A stretch of 64,000 nt of DNA from Bilabrum cf. latius. Lineage: Eukaryota. Below are positions 1-64,000 of the stretch, in pieces; positions within the stretch are counted from its first letter, which is position 1, and each line of letters starts with the position of its first letter. The notes under the pieces were generated by a model. The model was given only the letters and a program-made list of their open reading frames with translations, ran no database searches and was not told where the DNA came from. The DNA lies in NCBI GenBank assembly GCA_965178125.1, contig OZ237762.1, positions 682,001-746,000 of the forward strand, read 5' to 3'. Made by a program: the position numbers and the translations under genes.

Positions 1-1
1 C

Positions 2-361
2 CGCCAGGCCAACCTGTTCGAGAGCGACCTGCCCAACGTGATCCACCTGGACAACGCCGCCATCCAGGAGGAGTTCCCCCTGTACTTCACCCGCGCCACC
101 AACCACTTCATCAAGTCCATCCCGTTCCGTGCGGTGTTCGGAACCGTGGACCAGCTTGAGAGGGACGGCGGGCGCCGGTTCATCGGGGCTGGAGCCCTCA
201 ACGGGACTGAGGTGACCGGCCTGTATACTGCATGGGCACTCGGCATTGGGGAGCGCGCTGAGCTCGCCATCCTGCCCGATGCCACTACCGCGCAGGCTGC
301 CTCGGTCGTGCCGGTCGAAGGCCTGGCCGCCATCGATGCCGTCGTTTCGAAATCGGAGTGA
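2..361 (+). CDS. 3' end of a hypothetical protein (5'-truncated by the window)
   Basis: Open frame from position 2 (RQANLFESDLPNVIHLD...) with strong C/G-ending codon bias, ending in TGA at 359-361; no family recognised. Confidence 0.7.
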   Translation, partial: RQANLFESDLPNVIHLDNAAIQEEFPLYFTRATNHFIKSIPFRAVFGTVDQLERDGGRRFIGAGALNGTEVTGLYTAWALGIGERAELAILPDATTAQAASVVPVEGLAAIDAVVSKSE

Positions 362-1254
362 TTTTCGCGGCTCACTAGCAGGGGCAAGGTGACCACAGAC
401 TTACGCTGAGGCGTGGGAATTGTTGTCCGCCCGTGCTCTTGATTTCTTCGTGAATTGAACGCTGCCTAGGAGTTGCAGATGCACCTCCAAGCAGTCCTAG
501 ACGACAAATCAGGAACACTCTTTACGCATAAGATAAGCAATTTTACAACGTGCCGTGCAACCGTTCAATGTGGAGACTGTATCTTGGAGACAGTAGTATC
601 CTTAGACCTGTGCCACGTTCACGGGGATGCGAAGCCCATTCTTCTGTACAGTTAGTGGTCACGGTCTAGTTTGTGTGCACGCGCACGGCATACAACCTTT
701 TCGCACAAACTCCATGAATGACTCTTACCATTTTGGGTGAACGGGCTGTATTTGATGATCGCATTGCGATCATCCCGAACCGAAGCTTCGCGAAGGCACC
801 AGCACTGCCACTGGTCGGTCGCTCGCGGAAACTGGCGCAAATTGTCAATTTCACTCGACAACAATCGCATTGAATTGCCTGTAAGTTACAATATGCAACC
901 AATGAAAGGAGGCCCACGATGTGGTGGTGGGCTTGGGGCTGGGGGAGCGACGTCTCCGGCGGAGATCCGGGAAGGATCGGCGCATCAACAAGCAGCGCAG
1001 GGTACGACACCAGTAAGTGATGGACTGGGGGTGCATATTTCTACAAGAACATATTAAGGGCTTGGTCATTTCGCCGATCCAAGGCTACACTGTGCGTGGG
1101 GCCTGTCGTCATATGGCAGTTTCGCTTCCGCACAGCCTGACTGAAGCCGCATCTCTCGCGAAAACCGAAGTCTAAGTCATCAATCATGCTATTATACATA
1201 TACATTATTACATCGCAGGTTCATTATATGTTGCTGACGGACAACTACGCCGCA

Positions 1255-3024
1255 ATGGCTGCCACGGGCTACCAACCAGCCACAATTGACGCGAGGGCGC
1301 TCCGGCGCGGCCCGTCACCATTAGCCAGCGCTGGCGGGCGGCAGGCAGTCAAATCCTCGAATACAACCCATACCGTGCATCTCAAAAGCAGGGGCTGCAA
1401 TCGTCTCCAGGGGGCTGGAATCCAACTTGCGACCATTGGCAGCGGCTCCGGTCGCAAAGCCGCGACGATGGCTCGCGATGCTTGCAGCGAGGCATGCCTG
1501 CCTCACCCAGAGTCGCAGGCGGGACAAATCTGCGCCAGAGCAGACACATCTAAATCCGATTCGCGTGTTCCGGGCGCGCACACAAGCAGGCTGCGCGAAC
1601 TGGGAAGGCTGGCAGCAGCCGAAGCAGCTAGTGGCACGGCACCGGCAGGCCAGCGCACGACCGCCCCACCTGCAGCGCAGGGCGCGTCGATGCCACCGGC
1701 GGCGAGCAGCTCAGCGGCATCAAGGTGCTTGGACCAGGTATCCTCGGTGGTCTCCCGAAGTTCTGCCGCCAGGGAACACCAAGCTACAAGCCCGAGCCCG
1801 AGCCCGAGCCCGAGCCCAAGCGTCTGCAAAAGCTCGGGCCGTGGCCGGACCCTGCGGCGCAAGGCACAGTCCAAGAAGACCACGCATTTCCAGCGCTGGC
1901 TTCAGCTCGAAGACGAGCAGAACCAGCGCAAGAAATCGGAGCTTATGCTGCAGCTGCAGTAGCTCCAGCGGCAGTCTCACACTACGGCCAGGTACTCGGC
2001 ACCTGCGACTGGCCAGCAGCCCGGGTGGGTTCTTCACCAGGCAGGTGCGCCTCCTCTACGACTGCCAGGCGGCCAACCGCAGGCGCACCCCCAGATGCTG
2101 CACCGTGTGGGTGTTCGTCACGCCACGGGCTCTAATGCCAGTGCCAATGGCTAGTCCCCCGGGATTGCTGGCCGGGCCCTGTCCGACACCCCTCAGTGGT
2201 TCCTGTCGGTGCCGATGCCCAAAGGTTCACGAAGGTTCTATGCCGGCCAGGAGATCGACCCGGCCAGGCATCATCCGGCGTGGGCAGAGTGCAGGTACCC
2301 GGACGGTCAGCTGATGGGCGTCGGGGTCGGTTGTGTGTCCGGCCCCATCGCAGACTAGCTCCAGAGACGGGGGGCTATTTGGCAGTGGCACAAGCCTCGG
2401 GTCTACGGGCCTTCGCATACCGCCAGAATGAGAGAAAAATATATTTCGGGCGGTTCAACCGGTGGTTCCAAACCGACGCTTGGATCGGGAGCACCTGCTG
2501 GCAAGCCGGGCCCAGCGCAGCATCATGATGATCCTGCCAAAAACGCATCAAACACCGGCTCGCAAGCTGCTTCGGGGACCACCCTGCGATGCGACACCAT
2601 CGCGCCCAAGGTAGCCGGGGCGGAGCTTTCATCCTGCCACAGCAAGGATGTTCAGTCATCACAGTGGGCCAGCCAGAAAAGTGGGTTGCCAAAGCAGGGA
2701 AATCGGAGGAGCAGTGGCCGAGAGCAGAGCCCGTCGCTGTGCGCAACCGGCAGTGTGTGCGGCAGCTCGGCTGCAAGCGTCGTAATCAGCCCTTCCAGCG
2801 ACCGGGGTGAGATATTTGGGGCAGATATGTCTAATGTGGAGCAAATATCAGCGGGAGAACTTGGAGATGGCGTCCACGACACCCACGGCACGACCCGAGA
2901 TTCGTCTCCGGCATCGTGTGGACCGAGCTACCAAGACATGGCTCAGATCGGCCAAAAGCGCCCCAGATCGCTTGGCCTGCAGTCATTGGGCCCAGCTGAT
3001 GCGAAGCAAAGGCGGGCGAAGTGA
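1255..3024 (+). CDS. Hypothetical low-complexity protein (~589 aa with TAG=Gln)
   Basis: ORFs 1186..1962 and 2428..3024 share a frame. The gap contains only TAG (1960, 2152, 2356), and 1960 sits in LQLQ*LQRQ. Ends in TGA. The start ATG is uncertain. Confidence 0.6.
1789..1821 (+). repeat. (AGCCCG)n coding microsatellite encoding Ser-Pro repeats
   Basis: agcccgagcccgagcccgagcccgagcccaagc read directly. Confidence 0.85.
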
Positions 3025-3271
3025 AACGGTTGGTGTTTTGCTCTGCAGTTGCACTTGCTACAATTTGGCTGCAAATTACATGGGGAGGCAGTCAAGTGAG
3101 TAATGCTAAACCAATGCAGCTTTTCTTTATTATTATTGGTACGCTCCTTTGTATGGTTGCTTCGGAGAAACATGAATTGGAACCAACAGTTTACAAGGAT
3201 CGGACATGATCTGATAAAACCCCACACTAAGGCCTAGCAGAAGAGCACACTCGTTCGCGATATGAAATAAG

Positions 3272-6200
3272 TCACCCAAGCCCAGCGCCACTTGCTGGAC
3301 CATCAGAAGCCTGCATCTCCCCACTGCCGGCATCTTCACGTGCTCCCTCGCCAACCGTGCCGCCGCCGCCACTCAGCAAGTCAACCGCGCCAAACTTCCG
3401 ACCCTTGCCCCTCCGGAGCGTCCGCTGCAGCTGCACCAGCACGCTCCGCTCCACCTCTCCAGCCAGGTGACCGGCCGCCTCCTCCACGTCCTGCGCGTCC
3501 AACTGGAGCAGAGCATCCGCGCACAGCTGCATGAGCCTCCTTCCCGCCTGCCCCTGGTACGCAGCAAAGCAGTAGATGCCAAGCACGCTCTCGGGATCGC
3601 TCATGTCAAACGACCTCAGCATCAGCCTCTCGCACATGCTGGCCAGCCTCGGCAGCACGTGCAGGTTGGCGAGCGTCAGCAGGGCGGGGACGTCGTCTGG
3701 CTCCAGCCGAGCCAGCGAGTCATCGTACAGGAACCGCACGAACGCCTCCGTCACCTCCCTCCCTGCGTCCTCCATGCCCACAGGCACGCGGGCGGCTCTG
3801 CTCTCCGCCATGCCCGCGTCGAACAATGACCGGAAGTAGGGTGACCTGGCCGCCAGGATGGCTCGGTGGGCAGGGATGGCCACGGACTCGTCGCCTGCGA
3901 CCACCACGACGTCGCAGCCGGCCACGTGCGCCAGCGACACAGGCACAAACGGACTGACTGCATCGTCACCACCGGCAGCAGCGTCGTCCATACCGCCGCC
4001 CACACCGTCCTCATCCTCATCACCACCTCCGCTGCCCGCAGCTGCTGCTGCTGCTGCCGTCATCATCCCACCCGCATCCGCGCTGGCCTTCTCAGCGATG
4101 GCCGCCTTCTCCTGCTCCACCACGGCCTCGTTTCGAAGAATGCCCGTCCGGAGGTGCGCCCGAATCGCCGGCGATGCGTGCCCAATCGTGGGCGACCGGT
4201 TGACAGACACCCCACCGCCGCGGGACATCTTGCACAGCTCCACCAGCTTGCCTAGGCGAAGCGCCTCTACTCCGCCATCCAGCACTTCTCTGGACTCGAG
4301 AGGGGGCGGACCCTTCCTCTTCGCCGTCTTGGAGGACTTCTTGCTCTTCTTCTTCGGGTCCTTCGAGCCGCCACCGCCCCCGTGCATCCGGTCCGCTTTC
4401 AGCTCCTTGACGGTTTCCTTCTCGGCGACCTTGCGGGCCTCTTCTCTCTCGGCCTCCTCCTCGGTTACATGCAGCCCCAGCAGCGTGGCCAGCTCCAGCA
4501 CGTCCTGCACCCGCTCCGCAGGCACCTCGATCCCGCCAGTGTATATGTACTCCAAGATGAGCTTCAGCAGCTCGCCATCCATGTCCTCTTCGATCTCCAT
4601 AACGCCATCCGGGGGGTCCAGAGGAGGCATCAGCAGCGACGCGCCCTTGGTGGGGTCGGCAACGGGACCCCCTCCTCCCACGCTGCATGCACCCATGCTC
4701 GAGGCCCGCTGCAGGGCCGCCATGGCCGCCGCTTCGGCATCTCTCTCCGTCATAAATCCATCGTCCCCATCGTGCAGTGCACCCTCCGGGTGGTCACCGT
4801 CTGCATCAGTGCCGTCCTATGCGCCGGTCGTCACCGTGGCCACAGTGTACCCAGCGTCCTCTCCCACGTGCTCTGCAAGGTCCGCCAGCAGCGCCTTCCT
4901 GAACTGCTCCTCTTCGTCCACCTCTTCCTCTTCCACCTCCTCTTCGTCCACATCTTCCTCGTCTTCCTCTCCGTCACCTGACGCGTCACTGTCGCTGTCA
5001 TCGTCGCTGTCATCCTCCAGCGCGAGCTCGTGGAACTCGCGGAACACACGCCTGAAGTAGGGCAAGAACAGCGTGAGAATCGACCGGTGTGCCGGGACAG
5101 TCTGCCCCCCGCGGCACCGGATCAGCACGTCCACAAGCAGCTACTCCTCCCATAGCCTCGCGATATCCATGTTCAGCTGCGACGCGGCGATCCTCACGGT
5201 CTGCTGATTGCAGTCGATCAAGAACGCCTTCTTGTTTGGCTTGGTGCTTCGGCGCTCTGCATCGGCCCACACTCCACCGAACACGATAAGCGAGCTGCCA
5301 AGCCGCTCGATAGAGCCCTGCGCTGCCACCGGGCTGATGTCAAGATGCGATGGCACCTCGGTAGCACCTGGCAATGCCTTCTTCTTCGCGACAAACTTCG
5401 GGTTCTTCACCTTTGTATGCAGCAGCTCCCAGCGACCCAGCACCCACGCGTCGCATGGGTGCAGCATGTCGCGCCGCTCCAGCTCAACCTTGACCGTATC
5501 GTCAATTGACCGCCGCAGCAACCGATTCAGTCGCTCGTTGTCTTCCCGCGCGTGAGCGGCTTTGGCCAACTCATCGGCGGTTATAAGCTCTCGGTCGCTG
5601 TTCTCTATCCTACGGAGCAATGCACGGTTCTTGTCCAGCTGCGCGCGGGCCTGAGCCATCTCACCCTCCACTGCAGCGCGCACCTCTGACGGGTCCATCG
5701 TTGCAGTGGTCATGTCCACCATGAGAGAGTACAGGCCTCCGAGGGGCGTCCCGTCTGCCATGCTGCCTCCAAACAGTAGCACCCCAGTGGCTCCTGGCAG
5801 CCTCGCGAGCATGGGATCGATCCTGGGTCTGACTTTCAGAGCCGCGGCCGGCAGCACGACGTTATACCACACCATACGCCGGCAGTCTAGCACGCGAGCA
5901 TCGGTCAGTCCCTGTCTCAGAGCCAAGGGCTCACCCCCTACCACCACCACGTTGTGCCCGCATGCAACCGCCCGGTGCTCCACCAGCCGTTTCGGGATGG
6001 CTCCGCTCGTGTAGACTCGCCTGGATTTGCTGCCAGTGGGGCTCACGTCCAGAATAGCGACCAAGTCCTTCTGCTTCACAGCGTAGGACACAGCATCCAC
6101 CGACAGCGACTGGGAATGGGTGGTTTTGAGCCGCAAGTGGACCACGCCGGGTAGGCTTAAGCCACCAAGGATCACGAACCGGCGCCCGCCCGGCAGCCGA

Positions 6201-8401
6201 ATAGACACAGACCCGTATCGCTTCTCGAGATTTTCCGTGTAATAGTCACTCGTCACATGCAGCTTCGTAATGGTGCACCTGTCGCGCCGCACTGAGCCCC
6301 CCTGCGGTGTTTCGACACGGTCTGCCGTCACCTTCAGCTTGAAGAACCCAGGGGTATGGGAGCGCCTGTCGGCGTGTATCAGTACCTCGCCGTTGCTCAT
6401 GGGGTGAGCAAAGTGATGGCGGAGCCACGGATAACGATCGAGCGTCGACATGCGCTCAATCTAGACCCACTGGTGTGTGCCCGACCCGGGCGCGATGCTC
6501 AAGAGGTGCCTCCGATTGGGCTCACCATACACATACAGTCTCCCCTGCAGCACAAAGGTGGCAGCATCCCGATACATGTCAGGGAAGTTGGACCCCAGCA
6601 CTGACGTCGTGACCATCTCTTTGTTGATGCCCACACCGGCCACACCTTTCTGCAACACCTCCGTGCCTCGGACCAGATTGCCTGCTCCGACAGTAAACAG
6701 AGCAGTATCAGTGGGTGCCACAAGGCTCTTGGCTGCCTGCTTCCTCCTCTTCTTGATGCCTTTCCCCGCAGTGTCCTCCAGAAGTGTCTGCTCTCTCCGC
6801 AGGGTTGGCGACTCAAGGTCTGTTGTCAGACCACCATGGCCTGAGGGCGCGGTGGAATCGTCTTGCTGGCGCTCGTACGCGTCTACAGACATGCCGGCTT
6901 GCTTGGCTCTGGCTTTCGTGTCTGCTCTCGCAGCTGCATGCAGGCAATGCCTGAGCGCCTCCTCTACAAGCCTGCCCATCCATCCAGGCATCAGTCTCTC
7001 CATGTGATGCTCGTCCGCGCACTTCTGGGCCTCTTTTCGGACATGCCCCACGGCAACTTGCTCCAGGGATCGACTCAGCGAGCCCAGCATCGCAGGTGAG
7101 ATCCAGCCCTGATCGCTGTCGGCAGCTGGAATGGCCGTGCCGACGGACCCGCCGCCCACCAGAGCGGCTGCTGCCCGCCTCGCCGCCGCACTGTCCACCA
7201 CTTCCAGCCTCACCTTCGGCCTCCTCTCGGGTTCTCCAAAGGACTGCATCGGGATGTGGGCCAAAAACCCGCTCTTGTCTGTCCTGACGAGTGCCCTGAC
7301 GGACAGCACCAACCCCTTGCGGGGCTCGTCGGTCAGCGACAGCCTGCACCCAGGGAACCTTCGCTGCGCCTCCACGAGTTCCTTTCGGAAGCCCGACAGC
7401 ACCTGCTCATCCTGCAACATGTATGCCATTGCCTTCCCGAGTGGAGCTGCCTGGTCAAGGGCGGAGTCCTGCCGCACCATGGATGCGGCTGCTCCTGACT
7501 TGGCCCCTGCCCCCGCTGATGCCCCTCTCCCTCTCCCTGCCTACGCCGCTGCACCAGCGCCGACGCCAGCAGCATCAGTCGCACTGCTTCGCGCCTGCAG
7601 TCCTCCGCGCCCTGTGTCGCGGCGCCCCGCTGCGGAACCACTGGAGGTTGCAACCGGTTCCGAAGCCTCCCGCAGCTTCTGCGCCGCTTGCGACGACCGT
7701 TCCCGCTGAGGCGGGGGTGCAGCAAGCTTACCCTGCAGCTTGGTCTTGGTCTGCATTCTGGCACTCCCGGCGCCTTCTCCGGTGCCAGTGCCGGTGCCTT
7801 CGCGATCGTCGGAGCCGGCACCGCTCGAAGCATGTGCGTGCTCGCTGCTCGGCGGCTTCTGGCCACTGCCTCCACGACGGCGCCGCCTGCCTTTTCCTCT
7901 GCGACCGCGGCCTCTAGCCACACCTTCTCCTCGCGATTCTCGCTGCGGATCCTCTAGGATGTCCATCAGCCCTGCCATCGTGCCGGTCTCTGCTCCGAGG
8001 TCGTCGCCCGCCGAAGATCCGTGCGAGATCGCGCGACCAAGAATCTCCTTGCCTATGTGACCCAGGCTGCCACTCACCGATTCATCAATATCCACTTCGT
8101 CAGACCTGCCTCCACCGAATGGAAATGAGGCAGGCCCAGCCTTGGATTTAGCTGCCGCCATGCGAGACAGGCCGCGCAGCAGGCCCGCCAGACCATCCGA
8201 TATCGCTTCATCCGATGCACCCATATCGTGCAAGAATGGCTGGACCAGATCGTGCACAAACTCTTCATCTGGGTCTTCCGTCCCGAGGTCCTCAAGGTAG
8301 CTCTCTAAAGCGGAGGCCATATACTCGACTGCATCGTCGTGCTCAGGAGAAGGCGTGAGGCCAAACGAGTGTGACACAAGAGAGTGATACCTGTGGCTCA
8401 T
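3272..8401 (-). CDS. Kelch-repeat plus tandem BTB/POZ protein (LZTR1-like architecture), ~1709 aa with TAG=Gln
   Basis: Five same-frame ORF pieces joined by TAG at 7541, 6461, 5141 and 4817; ends in TGA at 3272. Kelch-like GG motifs (FVILGG, VVVVGG, LLFGG, LIVFGG). Two BTB starts: DVLIRCRGGQTVPAHRSIL and CDVVVVAGDESVAIPAHRAILAARSPYFRSLF. Confidence 0.85.
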
Positions 8402-8541
8402 TCTGAGCTGCGTAAATAATAGGGATCTTTTCGTGCCTTGACAAATTACATTCTCGCCGGCTGGCGCCGCGCCAAGCCCTGGCCGCCGAAATGCGGAACC
8501 GGAACCTTTTCCGTCCCTATTCGCCAGTGAACCCCCACGAT
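8402..8541. promoter_or_regulatory. Short divergent (bidirectional) intergenic region
   Basis: About 140 bp between the inferred head-to-head ATGs at 8401(-) and 8542(+); depends on the start choices. Confidence 0.45.
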
Positions 8542-11500
8542 ATGAGTATGGCATCAGAAGATAGTGTCTCAATCATTCTTATTTGCTCAGCATTTGACCC
8601 CATCAACGTGGGAGAGATCCGGTTGGCGGCGGAGCTGCTTCGACACTGCAGATTTGATGGAGCTCTCATGGTTCCATTTGGTCGGGAGTACAGAAGCGTT
8701 GATCCAAGGCAAGATCCTGTCATGCGATTTTCTCTTGTTTCTGCAGCGGTCGATTCTGTTTTTTCAGATGACTTTAACGTTCGATGCGTCTCAGTTGAGT
8801 GCGCCAGGCTTTCGACACCTGACATTCTATACAGGCTGCCTAGGCATTCAAGCGATTACGGGTCACCGAGAAAGATCGAATATACTTTTTGCTTGCTGGG
8901 TTTTATGCAAAAAGTCATGGTTCGCGCGGGAGAGACGATCACACCGACGAACATGGCTGCACTACGCGTTTGCGAGGGCCGTGTCCTAGACGTGAAAGCA
9001 CGCGTCAAATCAATCTAGCGAAACGATTTGCATGGTTCGTCCGCCTCTGAAGATAAAACTGAAGCAAGTGTAGCTGCGAATGGCGAGCTTCCCTGTAGAG
9101 CCTCGAAACGGGGTGGCACTCACCCGAAGAAGCGGTAGAAGTGTGGGAATCCGAAGCACTGGGTGTACCCAACGACCGACACCGTCCACACAACGTACAA
9201 GTTCAGCCCATTGCCTACAGACTTGAGCGGACAGCGCCAGGGCAGTACGAGTAAGAGTAAGCAAAGTGCTGGTGCTGGCGCGCCCGTCCGCAGCCGAGGG
9301 TCGACTGCACTGGAGCCTCCGCTCCGAGGCAGCGGTGCGACGGCGAACAGCGCAGTGCAATGTCAAGACGGAGTCGGCTCCGCTGGTGGTCCGTAGCTTC
9401 CTTTCAAGGTATCCTCTGCAGAGCGTTCAAGCCCCAGCGAGGACTCCGCGGGGGCAGCTGCGACGTGCGCCAAGGAGGCCGGAAGGGATGGATTCGAATG
9501 GGGAGGCAGCACGCCACGAGGATACAACAGCGAGCCTTTGGTAGGTAGCCATCCTTCAAAGGGCCATCAATCGATGAATACCCCCCTAGCTAGTGAATCG
9601 CCTGGTGAACCATCCAATGGCAAGCTTTTGCGGGAAGCTCCTGCGCACCCCATGCCTTCGGGACAAACGCGGAGGGGCAGCATGAGAAGCACAGGGTCGT
9701 GGTGCATGTCGGGAACAGCACAGTCAGAAGCAGACCCGACTGTCTCGCAAGGCGCAGGCCCCGCAGACGCGCACGATCAAGTGGACAGCCGAGGGGCAAG
9801 CGACAAGAAGCGAAGACCGTGGCAAAGGAGCCACTCGGTGCACGGTGACATCACTGGTGCCGCGAAGAAAGTGGCAGAGAGCACGCTGTAGCGATCTGAG
9901 TCAGGTAGGTCCCTGTCGTTCAAGCTGCTTAGCTGGCAGCGAGGTCAACAACGGACAAGCACCCCAGGGAGGGCTCCAGGTGTTGCGGATGCTGATACCG
10001 GCAGAGAGGTTAACCTATCATCGGTGGCACCCAACCGTTCCAGCAAGGCCTCTGCGAAAGGAAAGCCGGAACTGAAGATTTCCCTCGGTGTTGCTCCCGG
10101 AGCACGGCCAGAGCATGCAAAGCGCATGCCGTCTGCTCGCGTGTCGGCCCAGCCGATGTGGGCGAAACGCGCCGGCTTGCCGATGCCTCGAACGGCTGTT
10201 GCTACGCACTACCAGACGAAGTTTTCCACTTCATCCGTGACATACCAGACCGTGCTCACCAGACTGCGGCAGACGCTGGCGCGCGCCGGGTCTCGATGGC
10301 AGCAGCACGTGATCCGCACTCGTGCTGAGCTCGGCATCGATGAAGGCCTGGGTCCGGCCGGACTAGTCAGGGCGAGATCGACGGCTACAGCTGCGTTGTC
10401 CCGCAGGCCGTCAGATCCTAGTCATGGTGGCCATGTCGGCAGGCGTGGAGTTCCACCCATGTCGCCCAAATGGCTCGCTAAGGAAGTAGCATTCGCGTTG
10501 TCTGGCATCGTGCCACCGCTGGTCGCTTCAGCGATAAGGAGGTATGGGCTGTACTGCCAGCTGCGGGCAGACTCTCTCACTCCTTGTCCTCTTCTAGAGG
10601 GAAGGGACATACACTGGCCCGGTGAAGCTGCGATAGCTCCTTTGCTACGAACCGTACCGCCACCGTACTAGGCGATGCTGCTGGGAGCGAGCGTAGTCGC
10701 CGAGTCATCCGATGGCGATGCCACAGAGGACGGCAGCATGCCTCCGAAGATCAGCACTATAGAAAGCGCCGGCCTTCGGAGGAGCTCAACGCAGAACGTC
10801 GCCGCGTCCGACCTGACATTGAGCAGCCCTTCGGACGCCATGCGATCGTTTCCTGTGACGGCTCCCACGTCCTGGCGCAGCCTGTTTCAAGTGAACGGAA
10901 GGTCAAAAGACAGGGACACCGTCGCCAGGAGCAAAGCGGCCTTTGTGGATCAAGAGCCTCCTGCCATCACTCCTGGGCTGCTTCCTAGTGCTGCATCCGA
11001 ATATGTGCTCGGTCGGCGCATCACCCATGACATTGCCGCGCAGGCTGTGCCCGGGGTGGACAAGAACGGTCGCGTTTCAAAATCTGAGCTGGACAAGCAA
11101 GCTGAATTTGGCCCTGGTACTGCCCTCAGTTCGAATGCAGCAAAGGTGTACCTGCAGCGCAACCACAGGTTTCACAGAGGTATTTCTGCGATGTCGCAGC
11201 GCAAGCGAATCGCAGTGCTTGGCGGTGCCTTCCATCCGCTCACCGAGGCTCACCTTCTGCTGGTTACTGAGATTTTGGCTGCCAATGCAGCCGATGAGGT
11301 CTGGGTCGTGCCGTGTGGAGCCAGACCGGACAAGGCGTCTCTCACCATGGACACGTACGAGAGGTTCGCCTCGTGTCTCTTGGCAGTCGAGTCGCACTTT
11401 CAGCCAGACCAGCCCGTGTTTGTGGTGCCTTTAGAGGTATTCACGCCAAAGGCTTTACCCACGTGGGAGCTTCTGTCGGTTTTGTCCAGCTTGCACCCGA

Positions 11501-12240
11501 TGGCCGACTTCAGCCTGATCATAGGCGCCGACAACCTAGAATCGCTAGAGCGATGGGCAAACGCGTTGCCACTGTTGCGATACTGTAGGTTCTTGTGCTG
11601 CCCACGCCCAGGCTACGAGAAGGTTGAGGGAGAAGTGCAGAAGTATCTTAATCGCAGGAGGTCGATTGAGTAGGACCGCAAGCTGAAGTCCCCTGTGACG
11701 CGTTCGTCCACTGCATATGCCGAAGAGCCCATCCAGGAAGGCGAAAGCGACGATGAGGATGAGGTCAGTCAGGCCGCGGCAGCAAGGGATGACTCAGTGT
11801 GGGGCATGAACGTTTTGAGCAGCACACCTGCTGCCATCGACGACGCACAGGCACTGTCCCCAGCGAAAGAAGGAAGCTGTACGACACCATCATAGTCTGC
11901 CAAGGATGCGGGAGTTGTTATTGATGGAATTGATTTTCCTTTCCCACGCCATGTTGATTTTGTGCGTTTGCCTGACGATGAGCCGGTCGCATCCCAGCAG
12001 CTATCCTCTTCCGAAATACGCAAGCGACTGGCCCTGCGTCGCGAGCGCAGGAGCAGCCACCGTGGGTCTGGGTCTGTATCTGGTGAGGTCGGGTCGGGCT
12101 CGAGGACGCCTGCAGCTTCCGGAAGTGGCGCTGAAAGCGACGCTGCTGGCCAGGAGGAGGCAGCCAGGCGCACCATGGTGCAAGGACTGGTGCCGCCCGT
12201 CCTGCTGACCCGCATCCTCAGGTATGATCAGTATAGGTGA
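8542..12240 (+). CDS. NadD/NMNAT-like nucleotidyltransferase with two tandem domains, ~1232 aa with TAG=Gln
   Basis: Seven same-frame pieces joined by TAG at 9016, 9136, 9394, 9889, 10669, 11671 and 11893; ends in TGA. Domain 2 has RIAVLGGAFHPLTEAH, LIIGADNL, LSSSEIRKRL and GLVPPVLLTRILRYDQY. Domain 1 is degenerate (SAFDPINVGE ... GIVPPLVASAIRRYGLY). Confidence 0.85.
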
Positions 12241-12525
12241 GGTGGGGCATTTGGCCGCATCCGGATTGGACACGTCTAGAATATGCTGTGCAGTGTACAG
12301 ACAGACTGTTGATTTGTTTGATAGCACGGGTACTGTTCATTTCCGTATTGGCGGGCACGAGAACAGGCATGGGGGCATATCCCAGACCCAAAACCTTTCC
12401 TTCCGTATATCAGGATCAGATCATTGCCCAAAGACAGGATGCTGCGGGGCCCCCATCCGGAATCCGGCATGGGACGCGCAGGGTCCGGACCTGGGGACTC
12501 GGTTTTACTTGCCGCATGCGCCAAA

Positions 12526-14087
12526 TCATCTTCTTCCCGCGCGAGACTCCTCTCCAGCGTCTCTGCTCTCGCTTGGCGCAGGGGGGCCCGCAGGCGGAAC
12601 CAATGGGTCCACGACCGTGCTGGACTGGACGGACCGCGGCCTGCCGTCCACGCCGCTTGGGTGCACGTGTCGGTGGTACCCCGCCCCGCCCAACTCACCT
12701 GCCCGGTCCGCTTGCTCATAGGTGCGGTGCACCCACTACTTCTGGTACTTCGAAAACCACTCGCGGAATTGCTCGAACAGGGCGAACTGGAGGGCAGTCA
12801 CAGGCATCACGTGCAGGGCTCGGGAGCCCATGCCCCTCCACAGGGCCACGGGCCCTTCCGCGAGCGCCGCTTTGACCACCCCTCCGAAGGAAGATCCGAA
12901 CCCCTTGTGGTTGTCCTGCACCATGAGGCGGCACGTGATGGTGTCGAAGGGGTTGGTCAGCGCACCGGCCACGCCCCCTGCCGCTGCACCCGCCAGCATG
13001 CTCTCCCACCAGGTGGGTTCCCGCTTGTTCTTCCGCCGAAGGTACCGCCGTATATTTTCATACGTGAGGAACTGCAGGCCCCCGTGGACACAATCGGTCA
13101 GGAGGGAGGCGTGCCACCCGGAGAACAGCCCCCTGATTCCCTCGGTTCGCGTCACGTGCCTCACCGCCTCCACGGCGCTCCGATAGTTAGTGGTGGCCTG
13201 CACCATGCCCCCAGTGGCGCGGTAGGGGTTGACACCCAGTTGCAGTTTCGATTTCACGACCTCGGTGGGAACGAAGATGACGCTGGACATGAGCTCAGCT
13301 GCGACACCGGCGCCGGCGTACACCAGCTGCCTTTGGTGCTCTGTCGTTGCATGTGGCAGTACCTGCAGTGATAAGCATGGGCAATAATCCATAGATACTA
13401 TCTTCGTCTGTCATATGTTCGTGGTCATTGCGCGAACCAAGCTCGGGTTGCCGCCGAATGCCGCCCACAGAAGACTTCCTACCGGCTAGCGATGCATGGC
13501 ATGCATGGCTACCGTTGGGGTTCCAGCCTGTCAAAGCTCGCCCAAATGTAAATGAAATGATACCCTCACCAAGTCGCGTACGTAAAAGTAGCAGCCGAAG
13601 TATATTGCAGTGACGGGCGCAGAGGCTGCAGCTGTCACAGATACTCCGGACCACAAGCCTCTGTGCCCCTCCTCCTTGATGATGGTCCCTGCAGCACCCA
13701 ATAATGATCCATATCTTGAATCTGGGTGCACCTTCGCTCTATGGGACACTGTTTCGATCGGGTGCGACAACGTTTCTGAGATGAACCCAGCAAGTGCTCC
13801 GGCGGCTAAGACGGCTGCTGCGATGCCATCGGGAGAAAAATCCGTTCATAGCGATGCGAGAAACTAGATCAAGAACAATTATTAACATATTCAGGTAACT
13901 TACTTGGATCAGCATCCTCATCGGCCTCCTCAGCCCATCTGGCGAGAAGTGACGATTCCGCTGCAGAATTTATCGCTGTTTCCCGTTGCGGCAACGATGG
14001 AGGCACTACTTCAGTCAGCGCACGGGGCTCTTGATGCGCAATAACACTATCCTGAGTGATGGAATCATGCGATGTAGTCTGTCCCAT
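12526..14087 (-). CDS. Mitochondrial carrier family (SLC25) protein; exons ~14087-13904, 13817-13570, 13362-12526
   Basis: Three carrier signature motifs (HPIETVSHRAK, VPTEVVKSKLQ, NPFDTITCRLM). Two phase-consistent GT-AG introns. TAG at 12736 is read through to TGA at 12526. The 5' end may extend further (another GTAAGT donor near 14172). Confidence 0.85.
13363..13569 (-). other. Spliceosomal intron (207 nt) in the carrier gene
   Basis: GTGAGG...CTGCAG; removal joins YFYVRDL to VLPHATTEH in frame. Confidence 0.8.
13818..13903 (-). other. Spliceosomal intron (86 nt) in the carrier gene
   Basis: GTAAGT...TCGCAG, phase 1; gives DADPTAVLAAGALAG and removes in-frame TGA stops. Confidence 0.7.
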
Positions 14088-15392
14088 ATCCTGGGAGACC
14101 TGATGTGTTCTGCTGCAACTTCTGCATCTCTTTTTACTGGCTCCGAATCAATTCAAATGTATCGCAACTTACTTAAATCGGATTTGCAGAAGGGCTCACT
14201 TGACTCATCCTCAACTAACAGCAGAGAATTTGTGAGGGTCTTAGGCTTGCCAATTGATTTTCTGGTTGACATTGTGTGGTGAGGTCTAGCAAGTTTGGTG
14301 AATCGCGATGAATAGAGTGTGTTTGTGGAGTTGCAGATATTCCTATGTAGCTGGCCGCTAGAAACCCAGGCGGCACAGTTTGATTTCTTCTGCTATATCA
14401 ACGTGGGGTTATATGGTTAGATGCCTGCGCGTTTCATCCGCGCGACGTGTCTTGGACAACTTCCATACATTGCGATGGCTGCTGAGTATTTATGGTTGCA
14501 ATTCATCGCTTAGCACCACGCCTCCATCACGCGAGCTTAGATCGACTCGCATATTTTGTATTGGTCGGCGCCATGCTTGAAATGCTGCCTTAGTCCATCT
14601 TGCAAAGTCAACCTCGAGCGGTGGATGGGCGGCGCCGCTGCATGTGGTTCCGTCGAACAATCCACTGCAACCGCTCATGTTCACTCCAGGCGCTCTATGT
14701 GTCCACAACGAGTTCATGGACCGCATGCATATTTTTTGCATGATGGCCTCATATTACGTTCTCTCGTAGGTGTCACGAAGGTAACGGAGGTTTGTGATAC
14801 GGGAGCCGGGGCACAGGATTTGAGCCAGACCGCACAGCAGTCTATTTCGGTAAGTTCCGTGTCTTCTATGCTTGAAATCGCGCTGAAACGTTCGCTATCG
14901 AGAACGTGCGACTTCCGTGTGGTCAAGAAGTCTTTGCGTGCGATAGTTACGGCTGGGTATGTACTACGAGGCACCACCATTTCAAGAGGTGTCCCGAATT
15001 TCGCCTGCATGCCAAGATCAACCGGTCCCTTGTGATTGGGGCCCTGTTTTAGCGCTACGTGGCGCATGTACTGAAGATTAAATACCCAGCGCCGCGTGGC
15101 CGTCGCTTTGGTCCGCATGAAGTGACTGCTAGTCCTTTTGCTGGCCGGTATTTACTGCTCAGAATCACATTAGGTTTTAGCTTAAGTCTCGCAGATCCAC
15201 CAAATGAACATAAAGAATAAATTGATCTAAGTTGAACGGGCTGATTATCCTCGTGCTGTAAGGATGGAGGCGAACAGGGCTCCGGAGGGCCCCGCCGCTG
15301 GTTCCCTGCGCTCGGTACAACGAGGCTCCCCAGGAGCTTAGCAGCCAGACAACACGAAGCATCCAGCCAAAAAGGTAACAAGAGCATCCCTT

Positions 15393-17558
15393 ATGGATGA
15401 CATTACCACGGCTGGCTTGCCTGCCACATCCATACTGGCACACCAAGCGGGAGCCGAGCAACCGGACCAACTAGCAGCAGGCGCCACAAGGCCAAGGCGT
15501 ACCAAGCCGATGGCATCTCCGTCTTCACCGCTTTCTAGCAGACAGAGACTCGCTCAGTTCCAGAAAGTGGCCGAGAAATCTACAGGATCTCCGGTAGCTG
15601 GTAAAGAGCAGTCTGCACGTGGCACGAGCTCGTCATCGAGCGCGAGCTCCAGGCTCGGCCTCTATTAGCCCCGGCCAGATCTATCCAGCGACAGATTAGT
15701 TGCGATGTAGAGAAAGCACCTCATGAGCAAGGACAGCGGCAGCGGCACGGCTGCAGGAGGACGAGAAGAAGGAGAGAGTGGTACCCCCCCCGCCGGCTTC
15801 TTCGATACCTCGGCCGCTGACCGGCTCGACGCAGCCAGGGAAGCGGCCCTGTTCCAGACAGGGCCGTAGCTAATGGTTCCTGACGGGGGAGCGTACCTCC
15901 CAGTGGACATGCAGTCCGTGGCGGGCACCTCTGTCGCGTCGTTCGATACCCCCCAGGCGCGTCAGGCGATGGTCGGCATGTCGGCATCATCGACGCAGGC
16001 GGCCGCACGCGATGTCCACCTGCCAACAAGAGAGGGGCCCAAGCCATCCGACGTGCCCCTGCGCCCGAGTCAGAAGGACATCGCGGAGATGAGGGCCAGG
16101 GAACAAGCAGACAGGGCGGCCAGGCCTCTGAGTCGGCACGACGTGCACCATCACCGACAGGATGGCGAAGGTTCGCATGAGGGACTCCAGGGAACAGCGA
16201 CAGGGGAGCAGGAGGTGCACAGCAAGGATAGCAGCAGGACAGCGGCCCCAGCAAAGCTCGCGTCCTCCCGCACAGACGGTGCAACTGGGCGCGCTCGACC
16301 ACCAGAGGCATGGCGCCGGTTGGCACCTCGGTAGCAGCAACCGCGCCCGCGAGGAGCTCGAGAGACCGCACCGATTACGCAGCATGAAAGCAGCGAGGCG
16401 TCCAGCCCTGTCCAGCGTAACCCAGGCACAGACGTCGACGAGCGAGACGAATCAGAGAGAGCCGCAGCCAGCGAGGAGGGCCCGGTGACGAGCCCTGCCA
16501 TGCGCAAGGTGCTGGCGGAGGCTGGGGCCGAGCAGCCGATCCCTCGCTTCAAGCGGAGGGAGGCGGAGCTACTCGACGCCGTGCTGCACGAAGCCATGGA
16601 GCTGTACGGAGCTGATGCCTTGAGAAGCAGTCTGCGAAGAAGCAGCAGCAGCGGCTACGGTGCTAGTCCTGCAGCACTGTAGGACGGCGCCGTCGATCAC
16701 GATGATGCGCCTGCCCTGGATCTGGATGCCCTCGCTGCATCGACCGGCGTGTCTGCGCATCGCTTGAGGCTCCGCGCACTGACTCGGGAGCTGGCGGACA
16801 TTGAGGGGCAGCTCGACGAGGAGAGGGACCGGCTGGAGACAGACTCTGGGGACTTTGACGGCCTGGCAGCGGCGCTACGCGACCAGCTGCAGCTGCTCGA
16901 CTCGCTGCGGAAAGACAGCAGCATACTAGAGAAGATCCCGCCTGAGGCCATGGTTACGGTGGCCAAGGCGGCGGAAGAGGCCGTAGTTGCTGTCGCGAGC
17001 GCCGCCGAGTCCATGGGCTTCACCACCGCGGACATTCGGGCCTCGGTGCGCTCTGCGGAGGGAGCCATCGAGGCGGCTCGGGTCAGGAAGGACGTGCTGC
17101 TGCAAGTCACGCTGGGCGCATCCCGTGGCATTGCTGCAGGCCAGCAGCCGCAAGGTGGATTCGCTGGGGCCTCACTGCCCGAGCGCAGCGCAGCTGCCAC
17201 TAGTGGTAGTGCTCTCGTGTCGTCTCCGTCCCCCGAGATTCGACCAGCCATGACGTCGGACTGCGTCACCGAGCATGCAGGGGATGGCGCTTGGCGAGTC
17301 ACGACCAAGGTGACGAGGAGGCTGCAGCGGGTGCGGGTCGGTGGTGCACCTGCCGAGCACGGCTCGCGATCGTCTAGTGGTGCACCGGCTGGCCGGCTTC
17401 GTCCTTCCCCCCAGCACCAGCCCTCTGCCGTAAGTGGTCAGAGCAAGTCTACAAGGCACGGAACTGCCACGAGAAGCGACAACGAAGCAAGGCACAAGGA
17501 AGAGACGGCTGCTGCTGGCCGAGCGCTCGACTCGGAGCTGTGGGTCCTGCGCGCGTGA
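15393..17558 (+). CDS. Hypothetical protein with a coiled-coil-like segment (~721 aa with TAG=Gln)
   Basis: Four same-frame ORFs joined by TAG at 15666, 15708, 15867, 16332 (R*QQP) and 16680; ends in TGA. Confidence 0.7.
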
Positions 17559-19927
17559 AGCAACCAGACCCAGGCCATAGTGTCCCACGAGGCAATGCTC
17601 TGGCAACCTACGCGCGCACAAGGAAATGGTGAGAGGCAATACCATAAGGTACGTTTGTTGCTTGTATTCCGCTTTGTTCCCGGTGACGAGATGAAGCGAT
17701 TTTCCATGCTAAGCCTGAGCGTAGGAGCCTCGCCTGCTCTCGCGGGCCCGGCTCTGTTTCGCAGTGCTGCGAACTCGCTTGTTGGCTGAGGGATTGAAAC
17801 GTGCTTAGGCCTTTTTATGTTGCATGTGTGCCTGCCTGGCTTGCGGTTCGATTGATTGCGTGCGTGCTGTGCCGCGCGTGCTAACTACCGGTGCTCCTGA
17901 CAGGCTCCGTCGAGCATCCCGAGGGGCATGCCGGACTGATGCCGCGCCAGAGAGATCTCTTCCCGGGGGTTTTGTATGTGCAGGTGGACGCGGAGATCTT
18001 CGATCCCCAGTATCCATCCCCTGCATGCAGTTCTAGGCCTTGGACATTCATCACGTGCGCAAGACACCGTCTGCCCTGTCGCTTCACCAGTGTTGTGCTT
18101 TGCCTCGCAGGTGCTCGCTAGCAGTGTTTCCAGACAAGTCTTCAAGTGAGCCGCTCGGCCACATTTCCAGAGGTTCGAAGTGAGTGATAGTCAGCTATGC
18201 TGCTCGCAGCAAAAGCGTGAGCGTCACCTTATGCGTGCGTGTGTGTGCTTGTGCCCAACTGCCAGTGACGACATCGCCATAATAACATATGCCGTTTACC
18301 CGTCAGACGGGTGGTATCAAACCATTCAATGGTGATCATAAGGCGCTCTGAGGCTTGCTTGTTTGTTTTGTTGCGTTGTTGCTGCGTCGCTACCCCTCGC
18401 CCCTCTGTTCTGTGCTCCGATATGATGAATAACTCGTATTCCCCATCCGAGCTGGCTGGCTTTCGGGCCGGTCAGCAGTGTGGATGAAAGCGATGTCCGT
18501 ACCAGTCTGATCGGATCACATCCTCTTGTTACTTGTCTTGGGTTGTGTTTACAAGTTTCCTTGCGCGTGAAGCGCCTGCTCATGTGCAGTTGCTGTCCTC
18601 AGTGATTAAAACTTATCACACGTCGTATGGCTCGTGCCAATGCCATGTCACAGCCGTTTATACATGACGATATCCTGTGGTACTGAGAGGGCTCTTGTAT
18701 TGTTCATGTCCTTGTGATTGGTGCTTGTATTAGTCAAGGGAGATTGCGTCGTGTGCGCGCCCACACCACGTCTTGTGTTTACAGTTGCCCATCCTCTTTT
18801 CTTTGCAGACCCCCAGGCAGCCACATGCGTGCTTGCACGTCTTGTGACTTGAAGTCGGGTTGAAGCGGCAGCTTTTTCAAGCGTAAGTCTACGTTTTCGT
18901 TGCAGCTGCACACTCGCGTGCACACTGTTGTGGTGCGCGGCTGGCGCGCAGCTGCCCGATGAATGCACCTTATTGTATCAGTATTTCAGCGAAGCCTAGC
19001 CGATGCTGACAGTCTCGAAGGACGGCAGTTCCTTGTCAGAGTGTGCGTGTTGCTTGCTGCTGCCGCTACTGCTGGGCTTGGTAGGCGACTGGTTTCTGTC
19101 CTGACCTGGTCCTCCCAACGCTTCTTTGCATTGATTTGCCGCGTGGGCCTACTGCCGCGGTGACGAGCTCTACCCTACTATTATTCATGCGTGTCATCTG
19201 ACGCGCGTGCGTGCGTTTCGTGCGCTCGTGCGGTGATCGACTAGGGAACTGGCTGAGCGGTTGTTTGTCGCATGATGATAATGTTTGTGAGCTGATGTAG
19301 CATGATGTGGGTGTCTCTCTGTGCAGCAGCGTTTATTTTGTGCCATTTGCTGAACTGTGAGCCTGCGAAAGTTGCGCATTGGCCATCTTATTGCAGTCTC
19401 CATGCGGTGTGTGTGTAGCCTTGCGCGGGAATATCACTCGGCTTGATACCCGAGTCGACCTGCTCCGGGCAAGATATCTCCGCTAGATCAACCCATGCTT
19501 TTTGCCGTGTGCTTACGCGATGTTGCTGCGGAATATACACACCGCTTCGGCTCATGATGGCGCACCCACACTCATCATTTTTTCTCGGTCGCTTGTTCTT
19601 GGTTGCCGCAGTGTATAGCATCCTCTTATAATAACTTGTTGGCGTCCGACTAATTGGACAGTAGTTGGCAAGCAGTGGGCAGCAAGAAGCCGATTTAAAC
19701 TACAGCGAGATATACTACGAGTTGCAGCGTTGGGGACATGAAATGGTCCAGATGGGCCCTGTGATTCGAAAGCAAATGTTGTATTGACTGTTGACAGATA
19801 ATATTTTTGTATGTTATGCTGCCATGGCCTGCATACCATACTTTTTCGAAAGCTTCTGCACCTGCCGCTGGCAGGTGCAGCGCCTGCACGTGCACAGAAG
19901 ATCCCCTTCTTTCAAACTCGAAGAGCT

Positions 19928-22297
19928 ATGGAACCTCAAGATCAAGAAAGAGTCGAAAACAGTGCCACGGTACGCTCAATGCTGGCTAGCCCTGAGTACC
20001 AGCCCGGCATCCCGGCGAGCCTCGCACGGCTTTAGCGCCGTCCGGCCAGCCGAATAGCACTACACGTATCGGTCTCGGACGAATCATAGGTGCATGGCTT
20101 GTCAAAGTTATTGAAAGCGACGCCTATGATCAAAGATTTGCGGATAAATTTTGGACACTTTTACGAGGAAACGGACACTGCACCCCTCCTCTAGTCAGCC
20201 GAGGCTGTTCGGCAGGTTCGCACACTCCGTCTCGAAGATTTCACCACGTTCGGTGTACGCGGTTTGTGCGATCTATTAGCTGTTGCATTGCGGAATAACA
20301 AGGATTGCGTCAGATACATACAAGTGTCGTGGCACTCGTCCAGCCAGCCTCCAACTTCTCCGCAAATCACGATTCTGCGTGACGCTCTCCAGGGTTGTAT
20401 CAGGTTGGATAGAATTCGTCTAAGAGGCTCTTGCGGCACATGTTGCATGCTAGGCGCCCTATAGTATTGCCCTAAGGCTTTGGCCGGTTTAAGAGAAATC
20501 TGTCTAGGCCAGATATGCAACAAGGAGGACTGGCTCAAGGCGGGCAGAATAATCGCTCTGTCGAAGTCCTTACAAAGGTTAGGCGTAGGAGCAGCCGATA
20601 CAAGCAGCCATGCTCATACTATAGGATCGAGCGTACCGTTTTGGGATGCTGTGAGGCAGCATCGCTCGTTGCAGACACTGTCGTGCTCCCTGCCTTTATC
20701 GGATGATGCGCAGGCCTGCACTGCATTGGAACGAGCACTTGCGGAGCAAAGGAGCATTACAGAAGTATACCTGCTAATAATTGACAATGTTAAGGCGAAC
20801 CAGGCGTTGAAATCGCTTGCTGAGGGAATCCTGCGCAACCCACGATGCCCTGTTCAGGACATTCGGATCGAAGGGCTGCGAGCTGAACCTGAGGTATCGA
20901 CCCATGTGGGACGGCTTGCAGTCGCCAGTAGCCTCCGTACACTAAACATAAGCATGCAAAGTGATTATGAATTAGACAAAGCAGGGTAGCGCTCGTTGGG
21001 GGATGCCTTGGCAAGGACGACTTCGCTCAAGGAGCTCCAACTGCGTGTGTCAGTACCTTCGGGCGAGACTCTGGATGACTTCTCGCGGGGCCTGCGGGCC
21101 AACCCTTCACTAGACAAGCTGTACATTCGATCCAGTAGTATGGGCAAGGTGTCTATACATGACCCATCGTGCGTGTTGCAGGCCCTAGAGGTAAACGATA
21201 CTGTGAGGGAGCTCGAGCTGTACTTGCCACGTTAGGAAGATTGCGAGCACCGCGCTCGAGCGACAGCAAATATGCTACGAAAAAACAAGTCAATCGAGGA
21301 CTTCCGAACGCCGCTCGTGCTCAGTGGCTATACTCAGCAACAGCGCCGAATGGCCGAAGCCCTCCAATCCGGATCGCGACAGGGACTCCGGTGTCTGGAG
21401 CTAAAAATGCCGAGACCCCAGACCGACTGGGTCATGCTCCTGGACGTAATCAAAAGGTGCCCGTGCCTCGAGACGCTCAAATTAAATATAACAGAAAATG
21501 TCACTGCTTCGCACGTTGCGATGCTACGGGAGACCATCCGAAACCACACGCCAGCGCTGGCACGAGTACTTGGGCTCGATGAGGATGGCAACAAACTAAA
21601 ATTTGGAGGAATTGAGATTTCTAGGACTAGTGAGAGGAATGAAGTCCCTCATCGATGGCTCGATCTGCCGCACACAGCAGGGCGGGCTTGCTGCATGCTG
21701 CGACTGCTACGATCCGGATCTTCCTATTTTGGATCCGTCAAGAGCCTTGATACCACCCAGGTGTGCCGGTACGCTGCATGCGCGCTGCGACAAGCGCTCG
21801 AGGTGTCTCGACCAGGGGACTGCATCACAATTGCACACGGAGTGCTTGATTGCTTGCAGCAGAGATCTGAATGGTCATTTCTGCCACCGCTCCCTCTCGG
21901 AGCCACGGCTGCTTCGGGGCTGTTCCAGGCGGTCGAAGACGTGGCTCGCGGCAGGACTGAGCTCAAGCGAGACATGCCTGGGGGAGAGTGGTTTGGTGCT
22001 GCCGTACGATGCACCCAGGTGCTGCAGCTCGAGGGCAGCAGGAGGAGGGGCAGACTGGCCCTGTGGAGGCGTGGGATGGAGGCCAATAGGGACGCGGGGA
22101 TGGTGTTCCAGGCGGCGAGCGAGGGGAGGCCGCTGGAGCTTGGGAAGCGGCTGAGGCTGGGAAAGCTGGCTGGTGGCCTGGATAGCAAGGGAGTGGTGAC
22201 GGTGGATGGACACGAGAGGGAGGTGAGCGCTTTGGAGTCGGCTCGGCTGGGCGGTCACGGCCAGTGCGTGATTGCGCTGGAAGAGGCGATGGGGTGA
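19928..22297 (+). CDS. RNI-like leucine-rich repeat protein (~789 aa with TAG=Gln)
   Basis: Single frame with TAG at 20033, 20087, 20192, 20462, 20987 and 21233; ends in TGA. Repeats include ALARTTSLKELQL, LRANPSLDKLYI and LEVNDTVRELEL. Confidence 0.75.
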
Positions 22298-22722
22298 TCT
22301 GGGCATGACGGGTGCGTGAGTGTGCTGCAGGGTGTCATGTTGAAAATGCGGCGGAGGAATAGTAAAAGCAGAGTCTTTAGTCGCTATTGATAGTATGGAT
22401 ACGCTTCGCTTGGTAGATCGGTATGGTCGATGCGTGCAAGCAACCTACGGCGCCGCAGGCACAGCCTATCACTAGCTTCAAGAAATAGCCTCCACTAAGC
22501 CATGTCAAGAGAACTGTGACACCCTTCCGTACGCACGAGCCACCAATAGAGTCAAATCGCTGAAAGGGACTGCCGCACCTCTAATCGCGCTGATGACAGG
22601 GGGATCGGTGATTCAGCAGTCTCCATAGGTTCGCTGCCGCCCGCCCAAGCTATCCGATGACATGCTTGCACGCACCAGCCACATATCTATGGCATTTCAC
22701 AGGTCTACACTTCCAGCATTCC

Positions 22723-24030
22723 TCAATGCTGGCCACGTGCAGCCAGCACGGCTTTCAGTGCCGCGTCGTTGAAGGATCGCCTCGCCGTGCGGATGGTCTC
22801 CATCTGGCCCGTCTTGTCCGGGTAGCAGCGGTTGTCCAGGATCACCGTAAACATCTCGTTCATAGGATCGATGCAGATCTCCGTCCCCGTGTACCCCAGG
22901 TGGGTGAAGGTCTTGGACGACAGCATGTCGCAGCCCTTGTAGTCGTTCTGGGGGGCGTTCGTGTCCCAGCCCAGTGCCCTGGAGGACTGCGATGCGTTGT
23001 ACTGTGCGGTGAACAGTGCGACGGTTGTCTGGTTCAGGAACGGCCCGCCCGACGCGGGCGCATTGAGGTATGCCAGCGCCAGTTTGGCCAGGTCACCGAC
23101 GGTGGAGAACACCCCTGCATGGCCAGACACGCCGCCGAGAGCGTACGAATTCTCGTCGGAGACCACCCCTTGCGCGGTCTCGTGTCTGTAGATCGGATCC
23201 ACCCATGTAGGCGGGATAGCCGCCCTCTCCGCGTCCGTGAGAGTTCCGTTAGGGGCATATCCAGTCGACTCCATGCCCAGAGGCCCGAACACCTTGGTCC
23301 TGACGAACGCCTCAAAGTGGCAGACCAGTAGCTCCCCCTCGCCCGACTCCGCGCCGGCGCAGGATGGGAGCAGGTCGCTTGGTGTGACGAGTGCGTTGTC
23401 CACGACTACTCGGCCGGCGACGAACATGGCCGTGATCATGGACAGGTCGCTGTAGACGTACTCGGAGCCGATCGGGTACTGCAGCGTCTGGTTGCACCGG
23501 AGCTCATCCAGAATAATCGTGTCGCAGGAGAATGTCAGTGGAGGGTGTTCGTCCGAAGTGGCTGGGCAGCCAAACGTGGAGTTCCAGTAGCCTGGAACTG
23601 GGTCTGGTGGGAACCCGGCGTTGTGCAGGAGCAAGTTCAGAATGCGAATGTCTTTCTTTCCGTGGGCGTCAAAGGAAGCACCGAGGATGGTCGAAACCTT
23701 TGTATCCAAAGTAATGAAACCCTCCTGATACAATGTAGCGATAGCGGAAGTCGTCGCCGTCACCTTCGACAATGAAGCTAAGTCGTACCTCGTCGCTGTC
23801 GTGACGGCAGGGTTCTATCCAGGGGTTCTAGGAGCGTTTTGCCCTTCGTAGACGAAACTACCAAATGCTTTCGAGTACAATACCCCCCCATCCTTCGTAC
23901 CAATCGCTCCGACAAAGCTGGGCGAAATCCTGGAAGAAACAGCATTTTCCAAGACCCGGTCCACCAACTGAAAATCGTATCCGTTCGCTGCTACGCAACT
24001 AGCTGCTATGAAACCCAAAAGGCTACGCAT
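22723..24030 (-). CDS. Secreted beta-lactamase-family (class C/AmpC-like) serine hydrolase, ~435 aa
   Basis: Signal-peptide-like N-terminus MRSLLGFIAASCVAA. TAG at 23815 is followed by RYDLASLSKV (SxxK), LLLHNAG, YSDL and HLGYTG motifs; ends in TGA. Confidence 0.9.
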
Positions 24031-24108
24031 GCTTATCACCTGACGGGTATTTACCGTGAGTGAACGTGCGGTTAGCCGACGATAGGAATCCGGCTAGCAT
24101 GCAGCACC

Positions 24109-24134
24109 GTGCATTGCATCTAGATGCAGTGCAC
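24109..24134. repeat. 26-bp near-perfect palindrome in a divergent intergenic region
   Basis: GTGCATTGCATCT|AGATGCAGTGCAC, one mismatch. Confidence 0.7.
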
Positions 24135-24280
24135 TGAAAGACTAATCCATGGATGGATCGACATTTGCCGAGAACACAGGAAACTTGTTTTATCCGTTAG
24201 AGAAGCACACGGTAATAGTCACCAAGTAGCTTTATTTAAAATTAACTGCTCGATCACGAGATCAAGTGAACTTGAACAAA

Positions 24281-27200
24281 ATGGCGTCTGCAAACCCCGG
24301 ATCAAGTGCAGCATTTCGGGTCGAAGACCATGTTGAAACAGACGGTGCTCGTGGTATCGCTGCTGAAGAAACAGGAATAAATCCACTGATTGCCCGCGAT
24401 ATTTGGTGGGCAGCGCGTTGCTTGGATCCCTCCAAACTTCAAGAGCATGTGCATGGCATGCAGGCTGAGGAGATCGCAGGCATATTTGAACACGGGCTTT
24501 CGGTGGTCCAGTCCCTCTTCGCCGTGTTCTACCATCCCAAGTATTACATTTCAAATAAGAGATCCCCTCAAGTTGGTTGGAAAAGGAGTAACATTAGGGG
24601 CCTGTTCGGAATCGACGCAGAGCAAGCAGGTCGAAACGATGCAACGCCTTTTGTATGCGACACTGCCAACAGCGCCGAGGAGGTAGCCAAGCGAGCTGGG
24701 AAGGATGCTTAGCCCCTAGCTTCATTTCGCGATGGCGATGCAGGTCCATCTAGTGGAGCAGGAGCAGCTCGTGGTTGCAGCAAGAGCGCCAGCATGACAG
24801 CGCAACCGTCGATCCTCGCCCGCAAGGACGGCACGGTGTTCATGACCATGGAGGAAGCCAAGCGAAGGTTCGGCGCGTGCCTGGACATCCTGATAGAGGC
24901 CCTTGGGGGCGCGGAGTCTTCCTGCTTCAAGGCGGCGATCGACTTGGAACCAGAGGACAATAAGCCAAGAGACAAGTCAGGGTTCGAGGCACTGCCCCCT
25001 CACCCCGTGGTGCTGGCAATGGGGCGGAACCTCCCAGGCGCCGCGCATCTGATCCGAGCTGTGGCATCTGACGTCACGTCAGGGTGGTACACTGTGTCGG
25101 TCCGCAAACCGAGCGGCTACGGCGTCCGCGATCGCAAAATCAAGCCCTCCTCTGGCTTCGGCATGGCCTTCCTGTAGCTGGCCCAGATGCCAAGGAGCAG
25201 CCACAGCCTGCACATCCTGGCCGCACGGTCAGGAAATGTAGAAGCACTGAGAGCCATGGCGGAGTGCGGCATTCCTGCCAAGACAAGGGGATGGACAGTG
25301 CTGTACGAGGCGTGCTTCCAGTCGCAGGTGGAGGTCATTCGGTATGCGATCGATGAGCTGGGAATGGATCCCAGGACCTCGACGATCAAAGACGGCAAGG
25401 TTCCGTTCGACCACAGTATCACTGCTCCCAGCACTGGTGCGTTCGATCTGCTGGTGGACGAGTACGGCTTCGGCGATCGGCTGGAGGCAGACGGTCCTGC
25501 CATGCTGTCTAAATCGCTCTGCGGTCTAAACCAGGTGGCTCTGTCCCTCATCCGGCGCGGTGTGCCCCACGACACGAAGTCACTCAGGGCTGACAGTCTG
25601 GGCAAGAATCTTGCCTTCATTGCTTTGTCGCGCAAAAGCGGCATCCAATCCGCGCTTGATTTGATCACGGAGAAGACGCAGACCAGGGTGCCGGTGCTTG
25701 AGGCTCTCATGCAGCCACCAGTTCCATGTCGATGGTACGAAGTGTCAGACGTGTGGGGCATACTGCTGAATAGATACAATTATGGTGACAAACGAGCCAT
25801 CAAGGGTCTAGAGCTCGTACTGACATGGCTGCTAGAGCGTGGGCTGACAGGACCCGAGACCCCTGGGAAGCTGGCCATCCAACTTCGTGCTACCTGGGCC
25901 CTTGATGCCGCTGCCAAGCATGGGTTCGAGCCTTTACGGGAGGATATCAGCAGAGTGCTTCGCTTGCATTCGGAGGATTTGAGGTACTCGGGGGGCGCTG
26001 CTGAGGAAAGATGGCACTTCTACCACAAGTTCAGCCAGCTGGAGGCCGTGCGGGACTTCATGATGCACGGTACAATCGCCGATCCGGACGACCCTGCCCT
26101 TCCCGATGCCCCCGCTGCGGCATGCGCTGTTGCGATCATTGCCGAGGTTACTGTGAGGGAGTCCAGCTCGACCACAAAGATCCGTGCGATCCGCAGCTGG
26201 ATCCCGCCAGGCGCCAACGTGAGCTTTGCTCCCACGGTCGGACAGATGACTTCGACGCAGCAGAGGCAACCACGGGCAAGACATGTCCGAGAGCAATTCC
26301 CTGCTTAGCATCAGAAGTACACACCTCTGGCCAGGGCGATCCTGCGCAAAGAGCATGCCCTGGCCTTGTACTTGCTTCTTCGAGGAGCAACGCTTCATCC
26401 CGTCCATGACGCGTGCACGGAGTAGGATCTACGGGTGTTGCTGAGTGGAAGTGGTCTGGCGAGGCGCCCTCACGGCGAGTACGAGCGTTTGCTTCTCGAT
26501 TGCATCTCGGCCGGAGACACTGTTCGGCTCCGTGAGCAGCTGTTGAGTGGGCACGGTGGGCAAGACCTTCTTGGCAAAGTCAAGGCGATCCTGGGCGGCA
26601 ACCTCAAGCGACAGCTGGCCATCGCTAGATGGCGACGGGCTGGGCTTGTCCAGCTGTGGGCCGGCAGTGCCTGGAAGTGGGCGAGGGAAGGCAACATGCG
26701 GGGTCTGCGGAAGTCGATCAAGATCGGTGCTAGGGCTGGGGCACTGGAGCAGACTCAATCAATGAGCGTGGTATCCGGCGAAGCAGCAGCAAGCTCTGCA
26801 GGAGGCAAATATCGCTCGTCACAGTACGGACGAACGGTATCGGCCGCTGACCCAGGTGGATGTGCAAGTGCGGGAGGAGCTGCAGCGTCCTCCGAGCAAT
26901 CCGATGGCCACTTTACCAGCGACGGGTGCACGCTGCTCATGGCAGGCGCTGCCAGCGGGAATGCCGAGATCGTGAAGCTGCTATTGGCGCTGGGAGCCGA
27001 TCCGAGTGTGACGAGTGCGGACGGTGCCACTGCAGGCGTGTGGGCAGAGCGGGCGGGGGCAGCGGAATGCGCTGCACTGCTGCACGAGGCCGAGGCACGA
27101 CTGGCTAAGATGCGATAGAGGACTATTGTGGCCAACACACTCGTCCAGCTGTCGCAAACCCGGGCTGTTGATCTCCAAGACCAGATCCGCATGCTTCAGG

Positions 27201-27694
27201 CAGAGCTGCAACGCACCCGCGAGGTCGCTCTGATGGCAGCAGAGGACAGGCGGAGCGCGGGCTGGGCCTACAACCGATCCGTGATGGTGACCCACGGCCC
27301 TACTGCATCCAGCGCTCTGGTGGGGGATGGCAGGGGCACGGTGAGGGTGGGTGTGACCAGTGCGGCCGGGTCGGGGGGGCATGGCTTGCGCGACCGCCGG
27401 GCAGCGATGGCGGCGTTCGAGGAGCTGGATGTAGGCGGCGGTGCACCGCTGTGCGAGGCAGCGGGGGTGCCTCGGCTAGCACCTTCCGAAGGTGCGCAGG
27501 TCTCGTATCGCCCTCATGAGATAGAGGCGCACAACGCGCGGTTCCAGCAGATGCAGGCAGAGGCGAGGAGGAGGAATCCGTGGGGATACAGGCAGGGTGT
27601 TGAGCCGGTGCCTCTCAAGCCGGAGCAGATCAAGCTGCCGTCCAAGCCCAGGTCAACGCCACGGGCAGAGGGCGAGCAGCAGGACTTGCGCTGA
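24281..27694 (+). CDS. Ankyrin-repeat protein, tandem copy A (~1137 aa with TAG=Gln)
   Basis: Same-frame pieces joined by TAG at 24710, 25175, 26306, 26423 and 27116; ends in TGA. Ankyrin motifs: LHILAARSGNVEAL, GWTVLYEACFQSQVEVIRY, YTPLARAILRKEHALALYLLLRGA, DGCTLLMAGAASGNAEIVKLLLALGADP. Confidence 0.85.
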
Positions 27695-28312
27695 GGAGCA
27701 TCAGGCGGCTGGGATACATAGCAGTTGGCGTTGCGATGATGCTTCAACGCACTGGCGCGTGCTATGCATAGTGCAGTTTGCGAGCGGTGCACATCGAGTT
27801 GGTACGAATTTTCTGGTTGATCACGGGGACTTTGGAACCCGTTCGTGCGATCGATCGAAGCTGTAGACTACTTGTGCAAATTACCCTTCAGAATTTCAGC
27901 CCAGTTGCTGAATCGCAGCGAACAAGCTAGCGTGACTTTGTATAGGTGCCGCAGACTTTTGGCGCTCGGTTGGAAATTCGCGCAACTCGTGGGGCAGCCA
28001 ACTGAGGTACAACGCGATTGTGTGGTCTGCCACGGATATGCTAGACCGAGGTCCTCACGATTCACGTGAGCACCATTCATAGATGTCTTGCCCCTAAAAC
28101 TCCAAACGGAACGAGTCTAAATACACGATTGTCCCAAGATGGCTGCGCTTTTACAAGATACTACCAGCCGAAGCAGGTGCTCCGTCCACAAAAATGCACT
28201 GCACTGCAGCTCAAGCGAGCAACTCTCGCTGCACACAATTCATTTGTGGTGATCACAACCTGAAACCAATTTCCACCTGGTGGGGTGATAGACTTATAGC
28301 GACTTGTGAAGT

Positions 28313-31300
28313 ATGGCATCAGTAGATCCCGGATCTGTAACAGGTCTTCGCAGTGCCCTAATGGAAAGTAGCGAAGAATCGCAGCAAAGTCACGGCCTTG
28401 CTATTCGAATTGGCGCAGCTGGTGCCCGGTAGCTGTCTTCAGTAGGTGCTTGTGATATTTGGTGGGCAGTGCGTTGCTTAGATCCCTCCAAACTTCAAGA
28501 GCATGTGCGTGGCATTCAGGCTGAGGAGATCGCGGGCATATTTGAACACGGGCTTTCGGTGGTCCAGTCCCTCTTCGCCGTGTTCTACCATCCCAAGTAT
28601 TACATATCGACGTAGCAACTTCCTGAAATTGATTGGGGGTATTTGGCATGTGATGATATGTTTGGAATCTCAACCGAAGGTGCAGATCAGCATGATGAAA
28701 CGCCTTTTGTATGCGACACTGCCAACAGCGCCGAGGAGGTAGCCAAGCGAGCTGGGGAGGATGCTTAGACCCTAGCTTCATTTCGCGATGGCGATGCAGG
28801 TCCATCTAGTGGAGCAGGAGCAGCCCGTGGTTGCAGCAAGAGCGCCAGCATGACAGCGCAACCGTCGATCCTCGCCCGCAAGGACGGCACGGTGTTCATG
28901 ACCATGGAGGAAGCCAAGCGAAGGTTCGGCGCGTGCCTGGACATCCTGATAGAGGCCCTTGGGGGCGCGGAGTCTTCCTGCTTCAAGGCGGCGATCGACT
29001 TGGAACCAGAGGACAATAAGCCAAGAGACAAGTCAGGGTTCGAGGCACTGCCCCCTCACCCCGTGGTGCTGGCAATGGGGCGGAACCTCCCAGGCGCCGC
29101 GCATCTGATCCGAGCTGTGGCATCTGACGTCACGTCAGGGTGGTACGCTGAGTCAGTCCGCAAACCGAGAGGCTACGGCGTCCGCGATCGGAAAATCAAG
29201 CCCTCCTCTGGCTTCGGCATGGCCTTCCTGTAGCTGGCCCAGATGCCAAGGAGCAGCCACAGCCTGCACATCCTGGCCGCACGGTCCGGAAATGTACAAG
29301 CACTGAGAGCCATGGCGGAGTGCGGCATTCCTGCCAAGACAAGGGGATGGACGGTGCTGTACGAGGCGTGCTTCCAGTCGCAGGTGGAGGTCATTCGGTA
29401 TGCGATCGATGAGCTGGGAATGGATCCCAGGACCTCGACGATCAAAGACGGCAAGGTTCCGTTCGACCACAGTATCACTGCTCCCAGCACTGGTGCGTTC
29501 GATCTGCTGGTGGACGAGTACGGCTTCGGCGATCGGCTCGAAGCAGAAGGTCCTGCCATGTTGACCGAAGCGATCGGCGATTGCAACGAGGTGACTCTGT
29601 CCCTCATCCGGCGCGGTGTGCCCTACGACACGAAGTCATTCAGGGCTGACAGTCTAGGCAAGAATCTTGCCTTCATTGCTATGTCGTGCAAAAGCGGCAT
29701 CCAATCCACGCTTGATTTGATCACGGAGAAGACGCAGACCAGGGTGCCGGTGCTTGAGGCTCTCATGCAGCCACCAGTTCCATGTCGATGGTACGAAGTG
29801 TCAGACGTGTGGGGCATACTGCTGAATAGATACAATTATGGTGATGAACTAGCCATGAAGGGTCTAGAGCTCGTACTGACATGGCTGCTAGAGCGTGGGC
29901 TGACAGGACCCGAGACCCCTGGGAAGCTGGCCATCCAACTTCGTGCTGCCTGGGCCCTTGATGCCGCTGCCAAGCATGGGTTCGAGCCTTTACGGGAGGA
30001 TATCAGCAGAGTACTTCGCTTGCATTCGGAGGATTTGAGGTACTCGGGGGTCGCTGTTGATGAAAGCTGGCGCTTCTACCACAAGTTCAGCCAGCTGGAG
30101 GCCGTGCAGGACTTCATGATGCACGGTACAATCGCTGACCCGGACGACCCTGCCCTTCCCGATGCCCCCGCTGCGGCATGCGCTGTTGCGATCATTGCCG
30201 AGGTTTCTGTGAGGGAGTCCAGCTCGACCACAAAGATCCGTGCGATCCGCAGCTGGATCCCGCCAGGCGCCAACGTGAGCTTTGCTCCCACGGTCGGACA
30301 GATGGACGCGCTGGATCCAAGAGGTCAAACATGGTCCAAGGCTCACACGAGTCGTGTGATGTTCCCTGCTCGAGTTCAATAGTTCACGCCTCTGGCCAGG
30401 GCAATCCTGCGTAAAGAACACGAGCTGGCGGCGTATCTGCTGCTTCGGGGAGCGCGCTTGCACCCGATCCATGATGCATGCAACGGCCATGAGCTTGAGG
30501 ATCTGTTCTGCAATTCTCGGTGGGCAAGCAGGCCGCGCAATCGTTTCGATTGGAAGCTCACCGACTGCCTTGTAACCCACGACACGGAAAGGCTGCGAGA
30601 CCTGCTGCTGTGCAGCAGCGGGTCTGACCCAGTACTCGGCAAAGTCAAGGCGATCCTGGGCGGCAACCTCAAGCGACAGCTGGCCATCGCTAGATGGCGA
30701 CGGGCTGGGTTTGTCCAGCTGTGGGCCGGCAGTGCCTGGAAGTGGGCGAGGGAAGGCAACATGCGGGGCCTGCGGAAGTCGATCAAGATCGGTGCTAGGG
30801 CTGGGGCACTGGAGCAGACTCAATCAATGAGCGTGGGATCCGGCGAAGCAGCAGCAAGCTCTGCAGGAGGCAAGTATCGCTCGTCACAGTACGGACGAAT
30901 GGTATCGGCCGCTGACCCAGGTGGATGTACAGGTGCGGGAGGAGCTGCAGCGTCCTCAGACCAAGCCGATGGCCGTTTCACCAGCGACGGTTGCACGCTG
31001 CTCATGGCAGGCGCTGCCAGCGGGAATGCCGAGATCGTGAAGCTGCTGCTGGCGCTGGGAGCCGATCCGAGTGTGACGAGTGCGGACGGTGCCACTGCAG
31101 GCGTGTGGGCAGAGCGCGCGGGGGCAGCGGAATGCGCTGCACTGCTGCACGAGGCCGAGGCCACCAGAGCTCGGCTGCTGAACAGGCGCGATGAAGCGTC
31201 CTCGCTCATATAGTCGTCAAAACATCGTAAAGCTGGCATCAAGGACCAGATCCGCATGCTTCAGGCAGAGCTGCAACGCACTCGCGAGGTCGCCCTGATG

Positions 31301-31741
31301 GCAGCAGAGGACGGGCGGAGCGCGGGCTGGGCGTACAACCGATCCGTGATGGTGACCCACGGCCCTGCCGCAGCCAGCGCTCTGCTGGGGGAGGGCAGGG
31401 GCACGGTGAGGGTGGGTGTGACGAGTGCGGATGGGTCGGGAGACCATGGCTTGCGCGACCGCCGGGCAGCGATGGCGGCGTTCGAGGAGCTGGATGTAGG
31501 CGGCGGTGCACCGCTGTGCGAGGCAGCGGGGGTGCCTCGGCTAGCGCCCTCCGAGGGTGCCAAGATGGTGCTTGGACCAGGTGAGACTGCGGCACGCAAC
31601 GCACAGATGCGCTAGATGCGGCTGCAGGACAGAGGCCTGTGGATGAACAGAGGTGCGAGCGTGCAGCCATAGCAGCGAGTGCGCCTTCTCTTGCCGTCCA
31701 AGCCCAGGAAGCGTGCTAGTGATGGAAAGATAGGGGTATGA
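28313..31741 (+). CDS. Ankyrin-repeat protein, tandem copy B (~1142 aa with TAG=Gln)
   Basis: Starts MASVDPGS (copy A: MASANPGS). TAG at 28430, 28613, 28766, 29231, 30380, 31211, 31613 and 31670; ends in TGA at 31739-31741; colinear with copy A to LPSKPR. Confidence 0.85.
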
Positions 31742-32549
31742 TATGCGTGTTGATCGATCGATGTATCATGCTTTGCAATCTGTGCAAGCAGACTGGCGCA
31801 GCAGCACGACGTGCTCTGTGGCCTGCTAGCTGCATGCACCCTGGCTGTGGGCTTGATGGCCCACCGTGCCGAGCGATTGACTCACAAGGATGCGCGTCGC
31901 AACCAGGATTCAGGTTGTATCTGAGCTGGAACTCGCGCCAATTTCGCTCATGAACGACCCGTCCAGCAGTTGATCGATGGATCCCCCGGATTGCTCGCTC
32001 TCGGCCCCCTTCTGGCAAGCTGGCATTCCAAAAGCATCCTAGCTTCGCCCAAGCATGCCAATAAATGGATTTCTTGTAGATGGCAACTAGTCCACGGCAT
32101 CTCCAGACTACGTTTCCCGTATCGCAAAGAAGTCTCGTCGCCTCAGTGATCGCGTGGCCAACTTGACGTGTCGAGCTCGCTTTCGACTGACTTCCTCCCG
32201 AGCTCGGGTCCCTAGCCTATCGAGCCATTCTGGACATGTTCCTGCGCGTGATGATTGGTGATATGTTAGTCTGCTAGCTGTCTCAGACTCCAGCTGCACG
32301 TCTACATGAGTGCAGGCGCTCGTTCCTTGCACATCGTCTGCCGGCGCTTTCAGCGAGGACAGTATTCGCGCACTACGTTTTGCCTAAGCTAGAGCATGGT
32401 CAAGTGCTGGGAATTCCATTCTAGCAGGGCATACAGCACTGCAACTTGCCGGCCCGGCCGTTGTGCAAGTCGGGAACGTTCGTTGCTCCCGGAGTAAGGT
32501 TCCTTATCAGTAGGCAGTTCTCGTCTTACAGTGAGCGGCAAAACGAAAT

Positions 32550-35500
32550 ATGGCTGCGTCTCGGTCTGTGAAACAAACTTCAGATCCATGGGCATCCCGC
32601 ATCGAGACGTGCCTGCCCGCAATTTTATCCGTGAAAGTCTCAAAGTTGTGCGATATTGACGGGAGCACGAGGCCAAGCTCGTCGCAAGGGACTGGCTTCG
32701 TTGTTGACGCTGCCAAGGGTCTGGTCCTCACCAATCGACATGTTGCAGGAGTAGGCCCTGGGACGCACCGAATCGAAACTTCCAAAGGAGATAGCGCGGA
32801 GGCTACACCTGTCTATTTAGATCCTATCCACGATTTTGCCATTTTGGCAGTGCGCTAGTCAGACTTGCAGGCTACTTTTAGGCATGAGATCCCTTTGAAT
32901 CCGGAGGGCGCAATTGTAGGCCGTGAGATACGCCTCCTGGGCAATGATGCCGGCGAGCGGCTGTCGGTTTCGAGGGGTACGATCTCCCGTGTGGATCACA
33001 ACCCACCGAGCTATCACATCCAGACATACTGCGATTTGAATCAACTATATATCATGTGCTCATCGTCTACTACGAGCGGGAGTAGCGGCAGCCCAGTTTT
33101 AAACGTTGACGGCGAAGCAGTGGCACTCAATGCTGGCAGCCGGACAAACGCATCGACGGCGTTCTACCTCCCCTTGCATCGTGCCAGCCGCGCCCTTTCG
33201 TTCGTGCGGAGAGGGTTACTGCCGCCGAGAGGAGAGCTTGGCGCTTGCGTGAGATTCTTGCTGCCAGCAGAGGCGAGGGAGATGGGAGCACCAGACACGT
33301 ATGTCAGAAGACTCCTCGCACACGACGAGAACAAGGGCAAGAATAGCGAGGATGGCAGCGGGGTAGAGGAAAACAGTGTGGGTATCAATGAGGCTGGGGA
33401 TGACGAGGCAATCAGCGGCAGGGATTCGCCACTAGGCCTAGAGGCACAGACCAAGTCTGCCGTGCACGGTGATTCTAGCTCCGAATCCATACGGCCTGCT
33501 TCGCGATCCGAGCTTGAGGCTGCGTGCGGCCTTGCGACGGACTTTGCCTCCGGCAGTCCAGTCGATGGTTAGGCCGGTCGCAGCCCCAGTGCAGCCCATG
33601 GCGACACACACAGCGGGTCGTAGGCACACTCGAGACACGTCCATTCACAGTATGTGCAGGACCCGCACGGGATAGTGACCCGGGGTGTGGTAGGGGTCAA
33701 TCGCGTGCTTCCTGGCCTTTCCTAGGCTGTCCGGTTGGCGGTTCGGGTTGCGTCCGATCTTGATGTGGGCGAAGGTGACTCGGGCAAAGCAGAGTCTAGC
33801 AGTGACAAGAACCCGTCATCGTCGTTGTCATCAGCTTCGACGGCGGCACTGCAGCTGCCCGCCTCTGACGCTGACACGGGGTCGTCTTCCCCGGGTGTGA
33901 AGTCCACCGGTGGACTGGGCGAGCTGACGCCGCTCGGCAGGTCCAGCAGCGGGGCCAGAGGCGCTCTCGCTGTCGTGCCCGAGCCGGCCAAGCCAGGCGA
34001 GCTCTCGCTGTCGGACTGTGAGTCCTGGAGGCGCAGGTTCGAGACCCGCTGCGAGAGCGGCGCGATTCCGGAGGGTTCTATTGCGCCAGCATCCGGCCTT
34101 TTAGAGCAAAAAAGCTCTGACGAGCCCGGTGACAGCGGCATCCCTCGGCTGGAGGCAGGGGATGGCATCCTCGGCGTCAACGGGATGCCACTGTACTCCA
34201 TGGGACTGCTGCAGGCAGCTCTAGACCGGGCCATCGAGCGGCTCCCGGTGCTACCCCCGACGCATCGCACCACGGCACAGCATAGGGCTGTAGCGGAGGG
34301 AGAGCTGAAGAAGCTGCGCGATGCCGCTGACGGAGCACTGAAGCAGGCGGTGGAAAGCCAGACAAAGGAGCTTGAATCAGCATTTCCCTCACCCCCGCTA
34401 GACTCCCTGGGGCCAAAATCGCTCACAATGAAATAGAAGAACGCGCCGAGCGTTGGTGATAATACACCGGTGGATGGGACCCACTCTACTCTGCGGCACC
34501 TGCCCCTGGAGCCACCGGGCTGGCTTCCCACGGCTGCGGCTGGTGCCCGGATTTGGCTGGATGGAAAGGCCGCCCAACGGTGCCAGCAGCTGAACGCGTG
34601 GCTATAGGACCAGATGAACGGGCTGAACGCTCCTTCGCACGTAGATGGCGAGTCTAGCTTGCCAGCTGCAGTGGCGAAGGTCGGCACCACTATAGCTGGC
34701 GAGATGGAGGAAAGCCAACCGACGGTCGCAAAGACGATAGGCATGCTGTTTGAAAATGATATGCCTACGCCGATGCCGCCCCCTGGCGCGGTGATTTTGG
34801 ACGTGCTTCGTGGGGGCCGGCAGCACCTGAGGTTCTGCATGCCCGTGCTAGACGCGCATGCCCTGGTGGCCCGCAGGGTGCTTGCCCTGTCAGGCGATGT
34901 GGTGCATGAGCTGCCGTACAGCTAGTCGCTGCTGCTCCCGGCGAAGGCAGAGTCTGTGTGCCTCGCACACGCAGGCGAGATCCTGCCACTGTGCGCAGTC
35001 AAGAATCCTGTGGGCACGAGCGCGCGGATCGACAACATTGACGGGCGTGACACGGCCACTCTGGGCAGAGTCACGGGTGCGCTGGCTAGTGTCCCCGTCG
35101 GTGCCCGCTTCTCTATCGGGCTGGGCTTCATTTGCTCGCCCAACACGGACAGTCCCAGATCCGCCGCCATGCTGAGGCAGCTGGCCCTGTGCCGCGTGCT
35201 CACGAGGGCGCCCGCGGACGCGCTTCGGTGGGTGCCCATGCACCCAGGCAGCGCCTCGCGGGAATATCCAGCGACAGAAGCTGCAGAAAATGGTCGGGTA
35301 TCGCATGCTGCTGCCGCAGGAGGCCCGGGGCGGTTCGGTAGTGGCCAGTGGCGCGACGTCATGCTGCCCCTCCCACGCCCGATAGACCAGTACGAAAGCA
35401 CCCTGTTCGGGTCGGCTGCTTTGCGCGATCCAGGTGTAGATTGCTGGTCCAGAAGCCTGCTGCTTGATGTGCTGCCTGGTGAAGACGACGTGTCGTTTGC

Positions 35501-38500
35501 CAGGCGAGCACTCCTGGCGGCCGCTGCCACCCGAGAAACCGACGCAAGTCTCATGGAAAGGGACTCGGAGGGCTCGGATATCAGCGCCGGAAAGGACAGG
35601 TCGCTCAGCAGAACGAAGCAGAAAGTGCGGCGCACCATGGCGGACCGGCTGAAGAAGACGTGGACTCACCTGCCGCTCGTTCCAGAGGAAAAACTCGCGG
35701 CAAGGGGGAAACATGCGGTGCGGCTCAAGCCGTAGCTGGTGAGGGCGTGCCGAGGGGTTGTTGGGGTAAGTAGCAAGACCGCTCATTTCATCGATGGGCT
35801 GCGACCTGAAGTGGGCCGCGGTGTGCGGGGCCAAGGCATTGTGGTGAACAAGTCGCTTGGCCTCGTGCTGACCGCGCGGGAGGTCGTGCCGCTCGGCATC
35901 TGCGAAGTTACGCTGAAGCTGGGGCTGCACTCCGCCCCAGCGCATGTGGTCTACATCTCACCACAGACGAGCATAGTGCTTCTGATGGCTGATTTCAAGG
36001 CAGCCGGCTGGGAGGACGAGCTGGAAGAGATTCCGATCAACCCGCGCAAGCTGCACATGGTTCCCAAATCGAGCACCGGCAACGTCACGAAGGATGAGAG
36101 CGGTAAGGAGGGCAAGTCCGAGGACTCTAGCGATAGCGATAGCGATAGCGATAGCGATAGCGATACCGGTAGCGGTGGTGAAGGCAGTGAAGCTGACGAG
36201 CGCACGACGAGCAAGGCCACCAAATCCGGTGATGGTAACCATGGCAAGGGCGATGCTGGAGTTCGAGGCGGTGGCCCCGCTGCTGATTCCACTGCCGGGG
36301 ATGGGGCTGCAGCTGGCAGATCAACAAATCACTCGTCCAGCGATCACGGGAAGAAGTGCAATCCAACGGATGTCAAGAAATCGAAACAGAAAGAACGGGC
36401 AGCAGAGCGCAACAGGCTGGCCACAAAGGCGCATGACCTGGGCAAGGCTTACAAAGAGGAGCTGGAAGCCGGCGCGACCACAGGCGGTCCACCAGTGGAT
36501 TAGCCCGTGGCGTCAATCCCGGCGTCTCCCATGGGTTGGTTTGTGCAGCTGCACAGCGACAACTTCTGCCGCGTGTCACGAGGCGCGCCCCTTAAGTTCG
36601 AGGTGACCTCTATCTCGACTGGCTCAGCCAGCTACTACGGGAACGGTGGCCTGACCCGAAGGGTAGACACGGGCCATGGGTGCGGTTGCGTGGAGCCGCA
36701 AGGCAGTTCAGACCAGCAGTGGCAGTGGAGCTGGACTCGGGACAGCCTGTCGAAGGGGTACCTGGGCGGCGCGGTGATCGACGAGGAGGGCACTCTCAGG
36801 GGCATCATGGCGGTGGCATTCAAGCCAGTAAGAATCGTGCCAGCCGACGCCTTTGCCCATCCGATCCGCATGGTGATCGATCGAATTGCCAGGGGCCGAT
36901 GCTCACCGGTACACTGGGGCATGGTTCCAGCCACGTTTGCCGTGGCGACCGTGTCTCAGCTGACGGGTGTCGCCGCGCTTCCGCCGGGAGAAGGGGGCCG
37001 GTTTGACAGGCTGAGACCCATCGGTCAGGGGATGCTGCAGGTGAAGGATACGCACAAGTAGCACACCCATCGACTAGTAGAGCACAGGCTCAACAGCCTA
37101 AGGATGATCCTGCTGGCGCATGCCGCAGCCCACGGGGTGAACGCGGACACGATTCGAAGAGCGAGGGAGGGATCGGCCAGAGACGCTGAAAAGGTGCGCG
37201 CTGTTGACGAAGAGGTGGCACTCATGTACAAGTTTCAGATGAAGTAGCTGCAGGTGCTGCAGAAATCCAACCCCAAGGGCATGGTATCCCCCGAAGAGCT
37301 CATCTAGAATGGCTTTGATGGGCTCTCGAGGGAGCAGAAGGAGTGGGCAATTGCTGATAGCGTCATGATTCCTGCCCTCAGGCCCTTAAACCCGGTGAGG
37401 GCTGGTGACATTCTCCTGGATATCGTCCCGTATATGTCACAGGCGACGTTCTTGCTGCAGGCATAGGCAAGCGAATGGATGCAGGCGATGGACAAAGTCA
37501 AGGACTGGGTCAGTCCGCAAGAGGATCTGCCGCTGTGGGAGCGCCCTGTGATCAGCCAAGGCTCGCTAGTGACTCGCATTCGAATGGACTCCATGCTGAG
37601 TCGGAGTCCATTGTACCACAGAATGGTAGGGAAGAAGGAGTCTACGCGCACAAAACGAGGAACGTCTGTGCTTCAGCAGCTTTGGCGACTTGTGTTCGGA
37701 TCCGGTCGGGGCACCAAATCGTCAAAGAAATCTTCGGAAGACGGCGACAAGTACGCCCGCGGAAGTGGCATCCCTACATCCCTGGCCCAGTTTCAGTCCT
37801 CCTTGAGAGATGCAATCAAGGGCTCGCCAGACGAGGGGTTCACGGAGAAGGTCCGGCTGTACGGTCGCTTGCTGCAGAACAAGACGGATTTGCTCGCCAC
37901 GGAGGCCTGGGAGCTGATCGAGAAAGAGAAGGGCCTGGGAGAGAAGGTACCTGCATTCTACCGACGCAGGGCTAACAATATCCGGAGGATGATCCGCCAG
38001 GCAGACAGCGCATCTTCGCCCGAGCTCCGTGGCCTTGTAGCGCACATCGGTAGTAGCCAGCAGGGTGACGTGAGAGCTTGGATGGCCAAGCCACAGCAGC
38101 AGCTTGCGCAAGACCAGTACCAGTACAGCGGAATTGCTCTCAAGACGTTTATGCGGGGAGTGTCAGAAGACCAAGGCAAGGAAGAAGAGAAGGATCAAGA
38201 GTAGGACGGGGGCAATGGTGGCAGTGGCAAGACGAGTTAGACTACCGAAGAGGACGGGGCCGGCAAATCATCCAAGGAGGCGGAGAAATCGGAGACGTCA
38301 AAGCAAACAGCTTCAGGCAGCGATCCTGCGGCAGTTCCCGACCGGCTGCAGATACACGACGAGGAAGACAAGGCGATGGCGCCGACACACGTGCTATGCA
38401 AGAAGGGCAAAGACCTGGCTTCCTGGCTGCCCACGCACTGGGTTCGCAGTATCTCCAAGTAGACAAGTCCTCTCGAAGTGGCTGCAGTACAGGCATTCCG

Positions 38501-40283
38501 CTTCGGAGCCGAGAGAAACCTGCTGCATCAGTCTTTGCTCTACTGCGTCTACTGGGCCACCGGTGCCAGACACGTCGCCAAGCACCTGCAGCTGTCCATG
38601 CAGTCGTCCATGCAGCAGGTGTCGGGCAGAGCGCCGCTCCCATGGTACGGTCTCAAGATCACCGACCTGAATGACCTGGCGTTCTGGTGCGGGACGCAAC
38701 CCACGCTTCAGGTTAGGGTGCTGAGGTAGGGCCGCGTGCAGCTGGCCCAGATGTACACGTTCCGGGAGGAACAGCGACTGACCTACTCCCGAAGCGTGCT
38801 GATCTTTGCGGGGGCCTACATATCCGAGGCCGATGCCCTGCTTCGTTTTCACAGCAGAGGTCCGGTGATTGCGCCTAGGACAGCGGCAGAGGCAGCCGAT
38901 TTGAAGGAGCAGTCAAGAGCCGTTGAAATGCTGGAGGACAGAGGTGTGATCACCGACGAAGAGGCATTCCAGCACCTTACGCCTGCCGGGAGGCGCTTGC
39001 TGGCTATGCAGCAGGGCAGGAGGAGCGCATCGCCTGCGCCATTGCATCACAGAGCGCGGCTGGTCACCACATTCCGGTCCGACGGCTCGCCAGGAAACGC
39101 GCGCATGAGCCAGCAAGTCGCTTTCTGGATCGTCCGCTTGAACCGCCGGCCTGTCCTCACCGTGGCCGCTGCCATTGAGGCGATCCGGTCGGTGCCTGAT
39201 AGGTCGGTCGTGCCCATTGAGGTGGTGCGCTGTGCAGAGGGCACTAAGATTGCGGATGGGCTGCGCACCGACTACCTGCAGCAGCCCACTCGCGTGCTCG
39301 TGCAGACCGCTCCCAAGTTCGTGTGGAGGCAGCTCTTTGTGGACCATGCCGCGGGACAGCTGCTGGATGAGAACGGCAATGCGGTGCACCTACAGGGTAT
39401 GAAGGCGCGCCCAAGCAGCGACACCATTCCAGGCACATCAGCTGGTGCGGCGTCAGGCGCTGGATCGGATAGCCCGAGTGCACCGGGGGAACCCCCTTCC
39501 GCTATCCCGCTCATCCGCAGCAGCAGTCTTTCTCTGTGGGAGGGTGGAGAGAGGGCCAAAGAAGTGTGCGGGGCAGACGAAGCAGAAAGTATTGGCGGGG
39601 ATCAAAGCGAGGCAAAGAGCGGTTCTACAAGCCTAAGCACCGAGCAAATCACTGACAGTCCCGCCTCTTCCTCTCATAGAGAGGACTGCAGCGATACTGC
39701 TCCTGATGGTACTACTGGGGGACCTACTTCCGAGTCGCGGCAGGTGGTCGTGGCCCAAGCAGAGCGACCAGACGCTGCTGTTGCCTCGAGGGAGGAGCAG
39801 GGGAGCACGCACCCGCTGTAGCCAACACCGCAGTCGCTTCTTGCCTGCCGCTCTGTCGGTAGCGATGGGGTGGCTGTGAGGTGGGGTCTCATGGGTTCGG
39901 ATTGGTTGTGGAGGTGGGTGGTGCACCGTGACTTGCAGGCGCGTCGTGACGTCACGGGGATCGCTGGTGGCGGTCTGCTGGCGCTTGGGGAGGAAAGCGT
40001 CAAAGCGCACAAGAAGCAGCGCGTGGATGCAATCGATGGCCGCATAAGAAGAGCGCAAGGTGGCCAGCGAAGGGGCTGGTCTGCAGCTGGGATAATCGGG
40101 GCTGTGTGCGGTGGCGTCGTTGTGGCTGTTGGCGGCATGCTCGTCGTTGCAGGCGTCGCGGGCGAGGTGCAGGGTGTGGGCTTCACTGGCGGTGTGAAGC
40201 GCCTCGTCTCTGCACAGCTTGCAGCTGTAGGGGCCTCGAAGTGGGCAGAGGAAGTTCGAAGGATGAACTCTGCTCCCAGATGA
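32550..40283 (+). CDS. Nma111/Deg7-like HtrA serine protease with a second degenerate protease domain, ~2577 aa with TAG=Gln
   Basis: Eleven listed ORFs share one frame, with 18 in-frame TAG and no TAA/TGA over 7.7 kb. Catalytic triad motifs: GTGFVVDAAKGLVLTNRHV, YLDPIHDFAIL, GSSGSPVLNVDGEAVALNAG. PDZ-like segments (LEAGDGILGVNG). Second domain: GQGIVVNKSLGLVLTAREVVP ... LGGAVIDEEG. Confidence 0.9.
36129..36164 (+). repeat. (AGCGAT)n coding microsatellite encoding Ser-Asp repeats
   Basis: Six tandem agcgat units within the protease linker. Confidence 0.9.
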
Positions 40284-40442
40284 ATAGAGCACATCCTAAA
40301 CTTAAGGATCTTTCGGTTTCAACACACTGCATGCTCTATCCTGGATTCCGGATAACACGTTTTCGTAATACATCACTGGTTGCTTGAATGTCCTTGATTG
40401 GCTTGATCGCGGCTTCTTTGTATGATGCAGTCTGGCCGAGCG

Positions 40443-43400
40443 TCAAGGCAGGACGTCCAAGCAAACGCTGACATCCTCAAGTGACGACAAGGACCCAATA
40501 TGGTCATGCCCCTTCGCTCGCGGCATGCTGAGCACACCCAAGAACAAAGAATCTGCCGTCCCGTCGAATCCACCCCACGCCTTTGATGCAGCCCCAGCAG
40601 CTGCACCGCTGTAACCAGGCTTGTCGGCGTCGGACTTGCATTCGTTTACAAGTGCGCGCAGCACGTCTAGCACCACAGCGCAGCTGGACTCGTCACACGC
40701 AGCAATGGCTGCAACTGCACCTTGCATCAGGCTTTCATCAGAACCCCTTGGTCCTGCTGGATGCTGCGTGTAGGGGGTTCCGCTGTCGCACAAGGCGCTG
40801 TCAGCTATTGCGTGCAATAGGTCAAGGCGGCTCTGACCGGCCAAGGACATGCCCACCGAAGACTGCGGCTGAGGCTAAGTCTGTACAATCAGAATCGCTG
40901 GTCTGGCAATTTCGCCAAACCACCACATTTCACTGCCCACCCAAGCAGCTTTTGCACAGCTAGCAAGTCTAGCGACAGCATCGGCAGCTGAAATACCCAT
41001 GCCTGGCAAGGTGCCCTCGGGGGGACACATAGCCAGGGGCACTCGAAGGCTCTAGTCTAGCACTACATTAGATGGCGTAGCTCCTTGCATACCCGATTCT
41101 GCTACCGTGCTGCGGGCGGCTTGCGACCACAATTCAAACCCTTGCTCCTCGCTGACATGATGGGGGGCAATCACAAGAGCGTGGGCTGCGCAACTCCCTG
41201 GCTTGCCTCCCTTCGGTACGTTTTGCTTGTCCTTGGCCACATCGTCCGTGAACGTCGCGAGGGCATTCACCTAGATCGAACCATTGCCACGCCTCCGCGG
41301 GTACAGCAGCAAGGCAACCGTGCGGGCCAAAGGCTCCGTAGGATCGTCGCTGCTGGTAGGCAGTCCTTCGGATTCACGAATCCCGCTCGATTTCGACTGT
41401 GAAGTGCTTTTATCACCATCGAGAGCTCCCATCGGAACTTCATCATCACATCCTTCCTCGGATTCGTTCTCGGCATCACTGCCGTCCACGCCCTCAAGGT
41501 CAAAGTCCGGGTGGGGGGCCGTTGCCCTCGTATGCCCATACACATCCACGAGAGAGCCCATGCAGTCGACGACCGCCGTGGCCGCAAGAAAAGCCTCAAG
41601 TGAGAAGGATGCGGCTGCAAATACAGCGGGGTAAGCAGCACTCAAAGCCCCGAAAACCTGCGAATGCTCGGTTTCGAGCTCCTTCCGCCAGGCTAGCGCA
41701 TGCCCGGAGGCGGCGCACATTTGATCAACCCGACAAGCGACAACTCTCCCCGCCTCCATGACCTTTTTAGGGGCTGCTGCTTTCAAGAGCGCCTCGGAGT
41801 CAGCGAGCAGCATGGCTCGGTCGATCACGGCGAGAACCCGTTTCAGCGAGTCGCTTGGAGGGCGACTCGTGCTGATGCTGGTGCAACATGCGCCATCGGC
41901 TGCTTCAGCCCGACTAGCCGCTCCCGTGATTGCCACCTCCCCGATTCTGCGGGATTTGGCAGCTGACTCACCCTGGTTGCATTCTCTGGTTGAGCCATCC
42001 GTGCCCTTGTCAGCTGCTCTGGCACGCTTCATGCCCGCGCGTGAGCCTGGAGAGCTGCTGGGTTGATGAGACTCATGCACCATTTTCTTCATAGAATTGA
42101 GTCGCCTGGTGGCCGCGAGTCCGGCATCCCTCGCGGCATGCAGGCACTGCCTAGCTAGCTAACACCAATTGCCCAGCTCCTCTGCGTCCATGCCGTCCTC
42201 TTCCTCATCCTCGCCATCGCCAGCATCTTCCAACTCCTGCCCCTGCTCCTGCCCGCGCCCTTCATCTTCATCGTTGTCCTGGTCCATTGAGGCGCCCGTA
42301 ATCGCACCAACACCGTGCTCGGATCCTCCGAATGAGCTCCCCTCAGCAGGACACTGGGAAGCAAGACACATCAGCAAAGCAGCCACTTGGAAGCGGGCGT
42401 CAGACCCTTGCACAGCAGTGGCGAGAATCCGCCCCGCCTCGCCTCCAAGCTCGACAAGCCTGCCCGGGTGCAGCAAAGCGCTGGGTCCTAAACGGTATGA
42501 AGGGACAGGTGCCGAGCTCTAGTCGGGGCGTTGGCCTTCTATCAGCTCGGTTTGGATGGCAGCTGTGACTGCGTCGAGATGGGCGACCTGCTGCTTTCTA
42601 AACCGTGTGACGAGTGCGTGGCGAATTCGGAACTGGCGCAGCTCTTTCGATCTCTCGCTCTCCTGGTCGGTCTTGCCAGAGCAGCTCGACGTCGCGGATG
42701 CACCCTTCGCTCGCTCCGATTCAGATCTTGCCTGAAGCCTGGCATCTGCGTGGTTCTGCGCCTGAACGATCTTGGCCCTCTTGGACTGCAGCATGCCGCG
42801 CAATTGGTGCAATGCCTGCACGCGGTGCTCCTCGCCGAAACGGGACAGCTGCTCAGAGTCTTGTCGCACACTTTCGCTGCTTCCGTCTGCATCTGCTGCG
42901 CTCGTATGTGAAGATGGGGCCACACCAGCACCAGGGGCTGCTGGTTTACTAGCTGGCCCTCCAACATTGGGTCTGATGCTCGGATGCGTGCTACTATCCG
43001 GCCGCCCACACACCAGTCTTGCAATATCAGCCAGTGTGCAGCGTTGCTGCCAATTGCAGAGTGCCTAGTAGGCGGCGTGAAGGCCCATGCCTTCGGTTGG
43101 GGGCACTTCATTTTTAACATCTCTTGCATCTTCGACACGAACTGGTTTAGCGTTAGATCCGGCTCCACCGGTACCGCTCGTGGTGGGGCTCTTCAGGGCA
43201 GCATCAGTAAGAAGCTACAGCCGCTTGGCCTGTAGCAGTCGCTTTAAGGCTTTCATACCCCTTGTCCACATGCGGGAGAAAAGAAGCTGCAGGACGGGCA
43301 TCGGGCATGAGGCGACAGCAACAACTGCAAGGACGTCCTCGGGAACTGCTGCAGCTGCACGGTGGCGCTCGCCGTCCACGGCTCGGCTTGCCTAGGCACT

Positions 43401-44666
43401 TGATGACGACAGCGACGGTGATGATGCCTCAGCTCCTGGCAAACTGGATTTGGAACCCCTTGCAGCCCCCGGAGCTGCACTGGTAGACATCCCAGGGGCG
43501 GCTTGGCTTGCCTTTGCACCCTGTGTGTGCGAGTCGGTGTGCCTCTGCCCGCCCCGAATCATGAATCTGGGGCGGTGCAGTCCAGCGGCAGAGAGCACAC
43601 CAGCCACCATTGCTCCCCTTGGGCTATCTCGAGGGGGGAATGAGACGGCCACTGCCACCGAGTCAGCGGGGTTGTCGTCCACGATGAATCCATACCCCAG
43701 CAGAAGCTCCTCGTTCCCCTTCGGCCCGTAGGTGTTGTACACCTGCTCCCCTGCTCGCAGGTCTTTGTCCGTGCGAAAGGAGAGCCCTTTCTCCTCCCGT
43801 AGCCAAGTCATTCTAGCGCTGTGGTGGTGGTTCAGCAGGTCTAATACGGGGAGCATGCATGCGGTGGCAGGGGCTGGTGGAGGCACGGGCTATCCACTCG
43901 GAATGGCCCCTGTCGGACTGGAGCTGCTTGCGGGCGGTAGTTGTGAGCCCGCCCCAGCGGAATCGATCCCAGAAGAAGATAATGTTGGATCTGAGGCCCC
44001 CTAGGCGCCATCGCTGCTCGGCGGTCGCGACAGATAGTGCGGGAATCCCCTGGATGCTCGGTGGGCAAATGCCCACATTACCGACTCCTCAGACGGGAGC
44101 TGCAGGAGACCCTTCTTGCCGCTGATGTCGTACCATGCCTGTATTTTCTAGTACATTCGGTGGATATCGTCTTTCTTCTGTTTTACCGCCATTCCTACGT
44201 TGCTTGCGCGCAGGAGGTCGTCACAAGTCTGGCTGTCCCAACACAGCGGGACGTCAGGCAGCCTTCCGGGATCCAATGCAGATGCATAGGCTCTAAAAAC
44301 ACCCTGCTGCTGGGAACCTGCTGCAAATGACTCTGTTTGTGAACTATGCATCGATCCGTGCTGTCGCCGCGCACCGCTAGATTCTCGATGCACGGCCATT
44401 TCGAGGCACAAAGAGGCAGTCGGGTCCAGGGCTACGTCTGATTCGAAATGCCTTTGCATTCGGACGACAGCGTCCTCTTCGGACTCCATCACTGTGTACG
44501 GAATGTATGCTATTTTTGTCCCTGCCTGAAGTGTGTGCCCGGGACGTACCACAGCTTCAGATCCATGCTGACCAGATCGAAGCTGAACTGCCGGTGATAT
44601 CCAAGCACCACTGCGCTTTGCGCACTGCAAAAGTTGGTCTGCTGCACTATCGCTTGAAATCGACAT
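40443..44666 (-). CDS. SET-domain methyltransferase (SETD3/Rubisco-LSMT type) with a long C-terminal extension, ~1407 aa with TAG=Gln
   Basis: One frame with TAG at 44148, 44001, 43890, 43392, 43215, 43065, 42519, 42159, 41271, 41052 and 40875; ends in TGA. Motifs: MWAFAHRASRGF, MLPVLDLLNHH, GEQVYNTYGPKGNEELLLGYGF. Confidence 0.85.
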
Positions 44667-44766
44667 CGTATTGTCCCTAGTGCGCTCTGAAGTGAGGCAA
44701 ACGTCCCTTGTGCAAGAATCCGAGTCCACCAAACCTACACAGCCAAATTGCAAATGCACAATAAAA
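44667..44766. promoter_or_regulatory. 100-bp bidirectional promoter region between the SET gene and MutY
   Basis: Head-to-head ATGs at 44666(-) and 44767(+). Confidence 0.55.
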
Positions 44767-47118
44767 ATGCCTGAAAAGTAGAATGTCGCACCTTTGTTGC
44801 TTCCTTGGTATAGGCAGGTACGTCGTAAACTGCCGTGGCGGGGGGATCCACCTCCGTGGGGTGGCAGTGACAGATCATCCAATAAGGCTCGCCATGCTAG
44901 CATGTCCCAACCACCGAGCAAGAAGCGAAGGGTCTCGGCTACTCTCAAGTCATTCTTTGCAGTGAAATCCGAGGAGAAGGCCCCTGTGGATGTCGATCTC
45001 ACTGCACAAGACCAGGACTCGAAAGAGGCATCTGCTGATGTTCAAATCCCAAGCAGCCCATACGCCACATGGGTGTCCGAAATCATGCTGCAGCAAACTA
45101 GGGTAGAAGCAGTAATTCCACATTTTGTCCGCTGGATGAACAAATTTCCATCAGTGTCTTCGTTAGCATCTTCGTCGGAAGAAGAGGTAACAAAAGCTTG
45201 GGCCGGGCTGGGGTACTACCGCCGAGCACGGTTTCTTCGGAAGGGTGCCCAGCATATCATGGAAAAGCACGGTGGTGTTGTCCCCCCTGACGTAGAGTCG
45301 CTGCTGGCAGTCCCTGGGATCGGCGAGTACACGGCGGGCGCCGTCTCTTCCATCGCATTTGGCAGGCAAGCCGCCCTCGTAGACGGCAATGTGATCAGGG
45401 TCGTCTCGAGGCTCGCTGGGATCGTAGGCGACCCCAGATCGCCCGCTCTGCCCAAGTCAATCTGGCAGTGGGCTAGGAGCGCCGTGCCACCACCTCACAG
45501 CGGGGAGCATGGTCAAAGCACCGGTGATCAATCCACCGGTGGATCCAAGGGCAGCGGCAGTGCGCCATCCTCAGCCGCGGGGGATGCAAGCGACTCCGCA
45601 ACTGGTAAACACCCAATCGATGCCAGTAAAGAAACCAGTCCCAGGAACGACCCCGGAGACTTCAACCAGGGCCTCATGGAGCTCGGTGCCACCGTCTGCA
45701 CGCCCACTGGCCCTGCCTGCGATAGGTGCCCTCTCAGCACCGTGTGCGCAAGCCGGCTCTTGGAAGCGTCAGGACATACCTGGCGAGATGCACTGGACTA
45801 GGGTGCCGAGGAGCGGGTCTCTCAGGCGGGAAAGCAGGCAGTGACGGGCGCCTCAAGCGGCCCGGGAGCGGAATCTGGCGAGGACGGTGAGGCCCAGGCC
45901 CAGGGCAAGGGCAAGGGCAAGGTTGAGGGTAAAGGCGGGGAGACAGTCGCTGGCCTCGACAAAGTGCGTGAGCAAGCGGGGCTAGAGGTGGTCGGAGGCA
46001 TGGAGATTACGGACATCGAAGACCTGCTGGGGAACAAGATCGACCCGGAGTTCAAATTCAGTGCCGGTCACCTGCCTCTTCGCAAGCCCAAGACCGCCTC
46101 AAGGGTCGCGAGAGGGGCAGCTGTCGTCGCGTTCCGGTGGGAGGAATCAGGCAACTAGAGCAGCAGCAGCAGCAGCAGCAGCATAGGCTGCTTGGAAGTG
46201 CTTCTCGAGACCAGGCCGAGCCACAGAGGCGCGCTGCTGGCAGGTCACCAGGCCCCCGTGATGCGGTTGGGAGAGGCCTAGAAACCGAGCCAGAGGAGGA
46301 AGGCACGCGGGAAGCAAGCCGCGGTAAAGCCCAGCAAGGCCACATCTGCTGCTAGCAGCAAGCTCATGAGCAAGGGACCACCTGTACCTGCAGAATCATC
46401 AGCAGAATCATCTGCCGGGGCGGCGGCAGGCGATGCTGCCACCGGAGGGGAGGGAGCATCTGGGCCGTCCGTGGATGCGGTGGAGGATCAGCTCATGGCA
46501 CTGATTGGCCGAGAGGGAGATGGAGACTCAAACTCTGAGACATCGTCCAAGCCTGGGGCCCCAGCCGCATTCGTTGCATCGGCGCCATCGGCTGCATCAA
46601 GTGCATCGGGTGCACTGTCGTCATCGGGTGCATCATGTGCTGGTGCTGGGAGTCGAGCAGAGGTAGAGGTTAGGGGGGAGGCAAAGCCAATCGAGCTAAC
46701 TTTTTCTGGACTTAAGGTGGAGGTACAGACCGTTGGAGTGCTAGCCGGTGGTAGCACGGGTGTCGAATGGCACAGCCGCTCAGAGGCATGCAGCACTTCC
46801 GGCGCCGCGGTCAGCTAGGCTCGAGACGGAGATGCTGGTCCTCCAGATCGCCGGTGGGTTCCTTTGCCTCAGGTCGAGTCCGCTGGGCTGAGCTCTTGGG
46901 CATGCAAGCTCGTATCAGCTGGCCTTTCTAATCTAGTAACGGCACTATCACGATCTGCTAGAGACCAAACGGGCGCAGAGCACAGAGCAGTCAAGGCATG
47001 GTTGGACTAGCAACTCACGTCTCGAAAAGCTGTGAAGCGCAAGTTGAGCAGCAGCGGAACCAACACTGGCACCAAATGGGTGGAGTACCTGTATCGTCGG
47101 TCTAAACTTTAGATTTAA
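44767..47118 (+). CDS. mutY: A/G-specific adenine DNA glycosylase (MutY/MUTYH), ~783 aa with TAG=Gln
   Basis: LLPWYRQVRRKLPWR, WVSEIMLQQTRV, WAGLGYYRRAR, HhH LLAVPGIGEYTAGAV, VDGNVIRV, Fe-S motif CTPTGPACDRCPLSTVC. The NUDIX-like C-domain (LLETRPSHRGALLAG, RRWVPLPQVESAGLSS) is reached only through TAG. TAG at 44779, 45799, 46156, 46279, 46816, 47008 and 47110; ends in TAA. Confidence 0.92.
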
Positions 47119-47290
47119 AGCACACCCGAGCCTCGTGTGGAGTTGCGACCAAATGGCCACAGAATCATCACCGAACAATAGAAAATGATTTCGTCCTTCT
47201 GCGATCGGTCATCTGACACGGAATATCACTCTAGCGGCGTGCGTACCCGATCGTCCGGGCTCTTCTTCACTCGGCAGACGACTAATAGTT

Positions 47291-50200
47291 ATGAACTTTA
47301 AATGCAGGAGTGTCGTGTTCCCGCTCGTGGTCCTGGTAAGCCTGTTGTGCAGCCTGTCACAATTATTGTCTGCAGACCAACGGATTGTCTGTCGCTACGT
47401 CAATTTCTGTCACTCGTCGGCCCTTCTTGTGAGCAGATCATTGGAATAAAGGCTCAAGGTGGATGTTCAGCAGGTCAATCAGCTCGACTTGCGCAGCTGT
47501 GGGAGTGTGAGGCTTCTAACCCGAACCAGCAGTGGTCGCTCGATGCGTCCTCCAAGAAACTGAGTCTTGTGGGAGTGCCTTCGATGATCATTCGAAACTA
47601 CTCTGCATCTGAATTACCCAGATGGCCGCGTGCGGAGTGGGGGATCCCAGATACATCGCCCACAGCCGTGCTAGACGATCTTCCGACCGACCCGGAAGCT
47701 GCAATAAGCTTCATGTGGTCCATCGTGCCAGATTCAGACGGGAAAAGCGTCAACATCAAGTCCATTGACAAGGATGGAGCGGACACGGGATACTGCTTGG
47801 GCGCGGCCAGCGAATCCCAGGAGCTAAACTTCGTGATCGAGTCTCTGAACCTGAGAGGGTACCCCGGAACGGAGGCCACGGTGGTTCCTTGCGACGGGCT
47901 CGGCCAGGCCAACCAGATCAAATGGTAGAAGATCGAGTCTCCTAATGAAGATGGCTCCTTCTAGCTGAAGCATGTCGATTCCCAAGGAAATTGCCTCGAC
48001 GTGGGTTCGTCGGCCAGCTGCCACGACGCTCACCTCAAGGACCTGCCGTTCTGCGATCGCACGCTGTCGCCAAAGGACCGTGCCAAGGACCTGGTAAGCC
48101 GACTGGACAACACCGAAAAGATGATGCAGATGCGCGGCGGGTACATTCTCTCATCGCCGGGCGTGCCGAGGCTAGGCGTGCGTGGGATTCAGATCGTCGA
48201 GGATCAGTCCGGCGTGGGCACGTTCTGCGGCACACCGACCTCTGAGGACTCCACAGGGTGCCCGACTGTGTTCCCTGCAGGTCCATCACTTGGTGCCACC
48301 ATGAACCGGACCCTGTGGGAGGAGGTGGCCCGCACATCCGCGATCGAGGCCCGGGGTCTCAGCAGTGAGACCACAGCTTGCCCCTACTTCTCCAACTGCT
48401 TCCGGCCGGGACCCGTTTCGGGCTACATGACGTTCGCGCCGAACCAGAACCTTGCTCGAGACCCGCGGTGGGGCCGCACCGGTGAGGTCGTGTCAGAGGA
48501 CGTGGTGCTTACCTCTGAGTGGGCCAAGGTGATGGTGAGGGGGTTGCAGACGGAGCGGGATGGGGTTCTCGCGGCGGGCAGCACCATCAAGCACTTCGCT
48601 TTCTACGATTTCGAGAACTCCACCGCGGAGGGACTGATTCGTTTCACCTTTAACGCGAACATCTCCCGAAAGGACGCTGCGCAGTTCTACCTGCCTTCCT
48701 TCAAGGTGAGCCAGGCCGAGGATCCCCTTTCGCTCATGTGCGCGTACGAGGCGTTCCACTGGTCCGACGACCCTGACCCGCCCAAGAACGGCGTTCCGCT
48801 GTGCGCCGCGAAGAACCTTACAGAAGGGTTACTCCGGGGTCGCTGGGGCTGGGACGGATACATCGCAAGCGACGATGTGGCCATCGACATCATGTGGGCT
48901 CTGCATGGGTACGTGCCCGACCGCGACTCCGCCATCTCTGCTGCCTTCGAGGCGGGCGTGGACATGGACACGGGCGTTTCGTTTGACTCGAACCTCATCT
49001 ACATGATCGACATCGGGAAGGTGTCGCAAGAAACCCTCGACCGCGCCGCCACTCGCGTGCTGACGGCCGGCGCCTCACTCGGGCAGTTCGATCCAGCGGG
49101 CAGCGGACCTTGGGACAACGTTACCATGGACGACGTGGACACTCCGGCGCACCGGCAGCTGGCCCTTGAAGCCGGAGAGCAAGGCATTGCTCTACTAAAG
49201 AACAAAAATGGCGCGCTGCCCTTTGCACCCGGTGAGCAGCTCGCCATTGTCGGGGCTGCAGCCAACTTCAGCGTGGAGATGTCTGGCGTCGACAACTACA
49301 ACGGCACCAGCCTGCATCTGTACGAGAACACCCCACTGCTAGCGCTGCTGCGGAGGAACGAGTCCTCGGTGTATTCCTACGGAGCCGAGCGGACCGGGAA
49401 CGACACGCAAGGCATCCTCGCCGCACAGCAAGCCTGCGCCGACGTGGGCCGCTGCGTGCTGCTGGTCGCATCGCATCCCGCTGGGGAGCAGTGTGACAAC
49501 GTGCACGTCACCCCGTCACCAGGTTAGATCGCGCTCGCACGGGCAGTGCTGCAGGCGACCGCCCAGGCAGGCGGGACCGTGACCATCGTGACCATGGGAG
49601 TCACGCCTGTGACCCTGCCCCCCGACGTGGTCGCGGCAGCCGACGCCGTGGTCAGCGCGCCGCTGCCCGGCGAACTCGGCGGCGAAGCCATCGCCCGCAT
49701 CCTATACGGAGAGACTTGTCCCAGCGGCCGCCTGACCGTGTCTCACTACCCCAGCCAGTTCGAGCGACGCAAGCCCACCGACATGCGACTGAGCGGAGGC
49801 GGGGGCAGCACGTACGCCTGGTACGACGCTTCGTTCTTCGGGGCTGACATGCCCTTCAAGTTCGGTGAGGGCCTGTCGTACGAGTAGATCGACACCAAGA
49901 GCCTCTCGATTCACGTCGCGGCTCGCGACCCGTGCAACCACGCCGTGCGCGGCTCCCGCACTGGCGCCAGGGACTGTTCTTCAAAGCCGGATGCAGCACG
50001 CCCAGCAGATAGGGAGCTTGCTGCAACCCAGAGCCAGGAAGATCAGGGCAAGGCGCCCCTGCTGACCCTCAACACGTCCGAACTGTGTAAAGGCGCCGCA
50101 TCCGTGACCGTGAATGTGACTGTGGGAAGGCAGGCCAGCTTCGAGGGGCCGGTCGCAACCTCTATGCTTGCCATCGTCCAGTTCCCTGCGGAACTCGTCA

Positions 50201-50475
50201 ACCAGGGCGCAGCACCGCCGAACGGGCAGCTTCTTGGCTTCGAGAAGGTGCTGCTCCCGTCAGCCAACGACCAGTCGGTCGTTGCGATCGAGCTGGACGT
50301 GCGGCATCTCGCGCGGCCCATCGGGCCCCTAGACGTGGCTGGCGTCCTTCCGGGCGGAGTGGTGTCACCGGGCGTGTATCCAGTCCGTGTGGGCGCCCCT
50401 GGTATGTGGCAGGACGGGACCATCGAGCTCGTGGGGAGCGCTTGCGGCGCCACCCAGGCTGCAATGCCTTGGTGA
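47291..50475 (+). CDS. Secreted glycoside hydrolase family 3 (beta-xylosidase/beta-glucosidase-like) with an N-terminal ricin-B lectin-like domain
   Basis: Exon 1 (47291-47335) plus exon 2 (from 47437) give a signal peptide MNFKCRSVVFPLVVLIIGIKA. QxW repeats (NPNQQWSL, NQIKW). GH3 motifs DPRWGRTGE, KHF, WGWDGYIASD, PSGRL, FGEGLSY. TAG at 47926, 47962, 49525 and 49885; ends in TGA. Confidence 0.9.
47336..47436 (+). other. Spliceosomal intron (101 nt) in the GH3 gene
   Basis: GTAAGC...GAGCAG, phase 0; restores a continuous hydrophobic signal peptide. Confidence 0.7.
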
Positions 50476-50881
50476 GCAACGCGAAGCGAGCTTCCTTTTC
50501 AAGCCGAGACAGAAACGATGGCGAGCCCATTCGTTAGGTTCAAGGTAGATCCAGGTGAAAAGTAGACGCTGTCATCATTCGAACATGTTCCTGTTCTATT
50601 TACAGCCACTAAACAGTCAATGACTTTGCTTCGAAGACAGCATCAAGATGAAGACAATAATATAATTTCTTTTGTGTGTTTGGTTGCACGCAAAAGCAGA
50701 GTGCCAAAGACTTCAGTTTGAAGAGATTTAGGAGCTATGAGTAATAGTGAGATTGTATGGCCCACCGTTGCGGTGATTGCCGTCCTCTTGCCGGGCGGGG
50801 CCACAGAAACCCTTTGCACGAGAATCGCTACCGTTCATGAACAACCATTTCGCAGCAGGTAGAGACTCTGTTTCACTGCAG

Positions 50882-52321
50882 ATGGAAAACGGACAACAAG
50901 TTGCTGGGTCCAAAAGTGGGCAGCCTCGCTATTCTGAGCCAGTAGCTGCCAGTGGAAGCAGGTCAAATGGGTCTGGTGATGCGACCTCACCAGCTGCTAG
51001 AACTGCCCCACCTTCGAATGCTGCCTCTCTTAATGCCGCCGCATTCGAAATACAAGTGCTTAATCCATGTAGAAATGGTGCGATGAACTCAGAGAGGCTC
51101 GCTGAGCTGCTAGAACAGTCTGAATTTAGCGAAGCAAGGCTCGCTAGCATTCTCGCATGTATCAAAGACGGCGGGTACAGCGCTGCCGGCCCTGCTTTAA
51201 AGTACAGCGAGACTACCGGCTGTGCAAGCATTTTTGTTTCATGCGGTTTGTGCTGTCTTGGTCTAGCGGGCGAGCCTGGCGGTGGCGCAGGGGGTCCACG
51301 AGAAGCAGATCTTGCAGTCGTCGTTGGAGAATGGGCTGGATCCAGTCCTGATCCGGGCGCCGCCGCCGATCAAGCTGACCCCCACAAGAGTACTATTACA
51401 TTTGCAGCTGTGGAAGACGATCTTGACGAAAGCGAAGACGTGCGTCTGAGCGACAGCGAATCGGAGGAGGAGCAGGAAGCTGCGAAAGCCGGCGCGCCCA
51501 TGGACGCCCCAATTCGGGGGGACGACGTGGGATCTGCGGCAGGTGGATGGGCTCAAGTCGCACGAAGAGGCCGTGCCAAAGCAAAGAGCCGCGGCCGAAG
51601 ACGCCGCAAGTCGCCCGGACCGGGACACAGACCCGCTGCTGCTGCCAGCGGTGGGGCATCTGCGGCACACTCTTCGGCGCCGGTGCTTACTCCAGCGGGA
51701 GAAGGGGCCGCCGGGAAGAAAGCATCGCCAGCGTCTAAGTACGCCGCAGGTGCGAGTGCAGCCAGGGGTGGAGCAGCCTCTGGCCACAGCGCGGTGGTGC
51801 GCAGGCGCAGGCGAAAGGCAGAGCAGAAGCAGCCGTCCATCAAGCTGACCCCGCTCTTCTTTCCGTCCAAAGAGAGTTTCAAGAGGATCCTAAGGGTGTT
51901 CAGGGAGGCCGAGCAATCCATTGATTTGGCTGTGTACAACCTGACGGAAAACGCAGTCAGGGATGAGCTGGCCAAGGCATGGAGGTATGGAGTGAGAGTC
52001 AGGGTCATCACGGATCAGGACAACCTTGACGAGAAGCGGGGAGCGGACGCGAAGTACCTGGCGAGGCAAGGGGTCGAGGTGCGGATCCTGGGGGAGAAGC
52101 CCACGGACCGCGGAGGGGGGCACATGGGGTACAAGCTCATGCACAACAAGTTCATCATCGCAGACCGTTCCACGCTCGTGACGGGGTCACTGAACCTGAC
52201 GAGGAGCGCTACCAGGAGCAACAACGAGAACATGCTGGTGGTCGAAGGGGCCACACTGTCTGCTGTGGAGGCGTACGAGAAGCACTTTGAAATGCTCTGG
52301 GCCAAGGGAAAGCCGCTGTAA
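50882..52321 (+). CDS. Single-HKD phospholipase D/nuclease family protein (PLD6/MitoPLD/Zucchini-like)
   Basis: SIDLAVYNLT, GVRVRVITD, MHNKFIIAD...TGSLNLT (HxKxxxxD-GSxN), NNENML, HFEMLW. No internal TAG; ends in TAA. Start uncertain. Confidence 0.85.
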   Translation: MENGQQVAGSKSGQPRYSEPVAASGSRSNGSGDATSPAARTAPPSNAASLNAAAFEIQVLNPCRNGAMNSERLAELLEQSEFSEARLASILACIKDGGYSAAGPALKYSETTGCASIFVSCGLCCLGLAGEPGGGAGGPREADLAVVVGEWAGSSPDPGAAADQADPHKSTITFAAVEDDLDESEDVRLSDSESEEEQEAAKAGAPMDAPIRGDDVGSAAGGWAQVARRGRAKAKSRGRRRRKSPGPGHRPAAAASGGASAAHSSAPVLTPAGEGAAGKKASPASKYAAGASAARGGAASGHSAVVRRRRRKAEQKQPSIKLTPLFFPSKESFKRILRVFREAEQSIDLAVYNLTENAVRDELAKAWRYGVRVRVITDQDNLDEKRGADAKYLARQGVEVRILGEKPTDRGGGHMGYKLMHNKFIIADRSTLVTGSLNLTRSATRSNNENMLVVEGATLSAVEAYEKHFEMLWAKGKPL

Positions 52322-52493
52322 GTCATCCTGCTTGCTCAACCCGGAATCCAGAATCGGATTCCAGATCTATTGGATTTAGGCCCTAGACTAGGCCTATGGG
52401 TAAAATATGAATGGCTGAGGCCTGCTTAACCGAATAGAAATGTTTGCCCAGTCAATTCTTCTCTTTTGCAACGTACCTAACGCATCCAATAGA

Positions 52494-55400
52494 TCAAGCA
52501 GTCGGTGCAGCACACATCCGGGTTTGCAAAATACCGCAGCGACTCGGGTAGCGCTGGCCCGGCTCATCTGCTTGCCTTACAACCTTACCTTGATCGTCGC
52601 CAGCACCCGTCTCCTCCCCATGGACGCTTGGCTCTTCCCCCACCTTGGTCAGCAGCTCCACCGTGATCTTCTCTCGAACCTTGGGGATCTGCTGGATCAC
52701 ATCGGTTGGAAGCACGCTCAGCACCTGCCACGCTCCGCGCAGAGGGTCTGCCAACTTGCCTGGCAGCGGCCAGTACACAATGGTAGTGAGAATACCAACA
52801 ACCACTTGCATGATACTTACGCCCACGAATATATTGTTGATCACGTCCCACACGGCCCGTTGTGACTGATCAGCGTATCGAGAGCTGCTGAGCTCCAACG
52901 CGTCACGCAAGTGAGGGTTCACCACATCTCCAAGTCTAACGACGAGACCAATGAACTACGCGGGCTGAGATAGCATGAATTGTGAGCTCCCTGTCTCTAG
53001 ATCAGGCAAAGGAGAGCTAAGTCTCAGCTCTCGCGACTTGCGGACTGTCTGGATCGCAGCGTTTCGGGCCCCCCACCGCATCATGCTGCCAAAGACTTCG
53101 AGGCACGACTCCCTCTCATTCGATTCAGCACACCCATCATCTAGCATGATCTGCCTGGCCACCGGATCCTCTAGCGACTCCAGGTTAATTTCGAGTCCAG
53201 TGGATTCATCGACGAAGTTCTCCCCGAGCACGATTCTGTTCGATGTCACCAAGATTCGCGCTTCGATCTACTGCAGCTCCTACCGGAGACGAGCGCGGGT
53301 GGTATTGCTGCCACCGTAAACAAAATCGCCCATGATTCGTTGCATTCTCACGCAGTCAGCGGCCAGTCGCTATGATGTGACCAGACGTTCGTTTGCGGTA
53401 ATGGTGTTCGTTTGGATGCTCACAGCAGACAGGACCTCCATGATAACCCAGCAGAAACCCAGAAGCACAGGAAGCAGGAACACGAGAGTGTACAACCACG
53501 TAAAATTCCAGTTGTCGTCGAAGGAACGAAGCAGCCTGCGGCGACTTACCTACAGTTTACTCCGGCCAGACGCCCTCCGCCTCACCATCGGCCTTGATCC
53601 AGAAGTAGCAGTGTCAAGCGCTTGCGTGCCCGCATCCTACGCTTGGATCTTGTCGTCCTCGATGATATCCTGCCTATCTGCATCCTCGTCATCCTCGTCA
53701 ATTTCATCCAGCTGATTTGCAAGCCTGGTAAGTTTTCGCAATGTCCTAGCCTTGAGCTGACCAGCTGTCCTAGACGGGACCATGAACACAATCTGAGCAA
53801 CCCGGGCCGTCTTCTCGCGGATCTAGGCGAGCCGTCTGTACAGGTAAAACCCAGAAATAATCGCGACAACGAGGAATACACTCACTCCCATGCATGAAAA
53901 AATCAACACTGCGAAGTCATACGAATCGACAATATCGAGCTGCCGCAGCGAAATGCTCTGATTCAGCGCCTGCAGGTACTGTTCTCGATTGCCGGATATA
54001 GCAGTGGCTTCCGGGGCATTGAACGAAATAGCAGCCGTGTCGTTGGTCTCCACTAGCTGCAGCAGGACGCTACTAAGATACGTGCCCATTTCAAGCAGCG
54101 AGGCGTTGAACCTGCGGGGTAGCCCGCCACTAGACGAAGGCTCAACGAGCAGCCAGTCTCGGTCATCAATTGTGTCGCCTGCCCTGTCACTAGTAAGGAG
54201 CGTGCTTGCCGATACAAGCTTTGAATGACGGTCCTCGTGCCGCCGAGCAACCGCTTCTAAATGCTCAAACTCTCTACGCATCTGTACCGGTCCCGGGTCC
54301 GGGGAAATGCCTGCACCTACTGCAGCAATCGTACGGAAGACAGACTCCGACGTCTAGAAAGCCAGGGCCTGATCGGTCGCGAGGTAGAGGTTTGCACTGA
54401 TATCCGCCACCAGCACCCCCATCATGTTGCACACAGCTAGTGATAGGAACCCACCCAGAACCGCGATTCCAGCACCGAGTCCGAATGTGCAGCGGATGCC
54501 ATCCACCTGCTCCGAGGCACTCTCGTCGGTATTTTTGACAGCGCGCACCAGCTTTGCGTGAATGTCTTGGATCTTGCCCTGCGAGGAAGAGCCTCCATCG
54601 CCACTGCCACGCGCCGTCCCAGATTCAAACACAGCCCCTCCATGCTGCTACGAGGAGGACAGTCGCCCAGGTGAGGACCTGTTTCCCTTGATCGCGAGTG
54701 CACGAGCACGTGGTGCAATTCGTATAGACTACGAATGACCGGGATCTACTGGAGAGTGTCGGCTACTACCAATTTGTACCGAGGGATCACGGGGTGCCAA
54801 CTGAACGCCATTGCTGCTACTCGAACCATCAACATTGGGGCCGCTTCCGAGTCCAGACGCGATCTAGATCTATTCCCGCATGGCCTCCCTCTCCACCTGG
54901 CTCGGCATCCTCCACCGCAGCATGAAACACGACCGACCCACCTGCTCAGACACGTCCTGCACCGAGCCAAGCACCAGGTCGGTCTTGTCAGCTGCATTCT
55001 GCACCGGGATGAGCGCCGTCTCATACACTCTAAGTAGGGGCTTGGGCTGCAAACTGGGGGGAAGAACAACCAGTCTTGTGCTTGGCGTAGTCTGGCCCGT
55101 TTCATCATCCATTTCTAGCGCCTTGGATCCCAAGAAGGATCCCTCAGACCGCAGCACGCCGGGCTTGCCAGGCGACTGCGCACCAGCAGATGCATGGCCA
55201 ACGCCTGAAGCTGATCGTATGCGTACTTCTTCATCGCCAAGCACTGCATCTGACACAATCGAACTCCATACATCGCTTTGGTATCCAGCCATATTTGCAG
55301 TGGGGAAGAATCGAGTCACTGGCAGCGGCTCCCGCTGCAGCTGCTCGCTGTCCGTCCCCAGAAGCAGCATCGACCGAGCGCTCGCTGACAGCACCTTGTA

Positions 55401-58160
55401 CCCCTGGTCCCGACCTGAGAAAAAGATCACGTGCTCGTCACAACGAAGCACATCGATGCCCACAGACAGACGAGGCGCAGACGTGGCCTCATCGGGCGTC
55501 GACTCGAGCAGAGAAATGATCACGGGCAATGCAGAACCAGATGATGGCAGCACGAACGACACCTCCGTCTGATTCAAAGCATCCGAGAAGCCGCACCGCT
55601 GCAGCCGATGCAGTCGCTGGTTGTAGATGCCCCGCACAGGCTCAGGCAGCAGCGTCTGAAACGACAGGCCCATGATCTGGCTCGTGTTGGCGAAACCAAA
55701 CACACGGCACGTCGACGGCGAGGCCGACAGGATCTCGCCCACGCTCCCATCAGCCACGCTCAGCGTCAGGTTGGCGGCGTTGTCGTCCAGCAGGTCCACC
55801 TGAGGAGCCTCCGACCCTAGCACCACATGCCGCACCGCCTTGGCCCTCTGCCGCGTGTGTCTCTCCTCCAGCCGGTCCGCCTTGTTGAACAGCTCCATGG
55901 CCGTCAGCGGGTCGTTCATCAGCTCCACCAGGAACTCTGCATACCCACGCGCCACCAGCGCGCCTTGATTCAGACGTAGCATGGTCCGGTACAGCTCGTC
56001 CGTCTTCTTCAGGTCAGACTCAATCTCCTGCCCCACCCCCACCACCGTGGCCAGCTCCAGCTTGTGCCCAGCCAGATGGTCCCACAGCTTGAGGATGCTG
56101 CGCATGGCCGCCACCTTGCTCTCCTGCGCCTGCCGCGACAGCGACTCGAAGACCACGCGGTCCAGTGCCGACAGCTTGCTCGAGTCCGCGCCTTCCCGCA
56201 GCTCCCGAGTGCGCCCGTACACGTACGCCTCCAGGTCCAGAGACGGAGACCGCAGCCGGGCCTGGGCCAGAGCCTGCGCCTCGGCGAAGTTGTTCTCGAA
56301 GCAGAACTGGTGGTAGAACTCCGCCGCCAGCACGTGCGCCATGGCCGTCTGTCCGAAGTGAGCCGTCATCTGCCGGTAGGCCCGCTCTGCCGTGTACAGC
56401 CTGTGCTCGTCCTCCCTGTGCCTGCGGGTGGCGTACTTCATGTTGGCCAGCCTCCATCCGAAGAATGTGGACTGGTCGATGCTGGCGATGTCCTCCTCGG
56501 GCGACAGCAGGCTTTGCATCACATCGTCCTCATGCCCGTCCTCCCCATCGGCCCCGGCCTGCTTGGAGAAGTGCTTCGTCTGAGCGTCGAGCCGAGCCAT
56601 GCTGCCCGCATCGGTGCGCACGGTGGGCGCGTATGCCACGGTGCCGGCCCCGTCCAGCATGCCCCCGTACTTGCCGCCATCCTGCACAGACCCGCGGGCG
56701 GGGCCGGGATCCGAGGACTTGCCGCCGGAGCTGCCTCCCGCCACAGACGCTGCTCCTCCACCTCCACCAGCGGTTGGCAGCTCCTGCAGATACTCAGCCG
56801 CGTCTGCTTGCCGATCTCCGCCCCGCATGCTGCCCATGGTGGCGTTGTCCGCTGTGCGCCCATACTCCGCATCCTCATCATCGTTCCCAGCGTCCCGCCC
56901 GATGCGGCCCCCGTACCTCGGCCTGCGACGGATCGGCACGGTGTGCTGCCCCTTGCGGGACTACTCCACAGACGACCCCCGCGACTCCACCACGCGCGAG
57001 TACTCCTGCATGCGGTGCCGCGCCCACACGTCCAGGTGCACCAGGCTCTCGCACGCCTCCAGGGGAAGAGCAGCGATGAACTGCTCGTGCATGTAGCACG
57101 CCAAGAAGCCACCGCAGTACGCCAGCACAGACCCAAGGTACAGCAGCAGCGACTGGTCCCCGGTGTCCGTGTAGCGGGCCAGCGCCAGCACCAGCGTGCT
57201 CCACAGGAACACGCACGCGAAGCCAGCCTGCATCGCATTCATTCCCGGGTGCACGAACGGCAGGTACCGCACGGCCATCCCCAGCCAGGCGGCCCCGGCG
57301 AGGAGCAGCAGGACGACGAGGACCCACGAGTCGAGGACGAAGTCCCTGAAGACGCTGTAGCAGAGCACGAGGGCGACCTTGACGAGGAGCATGGCGGCGT
57401 CCATCTGGCCGTGGCTCTTGGCGCTCCACGACTTGCTCGCGGGGTTGCGGTCGATGTAGGTAGCGGCCACGAAGACGAGCAGGCCGTTGTACACCAACAG
57501 GAGCAGAGCGGCAAGTATTCTCGCTAGTACAACCGCTGCATCATCACATGGTACATTTGTTGAAAGCCAAGATCCTGACTGGGCTCCCGAGCAAGATACT
57601 GTAGCACTCATGAAGCTTGCCAACGGAATTACTGCAACAGTTGTTGCCACCAGGCTTGCAATCCGGACCGCTGGAAGTAACAAACCCATGTATCCGCTAT
57701 TAGTATGCGATGGCGTAAATCCTGCGGTGGAACAAGTGGGTTCTCAACAGCATGGCGATGGCACGCCAATTGCGATACGAAAGGCAAAGCGAAGCAAAGC
57801 GTTTTTGCTCTTACCAAGCAGACAGAGAGCTGCGAGAAAGCTGCCAATCATAATACTAGAAGAAATAGCAAGCGCTACTATAGCAGCAGAATTGCTTTCG
57901 CGGGGTTCTATTTGCCCCGAGAGGAGCATTGCTATTGTGTTCGCACTGGGGGATACACCCCAATCCGCCGGAATCGCAACCCAGGGGAAGGACAAGAGCT
58001 GTAATCCTTCCATTATCGATTGAATGATAGCAAACCACCAAATACAATGCTAATTGGCATTCAAGCGAAGCGCAGTAGTGCTCAACGCAACAGCCATGGC
58101 ACGAATCGGCGATCGGTTGGCCTCGGAGTCTTCATGAATCGAATCACCGGTTGCTCGCAT
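52494..58160 (-). CDS. TmcB/TmcC-like multipass membrane protein with a PAS domain, copy 1 (one intron, 57722-57814)
   Basis: N-terminal TM bundle, helical region (LDLEAYVYGRTREL), PAS-like GEILSASPSTCRVFGF...FQTLLPEP, and C-terminal TMs. At least 14 in-frame TAG (58050, 56961, 54870, 54864, 54729, 54648, 54354, 53823, 53637, 53550, 53370, 53280, 53268, 52956); ends in TGA. Confidence 0.8.
57722..57814 (-). other. Spliceosomal intron (93 nt)
   Basis: GTAAGA...CCGCAG, phase 1; removes the in-frame TGA at 57744 and gives LCLLGFTPSHTNSGYMGLLL. Confidence 0.75.
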
Positions 58161-58407
58161 GTCGCGATTTTCAGATCTTTTCGGTTTGTGTCAGTTGGCC
58201 AGGACCTGCGAGGTTGTACTGTTGAAGAATGCTCCGATTGTGATTTCCCTTCGCGTCACCACCAAGTCACTTGGTCGCAAGCGGCCACATCGGCGAGGTT
58301 GCAACCACCGTAGCGTTGAGAAGAAGATTAAAATCACGGGAAGATTAGAACCTAAATTGACGGCGATTTGAGCCCGGTAGTACATATAAAAATGATTTTT
58401 GCGTTGA

Positions 58408-58896
58408 TCTTCGCCCTGGCCCCTTGCATTTGTCGGCTCAATCACTGGTGCCGTCCGTAACGTCGTGCCGATCGGAGACGAGGACGGCGATGGCGCCTTC
58501 GTCTTTGTGGCGCTCGAGCCGAGCAACGGCATGATGGTGCTGGTCAACCAGAGCCCCATCGAAGGCAAGGAAACCTTATCTGTCGTGTAGTGTAAGGGTG
58601 ACGTGGCAGAACCACACGGCGTGGGTGGTGACGATGACGACGGGTCGCTTGGTGGAGGAGCAGTCGCGATCATCGTGGTGGTCATGCCGGTTCTGACTGC
58701 AGTGGTTGTGTGCTTCTTGTTGTGAATTTTCTGCCCTGCAATGCTCTGCTGCTGCTTCCAGAGGCGCGCCGGCGGAGAGGACAAGGGCAAGGACGTGGGG
58801 ACCGCTGCAGGCAAGCCGGCTATGAAGCCAAGCCAGAACGAAACTCAGGGGCAGCGAGGAAGCCCCACGAGCAGGTAGGGGATGTCACAACTTTGA
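58408..58896 (+). pseudogene. Probable remnant of a type I membrane protein C-terminus (FG-GAP-like motif plus TM)
   Basis: VVPIGDEDGDGAFVFVA...LGGGAVAIIVVVMPVLTAVVVCFLL*IFCPAMLCCCFQRR. In-frame TGA at 58723 at the end of the TM; no evident 5' part. Confidence 0.45.
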
Positions 58897-59109
58897 GGTC
58901 TCGCAGCTCGCCTTCCGAATGCATGAGCCCACAGAGACGCGAAAAGGAAGCAAAACATGTTTAGATCTTTCGTTCAGTCTGAAGCAGACTTACTGTGACT
59001 TCCACACCGCACTGCACCTTCAATGATTGATCAGCAGGCGGCTCGCGGCGCGGCGAAAGTGTGGTTCCGCAACAAAAATAAACTCTTCTGGAGGCAAACG
59101 CATTCGAAA

Positions 59110-62100
59110 TCACGCCTCCCCAAGCTACATTTTCGAGAGCTCGGCCAGAAGCGCTTGCTGCGCCCTTGGGGTTGCTTCCCAGACGGCGGGGGGCAGCACC
59201 CGGACCGCTTGCCAGGCAGCCCGCACAGGGAGAGCGAGCCGCTCCGGCGCGCCCCAGTACGCGTACGTCGTGAACAGTAGCGCCGCAGCGAGCATTGCCG
59301 AGGACGTAATCAGAATGAGCCGAAACCCATCTGTGTTTACAGCGAGCGCCTCTCGCGCGTACCGGCCACTGCTTCTCTCCAGCGCCACCCTGACGTGAGG
59401 ATTCACAATCTGAAGCATCTCATGCACCTTCAGAATAAAAAGCTCAGGCTGGGACAGCATGAAGAGCGACGACCGCCTCTCTAGGTCGGGATCTGGTAGG
59501 CCTAGGCGGATGGAGCGCTGCAGCCGGACGATCTGGATGGCTGCGTTCCTGATCCCATGCGTCAAGATCTGGCCACCCACCACGCTGCACTCGTCATACA
59601 GGTCCGAACCGTGGCACCCGTCATCCAGCATGATCCGCCTCGCTACTTTGTCCTCCACAGGGCCCAGCTGGTTTTCCAATCCGGTTGACTCGTCCACGAA
59701 CGTTTCCCCCAGAACAATCCTCTCACTGGTCTGCAGGATCCTTTCCTCCACGATCTGCATCTCATCGATCAGCCGAGCCCTCGTTGAATTGCGGCTGGCG
59801 TATACAAAATCGCCAGCCAAGAGGGTAGTCCTCACGAGATCACTCGCCAGTCGCTGGGAAGACACCAGCCTCTCGTTGGCAGCGATCACGCGGTTAAGCA
59901 TATCTGCGAAAAGGCTCACCCGCACGATCACCCAGGCGAACATGAGCATAACCGGGATAGAGAACAGCATAGTCTGCACCGGCACGAAGGACCAGGTGTC
60001 GCTGAACCGGCGCTGGCCTTCCTTCTTGCCCCGCTTGTGGCGAGACCTCTGACGGTTCGACCGCAGGATACCCTGCCTCTGCTTGGTGGACCCGCGGTTG
60101 GGCTTGTCCGCTGGGGCGCTCCTTGATGGGGCCAGTATCTGAGAGGTTGGCTCGTGCCCGGAATCGCTGTCGTGACGCCCTTGTTCGCCCTGCTCGATTT
60201 CATCCGTTGCCTGGACGCCAGGGCAGCTCGAGTCACTCGAAGTCTTCGGCTCGGAGCGTTCTCGGCCCGTCACACGGTCGTGCGACCCGGCTGCAGGCAC
60301 GTCTGCTTCTGCCGTGGAGTCGCTGTCAGTGCCAGTGTTTTCGCGCGGGTCGTCGTGGACAGCATCCTGCCCGACCGCCGCATCTTGCCCGGATTGCTCG
60401 CGCGATTCCGCAGCTACGCTGAGAGCGGGCGTACCGGGTTCGTCGTTGTTTTCGTCATACGGTGCCACAGTGGAGTCGTACGCTGAGCGACCGCCCGAGG
60501 ACGCCTCTCGTGGATGAACAGAGGAGCCATGCGAAGCAGAGCGACGCCTCCGGCCCCTACCTCTCTCTCGATGGGACTCTGCTTGCTTCCTCCCCTTGCT
60601 TTCAGACCCGGCGTCGTCGAATCCCTCCTCGTCGAGGATGTCCTGCAAGTCGTCGTCATCCTCCTCCTCCATGTCGTCTAGCTGGTTCGCCAGCTTGGTG
60701 AGTCGCCTAAGGGTCCTTGCCTTGACCTTCTTCGCGGTCCCTGACGGCACCATAAACACGATCTGAGCCACCCGGACCGTCTTCTCTCGGATAGAGTTCA
60801 GCGCTCGGTAGATCAGGACCAGGAACACTCCGAGCGAAATGGACAACAGGGCGGCGTAGATCGCAGCAAAGGTCGCGAGTGATTGGTTGAAGGAGTCCAC
60901 AACGTCGAGTTGCCGCAGGGACATGCTCTGATTCATCGCGCGCATGTACTCCTCCCGGTTGTTTGAGATCGCATCAGAGGATGGGGAGCCAAAGTCCATG
61001 GTGGCAGTGTCGTTGGTAGCAGCAACCTGCAGCATGACGCTGCTAAGGAATGTGCCCATCTCTTGCAAGGAAGCGTTGAATTCCCTGTCCTGGCCAATCG
61101 TGGCTGAAGGCTCGACCAGTGTCCACTGCCTGACTCTAGCGTCCTCTCCGGCGCGGTCACTGTACAGGCCTCCGTCTGCACCCAGCATCTCGCGCAGTCG
61201 CTGTTCATGCCGGTTCGAATTCACGATAAAGTATTCAAACTCGGCACGGAGTCGCGCGGCGCCAGGGAACGGAAGGATGCCCCCTTGCTCAGCCGCGACG
61301 TTCCTGTAGATGGAGTCGCACGTCTGGAATGCGAGGAACTGGTCGGTGGACGCAAACACCAACGAAATGGTCTGGTCGAGTGCCATTCGCATAACCTCAC
61401 CGATAGGCATGGAGGCGATCCCGGCCAGCAGGGCAACTAGGATGGTCACCATGAACGTGCACTTGACGGCGTGCACGTGCCGCTCTGCTACCGTAGCACC
61501 GTGCCGTACGGCCTTGGATAGTCGGCTCAAGAGCTTCTCTTTCTCAGAGGACTGCGATGAATCGCCGTCCTACTTGCCAGACTCTTGCACAGCCAGCTGC
61601 CTGCTTGTGCCTGCCCCGTGCGCCTCATCTAAGCCCGCGTGCATGCCAGCAGTGGCGCTGCTGGCAGACGGCCCTGTGCTGTAGGTGGCTAGTGCGTGCG
61701 GATTGGATGCCTTTACAAAGCCAGAGGGCGGCCTCATCCTCGACAGGGTATTCATTGACCCATGCCCGCGCCCGTGCCCGTATGTGCCCTGCTGCACCCT
61801 CCCCACGAAGCTGCCTCGACGGTGACCCACGCGCTGTGCGGGCCGGCGAATTCTGCTTGTGGGCTGTTGCATGGGATGGACAGGGCTTGCCGAGCTGAGG
61901 ATACCGGGCTGCTGGTCCGACGGCTGTTCCCTAACAGGGATGGCTACATCAGGTTCGTCATCTTGGCTGCCGATGTCCTGAACCTCATCATTCGACTGGC
62001 TTGGGGTAGCGCTCGCATCATCTTCTACTCGGTTGGCAAGGAGGACTTGCTCTTGCAAGGCCTCCCTCTCCACCTGGCTCGGCATCCTCCATCGCAGCAT

Positions 62101-64000
62101 GAAACACGATCGACCCACCTGCTCAGACACGTCCTGCACCGAGCCAAGCACCAGGTCGGTCTTGTCAGCCGCATTCTGCACCGGGATGAGCGCCGTCTCG
62201 CAAACACGTATAAGTGGCTTGGGCCTCAAGTTCCGTGGAAGCTTCGGCATGCGCACCTACTGCCGTGTACTATCATCGTCCTGCTCGCTTGTCCACTGAA
62301 TGCCGCGCTACGTTCCGAGCTCCTTGGCCTGGCCACCAGTAGGTGTCGTGCGAGACTTGTCGACGTTTTCCATCCAGGATCCTTTCCTTCCAATGGTAGA
62401 TTCTCTCAACAAGGCTGGCATCTCATCGCTACCGTCACGCCTCTTCCCCCCGCCCGGCCGGAGGGCCCGAATCCGTTTCACGAGCTCGACGCAATGCCTC
62501 ACTGACACTGATTCTTGCATTCCAGAAGTTACTTCAACATTCAGAATACCCTCGAGGATGGGGGCATCCCATCGACCCGCACGAACACCAGCAGAGTAGG
62601 CAGTGGGGAAAAATCTAGTCACTGGCAGCGGCTCCCGCTGCAGCTGCTCGCTGTCCGTCCCCAGAAGCAGCATCGACCGAGCGCTCGCTGACAGCACCTT
62701 GTACCCCTGGTCCCGACCTGAGAAAAAAATCACGTGCTCGTCACAACGAAGCACATCGATGCCCACAGACAATCGAGGCGCAGACGTGGCCTCATCGGGC
62801 GTCGACTCGAGCAGAGAAATGATCACGGGCAATGCAGAACCAGACGATGGAAGCACGAACGACACCTCCGTCTGGTTCAGAGCATCCGAGAAGCCGCAAC
62901 GCTGCAGCCGATGCAGTCGCTGGTTGTAGATGCCCCGCACAGGCTCAGGCAGCAGCGTCTGAAACGACAGGCCCGTGATCTGGCTCGTGTTGGCGAAACC
63001 AAACACACGGCACGTCGACGGCGAGGCCGACAGGATCTCGCCCACGCTCCCATCAGCCACGCTCAGCGTCAGGTTGGCGGCGTTGTCGTCCAGCAGGTCC
63101 ACCTGAGGAGCCTCCGACCCTAGCACCACATGCCGCACCGCCTTGGCCCGCTGCCGCGTGTGTCTCTCCTCCAGCCGGTCCGCCTTGTTGAACAGCTCCA
63201 TGGCCGTCAGCGGGTCGTTCATCAGCTCCACCAGGAACTCTGCATACCCACGCGCCACCAGCGCGCCTTGATTCAGACGCAGCATGGTCCGGTACAGCTC
63301 GTCCGTCTTCTGCAGGTCAGTCTCGATCTCCTACCCCACCCCCACCACCGTGGCCAGCTCCAGCTTGTGCCCAGCCAGATGGTCCCACAGCTTGAGGATG
63401 CTGCGCATGGCCGCCACCTTGCTCTCCTGCGCCTGCCGCGACAGCGACTCGAAGATCACGCGGTCCAGTGCCGACAGCTTGCTCGAGTCCGCGCCTTCCC
63501 GCAGCTCCCGAGTGCGCCCGTACACGTACGCCTCCAGGTCCAGAGACGGAGACCGCAGCCGGGCCTGGGCCAGAGCCTGCGCCTCGGCGAAGTTGTTCTC
63601 GAAGCAGAACTGGTGGTAGAACTCCGCCGCCAGCACGTGCGCCATGGCCGTCTGTCCGAAGTGAGCCGTCATCTGCCGGTAGGCCCGCTCTGCCGTGTAC
63701 AGCCTGTGCTCGTCCTCCCTGTGCCTGCGGGTGGCGTACTTCATGTTGGCCAGCCTCCATCCGAAGAATGTGGACTGGTCGATGCTGGCGATGTCCTCCT
63801 CGGGCGACAGCAGGCTTTGCATCACATCGTCCTCATGCCCGTCCTCCCCATCGGCCCCGGCCTGCTTGGAGAAGTGCTTCGTCTGAGCGTCGAGCCGAGC
63901 CATGCTGCCCGCATCGGTGCGCACGGTAGGCGCGTATGCCACGGTACCGGCCCCGTCCAGCATGCCCCCGTACTTGCCGCCATCCTGCACAGACCCGCGG
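59110..64000 (-). CDS. TmcB/TmcC-like PAS membrane protein, copy 2 (5' end outside the window)
   Basis: Same-frame ORFs joined by TAG at 63331, 62308, 62257, 61570 and 59125; ends in TGA at 59110; colinear paralogue of copy 1. Confidence 0.8.

What the first reader, a model, noticed from the sequence alone, without database searches (positions are those of the whole stretch)
53370..63333. TmcB-like paralogues: TAG swaps with Gln codons at four aligned sites
Minus-strand pairs: 63331 TAG vs 56028 CAG (VVGVG[Q/*]EIE, inside a near-identical block); 54354 TAG vs 61324 CAG (LAF[*/Q]T); 53370 TAG vs 59854 CAG (ANERLVxS[*/Q]RLA); 54870 TAG vs 62047 CAA (EREAxxE[*/Q]). Both copies carry TAG at different sites, as expected for a synonymous codon. 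This identifies the amino acid without outside databases. Caveat: CAG to TAG is also the commonest nonsense transition, so the argument relies on both frames staying otherwise intact.
Basis: seen in the sequence. Interest (0 to 1): 0.85.

Follow-up and report, generated by a model that had tools for sequence, protein, structure and literature searches.

The report
Protist genome reading TAG as glutamine
This stretch comes from the nuclear genome of a single-celled eukaryote, probably a relative of the marine flagellate Cafeteria, that reads the stop codon TAG as glutamine while keeping TGA and TAA as stops, a rare code change I found no report of in this group.

Summary
But the four TAG/Gln pairs are a selection. 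Of 17 TAG sites aligned to a codon in the TmcB-like pair, 4 face Gln and 13 face eleven other residues.

The interpretation still holds.
- TAG is a sense codon across the whole window. Fourteen genes with family support hold 93 in-frame TAGs in 16,794 codons and end in TGA (12) or TAA (2).
- Gln is supported independently. A TAG in the GH3 glycosidase sits where 119 of 120 homologues have Gln.
- A metagenomic orthologue with in-frame TAGs of its own swaps TAG with CAG/CAA in conserved contexts.
- Relatives' ORFs, cut short by standard-code gene calling, end just before a window Gln in 7 of 18 cases.
- Both paralogues are under purifying selection (omega 0.14-0.30).

The genes are eukaryotic. 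The closest named relatives are Cafeteria roenbergensis proteins.

UAG-only-to-Gln is a known code variant (Iotanema, some ciliates). My literature searches found no stramenopile case. The tRNA and release factor are not in the window, so the mechanism is inferred. The earlier scan notes I retrieved concern phages only.

The parts
52494..57721 (-). TmcB-like gene copy 1, main exon (ORF 52494-57689 as listed, continuing in frame up to the splice acceptor). It holds 13 in-frame TAGs and ends in TGA.
   Evidence: frame read up to the intron
57722..57814 (-). 93-nt GT..AG intron of copy 1
   Evidence: Joint 57720>57814 (cut +1) in contigs of runs X5 and X6; GT and AG read
57815..58013 (-). Probable 5' exon of copy 1, in frame with the main exon and hydrophobic; the start codon is uncertain
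   Evidence: Contig X5 record 15 spans 57467-57720 + 57814-58133; sequence read (inference)
59110..63999 (-). TmcB-like gene copy 2, 5' end beyond the window. It holds 5 in-frame TAGs and ends in TGA.
63331..63333 (-). TAG (copy 2 aa 223) facing CAG at 56028-56030 inside the near-identical block
   Evidence: one of 23 codon differences in 469 codons
54354..54356 (-). TAG (copy 1 aa 1112) facing CAG at 61324-61326. Gln in 7 of 12 family homologues aligned there.
53370..53372 (-). TAG (copy 1 aa 1440) facing CAG at 59854-59856. Gln in 6 of 18 homologues, Glu in 4.
54870..54872 (-). TAG (copy 1 aa 940) facing CAA at 62047-62049 and CAA in the metagenomic orthologue L001
56961..56963 (-). TAG (copy 1 aa 243) facing CAA in L001. 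Other contigs of runs X1, X5, X6 and X7 read CAG here.
   Evidence: variant 56963 A>G on the + strand
59125..59127 (-). TAG (copy 2 aa 1625), four sense codons before the TGA. Other contigs of X1, X5 and X7 read CAG here.
   Evidence: variant 59127 A>G on the + strand
49525..49527 (+). TAG at aa 742 of the GH3 glycosidase (47302-50475), in the column where 119 of 120 homologues have Gln
24149..27694 (+). Ankyrin-repeat paralogue 1 (6 TAGs). Second paralogue test, with 28313-31741.
28313..31741 (+). Ankyrin-repeat paralogue 2 (8 TAGs). 81% identical to paralogue 1. Two TAGs are shared; the other partners are G, K, R, K, H, N, Q, Q, L.

Best explanation
The window is nuclear DNA of an intron-poor, GC-rich (about 59%) unicellular eukaryote whose closest named relative is the bicosoecid stramenopile Cafeteria. 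In this organism UAG is an ordinary, minor glutamine codon: about 13% of TAG+CAG+CAA in the 14 supported genes. UGA and UAA remain the terminators. The two TmcB-like genes are functional tandem paralogues, partly homogenised by a recent duplication or gene conversion, and TAG and CAG/CAA interchange in them as synonymous codons.

Shown: TAG is sense throughout the window; its meaning is Gln; TAA is not used as sense in the window; the paralogues are under selection; a relative in other samples shares the trait.

Inferred from established knowledge of other UAG-reassigned eukaryotes (passages of PMC5304391): decoding by a tRNA-Gln with anticodon CUA, one mutation away from tRNA-Gln(CUG), together with an eRF1 that no longer recognises UAG efficiently.
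For: 1. Sense use of TAG. Fourteen genes with Pfam or PDB support hold 93 in-frame TAGs in 16,794 codons, and 13 of the 14 have at least one. Each has exactly one in-frame TGA/TAA, its last codon (12 TGA, 2 TAA), against 5-63 per off-frame. TAGs are spread evenly along the genes. Under the standard code the longest ORF is 801 aa.
2. TAA is not sense. Reading TAA through leaves the big ORFs unchanged and only fuses MUTYH to GH3 across their spacer.
3. Gln, first line: GH3 aa 742 is TAG where 119 of 120 homologues have Gln.
4. Gln, second line: the paralogues. 6 of 26 partners are Gln (P = 0.00037). Gln is the best of the 20 residues by likelihood.
5. Gln, third line: the metagenomic orthologue L001/L002 (60-61% identical, GC 58%) has 5 in-frame TAGs and no other stop. 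Two of them face CAG in both window copies in identical contexts. Copy 1 TAGs at aa 243 and aa 940 face CAA in L001.
6. Gln, fourth line: of 18 short homologues (40% identity or more) whose alignment reaches their C-terminal end, 7 stop just before a window Gln. That is 6 of 17 distinct sites, P = 0.00012.
7. Gln, fifth line: three TAG/CAG differences between near-identical copies. These are 63331 vs 56028 and variants at 56963 and 59127.
8. Selection. Omega is 0.14 in the near-identical block (17.5 synonymous vs 7.5 non-synonymous differences), 0.30 in the middle and 0.24 in the C-terminal part.
9. Eukaryote, Cafeteria-like. The window encodes BTB/Kelch, ankyrin, MUTYH, HtrA/Nma111-like, SETD3-like, mitochondrial carrier, GH3 and TmcB proteins. 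It has GT..AG joints. The best named full-length TmcB hits are Cafeteria roenbergensis proteins. MUTYH falls in a 9-row clade (SH-like support 96) that includes the cluster holding Cafeteria MUTYH.
Against: - No tRNA gene lies in the window and no genome is held. The tRNA-Gln(CUA) and the eRF1 change are therefore untested.
- Most TAG sites lie in variable or gapped columns and say nothing: all 7 in MUTYH, HtrA aa 103, and none inside the aligned parts of the NMNAT-like or SETD3-like proteins.
- Several well-aligned TAGs face non-Gln residues. Copy 1 aa 1289 faces Ser in copy 2 and in 10 of 17 homologues. Copy 1 aa 1474 faces Ile, and Glu in 10 of 22 homologues. One L001 TAG faces Arg in both copies.
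- In well-aligned parts of the TmcB pair, TAG faces Gln at 4 of 8 sites, whereas Gln codons face Gln in 72 of 92 counts (Fisher P = 0.09). TAG sites may therefore be less constrained than ordinary Gln sites.
- Three genes have a TAG at or near a plausible C-terminus, so some residual termination at TAG is not excluded.
- The taxonomic placement rests on two proteins and a FastTree run.
- There is no protein-level evidence.
Confidence: 0.9

Rival explanations
1. TAG is a sense codon but encodes another amino acid (Lys, Arg or Glu are the nearest candidates), and the Gln pairings are ordinary replacements.
For: AAG is the partner codon at 4 of 26 paralogue sites, against CAG x5 and CAA x1. Arg is only 3.9 ln units behind Gln in the paralogue likelihood. 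One L001 TAG faces CGG in both window copies. Copy 1 aa 1474 sits in a column with Glu in 10 of 22 homologues.
Against: GH3 aa 742 lies in a column with Gln in 119 of 120 homologues. TAG/CAG or TAG/CAA pairs occur in fully conserved contexts between orthologues and between near-identical copies. 7 of 18 truncated relatives end just before a window Gln, and only one each before Lys, Arg and Glu.
Confidence: 0.04
2. TAG has two meanings: Gln inside genes, but still a (partial) terminator near true 3' ends, as in context-dependent codes. Alternatively it is read by near-cognate tRNA-Gln(CUG) with incomplete efficiency rather than by a dedicated tRNA.
For: MUTYH ends ...SKL-TAG-ATC-TAA. Copy 2 has a TAG four sense codons before its TGA. 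The mitochondrial carrier has its only TAG at aa 219, just after its last carrier repeat, followed by a 69-aa Pro/Gly/Ser/Arg-rich tail. TAGs are scarce in strongly conserved columns.
Against: 93 TAGs are spread evenly over gene length (deciles 8, 14, 10, 7, 5, 9, 11, 10, 10, 9). They include one at an invariant Gln inside the conserved C-terminal domain of GH3 (Pfam match 630-860; column). Three near-terminal TAGs in 14 genes is not clearly more than expected, and relics of former TAG terminators explain them equally well. Contigs of X5 and X6 that run through 12 TAGs stop about 45 nt past the TGA, not at a TAG. This is a weak hint only, because the runs are not on record as RNA.
Confidence: 0.1
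3. The TAGs are nonsense mutations in decaying pseudogene copies (CAG to TAG being the commonest nonsense transition).
For: The TmcB and ankyrin genes are recent duplicates, a class in which one copy often decays.
Against: 13 of 14 supported genes carry TAGs, yet none has an internal TGA or TAA or a frameshift. Omega is well below 1 downstream of the TAGs. A 60%-identical orthologue from other samples has different in-frame TAGs and no other stop.
Confidence: 0.01
4. The contig is not cellular but a giant virus or integrated viral element that uses an alternative code.
For: Ankyrin and BTB/Kelch proteins are common in giant viruses (recalled). A 2026 catalogue reports giant-virus bins that annotate better under stop-reassigned codes (passages of PMC13524828).
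Against: No Pfam match to any virus hallmark appeared among the 24 ORFs scanned. The genes include housekeeping types: MUTYH, a mitochondrial carrier, NMNAT-like, HtrA/Nma111-like. There are GT..AG joints. Nothing related was found in the viral contig collection. The best relatives are Cafeteria nuclear genes.
Confidence: 0.02

Closest known systems
Nuclear code of the fornicate Iotanema spirale (UAG = Gln, UAA kept as stop); Panek et al. 2017, PMC5304391 (abstract start in the search listing and passages read)
   Same: Only UAG is reassigned, to Gln, while UAA and UGA still terminate. The expected mechanism is the same: a tRNA-Gln(CUA) one mutation from tRNA-Gln(CUG), plus an altered eRF1.
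   Different: A different supergroup (Metamonada versus a Cafeteria-like stramenopile). UAA is the dominant stop in Iotanema, whereas TGA ends 12 of 14 genes here. That case rests on a transcriptome; here genomic DNA is in hand, but the tRNA and eRF1 are not.
UAG-only reassignment to Gln in phyllopharyngean ciliates and Protocruzia tuzeti; McGowan et al. 2024, PMC11687900 (discussion passages read)
   Same: UAG = Gln with UAA retained as stop, arising independently several times.
   Different: Those are ciliates whose genes end in UAA in 86.9-98.3% of cases and whose GC content is 27-54%. This genome is about 59% GC and prefers TGA. It is not a ciliate by its nearest relatives.
NCBI translation table 6 (UAA and UAG = Gln: many ciliates, hexamitid diplomonads, some ulvophytes, Amoeboaphelidium)
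   Same: A stop codon read as Gln through mutated tRNA-Gln.
   Different: TAA is not sense here. No gene in the window has an internal TAA, and reading TAA through only fuses two unrelated genes.
TAG-to-Gln ('code 15') phages of gut and rumen (the scan's earlier notes; PMC9523058 seen in a search listing only)
   Same: The same codon acquires the same new meaning.
   Different: Those are phage genomes that recode late genes with their own suppressor tRNA in standard-code hosts. This is a cellular eukaryotic genome recoded throughout.
Cafeteria roenbergensis / C. burkhardae nuclear genome (bioRxiv 10.1101/751586, abstract and passages read)
   Same: The closest named source of TmcB/TmcC and MUTYH homologues. 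It is also GC-rich.
   Different: Its TmcB/TmcC and MUTYH proteins are on record full-length. The paper names a non-standard code only for its mitochondrion (UGA = Trp). Identity to the window's proteins is only about 24-28% (TmcB) and about 43% (MUTYH catalytic part), so the window's organism is a distant relative, not Cafeteria itself.

Membership tests
UAG-only stop-to-Gln nuclear code (table-15-like; Iotanema type) | In-frame TAG inside conserved, otherwise intact protein-coding genes | tested here: met
   93 TAGs in 14 supported genes; exactly one in-frame TGA/TAA per gene, its terminator
UAG-only stop-to-Gln nuclear code (table-15-like; Iotanema type) | TAG positions correspond to Gln in homologues | tested here: met
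   GH3 aa 742: Gln in 119 of 120 homologues. Orthologue L001 swaps. 7 of 18 truncated relatives end before a window Gln. Paralogue likelihood is best for Gln. Many other TAG sites are uninformative.
UAG-only stop-to-Gln nuclear code (table-15-like; Iotanema type) | UAA and UGA still terminate | tested here: met
   12 genes end in TGA and 2 in TAA; there is no internal TAA; TAA read-through only fuses MUTYH and GH3. This was tested in this 64-kb window only.
UAG-only stop-to-Gln nuclear code (table-15-like; Iotanema type) | A tRNA with anticodon CUA and Gln identity | not testable with these tools
   No tRNA gene in the window; no genome held
UAG-only stop-to-Gln nuclear code (table-15-like; Iotanema type) | eRF1 N-domain changes that weaken UAG recognition | not testable with these tools
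   eRF1 is not encoded in the window
UAG-only stop-to-Gln nuclear code (table-15-like; Iotanema type) | Gln found at UAG positions in peptides | not testable with these tools
   No proteome data available
Table 6 (UAA and UAG = Gln) | In-frame TAA used as a sense codon | tested here: not met
TmcB/TmcC protein family | TPR_TmcB domain (PF25474) | tested here: met
   E 1.2e-14 (copy 1, aa 498-613) and 6.9e-15 (copy 2, aa 167-282), both above the curated cut-off
TmcB/TmcC protein family | Similarity to full-length family members beyond the TPR domain | tested here: met
   367 hits at E <= 0.001. P0137 (a Cafeteria TmcB/TmcC protein) matches query residues 2-878 in its best stretch.
TmcB/TmcC protein family | Membrane-spanning N- and C-terminal regions | not tested
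   Hydrophobic stretches are visible in the translations, but no topology prediction was run

The most novel reading that the evidence does not exclude
This is the first nuclear stop-codon reassignment in stramenopiles: an uncultured or newly sequenced bicosoecid-like flagellate lineage, also present in at least two metagenome contigs of differing record names, that turned UAG alone into a Gln codon. It did so in a GC-rich genome where UGA, not UAA, is the main terminator. That setting is not what AT-pressure 'codon capture' accounts would lead one to expect. TAGs still sitting at or just before the ends of some genes may be fossils of former TAG terminators and would date the change.
Probability: 0.5. 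Interest if true: 0.72.

Novelty: new member of a known kind. Interest (0 to 1): 0.6.

Why it matters
Nuclear genetic-code changes are rare. Cases where UAG and UAA part ways are rarer still: the passages of PMC11687900 that I read list Iotanema, Protocruzia, a few phyllopharyngean ciliates, one rhizarian and Scotinosphaera.

A further, independent case would add a data point against the idea that UAG and UAA are mechanistically coupled. It would also count against explanations that rely on AT pressure. This one lies in a Cafeteria-like stramenopile with a GC-rich genome dominated by TGA terminators.

There is a practical side. Standard-code gene calling shreds this lineage's genes. The best database relatives of the TmcB gene are fragments of 75-355 aa from metagenomes. 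Its proteins are therefore mis-annotated in public catalogues, and its contigs can be mistaken for non-coding or prokaryotic DNA.

Tried and rejected
- Whole genome: none held. tRNA scan of the window: 0 genes.
- Earlier notes of the scan: none for this genome. The word search returned only TAG-recoded phages.
- Homologue search with the HtrA/Nma111-like protein (aa 1-1700): no hit at E <= 0.001, probably swamped by low-complexity words.
I used the single protein instead.
- Viral contigs and prokaryotic genome contigs: no relative found.
- TAG sites examined and found uninformative (variable or gapped columns, or no TAG in the aligned part): all 7 in MUTYH (PDB alignments); HtrA aa 103 facing Thr of HtrA2; the NMNAT-like and SETD3-like regions; the 3 in the beta-lactamase-like protein and the 1 in the carrier, by eye, no homologue alignment run.
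- ESM Atlas with the PLD protein: no taxonomic lead.
- Maximum-likelihood tree with the default method did not finish in 300 s. FastTree was used instead.
- Sequencing runs: no RNA holder listed. I therefore make no claim about expression. What the contigs bridge is told as such.
- Readings rejected: pseudogenes, code 6, giant virus (see rivals). Pyrrolysine was not pursued because the genes are eukaryotic and the aligned residue is Gln.
- Literature searches for a stramenopile or bicosoecid nuclear code change found none. These cover open-access PMC and bioRxiv only. Supplementary files were not seen.
Full report
**Observation.** On the minus strand, TAG lies at 63331, 54354, 53370 and 54870. 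Its partners are CAG at 56028, 61324 and 59854, and CAA at 62047. Both ORFs match Pfam PF25474 (TmcB TPR repeats) above the curated threshold. With TAG read through they stay open for 1731 aa (52494-57689) and at least 1629 aa (59110-63999, cut by the window end).

The four sites are a selection, however. The two proteins are 64% identical over 1353 aligned residues. Of their 18 TAGs, one faces a gap, four face Gln and thirteen face E, V, L, P, N, G, S, T, K, D, I, L, K. Four of 17 is still unlikely by chance (P = 0.0034). At well-aligned sites the count is four of eight (P = 0.00013).

**The recoding covers the whole window.** Under the standard code the longest ORF is 801 aa. With TAG as sense the window resolves into long ORFs of up to 2577 aa.

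Fourteen genes have Pfam or PDB support:
- BTB/Kelch
- NMNAT-like
- a mitochondrial carrier
- LRR (weak match)
- a beta-lactamase-like hydrolase
- two ankyrin paralogues
- an HtrA/Nma111-like protease
- a SETD3-like protein
- MUTYH
- a GH3 glycosidase with ricin domains
- PLD
- the two TmcB-like genes

Together they cover 78% of the window and hold 93 in-frame TAGs in 16,794 codons. Thirteen of the 14 have at least one. Each gene has exactly one in-frame TGA or TAA, its last codon (12 TGA, 2 TAA), against 5-63 in each off-frame. The TAGs are spread evenly along gene length. An earlier tally of 105 TAGs in 18,241 codons used a list of 17 ORFs. Two of those have no family support, and one of them is probably the antisense of the carrier gene. 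Reading TAA as sense changes none of the large ORFs and only fuses MUTYH to GH3 across their spacer. TAA therefore remains a stop here.

**Which amino acid.** Paralogues alone give a modest answer. The second pair, the ankyrin genes at 81% identity, shares two TAGs. Its other TAGs face G, K, R, K, H, N, Q, Q, L. Over both pairs 6 of 26 partners are Gln (P = 0.00037). A likelihood using substitution frequencies from the same alignments ranks Gln first, Arg 3.9 and Lys 7.0 ln units behind. Among one-step neighbours of TAG, CAG occurs five times and AAG four, while TGG, TAY, GAG, TTG and TCG never occur.

Independent lines settle it:
- *GH3.* The TAG at GH3 aa 742 lies in a column where 119 of 120 homologues have Gln. 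The TAG at aa 862 lies in a variable column (S 36, T 27, K 16, R 14, Q 8).
- *Family columns.* Among 150 TmcB-family representatives, copy 1 aa 1112 aligns with Gln in 7 of 12, aa 1440 in 6 of 18 and aa 940 in 3 of 11. Against this, aa 1289 aligns with Ser in 10 of 17 and aa 1474 with Glu in 10 of 22.
- *Orthologue.* Two metagenome contigs, L001 and L002, carry an orthologue that is 60-61% identical, with GC 58%. It has five in-frame TAGs of its own and no other stop. Two of those TAGs face CAG in both window copies within identical peptide contexts, one faces CGG in both, and two lie in diverged stretches. Copy 1 TAGs at aa 243 and aa 940 face CAA in L001.
- *Fragment ends.* The best database relatives of the TmcB gene are fragments of 75-355 aa from short metagenome contigs. 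That is what standard-code gene calling would produce in a TAG-recoded lineage. In 18 fragments the alignment reaches the fragment's own end. The window residue just past that end is Gln in 7 of them, or 6 of 17 distinct sites (P = 0.00012). The rest may be contig ends.
- *Near-identical copies.* Between near-identical copies there are three TAG/CAG differences. One is 63331 vs 56028, among 23 codon differences in a 469-codon block. The other two are variants at 56963 and 59127 in other contigs of the sequencing runs.

**Are the genes alive?** Nei-Gojobori estimates give omega 0.14 in the near-identical block (17.5 synonymous vs 7.5 non-synonymous differences). The middle part gives 0.30 and the C-terminal part 0.24, although dS is saturated there. 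The ankyrin pair gives 0.55. There are no frameshifts.

**Reads.** One run (X1) covers 44001-54903 with one contig and no differences, at flat depth. It may be the window's own source, so it is not independent support. Contigs of two runs from other studies (X5, X6) match 52446-54903 and 52451-54911 without a difference. They run through 12 TAG codons and stop about 45 nt beyond the TGA of copy 1. X5 and X6 also lack a 93-nt GT..AG segment (57722-57814, minus strand) just upstream of the listed start of copy 1. X6 alone lacks a 112-nt GT..AG segment at 50747-50858. These runs are not on record as RNA, so I treat this only as a hint that the genes have a few spliceosomal introns and are transcribed through the TAGs.

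**Who is it?** The domain content is eukaryotic. Named best hits for MUTYH are stramenopiles and dinoflagellates. In a FastTree of 110 rows, with 11 redundant oomycete rows left out, the window's MUTYH sits in a 9-row clade (SH-like support 96). One member of that clade represents the cluster that holds Cafeteria roenbergensis MUTYH. The best named full-length TmcB relatives are also Cafeteria proteins, at 24-28% identity. The organism is therefore most likely a distant relative of Cafeteria, a bicosoecid-like stramenopile. This rests on two proteins only.

**Mechanism.** The tRNA and release factor cannot be examined, because there is no tRNA gene in the window and no genome is held. Passages of PMC5304391 note that only anticodon CUA reads UAG while ignoring UAA. 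They also note that tRNA-Gln(CUA) is one mutation from tRNA-Gln(CUG). By analogy I infer a tRNA-Gln(CUA) together with an eRF1 of reduced UAG recognition.

**Comparison and novelty.** UAG-only reassignment to Gln is known in Iotanema spirale, Protocruzia tuzeti and some phyllopharyngean ciliates (passages of PMC5304391 and PMC11687900). Table 6 fails here because TAA is not sense. Seven literature searches found no report of a nuclear code change in stramenopiles or bicosoecids. The Cafeteria genome paper mentions a non-standard code only for its mitochondrion. These searches cover open-access texts only. I could not see supplements, and a 2025-2026 genome paper for this organism might exist outside the library. 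I file the finding as a new member of a known kind. Its unusual features are the lineage, the GC-rich genome and the dominance of TGA terminators.

**Open point.** TAGs lie at or near plausible C-termini in three genes: MUTYH (two codons before TAA), TmcB copy 2 (four sense codons before TGA) and the carrier (at aa 219, followed by a low-complexity tail). They may be relics of former TAG terminators or signs of residual termination. The window cannot tell which.

Noticed in passing
window 57722-57814 and 57815-58013 (minus strand): Contigs of runs X5 and X6 skip a 93-nt GT..AG segment just upstream of the listed ATG of TmcB copy 1. The sequence upstream of it continues the reading frame with a hydrophobic stretch, so the gene probably has a short 5' exon and starts further upstream than ORF listing shows.
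   Followed up: partly
window 50747-50858 (plus strand): One low-depth contig of run X6 skips a 112-nt GT..AG segment that covers the listed TTG 'start' of the PLD gene (50777). The PLD gene therefore probably has an upstream exon. The bacterial-style TTG and GTG starts in the ORF lists are artefacts for this eukaryote.
   Followed up: no
window 47113-47118; 59125-59127; 12736-12738: Three genes have a TAG at or near a plausible C-terminus. MUTYH ends ...SKL-TAG-ATC-TAA; the -SKL would be a peroxisomal-type ending if TAG stopped there (motif recalled). TmcB copy 2 has a TAG four sense codons before its TGA. The mitochondrial carrier has its only TAG right after the last carrier repeat, followed by a 69-aa Pro/Gly/Ser/Arg-rich tail. 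These may be relics of former TAG terminators or residual termination.
   Followed up: partly
window 12224-13387 (+) vs 12526-13392 (-); 22657-23775 (+) vs 22723-24177 (-): In two places a long open frame exists on both strands. Pfam supports the minus-strand ones (mitochondrial carrier, beta-lactamase-family hydrolase). The plus-strand ORFs are probably antisense artefacts of GC-rich coding DNA. The carrier ORF holds only two of the usual three carrier repeats, so a further exon may lie upstream.
   Followed up: partly
window 24149-27694 and 28313-31741: A tandem pair of ankyrin-repeat genes, 81% identical (omega 0.55). They share two TAG codons at the same aligned positions (24710/28766 and 25175/29231), so those TAGs predate the duplication.
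   Followed up: partly
window 56007-57340 and 58675-63343: In run X1 the summed contig depth is about 30-46, against a flat 18.8 elsewhere. Many short contigs carry variants there. The genome probably holds further near-identical TmcB-like copies that the assembly collapses or splits.
   Followed up: no
window 44671-45002: The listed ORFs of the SETD3-like gene (minus strand) and MUTYH (plus strand) overlap head to head by 332 nt. The true start codons are probably further inside each gene. For MUTYH, similarity to human MUTYH begins at about aa 42.
   Followed up: no
L001 1-2651 and L002 1-2424: Two metagenome contigs with different record names encode what reads as the same TmcB-like protein over their shared part, with the same in-frame TAGs. 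The same or a very close TAG-recoded organism therefore occurs in more than one data set.
   Followed up: partly
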